The notes under the pieces are model-generated. The model did not search any database, was not told where the DNA came from, and was given only the letters and a program-made list of their open reading frames with translations. Both the position numbers and the translations under genes were made by a program. A stretch of 64,000 bases of DNA from Lepidodermella squamata (Eukaryota > Animalia > Gastrotricha): the NCBI GenBank assembly GCA_047495785.1, contig JBLDXI010000045.1:806001-870000 (forward strand). The letters run 5' to 3'. Within the stretch, counting starts at the first letter, position 1, and the number at the start of each line of letters is the position of its first letter. Shown here in pieces: positions 1 through 64,000 of this stretch.

Positions 1-96
1 AAAACACGGTTTCCAATCACATGGAATGCGGTTATTCATGAAGACGAAGTGAAAAATACGTGCATAGTCATTAATTATCGTGCGATTATAAAAATA

Positions 97-3000
97 TCAG
101 CAGCGTAAACCAAAGTCAACAAAATAATTGTCTACCCATATAATTAGGCAGATGACAAAACCACAGCGTCGCAAGTGCGATAAACCTACATTACGCTCGA
201 CAGGAGCACTCGATTGAGGAGCCGTCTCTATTACCGGCTCTTTCACCGAGCCCGAACTGCTGCCGTCGCCGCCAGGTTGTGGCAACGGCTCTTCAGCGTC
301 GGGCTTTTTCTTCATTAAGGAATGGAACGATAGCTATGCGATTGGTAAATATAAATAATCATAATGTATGACTATCTGATCGACTAATACAGGATATAAT
401 AAACACATTTGCATTCTCAATGACGGCGCTCGACGAATAGGAGTGATTTTTAGGGTGTAAATATGTAAATTAGGGTGTCGATATTTGGGAAACATACCTT
501 TACGTTGCCGTAATGAGTTTCGAAGGCTGATCGCAAGCTTGGAGCGAAACGCCATTTAGCGTCTGAAAGCTGCTTCAAAAGCCAGTCAGCTTGACGGTAA
601 GCCAACTGAAGTCGCCATGAAGCGTGGTTCTACAATTAAAATATAAAAATAATTAAACAAGCTAAAATTTCACACCCAAAGAGAAAGATTTGTTCTAGGG
701 CTAATTTTGAAGAGAAAATAAATTCAATTTTCGGGATTTAATGGGGAGTTATTCCGACGTGCAAAAATAAAATGCGATTGTTCTTGAGTTCAAGCGGTTA
801 AAAAATCCTTAACCGAATTTACCTCGACTTATCATGATTATAAAAAGGTGGAATATCCGATTTTCTGAATAAAGACCAATATTTATAACCCCAATATTTT
901 CGCAACTACCAAGGCGGGGATATTTTTTAATTTAATCAGAAATTACCTGGAATTTATCGAAATCGCTATCAGCATAAGGCACCAGTTCTGTGGTGCAGTT
1001 ATCCAAGTCTTGCAAAACGTCCTTCAAAGCCGACAACGCGAATTTAGCCACAACACTCGAATACTCGAGATCAGAGATGCGGCCCATCGCGTTGTCGATG
1101 GTCGCGAGCGACGACGGGCGGGCCTGGCGCGAAGCACCCAGCTCCGGGTCGAACGTTCGTTTAATCTTATCCAGCAAATAATCAATCTCAACCCGCAGAT
1201 TACGCCGAGTTGCCGAGGTCGCCAAACCAAGCGGTCGCAGGTCGAGCGTAGTCGAGCGGATCCGTTCAACGCAGACAAGGCGCTGCGCGAAATTTTCACT
1301 TTCACGCAACTCAGCCGCTCGGCGATTCGCGTCCTGCTTCGCCGTTGAAACGCCGCTGGCGAGGCGAGACGACAACTGCCGGCTGTCGACGACAATCCAG
1401 CCGAAACGAGCGGCTAGAACTTCAGCCTCAACGAACAGCTTATCACGATGCGTTCGGCTGTCGGTCTTGAAGTAATCGCGGCATTGCTGCGACAACAAAT
1501 CAGCGTTTTTCGCGATGTCATTCGCTTCGATTTGCAGCGTTTCAAGCTGTTCGTCCGGCGAAAGAGTTGTCACGGGCGTTGTTGGCGGGGTCGCCATCAC
1601 CCGGTCGACAACTGACCGCAGTTTCCTCAACCGTTCGTTCAACTGCTGCTCAGCGCTGACGAAGTGACTCCACGCGGTGGCGTAGTCATTTCGCCGGTTT
1701 TTCTGCGACTCCAGCGACTTCTGAACATTCGCGATAGCTTGAAGAGCTGAATTCAGCTGATCACGATATTCAGCCCCGGATGGGTCGTTGCCGGAGTTCA
1801 GCTGATAAGCCAGGCTTTTCAGGCCATCGATCGCCTCAGACATCTGCGAGTCGAACTCTTTATCATGCAAGCAGCACTCATCAGATAGACACAAATGAGG
1901 CTTTGAAGCTGAATTCGTGATGTCAAGCAGGCGAACTAAGAAACTGGCGAACGATCGAACCGCCTCGCCGGAAGACTGGACCAAATTGTTCTGCAATTCC
2001 GCCTCTTCCTCGCTCGGAGTTGGCGAATTCGACCGTTGCTGAACCGCCCGGACTAAAACAGTTTCGGAGAATCGTCGCCACATCAAAGTTAGCCGGCGTT
2101 CGACCGCATTTAGCTGGCCGAGAAGGGCGCCGTAGTCGCCAGGGGTTGCCGAGTCAATCGAGTTCGCAATGTCGTACAATCGATTACCAGCGCCCGACAG
2201 CTGGTGGATGATGCTGTTGAACGGCGATGTCTGCTGGTCCTGGCCGGGCTTCAGCCACGAGTTGACAGGCCGAGACTGGAATTCGAGCATGTTCTGCTCA
2301 ACGTCATTCAACTCGTTGTCAATTCCGATCAGCATCGCGCTCCAGCGTTGTTGTTGCTGGTCGTCCTGCGGGACTTTCACGGCAGTTATCGGGTCTTCTT
2401 TCAGAGTCAAACTCTCCAACCGCTCCAGGTCGCCGGTGATCGCAGCGTCGACTACGCTGGCGAGGCGGAAGAACGCGTTGGCGAGGAGTGGCGGCGCCTT
2501 TTCAGAGGCAGACTGCTCCGATCGGATGACCTGGTTCAGCTCCATGCGCAGTTGCTGCAACGCGGCGATGCGCTGCTTTGTCGGCCGGTTGTTGCTCGGT
2601 TCGCTGCTGACGGCGGCCTGGCGACGCAATTCAATGTCACACACCGCCTGCCACGCCTCGACGACGCGTTGCTCGGAGGTTATCCTCGAAGACAGCAGTG
2701 TGCCGAGGCGGCCTCGCAGTTGCGAAATCAAGTTTTCGTTCCTAGGAAAAATGATAATCATGTTAAAAATGCCGAAATGTCAATTCACGAATTAGAAAAC
2801 ATATTATTATTTAAAATTAATGTCAATCTTATCACCCGAAAAAAATTAAAAACCCACTATTTTTCCCGCACATGTCTTTTCTTCTTGCTGAAGAACCGAA
2901 TACTGATCTATTCAAACATTATTGGTATGCAAAGCCAAAGAAGCAATAAGTATGATTCGGAAGGGCAAAAAACCTTATAATCCCGACTGATAATTATCTA

Positions 3001-5035
3001 CATGTTTCTATTCATTATTCCAAAATTTTGGGGGAAAATGGAAAAAATGGTCGCCTATTCAACTAAGTAGACCATATCATTAAATAGCGATAGAAATAAA
3101 TTCAAATCTCTAAGCATGAAGTTTGATCCAAATTTTGCGAGTTAGCTCAAGCGAAAAATGTGCGCATTTCCTGTTTACGAACAGCCGATAGGATAAACGA
3201 TTTTTCAATCAGCAGACATATTTCCCAAAGTTAGTGATTCATGATATATTTCTAATATATTTTTCCTCTAATAAAATTGGTAAAAATGAAGTTAAAACAA
3301 GGCATACCTGGTAATGGAGTCGAAAAGGCGAGCAGTAATATTTTTCACGAGCGATTCGATCGTAGGTGGGACAGGAGCTAGGGGGTTAGACGCCGACTGC
3401 TGAGGAACACTTCGAACCAAAGCCGTAAAATTCGACCTCTCATCGCTGAGTTGTTTACAACGCGTGTAAAACGCGGCGACATCTCGCTCAACAGCAGCGC
3501 GGCCAGACCGATGGCGCATGGCCAGGGTCTGAATCGAATCCAGCAAATACTCGAGCCACTTCGACGCACTGGTCGTATCGCCCATCGACGAACCGCCACG
3601 GTCGAATTCGCGGCATTTCGCCGCTAACACGTCCGTCTGCTCGCTGAGCATTACAACCGCAGTTTTATTGGCGTTGCTCAACTCGCAGGCTTGGGAAGAC
3701 AGTGAACAAGCATCGGCCAACGCGCCGCGGACTCGGTTCAACCGGGCCTCAACAGCCTGAGCGGTTTTCGCCTGTGCTGAGTTCCGGCCGGGTAGCGAAG
3801 CTAGAAACGCGCGTTGCTCCGCGTAAAATTCGCCCTCTTTCGCGTAAACCTGGGCGGTGTCGCGAATTTTCATCAGCGGTGTCAAGTTATACTCGTCAGA
3901 CCCGGTAGGCGCGATCGGGCAGCGAACAAGCCATTGTTCGACCTTATCCAGCCATTGTAAAATTTTGCTCAACAAAAAGTCGGACGGCTCTTCACCAGGC
4001 CGTTGATTGGTCGCAGGCCTAAACGGCTGTTGCTGGTACGGGCTTGGCACGTCAGTACCCTTATCGTCCCATTTCCTTGGCAGCAGATGGGGCTGGTTCG
4101 GGTTTTGAACGACGACTTTCGTGACTGTTGTCGTCGTGCTAGTTGTTTGGCGAGTCGCGGCGGTTCTCGTCGTAGTCGGCTGTGATGGCAGCTGCGGTCT
4201 AACAACTGGCGTGGGGCCGGCTGAACTCGGCCGGGCGAGGTCTTCTCGAGACCCGGACGCAGGTCGTCCGCCCCACGAGTCAATAACTCGGGTCGATCTC
4301 GGGCTCGGCGTTCGAGACCTGGTGTAACGCTCAGGCGACCGGCCAGACCGGTCGCCACTGACCCACATCGAGCTGTACTGCGCAACAATTTGGCGAAGTC
4401 GCTCGCGTTCGCGTTCGAGATCGGCGGATAGATTTTGTAACTGGCGATGGATGACTTGGGGCGCGGCATCGGAGGCGACGCGCGGTGGCGATCGGCCGCG
4501 AGCTGTCGGGTTGACGGACTGGCTGGTCGCCGACACGGTGTTCGCCAGCTGTTGGCTGCGATCGCGCAGGAAACTGACGTGAGACGACAATTGCTCGAGT
4601 AAATCTTCACCGCGTTCCGTGGTTGAGATGACATTTTCGTACTGAAAATTAGCCATTGGCCAAGGAAAAAACATAGCATTATAAATTTATAGAGATCACA
4701 TTGCAACTAAAACAGGTGAGTAAATACGAGCCGAAATTTCTGACACAAAAATAGGGCTAAGGAAAATAATAACAAACCTTGTGCAGTTTTGTTTCCGTCC
4801 GCTGACGCAAATTAGTGAGTTGTTCCTGTAATTGGCGAGTTCGGCTGATGACTTCATTTTGCTCAGCGAGAGCTGCAGAGCGCGAGGCGATGACTGATGA
4901 TGTGCCGCGAGGCGAAGGCGAGCGAACGCGATTCCCTGGCTGTGCGATCGATAGCGCCGACTGTGACGTCGTTCGAGCGCTCTCGCCCATCTCGCCTAGA
5001 ATAGTTGACTGCGTCTCCAGGAGCTGCAGCAATTT
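97..5035 (-). CDS. Large alpha-helical rod protein with spectrin-repeat-like segments (nesprin/dystrophin/plakin-like); shared exons 5035-4778, 4641-3308, 2741-947, 629-498, 333-97
   Basis: Long ORFs join in frame at canonical GT-AG junctions (LHK|YEN, ITR split in phase 2, KFQ|NHA, NVK|LSF). Heptad-rich helices carry spectrin-type Trp motifs (ILQWLDKVEQWL, WSAMLIGIDNELNDVEQ, WSHFVSAEQQLNERL). The first exon lies upstream and the last exon is uncertain. Confidence 0.7.
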
Positions 5036-5134
5036 CTGCAAAAAAAACCGGAAAAATTAGCGCGAATTGCAAACAACCAAAAAATAAGCGAAAATAAACT
5101 AAGCGATAATTATTTTTAAGGAGGAGTTTTCAAC

Positions 5135-5341
5135 CTTGAGGTAGATCTCATGTTTTTTAAGGCGCTCATGGCTATGTCGTCGACGGCACCAAGTTTGATT
5201 TTCTTTAACAGGCGAAGAAGAACGGCCCCGTCGTCGCCGACGGTGGCAACACGACGAAGTATGATGACGGCATTTGCTGCCAGCATTAGCCTCTTTACAA
5301 CCGAGAAGCCCGTGTCTGATTAGCACACAGACGGTAAGCAT
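5135..5341 (-). CDS. Candidate alternative first exon A of the rod-protein gene (Cys/Arg-rich, 69 codons)
   Basis: ATG at 5341, open to AAG|GTTGAA (weak donor); phase 0 matches the phase-0 acceptor at 5035. Confidence 0.4.
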
Positions 5342-6307
5342 GTTTTATCACAGAAATATGGAGTATGGCTAATTGTACACACAAACGGTTACATTACTTC
5401 AACAATTTCGTCATCGCGATATACTCACAGGTATTTATAGCCATAGCGACGCTAAGCAAAGGCACGCTGAAAAAGGCTGAAGTTTTCGCAGCTGGGAATA
5501 GATAAACTATGATAGCAAGTACTTTATGATAGCAAGCGCATAATGCCATTTCCTGGCCTCTAGACATCAAAGGCCGGAAAAGTAACAACTGCATGACATA
5601 TGTGCTGGCTCTAAAAAATGCGGAATAAAGAATGGGCACTTTGGGAGCGGTAATACGCCTCTCGAGTCTTGACGCAAGCAAAAGCGTGTTACTCATTTTA
5701 CAGTATATGCCAGAGCATACAACTCCATCATCGCCATCATCTCCATAAATCCTCAACGATATTTCAATGGCGATGCGCATTACATACTCGTATAAAAAAA
5801 ATAGCAAATGAAATTTATTGCATTTTCCGATAAAAACCGCATATGTCGAGAATTAGTATATAAGCTCGAGTGGAATAACTGAATACCTATTAGGTTTTCA
5901 GACGCGGCGGTCATCATCACTTTTGAAGCGGCGTAAAACACAAGTAAAGTGCCTGTTTCGATGATAATTGCGCGAATACCTATAACGCGCGAGTGGGTTT
6001 AATTGCTACCTCAAGAAAGCGACGTGTCAAAAAAGGCGCGTGCTTTGACCGCAATTTTTTTCAACTTTATCGGCGGCAATAAAAATTCTGCCAACAAAAA
6101 AAGCAACGCATCACGGCATCGCGCGCTCTCGGTACAAAGATAGGCAATAATATTTGGCAGGAAAAATAGTGGGTTTTTTTTCTACTGCCTTTGTTGAGGT
6201 CGAATCAATGTCGCGCAGATCAATAACACTCGCGCGATTAAAAATGATAAATTTGTTTCTAGGGTGAATAGGAGACGGATGTTTTCTGCACATTGAATGT
6301 CACTTAC

Positions 6308-6496
6308 CCGTGAACTACGGCGGCCAAGTCCGCCACCGCAACAACTAGAACACGAACAGCAAGCACAGCCTGGTGGACAGCCGTCATCATCTCTGTAATT
6401 ATTACTGCGTTTAGAAGGCGGAGACGAGCGGTGACGCCTATTGTCATTTTTAGCCGCCGGTGGTGGTCGCTGATATTTCGACGAACTACCACCCAT
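6308..6496 (-). CDS. Candidate alternative first exon B (MGGSSSK myristoylation motif plus Cys cluster, 63 codons)
   Basis: ATG at 6496, strong donor CGG|GTAAGT in phase 0; G2/S6/K7 N-myristoylation consensus and CACCSCSSCC. Confidence 0.65.
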
Positions 6497-7304
6497 GTTT
6501 TTGTATAATTAAGCGCGATTTCAATACGCGACCACGGCGACGTGAAAATATATTTGTAGTGGTATTTAGCTACTCAGAAGCGGCCAACGAGACGCCTTTT
6601 CGGCCAGTTGCGGCTGCTGCATTTTGGCGACCGCGAGACGTTTGTATTAGTTAAAACAATAGCAGTGGTGAAGTTGTCAAGTAAAAATTCGGCTTAAAAT
6701 AACGTCGCGGATGTGTTGGCGGCAAAAATGACCACGACGACGACGAAGACGACACAATATTTAATCAACAATTTTGTTTTAAAATTAAACCGCGAAGATT
6801 GTGCTAGATACATAGGAAAAACATGATAAAAAATTTCACACCAGCTAGAAAGGTGAGATTAATTTTTTCGTCCTACTACTACCGCTAAATCTTAGATGAG
6901 ATAAATCTTAGAGGGAGTGCTTTTTAACGAGTTGTTTTCCGACGCAGTCACTCGAAGTTGAGGTCATTGACATTTTGCTGCTGCTGCTGTTGTTTTATTC
7001 ACGACGAAAACAACGACGTTGGTGCGGGTGCAAACGCGCGAGGAGCGCCGAGTTATAAGGCTACACCGGTAATAAAAAATATCAACGCGAGTCGAGGACA
7101 ACTCGAATGATAATTTGAGCCGAGAGTGCACTCAAACGACACGAGTGAAAAGGTAATCAGGCCGTGTTTTGAAATAGCGGAAATTTCGCGTGGAACTTGT
7201 CAAAACCAGAGTGTTTCTGTTATTCTATTAAGCTGGTCTAATGGCCCTGTGTCGGCCCATATCGCTGCCGGCATCATAGACATGAGAATGATGAATAGGT
7301 TTAC

Positions 7305-7427
7305 CACAATGGTGGTACTATATATGGCCATAAAACAGAAGTCGAATCTGTTAGCGGGTAATAAACGCGGCGCCGACATGCGTTTCGCGACAATTGAACC
7401 GCAGCAGCAGCAGAAACTGCGGCACAT
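7305..7427 (-). CDS. Candidate alternative first exon C (MCRSFCCCCG..., 41 codons)
   Basis: ATG at 7427, donor GTG|GTAAAC in phase 0; N-terminal Cys string followed by basic residues. Confidence 0.35.
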
Positions 7428-10400
7428 ATCCGCAACACTGGTTGTTGCTCTACCTGGTTTCGCTGAACAGCACACACGAGATACGTGCCAAAGCGGCCGC
7501 TTGACACAAGTGACCAAATAAAGAGAATAATTATCTGATGCAATGGAACCGGAAATAGCAAGACGACTATATCATCAATGCACTTGAATGAAGTGTTTAG
7601 GTTATACAGTGTGACGATGGGCGCGTCGCGTGGCTCTGTTGTGAAACGCGCCGATGGGCACGTCGGCCGCTGGCTATCTCTCTCCCACCTTAATTTGGTG
7701 CGAGCAAATTTCTCTGCATGCAAAAAACGTCGACAATTTGCGATTATTTGTGTTACGCACGACAGCTAAAAACACATCATGGTTTGATCGTTTAGTTAGA
7801 TATAGGTGGTATTGTTGTCTTAGAACAACCGAGAAAAAAATGGCAGCAGGGCTTAGCTGAAACTCATTACTAAGATGATTTTCGCAGCACGAACGTACCG
7901 GTGGCCGGCACGCGAGATCTTCAGTGAGATGACGAAATGGCAAGTATATACCAAATCGTAGTAATAAGCCTAATAACGACACTAAGAAAGGCGACGTGGC
8001 CTACGCGAGAAAAGGTGAAACAATTTTTTGGTGGTCAAAAATGTTTCAACCCAACGTTATAGTACAAGTAAATAACAGTGCACGCGCTTTTGTTTATAGG
8101 CGGCGGCTCAAGATTTAGAGAAAACAGTAGCTATTATTTTTTCTAGCCAGAGTAAACATGTAACCACTGACCACTACTAATAATATAGAGAATAAACTCA
8201 GGGGAGTTGGCCGCGGCAAATAATGATGGAAAAATTCATCATCAGAAAATAAGCCGGCAGCGGCCGCGAGTAGGTCATCATCATCAGCGCGGTTAATTAC
8301 CGAGATTTCAGCCTTATTCATACCATCACGCAGAATAAAACAGACGTGTCAAGATGAAAATGTCTCCTTAATAATGATATCTCATCGCATGTTGTATGCA
8401 CCTGACAGTTTTTTGCTATTCGTGTGTGCGAGTGACAGTGTTCCATCGAATTAAACACACTAGATAGGCGAAGTGTGTAAAAAAGAGAGAGGCGTGTAAT
8501 AAAAAAACCGATGGCAAACACTCATGGCTTCAGAACAAACATTCAGGAAAGACTCGGCGGCGAAAGGATGCGTTAAGTCTTTCGTCGTGTCAGAAGAGGT
8601 TTGCACCTCGATATGCGAGAAAAAAACTATGCACATATTTGAAGTATAAATAATCAAAATCATCGCAGGTTAAAAAGCTGCGATTGAATAAACAAAAATC
8701 GCCGGTTACTTGCTACAATAATAATTGCTAACAGCAGTTATTTAATTCATTTCAGAGCCTTATGCAGAAAGAGAGATGCGGTTTTTTATTCTCATAATTG
8801 ATAGATAAATGTTATGGCAGCAAAAAACTCTTTTCGAGTGCCGAAAAAATACAGCTCTTCTGTCTGCGGGTAAAAAAACCGGTCGGCTATTGAAACATGA
8901 CGAGGCAGATTTTTAGTTAAATAATGCAATGAGATAACCGCACTATTTCCGGCTGCTAGGAAAAACTAACCTCATGCTAAATAGCGATGAGTTGGATAGT
9001 TTGGAGAGTTGAGAGAGCAATAAAAAGTGCATTCGCATTATTTATCCTCTACAAAACAGCTTGCGATGGAATAAGCGAATGCAAAAACAATAAAAAACTA
9101 TCTCTTGTGGATTTGGCCCACGCTAACAGCGGGCGGGTAACACTGGCAGTTAGATATAACTTTATTTACCTCCCGAGTGGTCGAAAAATTGCCTCATCTC
9201 CGTCGATGAACCGGCAGACGGTGGAGGTACACATCGAATGTATGAAAAGTGAAATTTGTACCAGGTTGTTTACCAAAGTTTTTTGGCGTTTATTGATGGC
9301 TCTTCGCCGTAGTAGAATAATCGAACGCAAATTCTGTTTACGCGTACGGAATATACAAGTTTTAATAGTAATGCCGTCAAAGATATTGCATTATCAATGC
9401 AGCAGAATTTCTAATCAAATAATTCATCAGCGCGGTGAAAGATGGGCCAGAAGAAGAGACGAAGTAATGATAGGCCTTGAGCGTGCCGGCAGAAAAAAAA
9501 TGGCTATACATCAGCACTCCTGGCCAGCGGCTATCGATATAATAAATAGGTTTGATTTGCTGTGAATGGGAGCGGGGCAGAAGTGAAAAAACATGCTAGT
9601 ACTATGTATTCAGTCAGTACATCACAGAGCGACGACTGACCGCTGAATTTTGTACGCATTAAGTTTAGTAGTAATTTTTTCGCTCACAATTACTACGCAC
9701 GAGAAAAAAAGCTGCTTGCAATATACATGTATGTGTATGTGCGAGGCGCCCTCTAAATTTTGTACAGCTAAGCCCTTAGCTAATCGATTTTTAGGAGGCC
9801 TTGAGCTGGAATATACACAATACGTCTAATGCGAAAGAGCATGTGCCTCTGTTCATTGCCCAGTAGGCGCCATAAAATAATGAAAAAGGCCTGGGTTGGT
9901 GGTGATGACGATGATGATTAGGATGATAAGGCGATTATAGGCGGGGGTGTAATAAAAAACCGCTGCCGCTGACCGATTTCGGCGGCACGGGTCAAGCAAT
10001 ATGGAGTGGACACTGCGCGTCATCAACTTCGGCCTGCCAAAAACTAATCCCTTGATAAATGGGATTACATAAATACGCCGAAATCAAATTCAATTCGGGA
10101 CATTCTTATTATAGGGATTAATGCATTTTTTCGCCGGAACGATTTCGTCGGCGGTGGAAAGTAATAAAAAGTAATAAATTAAAGATTAAGCTGGAAAACG
10201 AACCGGCAATGTTGATGATAAATGGCAGCAAGCTCTGTTGCCCATAAACGATGCATTTTTGTGATTTATTATTTATTCACAGCGAAAAATATAAGAGGAA
10301 AATTGCGCACAAAACTAAAACAGAGAAGAGGAAAAAATGACCGCGCGGCGTCTAATATGGATGCTAAGAGCGTGACATGAGAGAGGAAAATCGACCGTCG

Positions 10401-13400
10401 AGAGGCCACACTTGAAAAATATGAGCCGATTGATACCCAATATTTATGACAGAGCAAGCGTTGCGCCCCTCAAGAATAATAGAGGACGAAATATATTATT
10501 TCAGCCAAAAAATTCTCAGACATAATCACGTCTGCCTTATTTATAGTCGTAAATCTTGGCTATGCAAATCAGCAGTTCAATTCGGCAAAAAGTAATTAGA
10601 ATGGAAAATGATCGTGTTGGGTATGTTATCTTACAGCAATTTCACGCGTTAGGCGCGCAATGTAGCGAAAACACAAGACCGTGTAATAATGAATTTTCCA
10701 AGAGGCGATAATTGCTCTCGGGCATAAACGTGTTGAAATTGTAATAGCTTGTCGTTGATCGCATTATATTAATTCGCAACAAAGGAAACGTCCACGTGTG
10801 GATTGATAAGAAGAAACACGACCGATTGTGTTTTCTTAGCAGTGATAACAGCCTCGAGGGCGTTAAACTGCTGTAATTACCTCAGGGCGTGTGACGAAAA
10901 GAGCGGGTAATATTATTATTTTTCAAGATGATCAGATACTTTTTGTAGCGACACTTGTTTACGCGCAATTTTTTTGACAACATATGTTTTCTTCAGCCAA
11001 CCGACAGCGCAAAACAGCTGATGGCGATGTCAGCCATGCGGCTTTGATTTAAATCGACCGGCAATAATGAATTATTTTGCGCGGAAAATGGTGCGCGCCT
11101 TACCTGCTGCTGCTGTTTCTTTATCTATCCGCGCGGTGACGTGTTTGCTGCATCTTCTTCTTGGCATCAAGCACAAGGTAAATACCCTCGGCGTTTTATC
11201 AATAAGATTATAAATAATATTATAATTATTTTCGGCTGCCTATGTCAAAAGCGGTCGTCTTTTCTGTATATTAGGTAGAGAGATAAGAGATAGATTAATA
11301 TTTTGATTACCTAAGGAATTAATCCCAGTAGACAACAAAACGGCTAAATAAACATGTGGCCCTACTCACGATGGTAGCTTCCTCAGTTCAAGAGCCGATA
11401 ATCGGCCGGGGCGTATTCATATAGCCAGTGAATTAAGGAGACAGCAAGCAGCTTGTCTTCATCTTGAAGCGTCGATCGACTGCTATGGGGCAAAAACTCG
11501 CGGGGTTAATAGCAGTTAATAACACTGCGGTACGCGGGCGTGTGCAAGCATCAACGGGCTTGTTATAGCAGACCATATTATCGAGTCAGTATCATATACT
11601 ACTGCATATATTGATGTTTAAACAAATAGTAATATATCACTTGCTCACTCTCGCGCTCCCCGTCCCAACCCGCGTATTCGCATCAACTTCCGCGTCGCCA
11701 TTTACACGACTGCATTCTTCCGCGAACGCACATGGCACGCTATTAAGGAGGATTTATGGCCTGGGCTGGTTCTATATGGGCCAGATACAGGTATGAATGA
11801 AGCTGAGATATCGGAAATAACGAGAAAGTCACACTCGTGTGTCTTCTTGTCGGTCGTGTCTGGCCGCTCTATTAACAAGGTCAACGATCACACCCCAGGT
11901 GACCAATTTCACGCATTCACACTGATACTTCTGCGAGCAAGACTACTTCTTTTTCGACTAATTTCCGATATAGGTATAGCTATAGCAAAATACTGATTAA
12001 AAGGGCAAACCTGTAATGCAACTGCATATGTGGGTTTGGGTGCGGCGATAGCATCTGGAAAATTGACGAAAAGTTGATATTCCGACTTGAAATTCGTAGG
12101 CGCTATAGCATAAGCAAAAGCATTAAAAGCAATATTAATTTTCAGCAAGGAATTTATACATATAGCTGCGATAATAAAAGCAAATGCTTTTTTATGGAAT
12201 TTCTATTGCTCACCTTTTTGAATTTCTAGCTTGGAACGCTTGGCCGAAAATCGATAGTTTTCTTCATTGCCAACTTTTTCACCGGTAACAAGCGTCGGCT
12301 AAAATAAAATAAAAAATACATTAAATTTGGACTTCAAATATAAAGGATCCTGTAAATTTTCTCTACCCCGATGATCGGATCTAAAATTCATCAGGTTCAA
12401 AGAGCGCCATGCATTATATGGGAATATCAGTTAAAGCCGAGTTTTGGAGAGTGAGACATGAAAGCTGTTCCCACTATTATTTGTTCGCTAATTTCTTCAA
12501 ATAAAAAAACGGCAATAAATGTGAAATTAACCGCGAGAACGAATGGCCAAGCTGTAAACCGGGGTTGTTCCGAGCGATATATTGCTGTGCAAAAGCGATC
12601 GATTTTGCGGAAATTTTGAACGGAGAGATTAGTTTTTTTAGCCGTGTAATGCTTATTTACCGAGGTTGACTATTATATTATTATTTCCCAGCGGTACGCA
12701 ATTATATTAAAATTTAACTTGAACATTTATCAGTAGGTATAATTATAGGGACTGGAATGATTACCAAAAAAATTCAAAGATAATTGTGGACTAAGTCAGC
12801 CTATTGCTCGCTTCAAAAAAGCTGTTTGCCCCATTTCTTGACTGATTTTTTACATGATTTTTTTATTGAGGTTTTTCATTATCAAGAAACGTGAAGCGTT
12901 AAATATCTACAAAACAATCGAAACGATAACAATAGAATCATGAGAATGCGGACAAAAGCCTATTAGTAACAATATATTAATTGTTTCACAAAAAATCCAT
13001 CTCTCATTTTTTTAGATTAAATACTCTGATACCTTTTTCGTTCCTTGAGTCCATGAATTTGAGGTAAACAATTTTCTGAAAATATAATTCCTAGATCGGG
13101 CAAGTGCTATATAGCTTTCATTCAAAAAATACTGCTTAGCAATCATGAATCTAAAACGTGGTGTAATAAAATCTACAAATTCTCACCAGCTTGAATAATG
13201 ATGAGCCTATGCGAGATGGAAATATATAAGTGTTAAGGAGGCTAGTCATATAGCAAAATAAAATGTTTTTCACTGCTGTTGTGTTGCCTCTATTACTGAT
13301 CATATGAATGAAATACAATATTTACGCTATCGGGGATGAGGATTGTATGTATTGGAAGGCTAGGGGAAAGAATATACAAAATAATAGCATCGGACACGCC

Positions 13401-13983
13401 ATAAAAAAACATGGCTGTAATCAGCAGCCCAGTTTTGCGGTGAAGATGCGGTAAAATGTGTGGTTAAGGCTCGCAGCATTTTACATGATTTATGGACTAC
13501 GCGGCTAGTTATCGCAGCACGAGCTGGAGTACTAGCGTCACATTTCAATAATCGTACACTCTAGAGTATGGTGAAGGAAAGCAAGGTGGGGCGCGAGAGA
13601 GTTGTGGATACTTTCGCGTGTTTGTGGAGCATCATTACCTATTCGCCGCCCAGCAGCAAAATGAGCAGACTTTCGCGTGTAAAATATTAATAATGCAAAA
13701 GAGACGTAGCTCAGAGGACAAGACGATGCAGAGGTATATTTGTGCGACGGGTGCCTAAATATATATCTGCGCTTTATTTCTTTAGTCTCCGAGCGCGAAT
13801 ACACGCGTGCGGCATTTATTAAGGCAGTTTCTTACACTCTGCGCAGGTATTGAGGCCGTCTACTACAATTAAGAACAACAAACAAAAATATAAACGCGCG
13901 CGACTTGCCTGGTTATTCACGTTGACGCAAACAGTTGATACGAAGTTCTCAGTTGACGATGTTGACCGCTTGACGCTAACTAC

Positions 13984-14304
13984 CTGGTCAAACGGGAAGC
14001 GAGTAGTCATCACCTGCTGCTCTTGCCTGTAGCTCGAGTTCGACGATGATTTTGACGATGAGGTACTTTGTTTTATACCCCGAAGCATCATCTGAACCTG
14101 CAACTCGCCGGCCATTAACAACGCCCGGTCGACTATCATGTCCACCTCTGAAAAGGCGATAGTCGCGGATGCCTGGGCGACAGGTGATAGAGGGGGATGA
14201 GCGTCCATGGTGTCGAAAACCAGATCCTCTTCCTCGGTGAGCATGATTGACGCTGAGGCAGACATGGTTGCCATATTTTCGCTGCTCCCGAAAAACGCAG
14301 CCAT
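13984..14304 (-). CDS. Candidate distal alternative first exon D (107 codons, acidic/Ser-rich)
   Basis: GC-rich, coding-like ORF in AT-rich surroundings; ATG at 14304, donor CAG|GTAGTT in phase 0. Confidence 0.5.
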
Positions 14305-16835
14305 GAAAGTAATAATAACAACAAAAAATAAATAAATACTAATAAAATTCTGCGATGACCGCAGTAAACAAATATTCCAGCCTAGATATTAATACAAATA
14401 AAAACATGAATTTAATTTCGCGGCGCCCATGTCGCAACCGGGGCGGAAAATGCTTCCGAAATGAAAGCTGATAGCTGAATAGGCCATAAAATTTGCATAC
14501 AATTACCAATGTTAGCAGCTAAAGAGCAACTGTTTTTTTTCGTTCAAGGCGTGGCTAAAAAACCGCGACAAGTAGTGGCTAATTAATTCTTTTCGCGTCC
14601 GATTGTTCTTAATGAGACCTGTCACAACGGTCGTATTCATAAAAATCGCCGAGCCGTGGTATTTGAGCGCCCTACGGTTGGGAGTGATGAAGAGCACTTA
14701 ACTCCAGAACTAATAACAGGTTGACTTTTCTACCTCCCCATATCGCAAGTGTATGGCAAGGCGGACAAGAGGAAAACAATATAAAAACACGTGCAAGAGT
14801 TGTGTATGATGGCTAATTAAACCTAATAATAATTTTCTTGGTGGGCATATCTGCTCCCAGAACATTCATAGCGATTGTTAGGCGCCGTCTTTTTGCTGCC
14901 CAGCAAGCGCGTCGTTGCCCCCGCACACGCCAAGGTACATCGCCCATCGCGGCCTGATATTCAGCCAAGTATTAAACCGTAGAAAAACACCGCACAAGCC
15001 TGCTCTAATGGCTACTGATGGCGCTGCGATAAGGTGGCGAAAGGCAAGAACCTGCTAAATTTTGCCTTCTCATTGTTTATTGTTTCTATTGATGCAGACT
15101 ATTATTATCGCCTTCTCGATTCTTAATATCTCATATAATAGAGTGGGTGCTGCATTTTTACCGAAAAAGCAGGTGTGGAGTTACAAGCAAAACATAAAAT
15201 CTGTTATTGTGTTGCCGCAGACAATAGTAGATGGAAAAAATCAGACTCACACACCACACACATATAAAAGGTACCTATCCTCCTTAATGTTTTCAGACAA
15301 AAATGCGATTATTTTTTTATTATATACGCCCGCAGATTTTACGAGGCGACACTAACGGCCGTTTCACTATTAATATGTGTAATTAAACAAACAAAAGATT
15401 AGAAATTATGTAACTGCACTTGCCTGTCCGAATTGATATATTACGTGTCATATAGTATAATGACCAGCGAGTATTTTGTGAGAAAAAACGGCGATATGTA
15501 GTGTGCTCCCCGCAAAAAAAACAGGTAAACCACGAACCCCTTGATTTTTCTGGTTCTAATACACCGGCATTAATGGCAGCAGCACAGTGCAAGGGCCAAA
15601 ACTGCCTATATAAAATTGCACTGATTGTTTCAAGGCCGAGCTGATAAAAGCCACTCAATGCTCAATTGGCTCGTTGTACACCACAATGAAGAGCCACATT
15701 AAATGTTTCTACTCTGAAGAGGTGACTGGAAAGTGTTACTACAAATACCTAAAACATTACGTCGTCCTGATAAGGTTTCGCCACTTATAGGAAGTGTCAA
15801 CGTCTACAAGGTTATCAGCTTTATTAATGAAAGCTTTCTTACTAAAGGTGTACTAAATGCGAAATTGGCACGGAAAGTATGTGTATGAAAGAAAAGAAAA
15901 ATGAGCGAAAATATCTTCCTAAGAAAACAAACAAATTTTGGCTTTATCGATGATTGCAATACATATAATGATCCTTATTTGCACCTGTGGCCAGCAAATT
16001 ATTTTTCAGCCTATTAGACGATATGCAAGGCAAATGGCCCTGCCCTCGGTTCATCATAAAAAAATAGAGCAAACAACCCGCAATTCGAGAAAATATGCCG
16101 CGTTATTCCTTACGAAATTTTTAAAAGTTGGCTAGGAAAAATTCTAAAAAAAGACAATATTTACAGGAAGGTGTTGAAAATGTTGCAGTTTGCGTTTGCC
16201 TGGTGCGGTCTATTAGGCTAAATGCTGCTTTGTACATCATAGCGATATGGGAACTGGGAACATAGAGCAAAGCGTTCTTGCAGTCCTAAATATTTACTGT
16301 TACTTCACGTGTGCTCGTGTGGCGTAGCGGTGTCTTGAGATGATCATCGTCAATAATACCGCTTGTTTAGCTTTATACAGGGTGTGTAAGCAACTTTCGA
16401 TGCTTAGCCGTCGTCGAATATAGCGTCTCGTCGCAGCTACCATCGCTAAATGCCAAATCGGTGTAATAACGTTATTATATAGCCCCTTGTCGGGCCTATT
16501 TTTGAGACGAGTGGCGCCAGCTCAGAATGCCAAGCCGGCGGGATATAAAGGAAATGACGATTCGCGCAGGACAAACAACGGAACGACCGATGATTATAGG
16601 CGCCAAAGCGTGGAGGAACAGCTAAATGACGTGTTTTCGGGGAAAATTTTCAATTTCACGGCCAAGAAGTGGGCATTATTTTAGCGGTCAATCTTACAAC
16701 AGGGATTCGCTCAAGTCTCTCACTTATAGCAATACATCAGATCGAAATTACGAAATACAAAAAATTTTGTGCGTGGGAAAACAAAAAATGCAATATTTGA
16801 TGACATCCTTTGTTTTTTATTTTAATGCGATTATA

Positions 16836-17067
16836 CCGTAGAGCGGTACAATTTTGAACAGGGTACAACTTTGAACATTTTTTCAAAAGTACAATTTTGA
16901 ACGAACGTTTGCATTGAAAAAAATGAAAGTGTTCAAAATTGTACTTTCGTGAATGTGAAGTACAATTTTGAACATTAACGAAATTTTTAATGCAAACGTT
17001 CGTTCAAAATTGTACTTTTGAAAAAATGTTCAACTTTGTACTTGTTCAAAATTGTACCGCTCTACGG
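16836..17067. mobile_element. Palindromic MITE, Tc1/mariner/pogo type (232 bp, TA target-site duplication)
   Basis: TA|CCGTAGAGCGGTACAATTTTGAAC ... GTTCAAAATTGTACCGCTCTACGG|TA; inverted arms of about 80 bp built from repeated GTACAATTTTGAAC units. Confidence 0.9.
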
Positions 17068-17538
17068 TACAAGGCGAAAATAAGAAATAATTTACTGAAA
17101 AAACACGGATCAAATTATAGCCCGTGGATCATTCAATTTGTAACGATTCACGAAGTGTTCGGATAATGCCGGTCCGGATGCTTATTATTTATGCGGTTTC
17201 AACGATAGGCTCCAGTGCGTTATCTGCTGGCGAGGAGTAATTTTTTACCGATCAAACGCATTTTTTTGGCTCCACAACGAGTATCGGCTCATTTTCGGCC
17301 GGTTGTTCGCCACATTATTACAACTCGTGTATAGCGAAGGAAAAAACTCTTCCGGAAATCTGCCAGAATTTATGCAAATTGACTCCGGAAACTGGTCTAA
17401 TTTTACCAAGGTATTTTTCTCTCTGTAACTGATAAAATTGTTGGCTGTAAAGACTTGTTCCGAAGCATATCAGGAGGCTAGTCGATTACGTTAGATTTGG
17501 AAACATCCATTTGCATGCATCTTGCACATTTATTTGAT

Positions 17539-19132
17539 TCAGATCAAAGCTTGGTCAGCTTTTTCTTTGAGAAAAATCACGATTATCAGTTTAATACATG
17601 TAATGAGGACAAAAATTATAACAAGAGTGGATATTACAGTTTCCAGCATTGTAATGAAAGGCTGCGAGGATTCAGTTATTCCCTTCCGGCAATGGCCACT
17701 TTTCATCCACCAACCATCAATGTCATCGTAAACTTTGGCGTAAAGACTAGGATTATGCTTAGCCGCTAAGGCTCGTGAGCACAAATCGCAGAAATTGTTC
17801 GCCAACATAGAATGGTCCCAATAGTGGTGGACGTCGTAGTAAGATTTCCACCAGAAATACGACTCGAAAAGCGTTTGATTAGCAGCAACAAGTGAAAGAT
17901 AACTCGCCAGATGCTTCGGCGAGTCAAAATCTGCAGCGTCGATGTAAGAATGAGGCGGGGCGAATTTAGACATATTAACCCCGTTGTAAACAACCGGTAT
18001 AAGGTCCAGTCCCGCGGCTCGGTAGAATTTCTCCGTCAAATAATCTTCGCACAACGAATTTTCGAAAGCCAAGTAAAATTTGTAATGAAAGCTGATAAAT
18101 GACAAACAAGCCGGCGGAGATTCTTTCCACTCCCCATTTTTGCATATCCCTTCGGATAATTTACTGCCGCTGTGGCTAGAACATCCGCCGATCACCTCGA
18201 CATCGGTATGTTTTTGCAGCTCATAGATGTAAGTTAATCGATTCGAAACACTGACACAATTGGAAATCATTGCAACAGCGGTGCCTAGCTTTGAGGAAAG
18301 TTTAGGCTTGTTCGATTGTCCGACGATTGAGCGAGGTAGAAAAACGCCGTAATTCAAAGCGATGTCTGAATCTAGTCTGAAATAAAATTCATTCGAAATC
18401 GATTTCACATTAAATCTCATAGCTAACCGATAAGTCATTGTCCAATTGAAGAACCCTCTGAAGTCTGTTTTGAGGTATGGAACTGATAACTTGGATAGCT
18501 TGGGCCTCCAGCTGTAAGTATGCTCAGGCGATTCGGCTAGGGTGAATACCCAAAATTGATTTTGAGATCGGAATTTTGGTCTATCGGTAAAATTGAAGTC
18601 ATCACGAAAATGAACTAAAACAGCCGTTGCTTCATCCAGTTGAGATCGATTCGACGTAACGTAGCAGTTGGTCACCGGGCATTTAGCACGACTATACGGT
18701 TCCTTGCCGATCGCAACATTAGCTGGCAAACCCCACGTTGCTTCATTGTGGAATTTTGTCCATAGAAGAATCAAAACTCGGTCGTTGGTGTGATCATTTG
18801 TAATGTTGATATCGGGCTGAATAAGAGGGTAAGCAATCGTATTACCTCCTTGCCTTCGAGACCAATCAATATGATCCTCAGGTCTACAAATCAAAAATAG
18901 AAATTCAATAATATACTTACCACAGCGATAAAGATTTTAAATACCTGTCCAGCATGGTTTCATTGTAGATTTCAACTGATTCATCTGTGGGGTAGCTTGA
19001 AATAGTCGCCATCCGCCATATGACAGCTAATAAGATTTGCGATGCAAATAAAATCAGTAGCGACTTGAGCCTGAGACAAGGGCTGATGGCTAGCTCTAGC
19101 CGTCGAAAATAGCTGCGGCGGAATATTGACAT
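17539..19132 (-). CDS. Alpha-1,3/4-fucosyltransferase (GT10) paralogue 1
   Basis: N-terminal TM; ILLWT, CPVTNCYVT, ESPEH, FNWTMTYR|LDSDI and canonical YKFYLAFENSLCEDYLTEKFY motifs. Introns: 18944-18884 and an in-frame 51-nt intron within TYR|LDS. Confidence 0.95.
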
Positions 19133-20425
19133 GATATTTCATTCGTTGCAACCATGGTAAAACAGCTGCTTCATTGACCAGTCAACAATTTTATAGCTAA
19201 GCATTTACAGTAGGTATTATGATAAATTCAAAAATAATAATATCAGCGATGAGTATTTATGAAAATGATAGTGCATGGCTGTGATAAATCGAGTTTGCTG
19301 TGATCGAGTTTGCTGTGATCGAGTTTCTGCTCTATTAGCTATATATCATTTCTCCTCGCTATACATCAAGTGCTAATCGGTGATTATTAATCCTTGCGTA
19401 TCCAGGCAATAATAATACTGACTCACTATGCCTAGGTCGGCAGAACAGGGATCAGCATGACTAAAATGTGTCGCTTGTGATTTATACTAATCACGTATAC
19501 TTACATATACTTATTGATCAATGAGCGGAAATAAGTCAGCCCCGCCAGAAGTTTCACGACGCGTCTATTAAAAAAAAGATCAACAAATAGAGCAATATAG
19601 CAATAGCACGAAGGGACCTCGTTGTCTTAAGCTTCCGATAAATAAAAGTTTAATGCTCTCGGCTTTAACCACGTTAAAACGAATTAATAACTGTCGATTA
19701 GACATCATCGTAGCAATTACACCTGGATAAATTTGTCAATGAAGACAAAATACAGCTAAAACTTTAGAAAAATGCAAGAAGCCTACAACTTTTATGAGAC
19801 AATGACCTCTTACTATAATACGACTCTAGTATAAGATGCTACTGGTCACGAAAGGGTGAATTTACGTTCACGAGGGATATTTTGTAAGCCCCTTCATTCA
19901 CAACGCGTAGTATATGTGTGAAAGAGTTTATTCAGTAAGGATATTGACACGCGCAATATATACTTACGTTTAAACATTTCGTGCTAGACAACACTGAACA
20001 AATAATATATACAAGAGGCCGACGTGGCTATCGTCATGGATATATAACACCGGAAGCAATATCTAAAACCGCAATTAAATTTCTGGCTCGCTGTACCTAT
20101 TCACCTTCAGCATTATCATCACCTTCAGCAATATTTCGCGGCAAGGGCTATGATGCTATTGGGCATTTTTAGAAAAATTGGAAAATACACGAGATATACG
20201 CGAAAGAATATTTAAGCGCTTCTACATTATAAGCGGCGTGAAAAAGGCATAAAATGTCGCTATATAATAAAATGTGGTTCGTTCTCTCGAGCCAAGCGGT
20301 AAAACGTTTTATTATGAAAATCATTTTATTATAGTCATATCACTCATATCATATAATTAATTATAACTGACTAGCAGGTATTTTTTTACAGCAAGATGAT
20401 GATTTCGTGTCACAATTTAATTTAA

Positions 20426-22606
20426 TTAGTTCCAAGCATCGTCATCAAAAGCGAAATTCGGAATACCAGGGGTAGTAGTCGTAGTAGTCTGCTTTTGCTC
20501 GACAAACGGATAATTACCGTAAAAATGTGCATTACTACTGGTTGTTGCGCCTACTCCTCGACCCACATTTTCGAGCATTTGAATGTCATGAAACGCATCC
20601 ATGGTTGAAAGGGACGCCGACGAGGGCGATACAGGTATGTGGGGAACGTTGAATGATACCGCTGGCATTGGGTCGCTAACTGTCATTCGCGGCGGCGGGC
20701 TTACGTGATTCGAGTTGTGGGAGAACTTCATCCGATCTTTGCACCTGAATAAATTTCAAGGGAGTAAGAATGATACGAAGCCTCTGAATTTCTCCGATAC
20801 CTGCCGGCGGCTTTCTTGATCAATAGAGAAAACTTGTAAAGTAGACATATCGTTAAATCGACGAAAAGTTGCAAATATTCGAATACAGTTATAACAGTAA
20901 TGCCTGATGGATTTAAAATATCGTTTTACAAGTATCGTGAAGAGCGTAAAATCACCGATGAAAAGTGACGCGATACCACCGAGATAAGCAATGATGTCGA
21001 CGATTCCGAACACCTCCTCTTCGACTCGGCTCTGATTTTAAGACGATTAATTAGATTGAAATTAAAATTATGAAAAAATACGTGAACGACGAGCGATTTA
21101 TAGAAAATTGAAACTTTCGCATAGTTCCTGCTCAGCATTGCTTCAGACGAAGTGATAGCACTTGAATCGGGACCAAGCGTTGCGCAAGCCGCGAGTTCTT
21201 TCAGGTGACTCGATTCGCTGTCTAATCGAGACTCGCTCGTGCAACTTACATCCAGCTTTTTTGACCGTTTTCGCAAAGTTTCCAAGAAATTTTCGCACAG
21301 CCTTCTCTAGATTTGGATATTTAACCTTGAAATTAGCCAAGATGACAATCAAAGGTAATCACCAAAACTGGGCGAGTTGGATTCGGCCATTTGAGCATTG
21401 AGGTTGCAGTGTCGTAGAAATACCGACTGAAAGCAGAATTCAGCATTCAATTTGTGCAAAAGTTGAATTGTCTCACGTGCAAGGCTCTCTACAAAGATTG
21501 CATGAATCTCCTGAACAGCGATCGATACAAGACTGCCAACATTTCAAATCAACGTAAAGCAACCTGTCAAACGCAAAACATACCTGGAACTCGGAGGATG
21601 AATCATCATCTGTGCAACTGTTGTAAATTGCTTGATACAATTTGTGATCGATGGCTCCAAGTTTCTTTACCGAATGCTGAAAAATGTATTAAAAAATTTC
21701 TTCCTGTAAAACATGATGTGCGGTAATCTTCACCTTCTCCACGGCAATATTTGTCATCGTTCCAGGTTGTAATAAAATGCCATTAAGTAGCGGCCAGGGG
21801 GATTGACCCTGATTATGAACGAATATGCGCCAACCTACAGACTCGGTTGAGTCAAGGTAAAATTCTGCATCTGTCCTAAGAATTAAGGAGAGGCCTCCAT
21901 TTTCACCGGGTTTGCTCGACACCTTTTTTGAGTTCGAATTAAAGGTGTAACAATTGCCAAATTTTGAATTCCATTGATAGAAAGCAAAATCGCTGGAAAA
22001 TATTCTTTAAAATAGGCGGGTGAATTCTTGAACCATAGCTTTTACCCGTTGATTAATTGGCAAGGTTTCGAATCGAAGCGGCATGATACGATGAGGTCAC
22101 ACAGAAAATGACCAGCTCTGTAATGGTCATTACCTTTGACGAGTTTCGGCAGCACATTAGCTGTTTCGAGGTCTTCGATTGACAACGACGCGTTTAAGCC
22201 GCTGGCTTGCAGCCAAGAACTAGTCACCAGGTTGTTGCTGCATAAAGTCACTGCAGGGAAAACCGAGTTTTCTACTTCAGCCGATCGATGACTCGTAAAT
22301 GTTTGACGCTTCAACAATTTCGAGACAAATAGGATCATGGAATAGACGAAACCAGCACAGCATATTCCGAAAATCATAAGCCATAGGAATTTTTTCAGGA
22401 ATCCTGTAAAACGGTATAGGAACCACAGAACCTTCAATATACTTCAAAATGTAACCAGGTTGTTTGGCGATCTGTGGAATGCCGTGAACTGTTGTTTCTC
22501 GAAAATGTGAATACAAATACCGCCTGAGTCTAGGCCGTTTCAAAGCTTCCGGTTCGTCGAACTGCTCGGCAGAATTTGTATAAAGGCGGTACACGAACCA
22601 AACCAT
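20426..22606 (-). CDS. DEG/ENaC (ASIC/degenerin family) ion channel subunit, about 10 exons
   Basis: Pre-TM1 TTVHG motif, TM1, FPAVTLCSNN, GNCYTFNS, GLSLIL, GWRIFVH, Cys-rich thumb, NYAKVSIFY, TM2 YLGGIASLFIG|ITVITVFEYL. All junctions are GT-AG and in frame. A small extra first exon (ATG 22672) is possible. Confidence 0.93.
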
Positions 22607-23039
22607 GGCATTCGGGATTCAGCAAACGCGTAATTTTCAAGAAAATGCACTCACGCATGAAACATCTTTCATCACTCAACTGCATGATGGTTTACTTTTC
22701 ATTAAAAAACTGTCGAAGTGTACTTCAACTCGAATTGCGCAATTCATCGATTTACAAATAAATTAAAAAAAAGTTCAATTAGTTGAAGTGCAAATCGAGA
22801 ATTATGAATTTCTGAATAAAATCAGGTTGTTCACTACGATCCAACAGGTGCACTGAAGTTGATCTCTCGTTCCCCGAACCCTCAAAGTTAAAGGCCTGCA
22901 GACCTTGGCGGACTTAGAACAAAGCATTTTCATTTGGTCATTTCATTTTGCCATTGGGTCAACTAGGTAAACTAAGAAACATCATTTTAACGCGAAAAAT
23001 GAATGTTCGCTGTTATACTGCGCTACCAGGACCCTAAAT

Positions 23040-23720
23040 GCGTACCATAAATAAACCTGGGGCCGCACTGGCCACCAACTCGTCACAATGCTTTTGGCCA
23101 TATGCCGTGGGCCGCAATAATCCCATTTTAGCTAGCGCATCATGTGTAATGCCAATGAGCAAGGGAGAATCGTAAACTGAGAAGCTGTAGCGCTGGCCAG
23201 GAACCTGTGTAGTAGATCTGTGTAGCAATAGATTAGGTATGTACGATCGCCACGTAAGCTTGGGATTTTTCGCTTTCCAACGGCAGGCCTCCAGAACAGG
23301 ACAATTTTGAGGATCCTCGTCTTATCTGGCATTCGCAAAAGGTGCCCTAACCAACGGAGACGTCGCCCCTTGACAACAGCCGACTTCGCTGTTTGTTATT
23401 CGGTGATAGAGCTCTTCGTTCGATATGAAGTTTGACCAGAAGATTCCGACTATGCACCAATGGCATTTTGTGTGAAAGCTGTCGATCGTCCGCCTCAGTC
23501 CAGGACCATTCAGCATCGTATCCGGCACCCATTTCGCACCTGTTCGGAACCTATTACGCCCCCATTCCGCACCATTTCGCATCGAGGTGAGGAACAGAAT
23601 TGGATTGTCCGCAAAAAAGGTCTGTCCGAAAAAGCGATCGTGGATATTACAGCATTGTCTCTGCAGCCGAAAAGCAAATTTTACCTGAGTCTGTCGCAAA
23701 ACTTTCTCCTTCGAATATCA
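23040..23720 (+). pseudogene. Relic duplicate of the upstream region and first exon of fucosyltransferase paralogue 2, interrupted by a LINE fragment
   Basis: 23040-23220 matches 24020-24210 (ataaata.acctggggccgc...gccgtgggccgcaataat). 23630-23720 matches 24355-24440 (tggatattaca...gccgaaaagcaaatt.tacctgagtct). Confidence 0.75.
23240..23535 (-). mobile_element. Degenerate 3' fragment of an RTE-clade non-LTR retrotransposon ORF
   Basis: Frameshifted translation DSFHTKC..IVGIFWSNFISNEELY / RRLRWLGHLLRM..ILKIVLFWRPAVGKRK..PKLTW, typical of the RTE post-RT region. Confidence 0.85.
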
Positions 23721-24266
23721 TGAACAAGAACAAATAAAAAAGGACAAAATGGCGAAGTCATATCTGCAACAAATGTCCCTATAGCGCGTAGCCCAATAAT
23801 GATGCGTAACCGGTCGAAATAGCCTGCACCATTCGATCCGCCGGCATTGACTGCCCTAAATTAGGCGACATTTTTCACTGAAATTTTCGGAAATAAAGCT
23901 GTTTTTTTCGATTTATCTCAAAATAAAATCTCTTGGACATTTGAGTTTTACCCTCACAACGGCGAAATGACAAACAACAGTCATGGTGCACGAAAAAGAG
24001 TTTAAAAGTGAATGTGCCAGGGCGCTATAAATACACCTGGGGCCGCGCACTGGCAACTAACTCGTCACGCTAATTCGGTGCTTTATTGGTCAAATGCCGT
24101 GGGCCGCAATAATGCCGTTTTAGCTCTTTAGCGCATCTTGTTTATAACAACCAGCGTTGGAGAAAGGTGAAGCTGAGCAACATTAGAGTTTTGGCTAGGA
24201 GCCTGTACGTAGTATAACGCCCACTAATTAAAGACTTCGCCGGTGGAATAGAAATAAATCGAATGC

Positions 24267-25896
24267 ATGCGAGACATGAGGCTTAGATTTAGAGCTTTCC
24301 TGTATCTAATTCTTTCCAGCGTGTTGGTTTCGTTTTTTCATTCAAGTTCTGTCAGCAATAGCGACCATGGATATTACATCAGTGCCGAAAAGCAAATTGT
24401 ACCTGAGTCTTTCGCAAAATTGTTCTCCTTCGAGTATCTGTTCACTCGCAATGGTCCAAACTCGATGTAAAAGGATAACATTCTACCAAATTTTGTTATT
24501 CAGTCTTACTTTTCTCGTAAAAAGGCTACCTCTTCAATACCCACCAACTGAGTTCATGAATTTGAACAAAATGCGTGAAATCAACGAGCAGTATCAAAAT
24601 ACCTTTAATTATAGCACCGTAATTCTACTATGGACTAGCCTTTTCGGCCGCGGGGATTGGGGGCTTGGCGAAATGGGGAACGCTCCATTTCAAAAACTGA
24701 AGTGCCCGGTCTATAATTGCTACGTCACACGCGATCGCGATTACTTGCCGCTGGCTTCGACGGTGGTCTTCAATTTTCGCGATGACTTCAATCCAAAGTA
24801 TGAACAATGTCCACCATCGGCAAAAATTAGACTGTATTTTCTTTCAATTCAGGATTATCCCAAAACATCGAACCCGGCACCAGCGCTACGTTTTCTTCCT
24901 TTGGGAATCGCCAGAGCATACGTACAACTACGGATGGCAATACAGCATGACTAAAGCTCGGCAATTTTTGAAAAATTTAAATGGCTTTTTCAACTGGACA
25001 ATGACTAGTCGGTTCGATTTGCGAACAATTTTTCCCATAGCAATCCGTAATTTCTGTTATAACAAAGTCTAGACTCGGATATTCCTTTCTTGTACGGAAA
25101 GTTTGTTCGAAAGCCGCAGCCTAATCAAAACGAGCCGGCAATTGATAGGCTGTCTTCTAGAAAGAAGAATTTGATTTGGATGCAAACCAACTGCAACACC
25201 CGTTCGCATCGCGATATCTTTGTCAAAGAGCTGCAAAAATACATAGATTTTGATATTGTCGGTGGCTGTCCGGGTTTAGACTCGAATCGCAACCTAACGG
25301 AGGGCTTTTGTAAACGTCAGGATCCTTTCACGCCAATGACCAGTGAATGCCTCGACTACATCAGATCGAATTACCGGTTCATGTTGGCCACGGAGAATTC
25401 ACTATGTCGTGACTACGTTACCGAGAAATTCTATCGAGCTACAACAACCTTGGAAGTAGTGCCAGTTGTCTACAACGGTGCCAACATGAGCCTGTTTGGT
25501 CCTCCAGGATCCTACATCGACACAATGGACTTCGCTACACCAGAAGAGCTAGCAAATGAGCTGAAAAAGGTAATTAAGATCCCAAAATTGACTGCCAACG
25601 TGACAATATTGCTTTTGTAGATTGCGAATGACACGGACAGATACAACTCGTATTTTTCTTGGAAAGATCAATATACTGCCCATAATCTCTGGGACAGTGA
25701 CGCTTTCACTCAGAATTTTTGCGATCTGTGCGCTAAAGTTAACATGGCTGAATTGGATCCGAAAAGACATGCAAAGATCTATCATAACATCGACGACTGG
25801 TGGACAAAGGGAGGATCATGCTATGAAGGAAGAACTAATTACACCCTCAATGTAACTGAAGACCGGAATAGATCTTCGCTTGGCTATAACATTTAA
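24267..25896 (+). CDS. Alpha-1,3/4-fucosyltransferase (GT10) paralogue 2, 5 coding exons
   Basis: N-terminal TM, ILLWT, CPVYNCYVT, WESPEH, FNWTMTSR|LDSDI, YRFMLATENSLCRDYVTEKFY, FCDLC; four GT-AG introns restore the frame. Confidence 0.93.
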
Positions 25897-28047
25897 TCAA
25901 TTTTTCACAAATTTTACCAAATAAATGAAATCGCGTGATGAAATCATGTTGTATGCCTTTACCCTTCAAGGGATTGAAGACAGCGAGAGATCAACTTCAT
26001 CGTCTGACTGCTAAACAACCTGCTGCTATTCATCAGAAGAATCCGAAAACTGATTATTTACGGCAACCTTATCAATTTTGCATAAAAACTTTCAGACGTT
26101 GAAATGAGATGTGCATCGACGCCAAATGCTTCAAGTGCTGCCCAGAACTTGACGCGGTCAATAAAATCACAGGCCACTTCTAGCACAATGAGCACTCTGG
26201 ATGCATTCACTAATTGCACACTATTTTGAATTTATATTCATCAGCATGCAACAAAGCTACACTATATGAATAAATATGTCGGCGCTGTGCGTCTTTTCAC
26301 GAACAACTTGCTATTTTGTACCTTTCCAAGGTTCTTTGAAACGTTGGCGCTTTCATTTTTAAACTCATAGCTGCTTCAAACTAACGAGTATCACAGCGAA
26401 ATTGCAGAAAGGAGTGGCAAAAATAATGAACAAAGACCAAAACTATACGCTCTAAGACACTGCAGGAATGGACCACTATCTTTCACTGGAGATAATTTTC
26501 CAGGTCGTAGTTTGTGAAACTTCAAATAGAAAAAATTGTTGACAGTATAATATTAAACATTACGCCGTCACATAGTTGATCATAATGACGTAGCCTGCCC
26601 ACTTTTGTTCAGCTATAAGGTATTACTCTTGTTCGTGCGCACCACTATATCAGCTTATATTTGTGATGCTGAAAAATTTAGGTGAGCAGGGAAGCAAAAC
26701 TTCGCAAACAAACGTTCTTTTACTCGTCTGGTTTTGAGAAAAAATCTCGTATTACTGGGCATGAAGTGTTTGGCTCGCCCTTTTCACTCATATAGATACT
26801 TGATTGTTATTATATCTTGTTCGCCAAAAATTGCCAATAAAACTCAATCCATTGCGAAAACAAAAGAACACCGGCTGCGTCGATGGATTTTGGCGCAAAA
26901 ATATCACAAAAGAACGATCGCCAAGATTCAAGCGGCAAGTAATAACTAGAGCAGATAGGAAACGCAATAATCACGCCTGCCCCATCCTTATTACAAATCC
27001 AGAATAACGTATCCTTTATATTCGGCTTCTATTGCTAAATCTGTTCATTAATTACACTCCTTGATTGTTGAATTTCGCATACATTACTATGCTTTTTCGC
27101 GCAATTGCGCTCCACCTGTCCGACGCATAAAACTTGATGCGAAATGATGATGTACCTAGAGGCGACCAGCCGGGTCATATTAATTTGCTTTCAAGGTTGA
27201 AGCTACCCTTAACTTTGTAGTTATTTTAAGGTTTAAGGTACACTTGGCTTTGTATCTATGACCCAAGAACGATGTTATCTATATTGTTGACCTTCAATAA
27301 TGCTTTGACACGTTTTATTAGCCGCTTTTTTGCGCGCGCGCGCTTCTGTCGGTGCAATAATCGCTAAAAAAGGCACGCGGTGGGCCCGAAAATATCTACA
27401 AAGCAAAAATGTTTTCGGCTATAAGAGTAACCAAATGCTAGGGTTCTCGGCTAGTATTTAAAAAATGTGGTTTGGTTAGCTAGTTTGAAAATTTTATTAT
27501 CATTTCCCTTGGCGGTGTAGAAACTTGGATTTGACTGTGTCGACGTCCGTGTAGATGGCAGCTAGTAAGAGCGAGGAATTTGCGTTTTTTTAACGTGAAT
27601 TAATAACCAAAAGGTACAATAACTTTTTCACTTGTCACCCGTACCTTAAAACCAACGTATAAACAAGCTTTAATCCGAGCTTTTCAACAACGCCATGGAC
27701 GTTTTGCACATATGGGCAGAATTCTCACATTTTTTAGTTATAAAAGCGCATGAATGACCGGTGTAATAATAGCATTTTATAGCGACACGCTGCACTATAA
27801 CACGAAGAAAAAGTATAGCCAGAGGACAGACAGTCTGCACAGCATCGCGCGATCATCAACATAAACATCATTAATATACAGTCATGTAGTGACGCGCTCA
27901 GCGGGCACAGGTGTCTGCTATTTGCTTCCAATTCGCGCTTCCTCGCTGCACAGTCGATAGGTACCTATACTAGAGTCAACATGAAAAAATGCATTGTTAA
28001 TTTTAGAAAATTAAACTTGATCAAATGAGACCGAATATCGTTCCTTA

Positions 28048-29690
28048 ATGGATCGCAAATGGGGTATATTTCTTCTCATTTCAACGTTCGGCATTATGCT
28101 TATGCTGTTACAATCAACACTGATGGGGACTAAGAGCGTCATTGATATCGTACGATCCGCGGCCTATGACGACAATGCCGATCCAGTGCAACAGCAAGCG
28201 ACTTATGCCGATGAAATTCATGAAAACAGCATTATTAAATCGTAAGCTAATTCGCGTCTCTTGTTGATCTTTCTCAAATTTTCCTGTTCTCCCATATAGG
28301 AATCTTGCGCTTCAATATCCGCAAACTGAATTTATGAATTCCAGTTCCTTATCTAAATTGAGCGATTCATTCGGAGCAAAATCAAACGCGAGTGATTTAC
28401 TGGTCATATTGCTGTGGACAAATTTATTCCACCGAACTGATTGGGCTCTTGGCGAACAGTTGGGGCAAGAGCCGTTCAAAAAGCTCAAATGTCCCGTGTC
28501 AAACTGCTACGTTACAAGTGATCGAGCTTATCTCAACAACGCCTCAGCTGTCTTAGTAAATTTCAGAGATGACTTCAATATGAAGTAAAATTATCTAAAT
28601 TTTGCCTTGTCGGATATTGTTGATTCCGTTTTTGTTTTAGTGATAGACCCAAGCTCAGACCGCCCAATCAACATTGGATCTTTTTCCTATGGGAGTCGCC
28701 GGAGCATACCTATCATTGGGTTTGGCAGGATAGTATGAAAGCCTATCCGCATCTCAAAGACTTCGGAGGTTTCTTCAACTGGACTATGACTTATCGGTAG
28801 GCTATATTTTCGACGATATCGCTTGAAATTCCTCATTGTTTATTGTAATATAGGATAGATTCAGATATTCCTTTCCTTTACGGAAGATTTTTGCTCAAAC
28901 CTCAACCTGACCCGAGCCAAAGAAGTATCGATCGATTAGGATCGAGGAAACGAAATGTTATATGGATTCAAAGTAACTGTAATACCCGTTCGCATCGAAA
29001 CGAATTTGTACAAGAACTTCAGCGATACATCGACGTCGATGTGATTGGAGGATGTGCCCCCAGCTCTAATAAACAACTAACCGAAGGCATCTGTAAACGG
29101 CCGGATGTATTCAAGCCGATGACAGAGGAATGCTTCAATTACATAAAATCAACTTATCGCTACTATCTAGCGACTGAAAACTCGCTTTGCCGAGATTATG
29201 TGACGGAAAAGTTTTTCAGAGGCGCTACCCTTGATCTCATCCCTGTGGTTTACAACGCGGTCAACATGTCACTTTTCGGGCCTCCAATGTCTTACATCGA
29301 CTCGAAAAATTACGCCTCGCCGAAATTATTAGCTGAGGATTTGATAGCGGTGAGAAAATGTCTCTTGTCCCAAATCAATTTTTTTATATAATTTATGTTT
29401 AGATTTCCGAAGACCCTAGTAGATACAACTCGTATTTTCAATGGCGGGAGCATTACACAGTGGAAAATCTGTGGGATAAAGACGCTTTCGCTCGAACTTT
29501 CTGTGATCTATGCGCCAAGGTGACTATGGCAAATTTAGAACCTGAGCGGCATCAAAAAGTTTACTCGGACATTGACGACTGGTGGATGACGAAAGGATCG
29601 TGCATCGAAGGGAAAAAGCAATACAAATCTCGTTACCTCACGCGGAATTTGCTCTCCTTATTCGCGTCTTCAACTACCAAACAAAAATGA
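28048..29690 (+). CDS. Alpha-1,3/4-fucosyltransferase (GT10) paralogue 3, 5 coding exons
   Basis: Same motifs (WESPEH, FNWTMTYR|IDSDI, YRYYLATENSLCRDYVTEKFF, FCDLC); four GT-AG introns. Confidence 0.95.
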
Positions 29691-29886
29691 GTAGCAGCAG
29701 CTAAATAATCTCGATATAAATTATTCAGAATATACGGCTCTCTTTTGTTTCAACACCTTATTCGATATTCGGCCCGTTTTGGCCGCGCTTACAAGATCAT
29801 AAATAGTGAATGAAACCCGGTAGAGTGGGCCAGAGACACGCGTATATTTATGTATTCGAAGGAAACTCGATTCTTACAATAAAACC

Positions 29887-31344
29887 ATGTTTCGTATGAA
29901 AATTATATTGAATAAATTCGTCGTTATTTTTCCATTTTTCGCGCTATTTTTCATCGCAATCTTTTTTATACCCGAAAATTACGTTCAAACCCGAATTCCT
30001 CATCGATCGTCGAAACGAAGTATTGTTAACTCGTCAATAACTCTCCGAAATAATGTTACTTGGAATGCAACTATCATCTCTAATCCTGTCCATCAAAAAC
30101 TTCCATTTCAATTTCCGTACAGCGAATTCGGAAATGTGACCCATCTGAAGCTAATCGAACAGAAGTTTTTGAACAAATCGGACGATTTACTCATCATCCT
30201 ACTTTGGACCAGTTTATTCGGCAGGAAAGACTGGGGTCTCGGTAGCGACCTTGGACAGGCCCCGTTTTTACGCATGAAATGTCCTATCTCAAATTGTTTT
30301 GTTACAACCGATCGATTTTACCTTCCAACTGCATCAACCGTTGTTGTAAATTTTCGGGATGATTTGAGCAGCACGTAAGCTATGAAATAATCGTTTTCCG
30401 ATTTTACCAATATTTTATAGAGATAAGCCAAAAATTCGACCGCCTAGCCAACATTGGGTTTTCTTTCTATGGGAAAGTCCTTACTATACCTACGACTATA
30501 CCTGGGACAAAGGCCTAGAAAGCCATCCTTTTCTGCGGAATTTTTTCAATTGGACAATGACCTACCGTCTCGATTCAGATATTCCATTCCTTTTTGGGCG
30601 GTTTGAACGAAAGAAAACTAGCAAAACGCCACCGTCAAGATTCAAAGTCGACCGTCTTACTGGTAAGACGAAAAGTGCTGTTTGGCTGGAATCATTCTGC
30701 GGAGCTGTTTCGAAACGCGAGGCGTTTGTTCATGATTTGAGGAAATACATCGATGTCGACATGATCGGGCAATGCGGGTCGAACCCTGATGCGAATCTAA
30801 CAGAGGGTGTCTGCAAACGAAACAGCGTCTTCGATCCGATGAGTAAGGAATGCCTCGATTACATCAATTCGACGTATCGCTACTATTTGGCGACAGAAAA
30901 TTCACTTTGTCGCGATTATGTGACGGAGAAATTTTTTCGTGGTGCTTCGTTGAACTTGATCCCTATTGTTTATAACGGAGCGGACATGTCTCAATTCGGC
31001 CCGCCCCATTCCTATATCGATGCCAAGGATTATTCTTCCGCTAAGGAACTAGCCGCAGCAATGCACGAGGTATAGGATACTCAACATTTAATTTCATATT
31101 TTAACGATTTTTTAATTAGATTGCTAACGATACTGCCAGGTATAATTCTTATTTTCGTTGGAAAAATCATTATTCGGTGGAAAATTTCTGGGATCGAGAC
31201 GGCTTCACGCGGAACTTCTGCGATTTATGCGCAAAAACAGTAATGGCTAGAATGGAACCTGAGAAGCATCGGAAAACCTATGATGACCTATACGATTGGT
31301 GGGTAACTAAAGGGTCTTGCTATCCAGGCAAAACAGAAATTTAA
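29887..31344 (+). CDS. Alpha-1,3/4-fucosyltransferase (GT10) paralogue 4, 3 coding exons
   Basis: TM, ILLWT, WESPY, NWTMTYRLDSDI, YRYYLATENSLCRDYVTEKFF, FCDLC; two introns. Confidence 0.95.
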
Positions 31345-31525
31345 CCTGAGTCTCTCTCACGTATGAGCGGTCATTTTTCGCCGCCATCTGCTTTGTGTCT
31401 TAAGCCGGGCCACGCGATGCTGGAAACAAAGAAAAGCGTGCCGCGTTTAAAAGAATATTTCAGCTGAAATAAAATAAACACTACGCTCCGTTTCATTCAC
31501 ACATGCGTTATTTTTGTCGACTATC

Positions 31526-33375
31526 ATGAATAGCATTATTTCGCATTGCCTCATTGCAGGCATCTCAATTTGGGTCATGTTTATTCTTCAGGGTCATCTC
31601 GATTTCGAAGATGGTACTCGTAAGTCATCGATGATCAGTTTTCGTATTTTCTGTGCCCCGGGATCGAATTTTTTCACCTTTAGCGGTTCATTTTTTATCA
31701 TAGGTTCCGAAACTTGAAATTTGATGTTTCAGAAATATTACTGCCACTATTGTTTAGTGATTCATGAACTCAATTTATAGATTATGAGCAGACCTCGAGC
31801 AATCAAAAAGTTGAACCTAAATCTGCCCGAGAAGGCCCATCCTGGCTGGTGCTTTTGGAAATTCACCGAAGCACAACTTTGAACTACGATGTTTGCAGTG
31901 CTGCGGTTATTTCTCGCGATCTGCTGCTAGCGTCAGCTCATTGTTTTTCCAACAAGTTTGAGATAACAGGGTAATTTCCAATGAATTTCAGAGAATTATT
32001 ATGTTATTATCATTTAACGCAGACTTTTAGCCTTTTTTGGCCCGTCCGAATCTCGCGGCTTCTACAAGTACCGGCGATTGATAAATACAGCAAATATCTA
32101 CGTAGAAAATGATTTCGCTTTCATTCACATGGAACCAGCAATTATTTTCGACGACCAAATTCAACCTATTGCTATTCCAATCGAGAATATCGCTGAAAAA
32201 TGTCGCGAAGGAGGCCCCGCTGCTGTCGATGGGTGCCGCAATTCAACAGTTACCGGCTACCACCTCAATAAAGGTAGTTAAATTCTATTTCGTTCCGCAA
32301 TTTTCCTAATTCTGCTATTATAGAACTGGATCGATATCAGGAATTTTCGATGAAAATTAATTTTGGATCCGATTGCACCTCATTTTACGGCTCATCGGAT
32401 TCTAATAATTCAGTGGGCGATTTGATCGTATGTAACTTCAACGGAACTGAAAAATTAGTTGGCATCGCTTGGTCCAGTTCCAACTTCACTCGAATTTCCA
32501 AGTCGGCCGAGTTGATCAACAGAACTCTGGAAAATGGGGTGATAACTGCTTCCCGGGATTACACACATTTGATGCGGGCAATTAAAGACTCGGCCGATGC
32601 TGACACCATTGCAATTTTGCTGCGATATGGCGCAGCCGATTCGATAAATGCGAAACTCGGCGATGGCTGGACGGCTTTGAGGTTCGCTATCGAAGCTCGA
32701 AATCCGCAGATAGTCGAATTGCTACTTCAAAACGGCGCTAAGAAAACAGTGAACGACAAATCCGTCGACGGCTATTCATGTCTTCGAGTTGCGGCTAATG
32801 ACGACGAAGTGGAAATTGTTCGAATTCTCGCGGAGAATGGCGCCGATGTTAATGAAGCTATCAACGACGATCGGACCCTCTTGATGACAACGATTTTGAA
32901 CAGCAATAACGCTGAGATAGTTCACACGCTGCTGATGAATGGCGCGAATGCTTCTGTCAACGCGAAGACGCTCGATAATGGAACAGCTTTAAGAATGGCG
33001 GTGGAGAAACAAAATTACGAAATTGCTCATCTTCTGCTCGAGTACGGCGCTACTGAATCTTTGAACGATACAGCAAGTGATGGCTTTTCAGTGTTGAGTT
33101 TGGCGGTTTCGCAAAATTCGAGCTCTGACATCATTCGCCTCCTGTTGGGCTACGGCGCCGATGCGAACGAGCGTTGGGATAATTCTGGCGCGACGGTGCT
33201 CATGAATGCGGTTCGCTCGACCAACAACACGGAGGTTGTTTCGGCTTTGCTAGACTACGGCGCCGAGATGTCGATCAATAGCCGCGATGACAGCGATCAC
33301 TCGGTGCTGATGTACGCCCTGGCGAATGGGAACTTAGAAATGGCCGATCTGCTCAAAAGTTACGGTGCTCAATGA
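31526..33375 (+). CDS. Signal peptide + degenerate trypsin-like (S1) domain + 8 ankyrin repeats
   Basis: Spliced product contains PSWLVLL..VCSAAVISRDLLLASAHC, NDFAFIHM..IQPIAIP and SVGDLIVC..LVGIAWS..FTRIS, then eight GxTALxxA...LLxYGA ankyrin repeats in the same last exon; three GT-AG introns in frame. Confidence 0.85.
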
Positions 33376-33924
33376 TTATTATTTGTGCTAAATTTTGATG
33401 AGTCATAATGTGAACTTTGCAAAAATAAAAGTTGAATCTTAAAAATACGTTAAAAGACCCTTCGTTTTTGCCGGTGACTTGCTTTTTAATGCCGTACGAT
33501 AACAACACAGGGTTTATTGTCGTGTTAAATTCCCCGTCTCCTATGAGCTTTCGAATGGCGCAAGTCCAAAAATGATTCGAGTAATACGTCATTTTTAGGA
33601 AATTTTAAAAGCAAGGCAACTCAAATGTCGATTTCTGACCCCCTCTCCCAAAAATAACATTTTAGGGCGTTGCGCTCAGTTATCGAAACAAAATGAAGAT
33701 TTTGCAGGGAATTTACCTGAAGTTTACGTGATAATCGGGCAATTTTGGACTGCGCATCAATGCGGCTGCGCAAAAATATATTTTTCTCAATTTCTTCGGA
33801 ATTTTTTTTTCAAATTTGACCCAAAGCTCAGAACATTCACAATGCCATTCCATATGCAAAAGAGCGCGTCCAGAATTGCCCGCTAATTGTTCAATTTTAG
33901 ATATTATTAATGTTTTCGATCATT

Positions 33925-34021
33925 CGGGAAGAACTTTGTCACGTAGTTTCTAAAGGACAATTTAAAAAAGAAAGGGGCACTCTATTTGTCCCTTAGAAAC
34001 CACGTGAAAAAGTTCTTCCCG
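33925..34021. repeat. Imperfect inverted repeat (about 37-bp arms, about 22-nt loop)
   Basis: cgggaagaactttgtcacgtagtttctaaaggacaaat ... atttgtcccttagaaaccacgtgaaaaagttcttcccg. Confidence 0.85.
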
Positions 34022-34580
34022 CGTCCCCATTCTTTTTAGGCCTATTACGGGACTTTTTTCAGAGTGATCCCCAAAAATCAGGTGAAAATCTTAAAATCTC
34101 CAAACTTTAACGATTAATCGGAATTCACTTTAACCTTCTTACAAAAAAGTCATCGATTTCTGAATCGGGGGACTGATTTTTAATTCTCGAAAAACATGGC
34201 ATTGTCCAAAATTACCCTCCCCTACTGCCCTCCAATTCCTTAAAAAAAGTACTCGACCAGTGATGTGGTATATTGGAGCTGAGTTCGCAGGGAAAAACAC
34301 TACCAAATGTTTAATCAAAAACAAAAGTGACATGTATTGGCGAGTAATTCCGACGCGGCAATCGATTTCACACACGTGTGATCACCACAGATTGAGTGAG
34401 ATAGCAGAGCATTTTGCCGATGTTGAATAATTGATGCTGAATAAAGGCTCTGGCGATAGATTATTTCCAGTCTGTGAGTAGCTGCATAATTTTTCACACC
34501 ACCGTTGTTATGCCGGAGTAAAAGCGATTATACGTAATTATTCAGGTTTCACCGCCTTTATTTTTTACAGCCACCAAGGA

Positions 34581-36066
34581 ATGAGGCTGATACCCGCCCG
34601 CATCCCCAAGTCGTGCTTCATCGCCTTGCTGTTGCTAGCGCTAGTGATGCTGGTCATCCACGTCAACCGCCTGCCAATTAGCATCAATGAAATCAAACGT
34701 TTTTATCAAATAAATGCCGATGTGCACATTGGAGATGTCGCAAGCACCTTGGTCGTTTCCCCGTCAAATGGCAGTGAAATCGACGGACTGGTACTCGAAG
34801 AATTCACGATATCTATCGACGATCTACCGAAAGCTTATCCAGCAGTGGGCGAGGACGATGTTGGAAAACAAACGAAATTAGCCGCTGTTACCAAAAATAA
34901 AGCCCCAGTGATCATTTTACTCTGGACAGCTCTATTCCACCGCGAGGATTGGGCGCACGGCGAGTTGGGTTCAAAGCCTTTCAAAAAGCTGAATTGTCCT
35001 GTTTCAAACTGTTTCGTGACTCGGGATCGAGCTTATCAGAAAAATGCTTCCGCAGTTGTAGTTCATTTTCGGGATGATTTTAAATACGAGTGAGATTTTA
35101 GTTTCCTTGAATTTTCATATTTTAATTTTGTAATTCAGCGACCGACCTGCCTTCAGACCTTTGGATCAGCTCTGGATTTTCTTCATGTGGGAATCGCCTG
35201 AGCACACGTATGACTGGACGTGGCAGGGCAGCCGCGCATCACCTCCAATTTTGAAGCATTTCGCTGGCTTTTTCAATTGGACAATGACGTATCGAGTTGA
35301 CTCTGACGTGCCAGCTATCTATGGCAGATTCCTGCTCAAGAAACACCCCAGCGATGACATCAACATCGATCGGTTGAAAGGCAAGAAAAAAAGCGTTGTT
35401 TGGGTTCAAACCAACTGCGATACGCGATCTCATAGGTAACACATTTTGAAATCAATATCTAGCAATAATCCTAAATTTTTCAGACGGGACTATGCTCAAG
35501 AGCTTCAAAAGCACATCGATGTCGAGATTATCGGATATTGCGGGTGGCAAGCAACAACTCCAGTTACTACCGGAGTTTGCAAGCGAACAAACGTGTTCTG
35601 GTCGACAACACCGCAATGCCGTAGCTACCTCAATTCTACCTTCAAATTCTTTCTAGCTGCCGAGAACTCACTCTGCGAAGATTATGTTACAGAAAAGTTC
35701 TACCGAGGCGCTCTTCTAGATGCGATTCCGATTGTTTACAACGGCGCTAATATGACTCGTTTTGCCCCTCCGCATTCTTATATTGACGCAAACGACTTCA
35801 AAAGCCCGAAAGAGCTAGCAGCCCATTTGAAGAAGCTAATGAACGACCCGGTGGCTTACAATTCCTATTTCTGGTGGAAGCGTTTTTACGATGTCGAACA
35901 CATGTGGGACGACGATACCTTTACGAAACATTTTTGCAAGCTATGCGAAAAAGTGACTGAGGCTCAAATCGATGCGAGCAAACACGCGCAGGTTTATTCA
36001 GATATCGAAAATTGGTGGATGACCCTGGGAAAATGTTACGAGGGAAAAACTAAATTCAACAGATAA
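34581..36066 (+). CDS. Alpha-1,3/4-fucosyltransferase (GT10) paralogue 5, 3 coding exons
   Basis: TM, ILLWT, WESPEH, FNWTMTYRVDSDV, FKFFLAAENSLCEDYVTEKFY, FCKLC. Confidence 0.95.
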
Positions 36067-37379
36067 TAATTATCGATCGCGATACTGTAATAATAATAGT
36101 TTTTTAGCAATTGTAACTTTTTATGACTGCCTCCTGTTGGTTTTGCGCCGAGTAAATAATGAGCGAATGTACCTTTTGTTTTACCGTTGTCGTAAAAAAA
36201 AAACGGGTCGTTAATTTTTCTGGATGGTGTTCTGGTGCACCGTAATACGCGGGGTGTTGAAGCAGAACAAAGAAAACGCGCTATTCATATAGCGGGCGGA
36301 TAATGGCGGTGATGATCATATACCTGTGATGATTAATGTGCCGATGATATGGACCTTGTACAATTAATTATACGCCCTTGTAGGCAAATACACACACCAG
36401 CGAGTGGTTTCAACCATCCCTCTTCAGAGAGAGATCTGGTAGCATTATCTGACCAAACAGGTTAACATTCGAGGTCGTTTTTTCCTCAACCAGGTGAATA
36501 AGCTGAATCAATTAGCCTAATGCGATTCTCCACCTGTCACTCGTCAACGTGATGTTCAAAGGCTTTATTCATGTTCCTCAAAAAGAAGCAATTTTATTGC
36601 CCAAACATCAGGTCATCAATTACTCAGCAATTTGACATATTAGCGATCATGAAAGGCTGCTTGTCTGACAGCGTTTTATTATTGTAACGTGCTGAAAAAA
36701 TACCGCAAGAGATCGGGTTATTATATGCGAGCGCTGATTTTTCAAAAATCGACAATAACTAATTGTTATTATATTGTTTATTTTGCCTGCTCGTTTTTCC
36801 GCAGCTGCGCGTGGTTTTTCCCAGCATCCCGCGTTCGATGTATTATAGGCGAAATTCATGCTATATTACCAGCCACAAGTCTTTTTAGTAAAAAGAAATC
36901 TTAGCGCTTCCGTACGTGCCTTAGCTATAGGTTTCATACTGGCAAGACGTAAACAAACAAATAGAACGACGTGAGCTATAGCAAACACGCCTGTCGATTT
37001 TTTCCTATATTATATCGCCAATATATTTCCAATCACTACTACCCATTACAGTTTCGAATTTCATCGCAAGTCTACTATATTTTTTTATTGCCGCCCTATA
37101 CGATATGAATTAGCGCGAATGAAATATCCGGCTTGCCCCTAATTGATTAAACTAACCGATATAACTAGCCGATACTTTTTTATAGGAGTCAAATCCGTCG
37201 CCGCGAGCCTCCGATTCAAATTAAGTAGCGCGGCGTCAACCAGTGCAAACTTACACTTAAATTTTCTACGCGAAAAATAACTATCATAATTTAACGATTA
37301 TTGGCAGAACTATTCGTTTTTTACTATTTAGATTTTTATGTAGTAATTTATCGAGACGTTTTTTTACATACTCAAGTCG

Positions 37380-38839
37380 ATGTTGTACTACTATCGACAT
37401 CGCAATTATTTTCTGACGTTTTTATGGTGGCTAATCCTGCTGATTCATGGCAATTGGGTACATGCTGGTAGAGCTCATCATCCTCGTACTTTTCACTACG
37501 ACCCGGAACATGAGCTTAGGATGAGACGGCGAGATTCGACTCCATCACCTTCAGACATTCCTTCTACGGCACAATTTTACTTTGTTGAGGTAATTTAACA
37601 AAATCCTCCTTAAAATTGTATTTTTTTTTTAATTTCAGCACTGTTCGTGGAACTGTGACAAATACTGGCTGAATTTGTGGTATCCCGGTGAAAAATCGAC
37701 CCCTCAAAATAAATCGAAACAGAGTAACAGGGTGAAAGCTTATGTAAATGAAAAGCTGTCAACTTCGTATCGAATGGCCGCGGTTCTTGATTTTGAGCCT
37801 TACAACTTCACCTTCAATTTCTACGGCCAGCAGATAAGTGATCGCGTTGTCATATCAACAGGCGGCTTTTTGCATGTTGGCGACGTTGTGAACCGGCATC
37901 ACATGACCCAGTCGCAATATATCGCACCTCTCATGGCGAACTTCGACTTTTCGGTGGAGGACTCGGATCCTAGCCGTCGATTGCTGTATTACATCAATGA
38001 CTCGATGTTGGTCGTGGAATGGCGAAATGTCTCACTTCAAGAGTATCCCGAGGAGCCTTTCATGTTTCAGGTCCAAGTCTACCGCAACGGCACTATTGTC
38101 TTGGCTTATTTCAATATTCCAGTATGATTTTTTAATTTAATATTCTAGTTTTTTAATTTCTGGCAATTTAATTTTTTTTAATCTTTAATTAATTAATTTA
38201 CTCCATTTTTTTAAGATTGAAGTGTACCGACTTCGGAAAACGAAGCACCCTGTCAAGGTCGGTATTTCAGATGGTTTTTTCAAGAACGAAGAATTCGCTA
38301 CCTCAAAGAAGAATCGAAGCGAAGTTGGCGTCAACTTTCAGGTCAAAATGATACCCTACTCAACCATTGAAGTCATGCCAAATAGCCGTCTTCGCTCGGC
38401 AACCGCCATAATCTTACGTCCGAACCTAGAGCTCGATTGTCTATCCCGTTCATCATGCGGAACTTGCTTACCCCTGGAAGAAGTTCTCTACAGCCCAGAC
38501 TTCGAGAGGACCCGAGTGAAATGTACGTGGTGCCCGAATCTCGGCCGGTGTTCCAGCGGTTACGACCGGCAACGGTCTGTTTGGTTGAAGGCAGAATGCA
38601 ACGTTCACAACGTTACGCAGATCCACAAATGCCCGTTCGACGTCGCGGATCCTGTGCAGCTTCAATACTTCGAACTGACCTCAGACATGCTTGTGCCTGT
38701 TGAGAGCTTAATGTTAGACAGCACCAACGCGACGGAGCACATCGTGACGCAGACATCCAGCGTCAACCTTCTGCCTTATTCAACAACTATTTTGATTCCG
38801 TTGGCTGCGTTGTTTCTATACTACTACTTTTACGACTGA
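37380..38839 (+). CDS. Plexin domain-containing protein (PLXDC/TEM7 family), 3 exons
   Basis: Signal peptide; FNFYGQ..ISTGGFL..QYIAPLMANFD; VEWRNV..FMFQV..NGTIVLAY; HPVKVGISDGF; PSI domain (C..SCGTC..CTWCPNLGRCSSGYDRQRSVW..C); C-terminal hydrophobic segment. Confidence 0.9.
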
Positions 38840-39097
38840 TCGACATGCTGTGTTTCTTAGAGTTTCAAAGCTTGATTGTGTTATTTATCACAAAACTCTT
38901 AGACCACATTTTTGCCTCGTATTGCAATAAAAAAAGACAGATGAGTTAGTCTCAAATATTGTCGCTCACTATCAGGTATAATTAGTACTGGGACAAGGGA
39001 TCTGGAAAAAATTGGCTGGGTAAACAAGGGCAGTTTGGAACAATGGTCATTCATCAGGTATTTGGGATATAACCGGGCGTATCATCTCGACTCAAAA

Positions 39098-40613
39098 ATG
39101 CGGCTATCTCTTTTGTCGGCATTAAAAAGCCTCTGCTTCCTTGCTAGCATCCTAATCGTCTATCTCTATTACACCAGTTATGAAGAAGAAAACGATTTGT
39201 TCAGTCAATCGCCTTCGACGGCAAGCTTCACGGAACATTTCGAGGTGCGCCGGCGGCGGAAAATGCCCGATCAGTATCCGCCGAGCCCATTCGCTAACAT
39301 TTCTCATCTATTGGAAATTCGTAATCGGTACAAGGCAAAATCTGATCGACTTCTAACGATTCTGCTATGGACGCCGCTGTTCAAACAATTCGATTGGTTT
39401 CTCGGGCCAGAGCTGGGTCAATTACCTTTTCAGGAAATGAACTGTCCTGTGGACAACTGCTTCGTAACCACAGACCGCGACTCATTTGCCACGTCCGATG
39501 CGGTCTTGATGAACTTTCGCGACAACTACGACTACTTGTAAGTTATTTTTTTCTGAAAATTATGACGTAAAACAATATGATATAGAGACGTGCCTTCAAA
39601 TTGGCCGCCAAATCAGCACTGGATATTTTTCAACTGGGAAAGTCCTGAACACACCTACGACGCGGCTTGGACTGACCAGCCCCTACCCATGCATCCATTT
39701 TTCAGGAATTTCTTCAATTGGACCATGACCTATAGGTAATAATTTTTCTTCAAGAAAGCTTGTTTATAGCTTCAATTGAATCTATAGATTAGATTCCGAC
39801 ATTCCATTCATGTATGGCCGTTTCGTCAAAAAGCAGCATATCGAGGACACATTTCATGTGGATTTAAAGCTTCATAGAAAGACAAAGAATTTAGTTTATA
39901 TCGAATCCAACTGCGGATCCGTTTCGAAACGAGACGAATTCGTACGTGAATTGCAACGTTACATCGACGTTGAGATAATCGGAGCTTGCGGGGAGCCGGT
40001 CAATCAAAACCTGACAGATGGAATCTGCAGCCGGCCCAGTGATTTCGAACTAATGACTCCTGAATGTACTGAATACCTCAGTTCGACCTACCGCTTCTAC
40101 CTGGCTACTGAAAATTCAATCTGCCGAGATTACGTAACCGAAAAGTTCTTTCATGCGGCTTCGATGGATCTAATTCCTGTGTATTACGGTGGAGCGAATA
40201 TGAGCCTATTTGCCCCACGTCACTCATTTATTGACACGAGAGATCACGAATCGCCTCAACAACTGGCTGATGCTTTGATCGCGGTATTGAATATCCGATT
40301 TTTTTAAAATATTTTATTCAATTTTTTTATGAAGATTTCGAAAGATCCATTGCTCTACCGGTCGTATTTCTGGTGGCGTCAGTTTTACAAAGTCGAAAAT
40401 ATGTGGGACCACTTGGCCTTCAAGCGCAGTTTTTGTGATTTGTGTGCGAAAGTTACTGAAGCCCATCTCGAGCCTGAAAAACACGCAAAAGTGTATGATG
40501 ACCTTTTCGACTGGTGGTTCATGAAAGGTGAATGCAAAGAAGGTCAAACGTGGAATGCCGATGAAGGCATCAGTGCGGAAATCGAACATTTTATCGATAA
40601 TTATTTCGCGTGA
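39098..40613 (+). CDS. Alpha-1,3/4-fucosyltransferase (GT10) paralogue 6, 4 coding exons
   Basis: TM, ILLWT, WESPEH, FNWTMTYR|LDSDI, YRFYLATENSICRDYVTEKFF, FCDLC. Confidence 0.95.
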
Positions 40614-40816
40614 ATAAAAGGAAATTACTGCCGTGATGTTTTATTTTAAAATCTGAATCGCGCCGTCATATTTCCGATAAGAAACAACGCACTAATTGCT
40701 TCGTAATAAGAATTGCCTCGTGATTTTCAGCCGATCATAGTTCAATAATAATCAGTCATCCGTTTTAGTTGATCATTTTTCTGCTTATTTTTGGTTGAAC
40801 ATTTTTGAATATAAAG

Positions 40817-42262
40817 ATGAATTTGTTACTTCAAACACTCGCTATCTCAGCTTTAGTTGTTTCTGTTGTGGCCGATCGGTTTAAACGGCCTTCTTACTGC
40901 AAATTGCCAGCCGAGTCCGGACGATGTCTAGCCTACATCGAACGGTACTACTACGACAAAAATGCTGGCGAATGCAAACTTTTTGTGTATGGGGTAAGTT
41001 CAAAGTAGTAACATTTCGAAATTTGAATTTTTTATTGCCAATTGAAGGGCTGCGACGGAAATAAAAACAATTTCGAAACGATCGCCGAATGCCAAAGAAG
41101 GTGCATGAACCTTATTACCGCAACTACGCCGCAGTTGCCTATCGCTCGACCGGCTTATTGTGAAGAAAAGCCGATTCCCGGTTCGTGCTCTGAAAAATTG
41201 CGGCGGTTTTACTACGATCACGAACGTGGAGAGTGCCGAGTCTTCACATACACCGTAAAAGATAGCACTTGATCTGAATTTGTTGATTAATTTCCGAATT
41301 TTATTTAGGGTTGCGAGGGCGGCTTGAACCGTTTCAAATCGCTTAAAAAGTGTCGCGAGGTTTGCCAAGACAGGCCCTGGAGACCGAATGTGAACCCGAC
41401 AACCGCAGCTACCGCAGCATCGCCTGAAATTGTGACCAAGCCGTCAACTTTCGACGTTCAAAATTGTAGGCTCAAGGCGGAGACTGGGCCCTGCAAAGCT
41501 TACTTCACCCGCTACTACTACGACTCGTCAAAGGGGAGATGCAAGACTTTTGTCTACGGCGTAAGTTTTTTTAGACAAGTTAAAATCATTTTCGAATTTA
41601 TTTTTAAAGGGCTGTAATGGCAATAAAAACAATTTCGCGTCGATGGAAGAGTGTGAAAAGAAATGCGTTGAAGGGCTGGCGAAGACCACGACAACACCCG
41701 CAGCTGCCGTTGAAAATGAAGGCGATTGCTTGCAAGAGTCAGATTCCGATGCCCGAGATTCTAGTGCTCGGCCGACCTATTGTTCGCTGAAACCGAAAAC
41801 TGGCCGGTGCAAGGCCTTCTTCAAGCGATATTACTACAGCGTCAAGGATGGAAAGTGCAAAGCTTTTGTCTATGGGGTATAGTAATAATTAGAGTCATTT
41901 TTCGTGGTAATTTTCTAATTTTTCAGGGTTGTGATGCCAATCGTAACAACTTCGAATCCTTCGACCAATGCATGAGGACTTGTTATCGCTCCAGGGGATC
42001 TTCGAAGAAGCATCATCGCAAGAGCAGCGAGAAGCGCAAAAGCTATCGGAATAAAAGCAAAAGTTCCTCGAAGCCATGGTCTACGGAGTTTATCAAACCC
42101 CACGCCCTGAAACTTGTCAGACAGCCGGCTGAAACGACAACGAAATCAGTGCCCAAGACTACAACTTCCGCAACTACTACAACCACTACGTCGCCAGCAG
42201 CTACAACTACAACATGTTCGACTACTACTACGACTGCTTCGGTCACTTCAACGCGAAAATAA
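40817..42262 (+). CDS. Secreted four-domain Kunitz/BPTI serine protease inhibitor with basic segment and Thr-rich tail
   Basis: Signal peptide; four six-Cys Kunitz domains (GxC..RYYY..C..FVYG|GC.GN.NNF...C...C), each split by a phase-0 intron at the same position. Confidence 0.95.
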
Positions 42263-42405
42263 AGTTTATTTTCGTAAAAATGCTGAACAAAATCATTTTC
42301 ACACATTTAAAGCCAAGTTGATACTATTATATTCTTTATGATGCGTTAATCCAATTCTATAACTCGAGTCATTATTAAAACATTGCGAAATAAATTGTGC
42401 CTGTC

Positions 42406-45400
42406 TCAATGGTCTACGTCAGCACAACGAGGGTCATAGCGAAGGTACAGAGGTACGAATAGGGTGAGGGGGATTCCAATAACAAGGCTTGCAACCAGGG
42501 CCAGGGTGAGCGCGTCGATTCCTGGGATGAACGAAAATTTTTAGAAATTTTAAAATGAATTTTGGTTGGAACATACGGGTAACTAATTCGGCCCATTGTT
42601 CGTCGAAAGATGGAGATTGGAAAAGCCAATCCGCCGCGTCAATCGTAGCCGCCGAGCTACGCCTTCTTGTGCTGTTCGAAATGGTCGAGTTGGACTTGGG
42701 CAAGGCCGTATAGACCGGCAACTCGTCCTCCTTCGGATGTTTCTCTTCATCTACGCTGACTAACCGGACGTGTTTCGTCGCTTTGGACACTGAATTTGTG
42801 CGCGGGAAAGGCGGCGAAGCGCCAACGGTTGGAGAACTACCCAACAGGCCTTGCTCTACGCCTAACGCCATTAATCTTCGATTTTCCAATTCTTCCCGCT
42901 CGAAGTTAGTTAGGGTATGCAAAGGTCGAGGTGGGATTGGAGGAGGGACACTGCGGGGCGGTGGAACAGGGGGTGTTGGGCTAGGAGTAGGCGCTGTGCT
43001 GTTCTTCCGACCACTCCTTCGCTCGACGATGATAACCTGGGGTGACAGTGATAGTGATTGATCGCCCATTTGCTTCAAATACGCCGCTTTCGACTGTCGA
43101 AGCTTCGGAACCTCGGTTTTGCCATGCATCACCGCGGCTGTTGCCAACAGACTCGAACCAGCCATAATGCCCTGGGTGATTGGTTTAACCCCTGGCTTTC
43201 GAGCGTCGAACTTATTCGGTGGGGGGCGCTTCTCGATATTCGCCGAGTAACAACTGCCACGCCTGTCCATATCTCGAATGTAGGAAACGCCTTTTCGAGA
43301 CGTTTTCGAGCTAACATTTGACGCTAAATCTTGCGCGGATACAGGCTGTTGCCAGAGGATGGGCAGAAATGGGGCGATGTGCTTGAATAGACGGTATATG
43401 CAATGCGGTGGTGGCCGGGTTGAGATATGAAGCATTCGTTCGACAAAAATCGATTGCATAATTCCGAATGAAGATATGATGATCAGAGAAATCACATATT
43501 TGGCTGTGAAAAATTAATGCGGTAATTCTTGCAATAATATTGCCTAAGACTTACATAGGGCAGTGAACTCGTTCGATTTGGGCATTTCTGCCGTTACAAT
43601 TGTCTGAAACACGACCATTGTCAAAAGGTTTGTTGTTCCAAAGCCGATGCGGTCCGACGTTGACCTACATTTTAAATTATTGAATAATTCAGAAAGAGAG
43701 AAACTTCACTTTGTCGACGGAATGATGAACCTGAATACAAATTATTATAGGAAAAAATTATCATAATGGGAAAATCTTACGCTAATAGTTGAATCAGAGA
43801 CAGCGTCGCGCACGGAAAGATCAAATTTAGCACCTTTTTAAATGCAAATTTTTATTTCGCTGATTTTAAATTTGTTTGAACTCTTACGTAAAATGAAGAT
43901 TTCCGCTTCAGAACGAATTCATATTTCAGACATCCGAAAGATTCGCCGGTGTAATAATCATGGGTATAGTTCTGCAAAGTAGAGCTTTTAGTTCACTCAA
44001 ATTAAGGAACTTCGAGGCTGACCCCAGTTCGATGACTGCAAAACGTCCACTGGTTGCTCGCGAAAGCATCATCAACCAAGAGAGTCGCAGTGCTGTTGAA
44101 AATCATCATCGTGCTATCCAGTGACCATGATCTATCGAATTATAATCAAGTTTATTGATATTTCATGAAATTTCAGTCTCAACTCGAAGTCGAATGAACA
44201 CGTTTGAATGTCGAAAGGAAAAGCCTACAAAGTTACAACGTTACAATTAACATATTTTATAATTTTCAGTTACTTTACCTCAAGATTCAGTTGGCTTCAA
44301 TTCAATATGAGAAAGAAAATTTGGGTTGAAACAAAAATTGCTTGTGTTTTCGTTGCAAACGTACCACCAAGTCCGAGCTGTGCCAGTTGGGACGAACTGA
44401 GCATCAAACGCTTATAGAATCACGATCTTCACATTTTAAATTCAAACTCATACTTTCATATGACCTTCGTAAGAAACCCGAACAACAAATCGAGGATCTC
44501 GAGACAACGAGTACAAATGATCCGCTGAATTGGTCATCTGTAAAAGGAGCTATAAGTTGTGGAACGTAAAACAGGAGTTTTGGAAATCATACCGCAATGT
44601 CTGGCAGCCAGAGGCGGTAGCTAGAAACGCAATGGAACAACTTTAACTACCAAAGATTGTAAGGAAACTTTACCTGTCAAAGGCTAAAAATGTGACGTTG
44701 TCGTACTTGGCTGGATCCCTGAATAAGCAATAACGTAACATAGCAGTTTGGTTAATTCAATCGACTTGCCATTTGAATCTGGCATCTCTCCATTCCTGGA
44801 TTGTCAGAAATTAGTGAAATCGATATTAGGAATCATGTTCAACTTACGATTAGAAGGGCAATGACGGTTTCCAAAATTCCCTCCCGTTCAATGGTGCTTT
44901 TCACCTTGATGAGAAGCACATCCATCGCTACTGATACTGGCTTATCTGAGTAAATTAAATAAACTCACTCGTTTATTTCCAACATATAACCATAATTTTA
45001 CCTGGAATAATTTCCTTCTTGTAATCATGGAACATCTCGTGTAGAAGCTGCGCCATTTTCGGAACTTTCGGAACGTAGGAATGACGTCGGGGCTGATACG
45101 ATTCTGCCGCAGTTTGAGACTGTTGCTTCGACCCTGTCACGTTCCCACCACTTGTTTTAGACTTCCTAACCGACTTGAGCGGTTTAGTTGTCATCGAAAG
45201 GTTGAACGAACGATTGTCGCCCGTCGGTCGTCCGACTCTCGCTTTGCTCGACAAAACATTCGGCGTGTAGTGAGAAATAGCGGCCGTGGATGTGAAAAAA
45301 TCATCATCATCATCCGAATCTTCTTCTGTGTATTCGTCAAGATTTATAACTTCTTCGGCCAACGTCGAATTTTCAACTGTTTCAATGGTTGTAGTCTCAA

Positions 45401-45725
45401 GAGCTGCAGTAGTTGTTGTAGTCACCGCTTCATGACTAATTGATGTGATCAGTGGTGCCTGAAATGGCGTAGCAGACGTAGTTGCGAGGCGGTTGAATGA
45501 TTGCGGTTGATATTGACGGTAAAAATCAGGCAACAGTGACCCTTGTCGAATCGGCAGCGGCTTCACAGGGTGCGCGATTATCGCAGCATTGAAATCAGAA
45601 GCAGGTGTTGCATTAAAAGAGCCTCCAGTTACTGCCAGAGATCTTACAAGACTTGCCTCGATTAAAACTGCCAACCAGCTATAATACATAATATTCAAGG
45701 AAACACCCTCACTTCCCTGCTTCAT
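42406..45725 (-). CDS. Cys-loop ligand-gated ion channel subunit, nAChR/5-HT3-like, non-alpha type
   Basis: Spliced motifs: QLLHEMFHDYKKEIIP, EWRDARFKWDPAKYDNV, LWLPDIAMTNSAD, Cys-loop CQLNLEAFPFDIQTC, loop B ESWS, KRKSSFY, M1-M3, long intracellular loop, M4 (RIDALTLALVASLVIG). Confidence 0.93.
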
Positions 45726-45965
45726 TTCTGATAAAGATGAGCCAAGTGCGTGGAATGTGACGGCGCGTTGGGCCGTGAATCGATTTTTTGTGCATTCCGT
45801 TAATTAAAATGATTGCAATTAAGGCGGATTGAATTTCTTCTGGGATTAAAAATACACGTTTTGTGCTGTGGCGAAACTGACAATAACCTCTGAGAGCTTA
45901 TATTATCCCCTTTCTATTTTCAGTTTCTTCTTCTCGGGGGCAGTAGCGATTTATCTTTTACATGG

Positions 45966-45970
45966 AAAAA
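45966..45970 (-). terminator. RNA polymerase III terminator (T5) of tRNA-Met copy A
   Basis: TTTTT begins 7 nt past the tRNA 3' end on the minus strand. Confidence 0.8.
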
Positions 45971-45976
45971 GTAGGC

Positions 45977-46050
45977 TGCCCCCTGTGAGGATCGAACTCA
46001 CGACCTCCAGATTATGAGACTGGCGCTCTAGCCAACTGAGCCAAGGAGGC
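45977..46050 (-). tRNA. tRNA-Met (CAT), elongator type
   Basis: GCCTCCT TG GCTC AGTTGGCTA GAGC G CCAGT CTCATAA TCTGG AGGTC GTGAG TTCGATC CTCAC AGGGGGC A: full cloverleaf, G1-C72 pair, TTCGA T-loop and the U31-U39 opposition typical of eukaryotic elongator Met. Confidence 0.97.
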
Positions 46051-47128
46051 TGCTCTGGATAAAAGAGTTCGATTGGGCTATCATAATGAGATGAATGTAA
46101 CATTTAGGCGCGTCTTTTTCTTCGTTGACTGATTTTTCAACCTAAAATGTAAATCGCAAGTGGCTACGAGCAATTGCAAAGTACCATGGCACTGGAAATT
46201 GGAATAATTATCAAAAAGTGATTATACGATGATGTCGATTGCTAATGAGATGCAAAATTAATCACGAGAACATACATTTGGAATTGAAATGCAGATTCAA
46301 CTGACCTACCCCGACTCCTAATTGACTCCCGAACACGTTGACGAGTAATTGTAAACGTTTTGATTTTAAATACATGCCGCTCTTTTGCTCTCTTTTCTGT
46401 GTGACCTTGCCAGCTGATGAAAAAGCTTTCCGGTCGACCTGTGAACTAATTAACACACCTAATTAGAGGAATTTTCAGTCACCGACCTGTAATTTAATTG
46501 AACAGAGTTCAAGTCCTAACTGTATTTAAGGTATGCCTCATCAGTCAATCGCAACACCCAACAGTAGGACCAGGGGAGAGTCCCGAAGGTTCTCCAATTG
46601 CATTGCTCCCGTCCTGGTTCCCCAATACCCGACTCCATTTAGTTCGCTGTTGTAAAAATCTTAGGCACAGGGGCCCCGATAAAGCAGGAACCGACGGCAG
46701 CCATTTTGCAGAATTGTGCAGTGGATTATTATTTTGAAGAGAATTAGTACACTTATACTTTCTAGCGTCTTAATCGCGCCCTATCAAGATTAACCTCTGC
46801 ACATAGCAGGTGCTCATGCGAGCCGCGAGTTAGAAGGCCCTGCCTACTGCCTATGATTATTATGCTTCTGTCATTTACTGTTTTTTTCAAAGCTCTCTTG
46901 CCTTCTGTCCTTTATTCCCGCCATTCTGCCTTGTAACTTCGGTCCTGACTGATAATTTGTGAAATCGTTTCTCAGTGATAAAACATATAATACTTAGCAA
47001 GTGATTCGGGCCCTTTATTTTATGAGCCTCAAACGAGTGTGTGAAAAGGTGTGAAATATGGCTGAAATGAGACGCCAAGTCGCATATGAGCTATACCGGA
47101 TCTCATTTTGGTATAATTAGCATTTAGC

Positions 47129-47926
47129 ATGTCAAGATTAACATGGCTTTTTCTCGCCGCAGTTCTGTCGCTGGCAGCATCGAATCCTTGGCATCAAGCG
47201 GAAGAAGAATACGAAGATGAAGAGGTTGGTGTAGCCTTTCAATACATAGATGTGTGATATCGAATATTGCTACAGGAAGGCTGTATGATTCCGAAGTTGT
47301 CCAACTCGTTCAAAATCAAGTTCCTCAAATACTCCACTACATCCCCACTTTATCGATTCATCAGAACGAAGGAAGAGGAGATAGTCCCTCTTGGTTCGCG
47401 ATTGTTCATCGCTTGTGAGGCCGGTTATAAAGTAGATGGCCCGAAAGAGCATGCTTGCAAACGAGATGGAACTTGGGATATCACTCCCAGGGGTTGCGTT
47501 CCAAGTAAGGAAAAGAGATCATCTCAAAACAACGTTAAGAGACTTGAAATTGTAATTTTTACAGCACCAAGCACTGAAACTACCACTCCAGTTTTGACTG
47601 AAGAGGAATACGAGGATGACGAAGAAGAACAAATCTCGCCCGAACCAATCACTATCGTCGAAGGCACTACGAAACCAACCATCCAAACTGTAGCTGACCC
47701 ACTACAATTTTTTACCGATCCTGAGCAATCCACTTCCAGCCCAACCACTGCATTATCCGAGAAATCACAGGCATTACAAGAAGGAGCAGCAGGTGAATCT
47801 GCCGTGAGAACAACCGAAAAAGCAGCTCTTGCAGCGAAAGAAATTTCTACTACTGCCTCAACTCCGCTCCCTACAAAAACCGAACCAAATTTATTATTCA
47901 TATATTTTATTTCTTTATTGATTTAA
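47129..47926 (+). CDS. Secreted/surface protein with one Sushi (CCP)-like domain and Thr/Glu/Pro-rich stalk, copy A (shortened)
   Basis: Signal peptide MSRLTWLFLAAVLSLAAS; C..P..CEAGYKVDG..CKRDGTWD..P.C; two GT-AG introns; ends LLFIYFISLLI. Confidence 0.8.
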
Positions 47927-47994
47927 GAGCTTTAACACCCCCAACAGAGGGCAGCGCGCTCGACATAGCGGAAAATGACAGGAAACATGATAAT

Positions 47995-48157
47995 CGTTAG
48001 CTTCGCGCCAAAAGGGCGGCTTTACTAAAAATAGCCCTCACATATGAAAAGTACGGCCGGTTCATAACGTGTTAGGGAATACAACCGGCGAATAATGTTA
48101 TCACGTTCTACGGGCAAGTGACGTCAACTTAACTGCCCTTTTGGCGCGAGGCTAACG
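47995..48157. mobile_element. 163-bp MITE-like element with 25-bp TIRs and a 4-bp TAAT direct repeat
   Basis: TAAT|CGTTAGCTTCGCGCCAAAAGGGCGG ... CTGCCCTTTTGGCGCGAGGCTAACG|TAAT. Confidence 0.8.
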
Positions 48158-48375
48158 TAATGCAAGGACAGTTACAGTATAGGACAAAGGAAAATTGCAA
48201 ATAAAGTGGGTATACTAACAATAAATTACAAAAAACTGAATTATATAGAAGGTTGATCAACAATATTTTACTATGATATGAAACAATATGAAACAAAAGG
48301 CTTAATCAATCGAGAGACATAATCAATGAAAGCAGCGCGCAGAACACCGGGATTTTATTTCACTTTTATGACATA

Positions 48376-48835
48376 CCGTATTTGTTCCAATAATAGCCCA
48401 TTCACTAATAGTCGCCCATGTCAAGGCATCAAGATCAGGCAAATCGCCCATCTCTAACAATCGCCCGGGCTAGGTGTCGTGCGCCCTTATGCGGTCGCGT
48501 GTTGGTATAAAATTCAATAAGTTCTTGAGAAACTTGCAATTATGCTTGCAGTGGTGGCACTGCGTACTGTGTGACTGGATTAAGGAATTACGTGCGCGGC
48601 GGGTGCGCGTGTCGAAAGGCTGTGCAGTTGGTAAAAGACAAAATGGGGCCGAATTTTGTTTTCAAGGGGTCTGTTGGGTGGCTCTGACCAAATAAAACCG
48701 AAGTGACCGAGAATCGCCCATCTCTAATAATCGCCCATCTCTAATAATCGCCCATCTCTATTAGTAGCTCACTTTTTAGGACTTTTTTGGTGGTTGAAAA
48801 TTTAGTAGCCCGGGCTGCTATTGGAACAAATACAG
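48376..48835 (+). mobile_element. Internally deleted pogo/Tigger-like DNA transposon (460 bp, TA TSD)
   Basis: TA|CCGTATTTGTTCCAATAATAGCCC ... GGGCTGCTATTGGAACAAATACAG|TA; subterminal AATCGCCCATCTCTA repeats; internal LCDWIKELRARRVRVS resembles a CENP-B-type HTH fragment. Confidence 0.85.
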
Positions 48836-48869
48836 TATGCAAAAATACAGACATTTCATTTGAGGTGGG

Positions 48870-48975
48870 AAATTATTTGAATTTGGCGGAATTTTGCTCG
48901 ACATGCCGTCTCAGGCTGATGAACATCATCGACAGTTGATTCCAAAGGTCTGGAACTCGACGAAAATACCCGAAA
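48870..48975 (-). mobile_element. Short 3' remnant of a CR1/L2-like LINE ORF2
   Basis: Minus-strand translation YFRRVPDLWNQLS...SAKFK resembles the conserved F.RV..LWN.LP...FK C-terminal LINE motif. Confidence 0.5.
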
Positions 48976-49471
48976 ATTATGTGCTGGCCGTGTACCAGTG
49001 GCTGGCCTCCCAGTTTTAGACCTAGTTACGCGACTGCTGTGCCATTGATTATAATCGGGGAACTCGCCGCAATGGGTTTAGCGTCGCTGAGTAAACAAAT
49101 AGTAACATGAATTTTGCGATTTTTTTCCCATTCACTTCTAGCGAGTTGCCTTGAAACCAATGGCAGAACCTAATCATTCCCAGCTTTAAAGAACCACGGT
49201 TCTGACGCTGGAAATTGAAGTAATCATCAATAAGTCATTACGATAATGCCAATTACTAGTTAAGTTCAAACCTAATCACGAGACGGTTTTGGAGTATATT
49301 ATTATAAGAAATAGAGCATCCCGCCCTAATTTCGGCCGCTTTATAGGTTTTCCCTACTTTGCCAGCCAGGTGAATTTTTAGAAAATATTCGGCAAAAGCA
49401 GAATTAAAGACGAGTTCTTAGGCTATTGAATGCCGCTTTCCGCGAGTCCGGACGATTTATCTTTTACATGG

Positions 49472-49476
49472 AAAAA
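49472..49476 (-). terminator. RNA polymerase III terminator (T5) of tRNA-Met copy B
   Basis: Same T5 run as in copy A. Confidence 0.8.
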
Positions 49477-49482
49477 GTAGGC

Positions 49483-49556
49483 TGCCCCCTGTGAGGATCG
49501 AACTCACGACCTCCAGATTATGAGACTGGCGCTCTAGCCAACTGAGCCAAGGAGGC
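49483..49556 (-). tRNA. tRNA-Met (CAT), elongator type, identical to copy A
   Basis: Sequence identical to 45977-46050. Confidence 0.97.
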
Positions 49557-50801
49557 TGCTCTGGATAAAAGAGTTCGATTGGGCTATCATAATGAGATAA
49601 ATGTAACATTTAGGCGCCTCTTTTTCTTCGTTGACTAATTCTTCAACCTAAAATGTAAACCGCAAGAGACTACGAACAATTGCTAAGCACCATGGCCGTG
49701 CTGGTACTGGAATAATTATCTAAAAGTGATGATGATGATGTCGATTGCTAATGAGATGCAAAATTAATCACGAGAACATTTTGGAGTTCATAAAAAAAAT
49801 CAGTTGGTATAACTGCGACAAACAAACAATGCCTCCGGGTAATTGAAATGCACGTGTAACTCATCAGCTGACCTGACCTGACTCCTAATGGACTCCCGAA
49901 CACATGTTTTCTCGTACAGAAAAAAGAACAGGAGCTTCGCTTGTTGGATAAAATCACAATCATGTGTTAACTGCTGAACTGGTATATACGAGTAATTTAA
50001 TTCTTTTCGATTTTGAATACATGTCGCTTTTGTACCTTTTCTTCGTACAGACAAAAGCACGGGAGCATTGGCAAATAAAATGTGTATACGGGTGAACTGG
50101 TATTGACGTAATTTTATACGTTTTGATTTTAAATACATGCCGCTCATTTGCTCTCTTTTCTGTGTGACCTTTCCAGCTGGATGAAAATGCTTTCCGGTCG
50201 ACCTGTTAACTTATAAAATATACCTCATTATACGAATTATGAGTCACCGACCTGTAATTAAATTGAACAGAGTCCAAGTCCTGCCTGTATTTAAGGTCTG
50301 TCAATCTCAACCCCCAACAGCAGGACTAGGGGAGAGACCCGAAGGTTCTCCAATGGTATTGCTCCCGTCCTAGTTCTTCCACACCCGCTTGCAAACAGAG
50401 ACAGAACCTGAACATTTCTCTCAGATGGCTGTCAAGTTCACCAGCAAGCTAGTTAGGCTAACCGTGGGGGGTTACCTTAAAAGAATTTTTTCAGCGCCGA
50501 GCATCCACCTTCATCGGCGATAACTTGGCGTACGCGACCCAAAATTTGCCATAAAAATGCGTTGCCCGTTACCTCCACCAGGAGGCTGCTGGTGTTACTT
50601 GAACCGCAGTCGGCTCTACGATCCCTGTGCGGTAACACCCAAAATTAGCTAAACCAATAACACTTCGCGGTTCGATAACTGCTAGCAACCGCCTTCGACC
50701 AGCAAAAGATTCGTGAAGTTTTAGATAAAGTGGATTATTTGCTGGAAGAGAATTAGTGCAATTACTTTCTAGCGCAATTCTCATTTTGGTTTATACCTAG
50801 C

Positions 50802-52479
50802 ATGTCAAGATTAGCATGGCTTATTTTTCTATGCGGAGCAGCCGCTGTTCTGTCGCTGGCAGCATCGAATCCTTGGCATCAAGCGGAAGAAGAATACGAA
50901 GATGAAGAGGTTGGTAGCCTTTCAATACATAGATGTGTGATATCGAATATTGCTACAGGAAGGCTGTGTGATTCCGAAGTTGTCTAACTCGTTCAAAATA
51001 AAGTCCCTCAAGTACTCCATTTCATCGCCACATGATCAATTTACTGGGACGAAGGACGAGGAGAGAGTTCCTCTTGGTTCGCGATTGTTCATCGCTTGCG
51101 AGGCCGGTTATAAAGTAGATGGCCCGAAAGAGCATGCTTGCAAACGAGATGGAACTTGGGATATCACTCCCAAGGGTTGCGTTCCAAGTAAGGAAAAGAG
51201 ATCATCTATCATTTCAAAACAAGGTTAAGAGAGTTGAAATTGTAATTTTTACAGCACTAAGCACTGAAACTGCTACCGCAGTTGCGACTGAAGAGGAATA
51301 CGAAGATGACGAAGAAGGACCAACCTCACCTGAACCAACCACTCTCGCTGAAAATACCACGAAACCGACCAGCCAGACTATAGCTGATTCCTCACAATCT
51401 AATACCAATCCTGAGCAATCCTCGGAAGGTATGCGAAAGGCATTTTTGCAAGAAGGCTGTATTATTCCGAAGTTGTCTAACGTTTCCTTAATGTACATCT
51501 TTTCATCTCCACGTTATAATCCTGCCGTTACCGAGGGGGCGAGAGTTCCTATTGGTTCGCTCTTGTTCATCATCGCTTGTAAGATTGGTTATAAAGTTGA
51601 TGATACGACATGGCCTGCTTGCAAACGAGATGGAACGTGGGATATCACTCCCCAGGGTTGCGTTCCAAGTAAGGAAGATATCATCATATAAAACAATGTT
51701 AACAGCTTGAAATTGGAATTTAAGAGGACGAACAAACCTCACCTGAACCAATCGAAGGAACCACGAACCCAACCAGCCAGACCCCAGCTGGTCCGTTACA
51801 ATCTAATACCGAGCCTGAGCAATCCACGGAAGCTGCTTCGATAAGCGCTGAAACATTAACTTCCTTGGCTGCCGGTGAATCGATTGAAAGCACCACGGAA
51901 GAATCCATTTCATGGACAACGGAAGCTACTTCAAGCCCCATTGAAATTTCTCAGCAATCACAAGCGGGTGAATCTGCTGAGAGTAAAGCCTTGGAAAACA
52001 CCACCGAAAAATCAGTCGATGAAGCCAAAGAGATTTCTAATACTGAGCCAGTATCTACAACTGCCGAAGCTTCCTCAATTCCGCTTACAAAAACCGAATC
52101 AAATCCTGAAGATACTACAGTTGCTTCGAAAAGAGCCGAAATGTCAGCATCCTCGGCGGCTGACCAATCGATTGTAAGGACCATTGAAGCGCCGACTTTG
52201 TCGGCAACTGAGGTTACTTCAAGCCCTACCGCTGCGTTATCTCAGCGATCACAAGAAGTAGATGAATCTGCTCAAAGAACAACCTTGGAAAAAACCGAAA
52301 TATCAACTGTAGAAGCCAAAGAACCTACTACTGCTAAGCCAGCATCTACAACAACCGAAGCTGCCTCAACGCCGGCGCTCGCGGCTGCATTGACCGATGG
52401 CTTAGCTTGTCGCCGAAATGTTATGAGTTTTAGCCTAAATATAGCCGCCAAGTTCGACGTTTCTTATCTTGGCAATTAA
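50802..52479 (+). CDS. Secreted/surface protein with two Sushi (CCP)-like domains and long mucin-like stalk, copy B
   Basis: Signal peptide; two C..P..C..GYKVD..CKRDGTWDITP.GC modules, each followed by a phase-1 intron; S/T/E-rich internal repeats. The 3' end is uncertain. Confidence 0.82.
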
Positions 52480-52639
52480 GATACATGAGCCACATATTTA
52501 AACCCATAAAAGACTTGTTACATGCGCCCGTGATACAACAAAAGGCGTAATAAAAGCATTATCGGTTCGATTTTGAGCTGATATTTACAAAATTACGGAA
52601 TCTTTTTGGCATAGCTGAATAAGTCGGGAGGAAACATTA

Positions 52640-53086
52640 CCGTAAACTACAGTATAAAGGCCGCATCCTGAATAAAGGCCGCACTCGAATAATCCCCGCA
52701 AAACACCCCATTTTCAACAATTTGGCAATAATAAAGGCCGCGCGCGAATAATCGCCGCACTTAATAGCGATTAGCAGTCACCCTCAATGAGACACCTGGG
52801 GTGACTCCGAGTAGACGGTAGTAGTGCGATTATCCTCACTTCTTAGCGAATAAGTAAACTCATCGCGCTAGCTGCAGATCTTGATTACAGTAAAATCCGC
52901 CCTCTGGCGCACCTGTTACACCCGTTAGTAGTGAATAAACTGCTAGTTCAGCGTGACGGCTGAAAATTCAAGAAAATAAAGGCCGCACTCGAATAATCGC
53001 CGCACCTGAATAATCGCCGCATTTTTCACCCCTTTATGAAAAATCAGGAAAATTAATCCCCGCGGCCTCTATACTGTAGTTTACGG
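52640..53086. mobile_element. pogo/Tigger-like MITE (447 bp, TA TSD)
   Basis: TA|CCGTAAACTACAGTATAAAGGCCGC ... GCGGCCTCTATACTGTAGTTTACGG|TA; multiple AATAAAGGCCGCA / AATAATCGCCGCA subterminal repeats. Confidence 0.9.
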
Positions 53087-53121
53087 TATGTATTTAGAAC
53101 ACGTCCTTTATTTTCTATAGT

Positions 53122-54084
53122 TTAATTGCGCAAAGCAACACCGCACATGAACGCATATATAAGATGACCTAGCAATCGCCCAGTTCTGTATTCCTCAATG
53201 ACCGGGTTGTATTCCGAGAAATCGATCAGCTTGGTGTTGTTCCACTTCCCAGCTGTAAATGCGATATCCATAGCTTCCTCTGCCGTCAACCCAACAACAC
53301 CAGGACAGCTAACGCCCGGGCAGTAGCTCGATGCAATACTGTCAATGTCGAAAGACACGAAAACGCTGCGTTGCTCGAATGATCGCAGCAAACGTTTGAA
53401 GGCCCATTCGATTCCGCCATCGGTTTTACGAGATTCCCTCAGCCACTTCACGTCGCCATTTTTCGATTTAATATAGCGAACATGTTCATCGGAACATGAT
53501 TCACCTTGGCATGCAAATGCTGCATATTTGAGACCGGGGAATTCCTCTATAAGCTCGCGAAACGGGCTGCCGCAGTGAGCGAGAAGTTGAACCTGGCCGT
53601 TGCTGTCGACTTTTTCGATCAATGGACGCACGTCAAGGTGCGCATCGATGTTGACTACGGCAGCATTATCGCCTCCTCCGACTTGCTTAACAAACGCTCG
53701 CCCATTCGGTGCGCTCTGGTCGTTCCCGCCGCCTATGATAATAGGAATATCGCCTTGTCTAAGAACCTCAGCGACGTGGTCCTCCAATTCTTTAGCAGCT
53801 TCCTCGAGCGACTTGGCGGCGTCGTTTCGGACGAAGTGGCCGATTTTTAGGGTTGCGTTTCTTAAATCTGCTCCGTTTTCAGGGTTTAACAGAGTTCCGA
53901 AGGCCGGAAGTCGCTTGAGTAGAGCAGCTGGTCCCTTTGCAGCACCGACGCGACCGAAATTTCTCGCGATTCCTTCATCTTGCTCCCAGCCGAGTAAGAC
54001 GAAGCGAGGTGAACATCCAGCATCAGATTTATTGATCATGTCTCCAATGCGAGGATCGCCTGGTCTGCTCACGTAGCTTTCCAT
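53122..54084 (-). CDS. hutG: Formimidoylglutamase (ureohydrolase/arginase family), intronless, 320 aa
   Basis: DEG..RN.GR.GA..GP (HutG-type N-terminal motif), GGGNDQS, NIDAHLDVR, HCGSPFR, SFDIDS..PGVS.P, SEYNP; AATAAA just after the stop. Confidence 0.88.
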   Translation of the reverse strand: MESYVSRPGDPRIGDMINKSDAGCSPRFVLLGWEQDEGIARNFGRVGAAKGPAALLKRLPAFGTLLNPENGADLRNATLKIGHFVRNDAAKSLEEAAKELEDHVAEVLRQGDIPIIIGGGNDQSAPNGRAFVKQVGGGDNAAVVNIDAHLDVRPLIEKVDSNGQVQLLAHCGSPFRELIEEFPGLKYAAFACQGESCSDEHVRYIKSKNGDVKWLRESRKTDGGIEWAFKRLLRSFEQRSVFVSFDIDSIASSYCPGVSCPGVVGLTAEEAMDIAFTAGKWNNTKLIDFSEYNPVIEEYRTGRLLGHLIYAFMCGVALRN

Positions 54085-54737
54085 ACTACTATTATAATTG
54101 TAAAATTCCTATAAGATATTATGTTGTGTTTCAGCTCATGATACACGAACCTTTTGGTAATGGAATCCGTTATCGTGGCGGAAACTAGCGCTGATAGCTG
54201 TTTTATCTTTCGATGGGTCAAAAGTGATATGGTCCCACTCTACTTGAAAGATAATGATCGAGTGGCGAAAAATCTACCTTGAGCCTGAGTTCCTGAGCAA
54301 AAAATCGTCCTTTGTTCGAAAGCAATCGCTGAAACAGTCGCGCCGTTAAATTTCCAGAAGAGCCAACCATTGAGGCTAACTTGGAAGACAATAAAATGAG
54401 AGCACAATAGGGTATAAAACGAGCTATTTTCATGTGCTCGTAAATCATCCGCCCTCAAGTTGGAATTTGAATGCGTGAAATAAATTAGCATTCAAACGGA
54501 TCGTGCTGTTACGCCACCATCAGACTCGTAATTCCAGCTGTGCATTCTAAATTTTCCGCTTTGTTTCAATTGCGTATTTCATGCACCAAGGTTTGTTTAC
54601 ATTGAACTAAAAAAACGCGACCCCTTCAATTAATTATTTTTTATTTTTATTCGCTTAGCGCAATGATAAATGAAACTTTGAAACCTAATTTTTGAAAAAT
54701 ATTCATCGGTGAGAGATGACTGTCACGGGGATCAAAA

Positions 54738-56524
54738 TCACTTTTTGGGGCAAAATACGTCATTAAGATAGTCGATGATTTCGTGGTAACCCTGCCGGCT
54801 GACCTTGGACCGAATTGCCCCGCAGTTGATAGACTCGCAGTGTTGCGCACGCTCCAATTGACTGTGATCTACCCGAGTACAGCCTGCGGCTCGCATTCTC
54901 TCGACCAGCCGCCGATTTTCATCGGCCAACACATCATGCGAGCATGACTGAACAAAAGTACGAGGCATTTGAGCCAGATGCTCATCCGAGGCGAGTAGAG
55001 GCCATGCTCGAATGCATGAGGCTAGTTCCAATATCGCAACAGGGATCTTCGGCACATCTTCCATAATCTTCCGCTTTTTCAACTTTTTCTCGTGTTGCTT
55101 CGATATAATTTCTTCGGTTTCCTGTTCGAAACCGGAATCCATCGATTTCTCCTCATTGCATTCGGCAGAACCAGGAGCAACGAGGTTGATAAGATACCGA
55201 TGTTCGTTCAGCACGTGTTGGTCGTGGTAAATTGCCCTGATTGTTTTCCGACTTGGCCTAACACCGGCGTAAACTGACATGAACCAGCCGAGGTTGGCTC
55301 TGCCGTACTTTCGCGTGTACTTGCGTGAACTTTCGAGACTCATGGTAATCGCTTGACTAACAGGGCAGATGAGCACGCATGCATGCAGTCGATTTTCGCC
55401 GCTTCTAATCAACTCTAAAGCAGTTGCGCAGGCTAAATTACCCCCGGCGCTGTCGCCTGCTATGACAATCTTTTCCGTATCAATCTCAGCCGGTAAACTA
55501 GAATCTGCGAAGTGAGATGAGTTAATTTCAGCGTTGAGAATCGCCCGAGTCACGGCTATGCAGTCATCCAGGGCACATGGGTAGGGAAATTCCGGGGCTA
55601 ATCGATAATCGATTGATACTACAATAGCACTGGTGTCGCGACACAGCCTTGTAGTAAGAGAATGATACGATCTCGCCGAACCCATCATCCAGCCTGAAAT
55701 CGAGAAATTTCATATTTTTTAGGATGGAATATAAATTTTCGAAATCTCCCATATGACCTCAATATTTCCAAAAATATGTTCTCGCTGCCGCTTGAATTCA
55801 AGCTTTTTTGTTCACGTGAATACAACATGAACGAGTAACACCTGCGCACGTGGGTAAACAATAGCCGCGTGATTTTTTCATGTTTTTGGTCCTAAACTGT
55901 TTTATGTGGGCAAAATGGTGTGGAATTCACTGAGCCCGAGCGTGCGTGGCGTACTTGCTCGATTAAAAATACGTGAGCATCCTTCGGCCATGGGGCTAAA
56001 ATTCTTTGTCTAATTTCATAACAAAAATTCGAGTTCTCCAAAATACACGCAAAAGACCACAAATTGCGCTCACCTCCTCCGTGAATATAAATCAGACAGG
56101 GCAATTTAGTAAGGAAGACGCAGCTTTGCTCATCGACTGCTTTCACTGGCCGATAAATGCGGACTTTGACCCCGGCGATATTCGACTTGGAATGGTGAAC
56201 ATGAGGATGCTGAAGCCGTTTCGATCCACTGAAGGCCCTCATAAAACGCCGCATGACGCTGTAGTAGGCGCCTTTGAAGCCGAAACGCGATAGCATTTCG
56301 CCGAGACCGAGCGCCCCACTGGCCGAGCCCAACAAGAGCCGACGTCGCCACCGATTCTCAAGGTAAGCTTTCCTGACTTTAGCATCCTCCTCGTCTTCCA
56401 GGAATTCCGGTCCTTCGGCGATTATTTCGTCCGCGCCCATTGCTATTGTCAACCGGCGGCTGTTTTTTCTGCCAACAATTGACTCACTGTCGATGAATTT
56501 CAGCTCTTCATCGCTAGCTGCCAT
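54738..56524 (-). CDS. HSL-family alpha/beta hydrolase (AADAC/NCEH1-like esterase), 2 exons (56524-56074, 55693-54738)
   Basis: HGG|GW oxyanion motif split by the intron; SIDYRLAPE; GDSAGGNL nucleophile elbow; catalytic Asp (HDVL) and His (AQHC). Confidence 0.92.
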
Positions 56525-57400
56525 TATTTTACCGCCGATACCTCGATTTGTCAATTAGTTGAATTAGTTTTAAAAACAAATTGCTAGCGAGTGTGAAATA
56601 AACAATAAAAAAGTTGCCGGCAAACCGCGTGTGTACTCAAGAAGTACTTTTTTAGCTGTTGGGTGCGTGTGACCCCGCGATTTCAAATGATGAATCTTAG
56701 ATAATATATAGCTACTTTTTTCGACAGCGAATAATAAGGAATATTACGGCGCAGTATAGTCGACAACAGGTAACGGGGCACACACGTGCTGCTTGTTAAC
56801 CCCGTCTTTTCGCGGACTTTGGACCCGCATGAGCCTTTTGTCGTTCTCGGTAATGAGATACACGCCGTGGCGCCCTCAGTCAAGAGTGGGCTCGCGCTTA
56901 ACACTCATTATCCTTATACTTCACGAATGAAAAAAATGAAAAATACCGGCAATATACACAAACAAGCGCAGCGTATTTCTGGCGGGGAATTTTAGAGTAA
57001 GTAATACGGCGGCAAAACAAACAAATAGCTGAACACTCTTTCATTTGATCCTCTCCAAGTTGAGAGCATTACAATTATAGTTGTCATTAGGAAATTTCTG
57101 GCGAAATTGACCAACAAAACCGCGTTAATCTGATCTTGGCACTTGTGAGCTTTCGTGGTGGAAATAAAAGTTGACAAGTCATCATTTATCTCTCAGGGTT
57201 CAAAGTCCAATTTCAGGTAACATGACTGCTGTATTCAGCTATTCACCCTGAAACTCGGGACAACGTCATAAAACAAAAATGACAAAACTCACAGCGACTT
57301 TATTTTTTTTTCATCAACTCAACATCAAAGTTTTACAGTGAAAACAATAAGTATTATTTATAAAAATAATTACAAAATTACTATACATTTTGATAATTAG

Positions 57401-58328
57401 TTAGGCGCTAAAATTCGAAAAATAAGTTGCAGCTAATAGCGATGCCAAAGATAGCAAAGGCAGCGAAGCGAGGCTGATGGCGCCGGAGAAGGCTTTGCAC
57501 GTCAGGCCACGATTGCAGTTATCTGAGCAACACGTGCACATTTGAACGCTAGAAAATGCACCGGCATTTGTGTCGTAGGCGATGCTAGACTCGAAGCAGG
57601 CATTAACCTGCGGGTAATACGTTCCGGGCAGGGTAGCTGGCGGCTGGACGTAGCCGGGTGCTCGCCACGCAGTCCACGGTACAGGCTGAACCCAAGCAGC
57701 CCACGGTGCTGGTTGAACCCAGGCAGACCACGGCGCCGGCTGAACCCATGGCGCCCAAGGTGCGGGCTGCGTCCATGGGGCCCAGATCGCGGGCTGTACT
57801 GCCCAAGGCTGCGTCCAAGGCGCCCATGGTACGGCACCCCAAGCAACGGGAACTGGCGACCAGCCAACAGGTGGTTGGCCCCAACTTGACCAGGCAGCGA
57901 CGGACCAGGCTGCAGACCACGCCCCGGACCAAGTTGTCCACGAAGGCCGCGATCCGGGCGCCTGTTTAGGGCGGTACAGGTCAGTTGCTGCGGGGATCAT
58001 GCCATTCAAATTGAACTGAGCTGAACTACCGCACACCCAGATCCAGATGGCGCCTCGATTGCCGTAATATTTTCCGCGCTAAAATATGTCCAGAAATAGG
58101 CCAAGAAATTTTAAGGAAGTTTCAAATTACCGCGCAGACATCACAACCGGTCTGCTGCCGACCATTTGATGGGTAATCGGAATCGGCATCCGTAGAGCCG
58201 ACGTAACAAGTCAAGGCTGAAATAAAAGAGCAATTGAAATTCGGATGACCAGTTTTATTTGTGAATTTACCAGCAGCTCTGTTTGCGAAGATGGCGATTA
58301 GGAGGAAGGATAATTTTCCGGGCGACAT
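57401..58328 (-). CDS. GPI-type Ly6/uPAR (three-finger)-like protein with a large Trp/Pro-rich insertion, 3 exons
   Basis: Signal peptide; LTCY...CDVC...C at the N-terminus; C...CTCCSDNCN at the end; small-residue omega region plus hydrophobic tail; 27-nt (9-aa) tandem repeats internally. Confidence 0.8.
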
Positions 58329-59819
58329 TTCACTTGACAAATCACAGGGAGGCGGCAGGTGGCGACGGCTTAAATTTTGAGCTGTTTCGATAGCTATTCA
58401 ATTACTATACTGCCTGTGGCGTGTAATGACTTAGAACCGGCTCGAGTTCGCAAGTTGCGTGACGCAGAAATCACTCAGTATGAGCGCGCTCCTTAGGCAA
58501 GCAGCCCAGGTATAACGACGGTGTCCCAGGAGCCGGAAGCGCTGGGCATGCTCACTTCCGGCGTTGCTAAGCGTTGCTGTAAATAAACAAAAGTCGGCGC
58601 TTTGTGTTAGCCAACTGCGTGCTTAGCAATTCGTAAACTTGGCTGACTTCACTTGCCGACGGATGCTAAAACACAGAGGCTACTATTCAGAACGCTGCGG
58701 TCGCGGGAATATTTTCAAATCTATACCGTAAATAAAAAATGTTTACCGGGCCGGCAATCGAACCCGTGATAAAATAGTGCAATCTACGCAGTAGTGTCAC
58801 CATGGTGATTTTTTCCTTATATCAAAATTCTCACTGCTATATTATTTTGCAATAAAAAAGTAGAGAGTTAAAAAGGAACGCAATCCCATGCATCCATTGA
58901 GTGTATACTAGAAAATTTATGCAGCCTAAAAGCTTGAAAACGGAAAATTCTTAGCAATTGGCTTCAAGTTTAGCGGTGTCTTGGAACAAAATTTCAAGCT
59001 GGATATACTGTCAATAAAATAACAGAATCTTTTTGTGGAACCGAATTTCGAACGTTGGCACCAAACGCAAAATATTTTTTTGGTATTGTTTAATCAATCG
59101 TGCGATTCCTGGAAATTTAGAAAACGCAGTTTAAGGTGATTTTGGTTCCGAAACAGGCAATATTTGCAAGTAAGACCCATAAAAAAATTTCGCACGATTT
59201 TGGACAATATTTGGACTTCAAGAATAATGGGTCTTCCTGTTACCGTAACCAAATTAACGGTGAGCCGAACCTACTTTGCCGTAGCGGAACCAAATATGCT
59301 TATAGCGTAACCAAATTTGGAAATTCTCTAGTGCCCTGAAATCACTTTTCGGATTTTTTTGCGGGTCAACATTGACCACAATAATTTGACGAAAATCACC
59401 AGTATATTCAGCGTAAAACATTCTCTACAAGACAGAGTGTTCAATTCAGAAGTCATGCTTCACCTATAATTCAAATATAATTATTCAAAAAATGACTCTC
59501 GGCATATTTCGGCTTTGGTTCCGCTAAAAGATATTCTGAAGAATAATTGCTCGAATTTGAAAGCTGAGTTTGCTACCTTCAAACAGAATCCTCCTTTTTT
59601 TGATGATTATTACGTGTATTTTTTGTTCATTATTCTGTGTCAAAACCTGCTTGAATCGAGCTTGGTTCGACTCAATTTTCCCATTAAAAAACGGTCACGG
59701 AATCGTTGTCAAAAATGAAAAGAAACACAGATATTCGATGTAAATATACATTTTTATTCGATTTTTTTACATATTCGAAATTAATTTTTGCACAAAAAAT
59801 GATGAATATTTGCAATTGT

Positions 59820-62087
59820 TTACTTTTTCAGTGATTTCAGCTGTTCGCGAAGTTGCGGGACCACTATAGGGCGCCAGTCTCGTTGTCTCGCGATAAATCG
59901 TCGAAAATGAGGCGATTGTTGCACCAAAGTCGCAGAGAGGATAGCTCCAGTCATCGAAGCGATTTTCATCAATAGCCCATAATCCTTGAAAGTCGATTGA
60001 TGGACTTTGCTAACTTTTCCCAAAGCGGACGTCACGCCCATAACCTCGCTAAAAAGCTCTTCAATTTCATTATTCCCCATTTTAGCTTGAATGAAAACTT
60101 CAGTGATAGGAACCATCGCAGGATCGCCAGAAATGATCGAATTTAAGCCCAGCATGAGGTTCATCAATTCATATGGTTCCGGCTCCTCGAAAGACATCAA
60201 ACGCCGTGCGATGAAAGCAGCAAATTGCTTCAGAGGCCCCGCAAATTCCTGCGACCAACGGGCTCGAACGTCCTTATCAGCAATTCGCACGAGGGTGGCG
60301 AAACAAAACACGCTACTTTTTTCCTTATTGAAGGCAAATCGCACCATATCGCGAGCAACTGCAGTGTCCTGGAAAATCAGCCGAGCGAATTCGCCATTTC
60401 TCGACGACAAAATCATGCTGGCGACAAAATCAGCGACTCGAGCCGTGAAGCCAAGTTGCAGGAGGTAGTGATGGCCGGCATGCTCAGACGCGTATTTCTC
60501 CATGATTTCAGTCGCCCTGGGTAGAAATTTCACCATTCTCGTCGAAAACTCATCACAGTCCGCCAGATTTTTCAGCAACGCCAGATTCGGCCGAGCTAAG
60601 GCAATCGTCACGACAGTATGTTTCATACTCTGAGAGATATCCGCCTTTCCGTCTTTCATCAATCTCTCGCCAAACGGCACCGTAAATTCAAGCCTGACCG
60701 AGTTGCAAACGTGAAAGGATAGATGATTATTGATTAAATAATCCATAGGTAGAAACAAGTTGCAGAACTCATACGGAAGGTGAGTTAAAACTCCGAATAA
60801 GTTCAACATCAACCAGTTGAACGTGGTTGGAGATTCATTAAAGCCTGGGTAACTGTTACCCGGGTCTTGAACCAGGGTTTTATTGGCCCAGTCGCCAAAT
60901 GACAGCAGATAGGCAAGCATTATTAAATCCAGTGATTTTCCACGTTGTACCAAGGGTGAATTTTCTATGCACCGCAGGAAAACTTGGTTGTCGCGAAGTT
61001 TTTGCAGGACATCTGAAAAGTGGTACTGCCACTCGGAGGTTCCGACCTTTTGAACGCAAGTGCGAAGATCGCCGAACTTCCGGCCGGAGAACACGAACAG
61101 AATTATCGCAGACGCGTACCAGCTCAAATCGTCGAACGGTTTGACTAGAACAGCCCGGGCCGGGTCGGCCGTGATTTGGCTGAAATACGGCAGGGCTAAA
61201 ATGCCCCAGCCGATGAAAGCATTTTCAATATAGCCAGGTTTAGACGAAGCGAGTCGAATTAAAGCTTGGCGACTGACGCAACTGTAACCGAATGATTTTA
61301 GGAAATTTCTGTACCAAGGCTGGTTGATGACAGACTTGCATACCGGACCGTTTTGAACCCCATCGGCGATATAAATCCAGTTGGCAAGCATTTCGGAGAA
61401 CCAATAGAAAAATCTAAGTTCTGAACTCGTTGAAGTCGCAGGGTTCAGGCGTTCGAAAAACCAGAGAAGAGCTTTATTTTCGTTCAATTTGCTCAAAAGA
61501 TGAGACTTCCGTCGAAAAGCTTCTTTATACTCTTTGGTTGTGTCGACAACGTAACGCCGCATGTGGACAACGGTGTATAGGTTGAAATCCCAGCTTTTCG
61601 AATCGTCAATTGCTACAAAAATTTCGAGGCATTTCTCTAAATCTTGAACTCCGAACTGCCCTACGCCAAGTTTTGAATAGCCAGCCCTGAAATACGGCAC
61701 CAGCTCTTCGCCCTCGCCTTCGTTGCTGATCGCGTGAGTCGCTAGGGCTATTGCGGTTAGTTCTTCGTACCGTTTCAACTCGAACAACATAGCACAGGCT
61801 TCCATGGCGAGTTCAACCGTGTAGTCGCCGTGCATTTCAGCTGCTTCGTTGTAGCACTCGAGAGCGTCTTCGAAGCGACGCGAATTTTTAGCGAATCGGC
61901 CGCGTCTCATAAGTTCGAGGATTTCGCGGTCACGCTGTTTCGCCGCTGCCGGGCCACCGCCGGCTTTTTCTCGGGTCACCCTGCAGAACTCGGCGACTTT
62001 GTAGCGGTCTTTCAGGTCGAGGAAGTGCTGGTAGACATCGACTGACCCCGGCTTGGCATCATCGCCGAATATCAGTTCAAAAGCCAT
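59820..62087 (-). CDS. Uncharacterised intronless 755-aa helical protein with N-terminal TPR-like repeats
   Basis: Long uninterrupted ORF; GRFAKNSRRFEDALECYNEAAE is TPR-like; conserved with the adjacent paralogue. Confidence 0.8.
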   Translation of the reverse strand: MAFELIFGDDAKPGSVDVYQHFLDLKDRYKVAEFCRVTREKAGGGPAAAKQRDREILELMRRGRFAKNSRRFEDALECYNEAAEMHGDYTVELAMEACAMLFELKRYEELTAIALATHAISNEGEGEELVPYFRAGYSKLGVGQFGVQDLEKCLEIFVAIDDSKSWDFNLYTVVHMRRYVVDTTKEYKEAFRRKSHLLSKLNENKALLWFFERLNPATSTSSELRFFYWFSEMLANWIYIADGVQNGPVCKSVINQPWYRNFLKSFGYSCVSRQALIRLASSKPGYIENAFIGWGILALPYFSQITADPARAVLVKPFDDLSWYASAIILFVFSGRKFGDLRTCVQKVGTSEWQYHFSDVLQKLRDNQVFLRCIENSPLVQRGKSLDLIMLAYLLSFGDWANKTLVQDPGNSYPGFNESPTTFNWLMLNLFGVLTHLPYEFCNLFLPMDYLINNHLSFHVCNSVRLEFTVPFGERLMKDGKADISQSMKHTVVTIALARPNLALLKNLADCDEFSTRMVKFLPRATEIMEKYASEHAGHHYLLQLGFTARVADFVASMILSSRNGEFARLIFQDTAVARDMVRFAFNKEKSSVFCFATLVRIADKDVRARWSQEFAGPLKQFAAFIARRLMSFEEPEPYELMNLMLGLNSIISGDPAMVPITEVFIQAKMGNNEIEELFSEVMGVTSALGKVSKVHQSTFKDYGLLMKIASMTGAILSATLVQQSPHFRRFIARQRDWRPIVVPQLREQLKSLKK

Positions 62088-63053
62088 GGAATAAAACTTC
62101 TAAATATGATGGCAAAATTATTTGTCGAACTAATGAAACATGTCACATCCAACTATTTCAATTTAATCAAATCAAAATCACATAAAATCCTGGAATTTTG
62201 CAAACTTGGGCTCACTTATATGAGAAAATGAAGAACTCTCACGGGGACCAAACAATCGAGGCTAAATTTTGGCAGGAAAAGGCATTAGAAATGGATCTTA
62301 CTTTTAGCGGAAAAATGTCTAGAATTTCAAATAGGCCTAAATCACTCTTCGAACTTTCAAGGATTGACTATCATAATTCAAAAAGTGGAAAGTTTCAAAA
62401 AATCTACTAAAAATCTGAAATTAAAAAAAGGTTTCTTGAAATTCCTACATGCGCATGGTAAAATTTTGCCATTAGGAAATTGAATTTCTCTATGGCTGAA
62501 TTAAATTTTTTAAGGCGGACTTTTTTCAATATTTTTACTTTATTTCCACAGAGGTATGAGCATTTAACACCCCAAAAAAGGCTCCAACGCAGCCAAAACA
62601 AATCGAGGGGTTCCAGAGAGGGTTCCTCTAGCCATAGAATATTCCCTTATTCTCCCAATTTTAGCAGCCATAGGTCATACAGCAGTAGCTGCAAAAATGT
62701 GAAAAAGAGGAAAAAGTCGCAACGGGGGAAAGTTTTTCTCCGAAATGAAATGAAAAATCCAAAGTTATGAGTTTATACGTGCTTTTGATAAAGACTAGCT
62801 AAAGGTACCATGTTTCAAATTTTTTCCGACAAAAGAAGCTTTGACCTGACCAGATTTTATTGCTATCGATTGCAACATCGCAACACAGAATGTGAGTAAT
62901 AAGGAAACAAATCATCACGTGCGTCTCAGCCATTAATAATGGACCATCAAAGCATCGCAATAGAAAAAGCCCATCACTTCGGTGCAAATGTTGACCCGGT
63001 ACAGAAACATAATGCAAAATGGTGAATTATACGAGTATGGTATGTAACAGTTT

Positions 63054-64000
63054 TTATTGATAATTTTTCAGCGCTTTTAGGTGATCGCGTAGTTGTTCAG
63101 TAGCTCGCGGCCGCCATTCCGGATTTCGCAAGATGATTCGCCGAAAATGCGGCAACTGTTCCGAAAAGGCGGCGGCAACCAACGCGCCCGAAATCGACCC
63201 GATTCGCATCATCAACTCGTAATCTTTGATATTTTGACGACCAGCCGCTAGTTTAGACACCTTCCCTAGCGCCGTAGTAGCGCCCATTATCTCGCCGAAA
63301 AGTTGGCTCACTTCTTCATTCGTGATTTTCGCCTCGTCAAAAACTTGTTGAATCGGCACGAGGATAGGATCCCCAGCAATCAGAGAGTGAAAACTCAACA
63401 GCAAATTGACGAGTTCATGCGGGTCAAACTCGCTGAAATGCATCAATCGCCGCATTACGAAGGCCGCGAATTTTTTCAAGGGACCAGCAAACTTCTTCGA
63501 CCAGCGAAGTCGCGTTTCAGGGTTAGCACTCCGCAATAAGGCAGCCAGGCAGCGAGGGTTACTCTTCTCCTTATCAAAGCAAAACTGGGCGAAATCATCG
63601 GAAGAAACTGTATCTAGAAAAACGATTCGCGAAAATTCCCCATTTTTCGCTGCTAAAATCATGTGAGCGATAAAATCGGCGATTTTCGACGAAAATCCGA
63701 TTTGCAACACGCAATGGTACCCAGAATAGGCCGCAGCGTATTTCGACATTAATTCAACAGCTTTCGGCAGGTAGCGGACGATTCTCGAAGCGAATTCCTC
63801 GCAATTTGCCAATTTTTTGATTAAACCTGGTTCTTCCAAGCAAACTCCGACCTGAATTACGGAATGCATAATACTTTGCATTATGTCGGCATTTCCGTCT
63901 TTCATCAACCGGTCGCCAAACGGGACGGTGAATTCCATGCGAACTGCGTTGCAAACATGGTACGAGACGTGTTGGATCATAAATTCGAACGTGAAGAAAA
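63054..64000 (-). CDS. Tandem paralogue of the 755-aa protein (C-terminal part; 5' end outside the window)
   Basis: Colinear motifs HVCN.VR.EFTVPFG.RLMKDG, RWS..FAGPLK.FAAF..RRLM, ALGKVSK, PHFRR. Confidence 0.85.
   Translation of the reverse strand, partial: FFTFEFMIQHVSYHVCNAVRMEFTVPFGDRLMKDGNADIMQSIMHSVIQVGVCLEEPGLIKKLANCEEFASRIVRYLPKAVELMSKYAAAYSGYHCVLQIGFSSKIADFIAHMILAAKNGEFSRIVFLDTVSSDDFAQFCFDKEKSNPRCLAALLRSANPETRLRWSKKFAGPLKKFAAFVMRRLMHFSEFDPHELVNLLLSFHSLIAGDPILVPIQQVFDEAKITNEEVSQLFGEIMGATTALGKVSKLAAGRQNIKDYELMMRIGSISGALVAAAFSEQLPHFRRIILRNPEWRPRATEQLRDHLKALKNYQ

What the first reader, a model, noticed from the sequence alone, without database searches (positions are those of the whole stretch)
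31526..33375. Apparently secreted trypsin-like pseudo-protease fused to eight ankyrin repeats
Seen: a hydrophobic N-terminus and an S1 protease fold that keeps the His (ASAHC) and Asp (NDFAF) motifs, but GDSGGPLVC has decayed to SNNSVGDLIVC. Eight ankyrin repeats follow with no TM segment in between, and there are many N-x-S/T sequons (NGT, NFT, NRT, NAS, NDT, NSS, NNT), several within the ankyrin part. All ankyrins sit in one intron-free exon, while the protease half has three introns. Known: ankyrin repeats are overwhelmingly intracellular; secreted cases such as latrotoxins and symbiont effectors are exceptions. Inference: a lineage-specific chimaera acting as an extracellular binding, recognition or toxin-like protein, with the ankyrin block possibly captured by retroposition or lateral transfer.
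Basis: partly seen in the sequence, partly recalled or inferred. Interest (0 to 1): 0.8.

Follow-up and report, generated by a model that had tools for sequence, protein, structure and literature searches.

The report
Dead trypsin-like domain fused to ankyrins
An animal (probably arthropod) gene appears to encode a secretion signal, a catalytically dead trypsin-like domain and eight ankyrin repeats in one protein; no relative with this combination was found, but there is no evidence yet that it is expressed or secreted.

Summary
A four-exon GT-AG model (31526-33375, +) has matching phases and about 528 codons. Its parts are a hydrophobic N-terminus, an S1 (chymotrypsin-fold) domain and eight ankyrin repeats. 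The S1 domain keeps the His57 and Asp102 motifs, but Ser195 is Val, Gly193 is Asn and Asp194 is Ser. Each S1 piece, searched alone, hits solved S1 proteases first, in colinear order and with conserved spacing.

Three corrections:
- The last third of the S1 domain lies in the same exon as the ankyrins, so the seam is inside an exon, not at an intron.
- The S1 domain is truncated: one internal segment and its last ~24 residues have no detectable counterpart.
- The ten N-x-S/T sequons are no more than composition predicts.

A HMMER scan of 1.84 billion representatives with the seam region returned only ankyrin proteins. A word search and two metagenome scans found no relative either.

Best reading: an intact, lineage-restricted gene for a secreted, non-catalytic binding protein. 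Secretion and function are inferred. There are no retroposition hallmarks, no specific link to latrotoxins, and only weak compositional hints of a foreign ankyrin block. The joined-exon protein was never built, so no fold or signal-peptide test was made on it.

The parts
31526..31619 (+). Exon 1: start codon (A at -3) and a hydrophobic N-terminus of 31 codons plus 1 base. Read as a signal peptide or signal anchor. It ends in a phase-1 donor, GTAAGT.
   Evidence: Sequence read. Kyte-Doolittle 19-residue maximum of 2.15. Splice sites printed.
31620..31780 (+). Intron 1 (161 nt, GT..AG)
   Evidence: An in-frame stop lies upstream of exon 2, so exon 2 needs an upstream start exon.
31781..31970 (+). 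Exon 2: short acidic linker and the S1 N-terminal segment with the His57 motif SAHC (His codon 31939-31941). Both cysteines align with the Cys42 and Cys58 pair.
   Evidence: Pfam Trypsin E=0.0014. All 41 solved-structure hits are S1 proteases, and the printed alignment to acrosin covers residues 13-56.
31971..32022 (+). Intron 2 (52 nt, GT..AG)
32023..32273 (+). Exon 3: middle S1 segment with the Asp102 motif NDFAF (Asp codon 32111-32113).
   Evidence: Solved-structure hits to enteropeptidase 90-118, fire-ant chymotrypsin and thrombin. The Pfam Trypsin model does not report it.
32274..32323 (+). Intron 3 (50 nt, GT..AG), inside the S1 domain.
   Evidence: S1 homology continues across it.
32324..32466 (+). 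Exon 4, first part: remnant of the S1 C-terminal lobe (about 47 codons). Val sits at the Ser195 column (32413-32415), Ser at Asp194 and Asn at Gly193.
   Evidence: Printed alignments to the chymotrypsin C chain. Beta strands appear here in both models, at low confidence.
32467..32556 (+). Exon 4, seam: about 30 codons with one helix. It is either a degenerate half ankyrin repeat or what is left of the S1 C-terminal helix. GC and GC skew step up here.
   Evidence: An ankyrin protein aligns from residue 48. Solved ankyrins align only from residue 72-74. Helix at residues 54-69 with pLDDT about 60. Composition.
32557..33375 (+). Exon 4, rest: eight ankyrin repeats with a three-repeat super-period, then the TGA stop at 33373-33375.
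   Evidence: Ank_2 E=6e-39. Eight LLxxGA motifs. Repeat identity matrix. Eight helix pairs at pLDDT>90.
33424..33429 (+). AATAAA, 49 nt after the stop: the likely polyadenylation signal.
   Evidence: Sequence read.

Best explanation
This is one intact, spliced gene of an animal genome, probably an arthropod, lying inside a tandem array of fucosyltransferase genes. Its product of about 528 residues has three parts.

1. An N-terminal hydrophobic segment, which most likely directs the chain into the endoplasmic reticulum.
2. A chymotrypsin-fold (S1) domain that cannot cut peptide bonds. The nucleophile Ser195 is Val, the oxyanion-hole Gly193 is Asn and Asp194 is Ser. About 14 residues between the two aligned blocks of the C-terminal lobe (roughly S1 positions 176-189) have no counterpart. 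The last ~24 residues have no detectable counterpart either.
3. A solenoid of eight ankyrin repeats joined directly to it.

The most likely function is a secreted (or lumenal) non-enzymatic binding or adaptor protein. The dead protease domain would act as a scaffold, as it does in arthropod serine protease homologs, and the ankyrin groove would act as a second protein-binding surface.

The fusion most likely arose by an in-frame join inside the last exon of an S1 gene, which cut off the S1 C-terminus and the N-terminal cap of an ankyrin array.

Shown: the architecture, the reading frame, the catalytic substitutions and the lack of detectable relatives. Inferred: secretion, the binding function and the way the fusion arose.
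For: - The splice model has canonical sites and matching phases.
- The frames of the three S1 pieces are open, with probabilities of 0.029, 0.011 and 0.034 in base shuffles.
- The S1 pieces hit solved S1 proteases colinearly, and homology is continuous across introns 2 and 3.
- The Cys42-Cys58 pair aligns with that of acrosin.
- The catalytic columns are as printed.
- Eight ankyrin repeats follow in the same open frame with no stop between them and the S1 remnant.
- Only exon 1 is hydrophobic, its flank is acidic on the C-terminal side, and the intron after it is phase 1, which is typical after signal peptides (my own knowledge).
- AATAAA lies 49 nt after the stop.
- The repeats are only 18-46% identical to each other yet all keep the core motif, which argues for long-standing constraint on the array.
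- Non-catalytic S1 homologs act as extracellular cofactors and regulators in arthropods (PMC10643904, PMC3764210).
Against: - There is no transcript, protein or ortholog evidence.
- The S1 domain is so diverged that the Pfam model fails on two of its three pieces. Each structure-database E-value is weak on its own (0.02-0.07).
- The S1 domain lacks detectable counterparts of part of its C-terminal barrel, so it may not fold as S1. This could not be tested because the joined product was not built.
- Ankyrin repeats are overwhelmingly cytosolic.
- The ankyrin part has a single cysteine, and the sequons are at the chance level.
- The start codon lies only 48 nt after the AATAAA signals of the upstream fucosyltransferase gene, so the 5' end of the model is uncertain.
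- The hydrophobic segment could be a signal anchor rather than a cleaved signal.
Confidence: 0.5

Rival explanations
1. The functional product is an ordinary cytosolic ankyrin protein translated from an internal Met of exon 4: the Met at 32350, or the Met in the first repeat. Exons 1-3 and the S1 remnant would then be a relic of a dead protease gene into which the ankyrin coding sequence was joined, now serving at most as a leader.
For: - Ankyrin repeats are normally intracellular (general knowledge).
- The S1 part is strongly decayed and truncated.
- The sequons are not enriched, and the ankyrin part has one cysteine.
- GC and GC skew change at the seam.
Against: - The three S1 pieces keep open frames, canonical splice sites and matching phases, although they have diverged far beyond what an unconstrained sequence survives without stops.
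- A structural cysteine pair and the His and Asp motifs are kept.
- The Met at 32350 has T at -3, whereas the Met at 31526 has A at -3.
- There is no stop between the S1 remnant and the ankyrins.
Confidence: 0.2
2. A young, lineage-specific fusion with no settled function, drifting towards loss. The open frame is there because too little time has passed.
For: No relative of the seam or of the S1 remnant was found anywhere, and there is no paralog in the window. The gene lies in a dynamic tandem array.
Against: - The S1 part is very diverged from every known S1 protein yet is still open, which points to long evolution under coding constraint rather than a recent event.
- The ankyrin repeats are old duplicates, 18-46% identical, that still keep the fold motifs.
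Confidence: 0.15
3. Origin rival: the ankyrin block was acquired from outside the lineage (from a bacterium, protist or virus) or by retroposition, and then fused to a native S1 gene.
For: - The block is intron-free, and its GC3 is 0.56 against 0.38-0.43 in the S1 exons.
- GC skew changes sign at the seam.
- The best-scoring matches in the word search are unnamed metagenomic proteins and bacterial MAG ankyrin proteins. The first named animal hit comes at 83 bits against 115 for the top hit, and there are no arthropod hits among the best 120.
Against: - All matches are generic, at 39% identity or less.
- Neighbouring native genes reach GC3 of 0.50-0.51, and the RSCU correlation of the block with its neighbours (0.48) lies within the native range of 0.40-0.81.
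- There is no poly(A) tract and there are no target-site repeats.
- Ankyrin similarity mostly reflects closeness to the repeat consensus.
Confidence: 0.15
4. An assembly artefact that joins two unrelated loci inside exon 4.
For: The composition step at about 32.4-32.5 kb coincides with the seam.
Against: The join is in frame, with no repeats or gaps at the seam, and both flanks belong to the same fucosyltransferase array.
Confidence: 0.05

Closest known systems
Arthropod non-catalytic serine protease homologs (SPHs, e.g. clip-domain SPHs of the melanization and complement-like pathways; PMC10643904, PMC3764210)
   Same: A secreted-type S1 domain that has lost the catalytic serine, in what is probably an arthropod genome. 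Function is expected to come from binding, not cleavage.
   Different: - No clip domain was found.
- The serine is replaced by Val, not the usual Gly (my own knowledge).
- Parts of the S1 C-terminal lobe have no detectable counterpart.
- Eight ankyrin repeats follow, a combination I did not find in any hit or paper.
Latrotoxins of widow spiders (PDB 7ptx, 9goa, 7pty; PMC8630228)
   Same: An arthropod protein with a signal peptide and an ankyrin-like repeat domain that ends up outside the cell.
   Different: Latrotoxins are about 130 kDa, with a connector domain, a helical-bundle membrane-insertion domain, a plug domain and 15-22 repeats (PMC8630228). Here there are eight repeats, an S1 remnant and none of those domains. 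The latrotoxin matches are generic, ranking below ankyrin-1/2 and designed repeat proteins.
Canonical cytosolic ankyrin-repeat proteins (ankyrin-1/2 4rlv and 7tw3, NOMPC 5vkq, designed DARPins 6mol)
   Same: These are the best sequence matches of residues 72-349 of exon 4 (E down to 4e-58). The fold is the same stacked helix-pair solenoid.
   Different: They are cytosolic or designed, and none carries an S1 domain or a signal peptide. None of the eight repeats here has Pro at the second position of the motif that opens the first helix, where the canonical motif has one (my own knowledge).
Vertebrate S1 pseudoproteases (haptoglobin, hepatocyte growth factor, protein Z, azurocidin; named from my own knowledge, none came back as a hit)
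   Same: The principle is the same: an S1 domain kept as a binding module after the catalytic residues were lost.
   Different: They have different partner domains (sushi, kringle, Gla/EGF), a complete S1 fold and no ankyrin repeats. No specific sequence relationship was seen.

Membership tests
Peptidase family S1 (chymotrypsin fold, Pfam PF00089) | Match to the family profile above the curated cut-off | tested here: not met
   Exon by exon: exon 2 scores 18.9 bits against a cut-off of 20.6. Exon 3 and the start of exon 4 are not reported even at E<=10. The joined product was not searched.
Peptidase family S1 (chymotrypsin fold, Pfam PF00089) | Colinear homology to solved S1 structures across the domain | tested here: met
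   The three pieces hit S1 positions 13-56, 90-118 and about 153-221, in order and with conserved spacing. S1 proteins make up 41 of 41, 7 of 8 and 4 of 5 hits. Each single E-value is weak (0.02-0.07).
Peptidase family S1 (chymotrypsin fold, Pfam PF00089) | Catalytic triad His57, Asp102, Ser195, with the oxyanion hole Gly193 | tested here: not met
   His and Asp are kept. Val aligns at Ser195, Asn at Gly193 and Ser at Asp194 in the printed alignment. It is therefore not an active peptidase.
Peptidase family S1 (chymotrypsin fold, Pfam PF00089) | Conserved disulfide cysteines | tested here: inconclusive
   - Cys42 and Cys58 align with those of acrosin.
- The Cys in the LIVC motif aligns with the Cys after the active-site motif of chymotrypsin.
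- Its presumed partner in exon 3 (residue 71) is assigned only from spacing and my own knowledge. A search with that stretch alone found nothing.
- The column of the Cys that precedes the active-site motif holds Ser.
Peptidase family S1 (chymotrypsin fold, Pfam PF00089) | Complete two-barrel fold with triad geometry | not tested
   This needs the spliced product, which has no reference and was not built. Exon 4 alone gives only low-confidence strands for the S1 remnant.
Arthropod clip-domain serine protease homologs | N-terminal clip domain ahead of a serine-less S1 domain | tested here: not met
   There is no clip-domain hit in exons 1-2. Only about 18 residues lie between the hydrophobic segment and the S1 start.
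Ankyrin repeat proteins (Pfam PF00023, PF12796) | Tandem ~33-residue helix-turn-helix repeats matching the profiles above the cut-off | tested here: met
   Ank_2 scores 132.8 bits (cut-off 27.3) and Ank 111.8 bits. There are eight motifs with a period of 34-36 residues and eight helix pairs at pLDDT>90.
Latrotoxins | Connector, helical-bundle and plug domains ahead of 15-22 ankyrin-like repeats, about 130 kDa (PMC8630228) | tested here: not met
   Only the ankyrin part matches latrotoxin chains, on their residues about 690-980. The N-terminal half is S1-like, and the total is about 528 residues.
Secreted proteins with a cleaved signal peptide | N-terminal signal peptide recognised by a trained predictor; product found outside the cell | not testable with these tools
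   Only hydropathy, the charge distribution and a small residue at -1 (read) could be checked.

The most novel reading that the evidence does not exclude
This would be a genuinely extracellular, glycosylated ankyrin-repeat protein of an arthropod, made by fusing a dead S1 protease with an ankyrin array, possibly one of foreign origin. It would be a previously undescribed type of secreted recognition or adaptor protein that uses the ankyrin groove outside the cell.
Probability: 0.3. Interest if true: 0.65.

Novelty: new variant of a known kind. Interest (0 to 1): 0.45.

Why it matters
Ankyrin repeats are among the commonest protein-binding modules, yet they are almost confined to the cytosol. 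A natural case in which they pass through the secretory pathway behind a dead protease domain would extend where this fold is known to work. It would also add a new partner domain to the pseudo-protease theme of arthropod extracellular cascades. The locus further gives a clean example of a domain fusion made inside an exon rather than by exon shuffling. If the S1 exons prove to be an untranslated relic, the finding reduces to an ordinary cytosolic ankyrin gene with an odd leader.

Tried and rejected
- **Exact look-up** of ten window ORFs, including the ankyrin ORF from the Met at 32350: none is in the 15-billion-protein collection. No annotation or organism name could be recovered that way.
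- **Word search with exon 4:** only generic ankyrin proteins, at 39% identity or less and none with a Trypsin domain. The hits with 91-99% query coverage are plain ankyrin proteins.
- **HMMER scan of 1.84 billion representatives** with exon 4 residues 1-125: 171 hits, all through the ankyrin part, none covering residues 1-27. The top hit is a ~1500-residue repetitive ankyrin protein on a eukaryotic metagenome contig.
- **Two metagenome scans** (seam region and ankyrin block): nothing.
- **Pfam on exon 3 and the S1 remnant** at E<=10: no Trypsin hit.
- **Search for the missing S1 C-terminus** downstream of the stop: nothing.
- **Search with the last 34 residues of exon 3 alone:** nothing.
- **Paralogs in the window:** none.
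- **Retroposition hallmarks:** none.
- **Organism placement:** the arginase-family neighbour was uninformative, with best identity 49% and a patchy set of taxa. The fucosyltransferase neighbour points to arthropods, mostly crustaceans, at only 31-39% identity. The contigs of its best unnamed relative hold no S1-ankyrin gene.
- **Literature searches** for the domain combination found nothing relevant.
- **Rejected:** a latrotoxin relationship and sequon enrichment.

Full report
**What is there**

The region 31526-33375 on the + strand reads as a four-exon gene.
- Exon 1 is 31526-31619. Its ATG has A at -3, and its donor is GTAAGT.
- Exon 2 is 31781-31970, exon 3 is 32023-32273, and exon 4 is 32324-33375, ending in TGA.
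- The introns are 161, 52 and 50 nt, all GT..AG. The phases (1, 2, 1) fit without any adjustment.
- The frame of exon 2 is closed by a stop just upstream of its acceptor and holds no Met, so it needs exon 1 or another upstream exon.
- AATAAA lies 49 nt after the stop.
- Counting exon by exon, the product has 31+1+62+1+83+1+349 = 528 residues.

I never built the joined protein.

**The protease half**

Each piece was searched alone.
- Exon 2 gives a sub-threshold Pfam Trypsin hit (E=0.0014, 18.9 bits, cut-off 20.6). All 41 of its hits among solved structures are S1 proteases. The best is acrosin residues 13-56, with both cysteines and the His motif aligned.
- Exon 3 is missed by Pfam. It hits enteropeptidase 90-118 with the Asp102 motif aligned, and 7 of its 8 hits are S1.
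- The first 79 residues of exon 4 hit chymotrypsin, and 4 of 5 hits are S1.

Each E-value is weak (0.02-0.07). The case rests on the pattern: three independent queries hit one family, in colinear order, with spacing between blocks within about five residues of that in real S1 domains. The homology also runs straight across introns 2 and 3. This supports both the fold assignment and the splice model.

The frames of the three S1 pieces are open where base shuffles give probabilities of 0.029, 0.011 and 0.034.

In the printed alignment, Val stands at the Ser195 column, Ser at Asp194 and Asn at Gly193. Ser stands at the column of the cysteine that precedes the motif. The domain is therefore catalytically dead in several independent ways, while His57 and Asp102 remain.

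Taking the two alignment blocks together, about 14 residues of chymotrypsin between them (roughly positions 176-189) have no counterpart here. The alignment also stops about 24 residues before the end of the chymotrypsin chain. The S1 domain is thus both internally shortened and C-terminally truncated.

The assignment of the exon 3 cysteine at residue 71 as partner of the cysteine after the active-site motif is my inference from spacing. A search with that stretch alone found nothing.

**The ankyrin half and the seam**

Exon 4 scores 132.8 bits on Ank_2. It has eight LLxxGA motifs with a period of 34-36 residues. An AlphaFold model built with 40 ankyrin homologs has mean pLDDT 83.8, with eight helix pairs between residues 81 and 345 at pLDDT above 90.

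The repeat identity matrix shows a three-repeat super-period. Repeats 1, 4 and 7 resemble each other (34-43% identity), as do repeats 2, 5 and 8 (26-46%).

Between the S1 remnant (about residues 1-47 of exon 4) and the first firm repeat (from about residue 78) lies a stretch with one helix (residues 54-69, pLDDT about 60).
- A repetitive ankyrin protein aligns to it as a repeat, from residue 48.
- Solved ankyrins align only from residue 72-74.
- It is therefore either a degenerate half repeat or the remains of the S1 C-terminal helix.

The seam lies inside exon 4, not at an intron. GC rises there from about 0.38-0.43 to 0.46-0.56, and GC skew turns positive. No remnant of the missing S1 end was found after the stop.

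This picture fits an in-frame join inside the last exon of an S1 gene, which removed the S1 C-terminus and the N-terminal cap of an ankyrin array. It does not fit exon shuffling. There is no poly(A) tract and there are no flanking direct repeats to support retroposition.

**Secretion**

Only exon 1 is hydrophobic: the 19-residue maximum is 2.15, against at most 1.35 elsewhere. So there is no membrane segment between the protease and ankyrin parts.

The hydrophobic core has about 14-18 residues. It is followed by Gln-Gly and an acidic stretch, and then by a phase-1 intron. From my own knowledge, this is the usual arrangement for a cleaved signal peptide, but a signal anchor is not excluded.

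The aligned Cys42-Cys58 pair is consistent with folding in an oxidising compartment.

Against this, the ten N-x-S/T sequons are what an Asn- and Ser-rich composition yields: nine in exon 4 against 5.3+/-2.0 in shuffles, P=0.06. The ankyrin part has one cysteine. The start codon also sits only 48 nt after two AATAAA signals of the upstream fucosyltransferase gene, so the 5' end of the model is unusually tight.

**Relatives**

- The word search with exon 4 returned 282 proteins. The 120 listed all carry ankyrin domains and none carries a Trypsin domain; identity is 39% or less.
- The full HMMER scan of 1.84 billion representatives with exon 4 residues 1-125 returned 171 proteins. All matched through the ankyrin part, and none covered residues 1-27.
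- Two metagenome scans were blank.
- There is no paralog in the window.
- None of ten window ORFs is in the protein collection, so the source genome is not represented there.
- Four literature searches found no description of this domain combination.

Exons 2 and 3 could not be searched in the large collections in a useful way. The claim of absence is therefore strongest for the seam and the ankyrin exon.

**Context**

The window is from an animal: it carries DEG/ENaC channel, Sushi and Kunitz exons.

The gene lies between the fourth and fifth of six GT10 fucosyltransferase paralogs, on the same strand as five of them. The named relatives of these fucosyltransferases are nearly all arthropods, mainly crustaceans (Daphnia, Tigriopus, Eurytemora, Armadillidium, Cherax), at 31-39% identity. 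The best relatives, unnamed, reach 43-46%. I take the source to be an arthropod from a poorly sampled lineage. This is not established.

**Interpretation**

The architecture is real at the DNA level. It does not depend on the splice model for its key point: the S1 active-site remnant and the ankyrins share one uninterrupted exon.

- **Best reading (confidence about 0.5):** an intact gene for a secreted or lumenal, non-catalytic binding protein. It would work like arthropod serine protease homologs (PMC10643904, PMC3764210), with an ankyrin solenoid as an added binding surface.
- **Cytosolic ankyrin product from an internal Met (0.2):** the S1 exons would be a relic.
- **Young fusion without settled function (0.15).**
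- **Assembly artefact (0.05).**
- **Foreign or retroposed origin of the ankyrin block (0.15):** this is a separate question about origin. It rests only on a modest GC3 excess and on generic best hits from metagenomes and bacterial MAGs.
- **Latrotoxin relationship: rejected.** Those toxins have connector, helical-bundle and plug domains and 15-22 repeats (PMC8630228). They match here only as generic ankyrin hits, below ankyrin-1/2 and designed repeat proteins.

**Verdict**

This is a new variant of a known kind: a pseudo-protease with an unusual partner domain. Interest is 0.45. The combination and the prospect of extracellular ankyrins are uncommon. But it is a single gene model with no expression, ortholog or localisation evidence.

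Apart from the points marked as my own knowledge or inference, the statements above rest on the alignments printed.

Noticed in passing
window 17542-18894 (-), 24367-25836, 28385-29642, 29887-31344, 34581-36066, 39035-40550 (+): A tandem array of six GT10 alpha-1,3-fucosyltransferase paralogs, 37-51% identical to each other. The S1-ankyrin gene is nested between the fourth and fifth, 181 nt after the stop of the fourth.
   Followed up: partly
window ~45900-47750 and ~49450-51430: A tandem segmental duplication with a 3.5-3.7 kb offset (blocks 83-99% identical). It carries two tRNA-Met(CAT) genes with identical scores (45977-46050 and 49483-49556, both on the - strand) and a Sushi-domain exon (47267-47926).
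   Followed up: partly
window 53122-54084 (-): An intronless arginase-family (formimidoylglutamase-like) ORF of 320 codons. Its best relatives reach only 49% identity, and the named ones are taxonomically patchy: Hydra, bdelloid rotifers, Capsaspora, trypanosomes and Nitrospinota MAGs. This could reflect patchy retention or transfer.
   Followed up: no
window 33925-33960 / 33986-34021: An inverted repeat with 36-nt arms, 92% complementary, and a 25-nt loop. It lies in the spacer between the S1-ankyrin gene and the next fucosyltransferase. It could be a hairpin RNA or a small transposon end; there was no Rfam match at gathering score.
   Followed up: no
window 32557-33372: The eight ankyrin repeats show a three-repeat super-period: repeats 1, 4 and 7 are alike, and so are 2, 5 and 8. 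The array therefore grew by duplicating a unit of about 105 residues. None of the repeats has Pro at the second position of the motif that opens the first helix, where the canonical motif has one.
   Followed up: partly
window 31468-31478: Two overlapping AATAAA signals, presumably for the upstream fucosyltransferase, lie only 48 nt before the S1-ankyrin start codon. A good acceptor-like site (pyrimidine run then CAG) lies at about 31455-31463. Either the promoter is extremely compact, or there is some form of co-transcription or trans-splicing.
   Followed up: no
window 932-2761 (-), 3292-4674 (-), 59820-62087 (-), 63054-63980 (-): Long open frames (308-755 codons) of normal amino-acid complexity with no Pfam match. 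They lie in the GC-richer ends of the window (0.47-0.50).
   Followed up: no
window 22042-22437 (-), 41780-42262 (+): Exons of a DEG/ENaC (amiloride-sensitive channel) gene and of a Kunitz-domain gene. Together with the Sushi exon, these mark the window as animal.
   Followed up: no

Follow-up and report, generated by a model that had tools for sequence, protein, structure and literature searches.

In textbook accounts, histidine catabolism in animals ends with the folate-dependent enzyme FTCD. The hydrolytic alternative, formiminoglutamase (FIGase), has to our knowledge been characterised only in Trypanosoma cruzi and in bacteria, and the classical bacterial enzyme, HutG, carries a His at its first metal-ligand position. 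For the T. cruzi enzyme, activity on formiminoglutamate is described as experimentally confirmed in a passage of PMC12203737 that cites Hai et al. (2013). In our literature search we found no paper discussing a hydrolytic formiminoglutamase in animals, and a paper on horizontal gene transfer in bdelloids does not mention the enzyme. As an annotation, an animal FIGase is not new, since databases already name a Hydra vulgaris protein "formimidoylglutamase".

Here we analyse a 64,000-nt stretch of the genome of the gastrotrich Lepidodermella squamata (the window), which lies on a 926-kb contig and contains an open reading frame of this kind (Table 1). We think it reasonably probable that this is a host FIGase of the T. 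cruzi subfamily that acts in parallel to FTCD, and that the gene is an old opisthokont one which only a few lineages of animals have retained.

Table 1. Features at the FIGase locus (positions within the window)
Feature	Position	Strand	Details
Mucin-like gene, Ser/Thr/Glu-rich, downstream neighbour	50038..52628	+	ORF, cDNA contigs
MITE-like host repeat, 451 bp	52638..53088		27-nt terminal inverted repeats; 19 nt beyond the poly(A) signal
AATAAA poly(A) signal	53107..53112	-	9 nt past the FIGase stop codon; cDNA depth drops directly after
T. cruzi-type (Asn-variant) FIGase CDS, single exon, 320 aa	53122..54084	-	ORF, Pfam Arginase, PDB match, AlphaFold
D246-I-D248 metal-ligand motif (SFDIDS)	53341..53349	-	D246 in 173/174, D248 in 174/174 aligned members
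D147-A-H149-L-D151 metal-ligand motif (NIDAHLDVRP)	53632..53646	-	invariant, 174/174 aligned members
GGGNDQS motif, aa 118-124	53713..53733	-	Asn121 (53722-53724) stands where arginase has its first His metal ligand
AADAC-like carboxylesterase gene, at least 2 exons, upstream neighbour	54738..56554	-	Pfam Abhydrolase_3; full-length named matches are animal AADAC

Reading frame, active site and predicted fold

The frame starts with an ATG preceded by only 8 open codons; an AG lies 27 nt before this ATG and could be the acceptor of a 5′ UTR intron or of a trans-spliced leader. The frame itself contains no intron: it is unbroken, and cDNA-like contigs run through it without an internal joint. The first-pass annotation had reported a complete, intronless HutG-like ORF followed by a poly(A) signal, and it was right on both, down to the exact coordinates. 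The Pfam Arginase profile (PF00491) matches with 116.5 bits (cut-off 22; E 2e-33), and residues 28-313 align with profile positions 3-278 of 280, i.e., the whole domain. Among proteins of solved structure, the T. cruzi entries 4MXR, 2A0M and 4MYN lead (E about 1e-66), the best being the formiminoglutamase 4MXR (E 7e-67 over residues 6-319), with the next solved protein at 7e-10.

The protein falls below the cut-offs of three equivalog models: TIGR01227 for classical HutG (103.5 bits; cut-off 229.15), TIGR01229 for arginase (41.8 bits; cut-off 227.6) and TIGR01230 for agmatinase (68.1 bits; cut-off 174.3). It therefore belongs to a distinct T. cruzi-type branch rather than to bacterial HutG. 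Of the earlier description of the gene as "protist/bacterial-type", the T. cruzi half holds, but the bacterial half does not, given the TIGR01227 score and the clade of eukaryotes and Nitrospinota described below. In a search of Atlas features, the only matches were generic clusters of bacterial arginase and FIGase. Judged by its sequence, the window gene is a genuine and ordinary-looking member of the T. cruzi-type formiminoglutamase family, and we refer to it as FIGase.

In an alignment of 174 family members, all six metal-ligand positions (N121, D147, H149, D151, D246 and D248) are kept in the window FIGase, as are R153 and E291. The Asn at the first of these had been taken as a peculiarity of this gene, but it turns out to be the family norm, occupying that column in 172 of the 174 members; it also corresponds to the T. 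cruzi ligand position, as PDB titles that read "N114H variant with Mn2+2" confirm. Four motifs that the first-pass annotation had named as common to the T. cruzi enzyme are all present, GGGNDQS starting at aa 118, FACQG at 190, PGVSCP at 256 and EEYR at 297, and the segment GGGNDQSAPNGRA is letter-for-letter the same in the window FIGase and in T. cruzi 4MXR/2A0M. Of the 63 columns with 95% conservation or more, 6 hold a non-consensus residue in the window protein (P34E, G85V, H97A, S171C, E189A and Q196S), which also has two short loop insertions after DVRP and a "DAGD" segment rewritten as GHFVRND; because of the six conserved-column departures and the loop insertions, an altered substrate is possible.

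AlphaFold, run with 62 relatives, predicts a structure (pLDDT 94.7, pTM 0.93) with the arginase alpha/beta fold, and its top matches in the PDB are all ureohydrolases. T. cruzi FIGase (4MXR/4MYN) comes first (TM 0.86/0.92, rmsd 2.3 Å) and Bacillus subtilis formimidoylglutamase second (TM 0.82-0.84), followed lower down by metformin hydrolase, guanidinobutyrase and agmatinase, with arginase lower still (about 0.66).

Host locus, expression and histidine pathway

FIGase lies between two genes that are both spliced. The AADAC-like gene, 650 bp away, has vertebrate and nematode arylacetamide deacetylases as its full-length named matches (27-31% identity), and its 380-nt GT..AG intron (55693-56072, - strand) is spliced out in cDNA contigs, as is the 56-nt GT..AG intron of the mucin-like gene (51669-51724, + strand). 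The claim that the neighbours are intron-rich thus stands for the two adjoining genes but not for the surroundings at large: long single-exon ORFs are common in the window (609, 460, 451, 353, 755 and 308 aa), and the genome's own arginase is also one open frame. Base composition agrees with the adjoining exon (GC/GC3 of 0.507/0.502 for FIGase vs 0.494/0.511), which makes the gene indistinguishable from its host in this respect. As to synteny, the AADAC-like neighbour has its best relative on an animal-like metagenome scaffold, with no FIGase in the 15.8 kb covered.

The MITE-like repeat just downstream of FIGase reaches a depth of 1000-4000, vs about 70, in a DNA run from 2024 (X1), implying a very high copy number. 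Short-read contigs from the same run tile FIGase and both flanks, although none of those listed spans the whole stretch. The mucin-like gene and the 3′ end of FIGase have also been copied twice, in inverted orientation, about 65 kb away (G000:C45:791403-795601). These segmental copies hold decaying 3′ FIGase fragments of 354 nt (93.5% identical) and 74 nt (89%); the longer fragment has changes within the EEYR motif, the AATAAA is preserved in the older duplicated fragment, and the MITE is missing from both of these older copies. The FIGase gene is physically integrated in the animal's genome.

A second public run (X2), from a separate study in 2015, is cDNA-like, with a SMART oligo loose end and spliced joints. 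X2 covers the FIGase CDS at word depths like those of its neighbours and has zero depth over the 550-bp upstream spacer, so the expression that the first-pass annotation had wanted checked is there. Comparison of the window with a second haplotype or strain gives 14 synonymous and 3 non-synonymous differences over 219 codons, which appear in X1 as well as in X2, and dN/dS calculated from these 17 listed differences (two more lie outside the listing) is about 0.06 (binomial P 5e-7). FIGase is intact, transcribed and under purifying selection.

The enzymes that would feed this reaction were found in the same genome, by family profiles matched exon by exon rather than as spliced models: histidine ammonia-lyase (HAL; five exons at C24), urocanase (at C54) and imidazolonepropionase (HutI, at C13; 349 bits summed, above the cut-off). 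N-formimino-L-glutamate is therefore made in this animal, and two fates are possible for it. The same approach showed that the genome retains FTCD, a point on which the first-pass annotation had asked for a check: it is complete at C15, where short introns lie between its formiminotransferase and cyclodeaminase exons. The proposed folate-independent route to glutamate and formamide is therefore reasonable as a parallel exit, with its substrate-making enzymes in place, but not as a replacement for FTCD. Canonical arginases are found in tandem at C17 (G000:C17:2112396-2115349), one of them scoring 284.5 bits against the TIGR01229 cut-off of 227.6 and matching rat arginase 1 at 5e-72; since these cover that function, the window FIGase is not the animal's arginase. 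A search of the genome for an FmdA/AmdA-type formamidase, which would dispose of the formamide, found none, and this speaks against the proposed route.

By homology, FIGase would act in the cytosol as an arginase-fold metallohydrolase built around a two-manganese centre, in which Asn121, Asp147, His149, Asp151, Asp246 and Asp248 would bind two Mn2+. The hydroxide bridging the metals would attack the formimino carbon of N-formimino-L-glutamate, supplied by the animal's own HAL, urocanase and imidazolonepropionase, and the products would be L-glutamate and formamide. Such an enzyme would give histidine catabolism a folate-independent exit beside FTCD. We infer the substrate and the metal in this scheme, and likewise the vertical origin proposed below.

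Relatives, phylogeny and competing explanations

The best database matches of the window FIGase are only 46-50% identical to it. In the two sets of the best 120 matches listed, one with the window FIGase and one with the Hydra protein as query, the only named animals (as annotated NCBI/UniProt proteins) are Hydra vulgaris and bdelloid rotifers; flatworm, mollusc, annelid, arthropod and vertebrate proteins are absent from both sets of 120, below which weaker animal orthologues may rank. The other named matches listed come from Capsaspora, an ichthyosporean, chytrids, blastoclads, many Amoebozoa, Andalucia, trypanosomes, a ciliate, a dinoflagellate and Nitrospinota. For the Hydra query, the closest named match outside the cnidarians comes from Capsaspora (54% identity), with no other annotated animal in the best 120. 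Across 185,579 species of bacteria and archaea, a scan for the GGGNDQ type found it at 40-47% identity in Nitrospinota, and at 30-36% only in Kapaibacteria, Bacteroidota, Gemmataceae, Acidobacteriota and others. Nitrospinales sequences are 50-51% identical to the window FIGase, which equals the highest value for any eukaryote.

The absence of introns had been read as a mark of transfer, a reading that the relatives do not bear out. The Hydra gene is intronless as well (307 aa encoded in 924 bp, on a chromosome of 87 Mb), and so are several metagenome relatives of the Hydra clade, which lie on long, AT-rich, gene-sparse and evidently eukaryotic contigs; that they are eukaryotic we judge from their flanks, which give FERM and GST hints only. 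Contigs of this clade include ENA ERZ25878469 ctg71213 (3.1 Mb), ERZ25072490 ctg196597 (664 kb) and ERZ25073822 ctg40568, and its relative P0008 comes from Logan run ERR14224705. In Adineta vaga, the gene is interrupted once, by an intron of about 50 bp. Given the Hydra gene and the intronless arginase of the gastrotrich itself, lack of introns is weak evidence.

When the bacterial tier at 30-36% identity is used as the outgroup, eukaryotes and Nitrospinota group together in a starred clade (97/99), and the window FIGase lies within it. Below that level, the backbone of the rooted careful tree collapses and leaves the window FIGase in a polytomy, on a branch that is long (1.2-2.4 changes per site); in no tree is it placed by a starred clade below the level of eukaryotes plus Nitrospinota. 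Two quick trees group it with the Logan sequence P0008 and the Hydra-containing clade (SH-aLRT 92 and 93), and the same grouping has bootstrap/SH-aLRT values of 87/88 in a careful 38-row tree. In a careful 68-row tree it pairs instead with the long-branched ciliate Blepharisma. The free trees do not bring the animal sequences together in one clade, and the bdelloids go with the jakobid Andalucia (starred). AU tests were made on the 38-row set, which leaves out 30 rows, including the long-branched P0104 and Aduncisulcus, and keeps Blepharisma. None of the four placements was rejected: the window FIGase with Nitrospinota (lnL cost 11.3, p-AU 0.051), the window FIGase with the bdelloids (18.5, 0.062), all animal sequences together (18.4, 0.068), and the Hydra group joined with the clade of Capsaspora, ichthyosporean and chytrids (5.2, 0.19). 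Orthologues that are widespread in animals and follow the species tree were not seen, either among the best 120 matches listed or in the trees. The trees and AU tests together leave a recent bacterial origin without support, and descent from an opisthokont ancestor fits them comfortably.

We weighed three other explanations of these data. That the gene is that of a protist or bacterium whose DNA was amplified along with that of the single animal, and reached this contig as a contaminant or through a chimeric assembly, has a basis in how the genome was obtained: the likely source is whole-genome-amplified (MDA) DNA, and the removal of 370 non-metazoan contigs was needed (PMC11660948). We nevertheless give this explanation a probability close to nil. 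The first-pass annotation had already argued from the animal-type genes on both sides, and its argument is borne out by the spliced AADAC-like gene 650 bp away on a contig of this length, by the host MITE in the 3′ flank and by a GC3 like the host's; the fragments duplicated on the same contig together with a neighbouring host gene point the same way, as do the X1 contigs that tile gene and flanks, the independent cDNA-like run that covers the CDS, and the purifying selection. A resident gene could still have taken on a different substrate, acting as an arginase-fold metallohydrolase on some other formimino or guanidino compound. The long branch, the six departures at otherwise conserved columns, the GHFVRND segment and the insertions near DVRP would all suit such a change, FTCD already covers the step, and the fold is shared more widely, by guanidinobutyrase and metformin hydrolase among others. 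We consider it improbable, however: every metal ligand and 57 of the 63 highly conserved columns are kept, purifying selection is strong, the two solved FIGase types are the best structural matches, and the enzymes that make formiminoglutamate are present. The divergence may simply reflect a fast-evolving lineage, as the identity of the AADAC-like neighbour to its named animal orthologues is itself so low.

An intronless FIGase might have been acquired long ago by the gastrotrich lineage from a non-animal eukaryote or a Nitrospinota-like bacterium, and since then adapted to the composition, signals and repeats of its host. This is possible, though we would not expect it. Very patchy occurrence in named animals (Hydra and bdelloids only, in the two best-120 lists), the non-monophyly of animal sequences in the free trees, the Nitrospinales identities level with those of the best eukaryotes, the missing intron, and the narrow survival of the Nitrospinota placement in the AU test all speak for it. 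On the other hand, in no tree is FIGase nested within the bacteria or within a named group of protists, a single all-animal clade survives the AU test too, and union with other opisthokonts is easily accepted; the missing intron is common to the Hydra gene and to ordinary host genes, the composition is the same as the host's, and the patchiness could be lessened by animal orthologues ranking below the 120 matches listed. Where the first-pass annotation offered "laterally acquired or patchily retained", the distribution is indeed patchy in named animals, but no donor clade is supported, and as a horizontal-transfer candidate the gene is weak. The simplest reading is that of an old eukaryotic (opisthokont) gene which would have been kept in Hydra, bdelloids and the gastrotrich and lost in most other animals; that the gene was transferred long ago from some other eukaryote is almost equally likely.

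Meaning and comparison with known systems

The gastrotrich is the third animal phylum in a very patchy FIGase distribution, and the sequences suggest that at least some animals keep a hydrolytic, folate-independent enzyme beside FTCD. This offers a testable case of redundant routes linking amino-acid catabolism to one-carbon metabolism. A broader and more doubtful idea is that early animals had two histidine exits, FTCD and a hydrolytic FIGase, or else that freshwater micro-invertebrates acquired the latter repeatedly, and that it survives, intronless, in scattered small and mostly freshwater animals (Hydra, bdelloids, the gastrotrich and perhaps the eukaryotes behind the Hydra-clade contigs). 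If true, histidine would be burnt to glutamate in those animals without drawing on tetrahydrofolate.

Among known systems, the T. cruzi enzyme (2A0M, 4MXR, 4MYN) is alike over its full length, with the same Asn ligand, the DxHxD and DxD motifs, FACQG, PGVSCP and EEYR, and it shares the context of HAL, urocanase and imidazolonepropionase. It differs in its low identity, about 43% in the multiple alignment, and in that the window FIGase has the two loop insertions after DVRP and the six conserved-column changes, in a host that also has FTCD. The Cys of the T. cruzi "DEGC" segment is an Ile in the window FIGase; this Cys reportedly forms an active-site disulfide in the oxidised structures 4MYF, 4MYK and 4MYL of the 2013 study of the T. 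cruzi enzyme. The Hydra vulgaris "formimidoylglutamase" (NCBI annotation; P0006) is the nearest named relative by tree path and resembles the window FIGase in its single exon, its subfamily and its ligands, at 48% identity. Unlike the window FIGase, which is long-branched and linked to it only moderately (87/88 at best), the Hydra protein is short-branched and 54% identical to that of Capsaspora.

Classical HutG (TIGR01227; B. subtilis 3M1R and V. cholerae 1XFK) has the same fold and annotated reaction and is the second-best structural match, but it is only about 20% identical and forms a separate branch of the ureohydrolases. The animal's own arginases at C17 belong to the same superfamily and share its two-metal chemistry; they differ in passing TIGR01229. 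FTCD likewise consumes N-formimino-L-glutamate, but it has an unrelated fold, needs tetrahydrofolate, passes the one-carbon unit to folate and releases no formamide.

Duplication and insertion around the formiminoglutamase gene

The stretch that holds the mucin-like gene and the 3′ end of the formiminoglutamase (FIGase) gene has two inverted segmental copies elsewhere on the same contig (see table). Both comprise the Ser/Thr/Glu-rich mucin-like gene, and each carries along a piece from the 3′ end of the FIGase gene; identity is 70–88% in the mucin-like parts and 89–94% in the FIGase fragments. The 3′ flank of the FIGase gene also contains a MITE-like element with internal 30-nt repeats (AATAAAGGCCGCACTCGAATAATC...), over which the public DNA run X1 reaches 15–60x the single-copy depth. 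The local segmental duplication came first and the MITE-like element inserted later. The genome also encodes canonical animal-type arginases as a tandem pair, one of them a single 375-aa open frame, and intronless metabolic genes are therefore not unusual here.

Coordinates of the features discussed
Feature	Location	Details
Segmental copies of window 50038-53448 (L013)	G000:C45:791403-793016 and 793210-795601	two, inverted
MITE-like element	window 52638-53088	451 bp; 27-nt terminal inverted repeats
Canonical animal-type arginase genes (L020, L021)	G000:C17:2112396-2115349	tandem pair
Bdelloid FIGase + PP-binding gene pair (L019)	L019 6001-7586 (locus from Adineta vaga CP075493.1)	

Relatives in metagenome contigs

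The AADAC-like upstream neighbour has its closest relative, at 50%, on a 43 kb metagenome scaffold (L011; ENA ERZ23486787 scaffold_865), where the adjoining genes are SETDB1-like, Sushi+ankyrin and astacin. This scaffold is animal-like, and its source may be a relative of the gastrotrich. Intronless FIGase genes that group with the Hydra vulgaris protein were found on further ENA metagenome contigs from several samples (L007, L008, L009 and L025; 0.1–3.1 Mb), standing alone on AT-rich (~34% GC), gene-sparse DNA. These contigs are evidently eukaryotic, and abundant micro-eukaryotes or micro-invertebrates may be their sources; one 90%-identity cluster has 46 members, spread over many contigs.

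FIGases of other eukaryotes and of bacteria

In bdelloid rotifers, a PP-binding (acyl/peptidyl carrier) gene lies less than 100 bp beyond the FIGase gene, and the annotation of Didymodactylos carnosus joins both into a single fusion protein of 491 aa (P0061; PF00491 + PF00550). In our 68-row tree, the proteins of the chytrid Chytriomyces hyalinus (P0191) and the testate amoeba Arcella intermedia (P0198) pair closely, with support of 100 and a long branch shared by the two; this could reflect a recent transfer or contaminating sequence in one of the data sets.

The FIGase of one MAG, which is labelled Nannocystis exedens, clusters with Trypanosoma and a dinoflagellate. The Nitrospinota clade falls within the eukaryote polytomy in trees rooted on the more distant bacterial enzymes, a position that suggests a FIGase transfer between eukaryotes and Nitrospinota, in either direction. 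Bacteria other than Nitrospinota have FIGases only 30–36% like the eukaryotic enzymes, whereas those of Nitrospinota (L026-L053) reach 40–47%, the same level as the eukaryotic enzymes show among themselves.

Follow-up and report, generated by a model that had tools for sequence, protein, structure and literature searches.

Few extracellular scaffolds are as compact or as widespread as Ly6/three-finger domains, which vary mostly in finger length and in the regions outside the domain. GPIHBP1, a GPI-anchored LU-domain protein, has a functional disordered segment that is strongly acidic. Puroindolines carry a Trp-rich loop on a disulfide-rich scaffold, and indolicidin-type Trp/Pro-rich antimicrobial peptides bind membrane interfaces. 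The substrates of the DPY19 C-mannosyltransferases include thrombospondin type 1 repeats, the WSxWS motif of cytokine receptors, and the WxxW motif of mucin CysD; as far as we know, the described substrates carry one to a few sequons in folded domains, which the mannose stabilises.

The gene described here (the window gene) lies in a 64,000-nucleotide stretch of Lepidodermella squamata DNA, which is referred to as the window. With QVR/sleepless-type Ly6 proteins (PF17064) and LU domains (PF00021), the window gene shares a signal peptide, an x-x-C-Y motif near the mature N-terminus, a C-x2-C motif followed by a basic residue (as in the PF17064-positive genes of its own genome), a C-x-C...D-x-C-N ending, a GPI-type tail, and a hairpin-rich structure predicted at low confidence. 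It differs from them in an extra Cys pair (C-x-CC and a Cys after CN) and in the link between the fourth and fifth cysteines (Cys4-Cys5), which is roughly 5-12 aa long in Ly6 proteins and 144 aa long in the window gene. With DPY19 substrates it shares WxxW sequons in a secretory protein; unlike theirs, its eight sequons lie in an extended Cys-free array that is probably disordered. In GPIHBP1 the acidic disordered region is N-terminal to the LU domain, whereas the insert of the window gene is an uncharged, aromatic segment within the domain. Puroindolines and indolicidin-type peptides have no sequence relationship to the insert and are short and cationic, whereas the insert is long and nearly uncharged. 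The analogy with these proteins underlies the reading, weighed below, of the insert as an unmodified aromatic loop.

Structure of the window gene

The window gene consists of three exons on the minus strand. The preliminary description of this DNA had placed it at 57401..58328, which matches the span of the gene exactly. Its features are as follows, in positions of the window.

58328..57401, minus strand: gene with three exons, 273 codons and 10 Cys
58271..58328, minus strand: exon 1, ATG and hydrophobic signal peptide, 19 codons plus 1 base, phase 1
58217..58270, minus strand: intron 1, 54 nt, GT..AG (GTAAAT...TTTCAG), 30% GC
58131..58216, minus strand: exon 2, from LTCY to GCDVCA, with Cys 1-3 and the presumed finger I
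58079..58130, minus strand: intron 2, 52 nt, GT..AG (GTAATT...TTTTAG), 29% GC, phase 0
57401..58078, minus strand: exon 3, 225 codons and stop, with hairpin, insert, C-terminal Cys module and tail
58031..58078, minus strand: presumed finger II hairpin RGKYYGNRGAIWIWVC, ending in Cys 4, kept in the paralogues (alignment A1)
57599..58030, minus strand: Cys-free insert in the Cys4-Cys5 link, 144 aa (exon-3 residues 17-160), 432 nt, 65% GC
57665..57940, minus strand: Trp array holding all eight WxxW motifs, exon-3 residues 47-138
57665..57769, minus strand: 27-bp (9-aa) tandem array, 3.9 copies (Tandem Repeats Finder)
57497..57598, minus strand: C-terminal Cys module C-x19-C-x-CC-x3-CN-x4-C, Cys 5-10, with the presumed finger III and the CCxxxCN end
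57404..57496, minus strand: GPI-type C-terminal signal, S-G-A and then a hydrophobic tail (by inspection)

The signal peptide has a mean Kyte-Doolittle hydropathy of 2.9 over residues 6-15. The N-terminal cysteines reported earlier (LTCY..CDVC) were read in exon 2, and the CTCCSDNCN motif and the hydrophobic tail were both found in exon 3. When compared with its own genome, exon 3 gave a self-match at 100% identity. A tRNA was looked for upstream of the gene, and none was found. The features of a GPI signal, namely an N-terminal signal peptide, small omega residues, and a hydrophobic end, are present by inspection; the last 22 residues of the protein have a mean hydropathy of 1.3 and there is no cytoplasmic tail. 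The GPI-type tail design is common to all relatives described below. To judge from these sequence features, a GPI anchor is likely to tether the protein to the outside of the cell.

The insert runs, in exon 3, from the Cys of IWIWVC to the next Cys. It had been described as a Cys-free stretch of more than 100 aa with about 21 Trp; we counted 21 Trp in the 144 aa (15% Trp), together with 27 Pro, 26 Ala, and only five charged residues. The eight WxxW motifs reported for it (WTTW, WSSW, WAPW three times, WSAW, WAAW, and WTAW) are exactly those present. The 9-aa repeats of the preliminary description were recovered by Tandem Repeats Finder as an array with the unit W(V/T)QP(A/V)PWxx. Five of the eight WxxW motifs come from this one tandem repeat, and these motifs are therefore not independent. 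Trp occurs once per 3-7 residues in the insert, and no pair of Trp lies less than three residues apart (P=0.0006 against shuffles); only 8/21 insert Trp begin a WxxW motif. Borrowing of the 9-aa repeat from another gene was rejected as its origin, the only match of a genome-wide motif search outside the window gene being an unrelated Pro/Met-rich open reading frame (C29). The AlphaFold model of exon 3, which was built with three sequences, had an overall pLDDT of 30 and was unusable as a model. In it, the insert was almost entirely coil, with three 4-residue helical turns and a pLDDT of about 23-31, and the finger II hairpin was predicted as a beta-hairpin at low confidence. A search of the ESM Atlas with the insert gave no usable look-alike.

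Coding status of the insert

The GC content of the insert (65%) was compared with that of the two introns (29-30%), and the insert was searched for in-frame GT..AG intervals resembling an intron, either in having an intron-type donor or in being AT-rich; none was found. Among the four clean 27-bp units, the differences at codon positions 1, 2, and 3 stand at 11:6:27. For the first Pro of the repeat unit, the codons CCC, CCG, CCA, and CCT are all used, while QP(A/V)PW is retained. This distribution, together with the synonymous Pro codons, is the pattern expected from purifying selection on the peptide in this frame, implying that the repeat is old and is neither a recent slippage product nor an assembly artefact.

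A gene of this kind might nevertheless give no functional product, either as an unexpressed or decaying copy or because the GC-rich repeat is removed from the mature mRNA. Consistent with such an explanation, no transcript or protein record of the window gene was found, several further frames are also open across the repeat, and the assembly, provided that it is the published one, derives from amplified DNA of a single animal (PMC11660948). However, the 273-codon frame is intact and its splice sites are canonical, and Trp-rich inserts are kept in frame in a pair of paralogues as well as in relatives belonging to another organism. The lack of intron-like features and the third-position excess among the repeat units, which points to purifying selection in the coding frame, also speak against it. 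We consider the loss of function highly improbable, and the window gene is very probably a real, translated gene that carries the Trp-rich insert.

Relatives in the same genome and in protein databases

The genome assembly (121.2 Mb in 151 contigs) was searched with exon 3 and then with a profile. Two tandem paralogues, L002 and L006, were found on contig C42, whereas the window is part of contig C45 (positions 806001-870000). L002 was modelled over its whole length, and the model of L006 begins at the end of the first exon. The first exon of L002 is complete and has the design and phase seen in the window gene. The phase-1 intron behind the signal peptide was read in both paralogues, as in the window gene, and in L002, L006, L011, and L014 a phase-0 intron was read behind C-x2-C-x. 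Several scaffold motifs are common to the window gene, L002, and L006, namely CY near the mature N-terminus, C-x2-C, RGK, (I/Y)W(I/F)WxC, C-x-CCSD-x-CN, and another Cys. Both C42 paralogues carry Trp-rich inserts at the Cys4-Cys5 site (98 and 152 aa). They share with the window gene the three-exon structure, the intron phases, the near charge-free Trp-rich character of the insert, and the enrichment of WxxW. In contrast, their inserts are Gly/Ala- or Ser/Thr-rich and unrelated in sequence to that of the window gene, which is Pro/Ala/Val/Gln-rich and contains the regular 9-aa tandem unit.

More distant relatives in the genome (L009, L010, L011, L012, and L014) have the C-terminal module and the hydrophobic tail in common. 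The Cys4-Cys5 link has 9 residues in L014 and is Thr/Ser/Pro-rich and mucin-like in L009-L011, and across the family it ranges from 9 to about 150 aa. The presence of relatives with a 9-aa or a Thr/Ser/Pro-rich link indicates that this link is a hot spot for low-complexity expansion. The preliminary description had taken the insert to be one expanded finger. If the fold is three-fingered, this is not the case: the insert sits in the Cys4-Cys5 link, which has 9 aa in compact paralogues and joins fingers II and III in the disulfide-rich 'head' of the domain.

A word-index protein search with exon 3 gave no match. When 1.84 billion representative proteins were searched in full by HMMER, a profile of the three paralogues returned two proteins only, P0001 and P0002, which come from ENA assemblies with contigs of about 10-11 kb; P0003 is a cluster-mate of P0002. 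Both resemble the C42 paralogues, with 50% identity between P0002 and L002 and 50% between P0001 and L006, rising to 78% (L002/P0002) and 71% (L006/P0001) in the C-terminal module. An orthologue of the window gene was not on record among the 1.84 billion proteins, and a scan of JGI metagenome contigs gave 419 pattern matches, of which 0 were confirmed. The earlier statement that the design is unlike that of described Ly6 proteins is borne out by this search, in which the only two relatives are both paralogue-like.

The C-terminal module of the window gene has 42-45% identity to those of all other members, against the 71-78% within the two pairs, which makes the window gene the most divergent member and an old paralogue. 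Its divergence from the C42 pairs also implies that the Trp-rich state is old, and the insert sequences are unrelated. In the L002/P0002 and L006/P0001 pairs the scaffold is conserved and the inserts have changed almost wholly; P0002, for example, has PVYNP repeats where L002 has Trp-rich sequence. Across P0001, P0002, and the paralogues, the inserts stay aromatic, small-residue- or Pro-rich, and nearly charge-free. We regard the window gene as an intact member of a small lineage-specific family, and as a third carrier of a Trp-rich insert in this genome that is older than the C42 paralogues and structurally distinct from them.

Fold of the cysteine-rich scaffold

The preliminary description had called the product a Ly6 three-finger protein. 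The Cys framework, the motifs, and the GPI-type tail agree with this assignment, but no family model matches the exon pieces. Pfam hmmscan with the exon pieces of the window gene, the paralogues, and the relatives gave no family at E<=10, and six-frame genome scans with PF00021 and PF17064 did not have the window gene or its paralogues among their matches; these scans marked 37 places for PF00021 and 46 for PF17064, all at other loci. PDB profile searches with alignments A1 and A4 gave a chance match to L1CAM (E=1) or nothing.

Other comparisons point, weakly but consistently, to the Ly6 family. The LU Cys framework is present, with a Cys at mature position 3, 10 Cys in total, and a C-terminal CC/CxC-x4-CN. 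With its 144-aa insert, the window-gene protein exceeds the compact domain of about 60-90 residues typical of the family, a size that the relatives with a 9-aa link would have. The PF17064-positive genes of the genome have the CY-x-G...C-x2-C-x-K start and the C-x-C-x4-CN end in common with the window gene. In hhalign comparisons, exon 2 aligned with finger I of the genome's QVR-type genes (E=1.5e-4, probability 52%), and the C-terminal module aligned collinearly with the C-x-C-x4-CN end of its own Ly6 genes (E=0.03); against six canonical Ly6 genes of the genome, the CCxDxCN motif alone was aligned, at 1-2% probability.

Structural comparisons were made with exon 3 of a compact paralogue, for which AlphaFold gave a pLDDT of 55 and predicted two hairpins followed by a tail helix. 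Foldseek found no match for this model. When VIA-align compared the partial exon-3 model with 48,161 chains, three-finger folds took 10 of the first 50 places (Z 2.6-4.0). These were CD177 (two entries), TEX101, GPIHBP1, LYPD6B, Argos, and the ectodomains of four receptors of the TGF-beta family, namely the TGF-beta type I and II receptors, AMHR2, and BMPR-IB. Every structural Z is below 5, and the model represents a low-confidence part of a paralogue rather than the window-gene protein. In the ESM Atlas, the nearest named clusters of the C-terminal part were QVR and UPAR_LY6, which are small eukaryotic clusters and serve as a lead only.

The scaffold could also consist of two separate disulfide-knotted modules, with four and six Cys, joined by a variable low-complexity linker, the likeness to Ly6 being confined to the CCxxxCN ending. 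An even number of Cys in each half would suit such an arrangement, a linker ranging from 9 to about 150 aa would be easily tolerated between separate modules, and the absence of any match to a Ly6 family model or PDB profile is consistent with it. However, compact members have 9 aa at this site and a mature length typical of an LU domain, both halves are collinear with the matching parts of the genome's QVR-type genes, and the best structural matches are strongly enriched in three-finger folds. We regard two separate modules as unlikely, although with appreciable weight; since this alternative concerns the fold, it overlaps with the other explanations and its probability is not to be added to theirs. 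A three-finger, Ly6-like fold is the better supported possibility and is reasonably likely. Membership in the Ly6 group is argued from the architecture, the motifs, the weak collinear profile matches to QVR-type genes, and the low-Z structural matches, and in sequence terms the protein is probably a Ly6-like, QVR-type derivative with an extra disulfide.

Possible modification of the tryptophan array

The genome encodes DPY19. One locus (C9:5013125-5015200) matches PF10034 with 520 + 45 bits, and another (C19:958845-960899) matches it with 490 bits in an open 706-aa frame. DPY19 acts only on unfolded nascent chains, at the sequon WxxW/C (PMC10154233), and this need for an unfolded chain fits the coil prediction of the insert. 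The number of WxxW motifs in the insert of the window gene is eight, against 2.9 expected from shuffling the insert (P=0.003). In all five of the five non-redundant members WxxW was more frequent than in composition-matched shuffles (P=0.002 for the window gene, and 0.002, 0.08, 0.03, and 0.004 for the others), whereas WxxxW was not enriched against shuffles in the family inserts. The commonest Trp-Trp spacing in these inserts is 3 (26/72); in L006, WxxxW is as frequent as WxxW. A small residue at position +1 of WxxW was considered as a sign of a DPY19 preference and was significant against background (P=0.001), but non-sequon Trp were alike in this respect (Fisher P=0.30). Small residues thus follow Trp whether or not it belongs to a sequon, and they give no support for selection on the sequon.

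From the sequence, C-mannosylation of the Trp array is a serious candidate, although we rate its chances somewhat below even. Against it stand the small share of insert Trp that begin a sequon, the origin of five of the eight sequons in a single repeat, and the equal frequency of WxxxW and WxxW in L006. No published example of C-mannosylation spread over a long disordered array is known to us. The Thr/Ser/Pro linkers found at the same site in sister paralogues suggest, by analogy, a shared role as a glycan-bearing spacer. A stronger form of this proposal is that the insert acts as a 'C-mannosyl-tryptophan brush', that is, a disordered segment in which many WxxW Trp would be C-mannosylated, mucin-like but based on C-mannose, and evolutionarily interchangeable with the Thr/Ser/Pro linkers. 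In this full form the proposal appears rather unlikely.

As the main alternative, the Trp array may work unmodified, either as an aromatic 'sticker' loop at the membrane interface or in adhesion through hydrophobic or pi-stacking contacts. Several properties of the family suit such a role, such as the high Trp content of a nearly uncharged insert without adjacent Trp, the retention of aromatic content and low charge, but not of sequence, among the paralogues, and the common occurrence of WxxxW and longer spacings. The Tyr-for-Trp replacement in P0002 (PVYNP) would not be used by DPY19 and fits an unmodified array better. The insertion point lies in the head region near the C-terminal anchor; as the insert leaves the head beside the GPI site, it could be located within the outer leaflet's interfacial zone. 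For adhesion, the targets might be the cuticle, the substrate, or a partner protein. Against an unmodified array stand the excess of WxxW, but not of WxxxW, over shuffles in every member, the presence of DPY19 in the genome, and the fact that sister paralogues have Thr/Ser/Pro linkers of a glycosylation type in this position; an unmodified disordered loop with 21 Trp would, moreover, be prone to aggregation in the ER. Function without modification is, in our estimate, improbable but worth keeping in mind.

Proposed mechanism and significance

The explanation that we narrowly favour as a whole is that of a secreted, Ly6-like, anchored protein with a Trp-rich insert that may be C-mannosylated. 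The N-terminal signal peptide would direct the product into the secretory pathway, where its two Cys-rich halves would probably fold together as one three-finger domain of QVR/Ly6 type that has an additional disulfide, and a GPI anchor would probably hold the protein on the outer cell surface. The normally short Cys4-Cys5 link, in a head near the anchor, would have grown to 144 nearly uncharged, Pro/Ala-rich, and probably disordered residues. In the ER, before the chain folds, the DPY19 C-mannosyltransferases would, most likely, act on Trp at the first position of WxxW sequons. An aromatic loop that is otherwise very sticky would thereby become a spacer or binding surface decorated with glycans. 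Mucin-type Thr/Ser/Pro linkers occupy this site in sister paralogues, and the insert would be their C-mannose equivalent. Selection would keep the insert translated and Trp-rich, while its sequence would turn over by repeat expansion.

Among 1.84 billion proteins, and apart from the two relatives of the paralogues, no further example was seen of a long, probably disordered, Trp-studded segment that lies inside a Ly6-like domain and is kept by selection. Should the WxxW array prove to be C-mannosylated, the scope of this rare type of glycosylation would widen from the stabilisation of folded repeats to the decoration of disordered linkers. If the brush-like arrangement is true, C-mannosylation would here, for the first time, have a dense, non-domain use, and the protein would provide a natural model substrate for DPY19. 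If the array is unmodified, it would represent an unusual extracellular, uncharged, aromatic low-complexity region on a lipid-anchored protein, and would be relevant to adhesion or to the biology of membrane interfaces in an animal phylum that has been little studied.

Sister paralogues and other loci in the genome

Three sister paralogues in the scaffold family of the Ly6-like window gene were located elsewhere in the genome:

C32:3.10 Mb, sister paralogue (L009)
C42:3.02 Mb, sister paralogue (L010)
C42:3.83 Mb, sister paralogue (L011)

In all three, the inter-cysteine link that follows the finger-II hairpin, the site occupied by the Trp array in the window gene, was a mucin-like linker rich in Thr/Ser/Pro and about 25-50 aa long, and two additional cysteines were present past the linker. 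PF17064 (QVR) matches were densely arrayed on C6:314-396 kb (L029-L033). The QVR genes retrieved from this array (n = 5) were single-exon, with 8 Cys apiece and zero Trp, and shared a CY-x-G...C-x2-C-x-K start with the Trp-insert family.

One further Ly6-like family member was found on two separate contigs:

C31:98226-98423, first locus (L012)
C48:543747-543944, second locus (L013)

The last-exon frames at these two loci (177 aa) had identical translations and the flanking ORFs were also nearly identical; either the assembly has left two haplotypes uncollapsed here or the gene was duplicated very recently.

Outside the window gene, the repeat motif was matched once:

C29:884497-884517, one WIQPAPW within a 232-aa Pro/Met/Thr-rich ORF (L024)

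This ORF lacked a signal peptide and appears to be unrelated to the Trp-insert family.

Other open frames in the window

Three other open frames lay in the window:

59820-62087 (-), 755-aa open frame directly upstream of the window gene
55892-56554 (-), ORF with an HGGG-type motif, adjoining the next
54738-55688 (-), ORF matching Pfam Abhydrolase_3 (3e-40)

No Pfam family was assigned to the 755-aa frame at E<=0.001. The Abhydrolase_3 match identifies 54738-55688 as an alpha/beta-hydrolase fold-3 gene. Pfam gave no match for 55892-56554, which, as a guess, may be an upstream exon of that gene.

C-mannosyltransferase loci

The genome contained two strong DPY19 (C-mannosyltransferase, PF10034) loci (L015-L017):

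C9:5013125-5015200, PF10034 match
C19:958845-960899, PF10034 match in a single open frame of 706 aa
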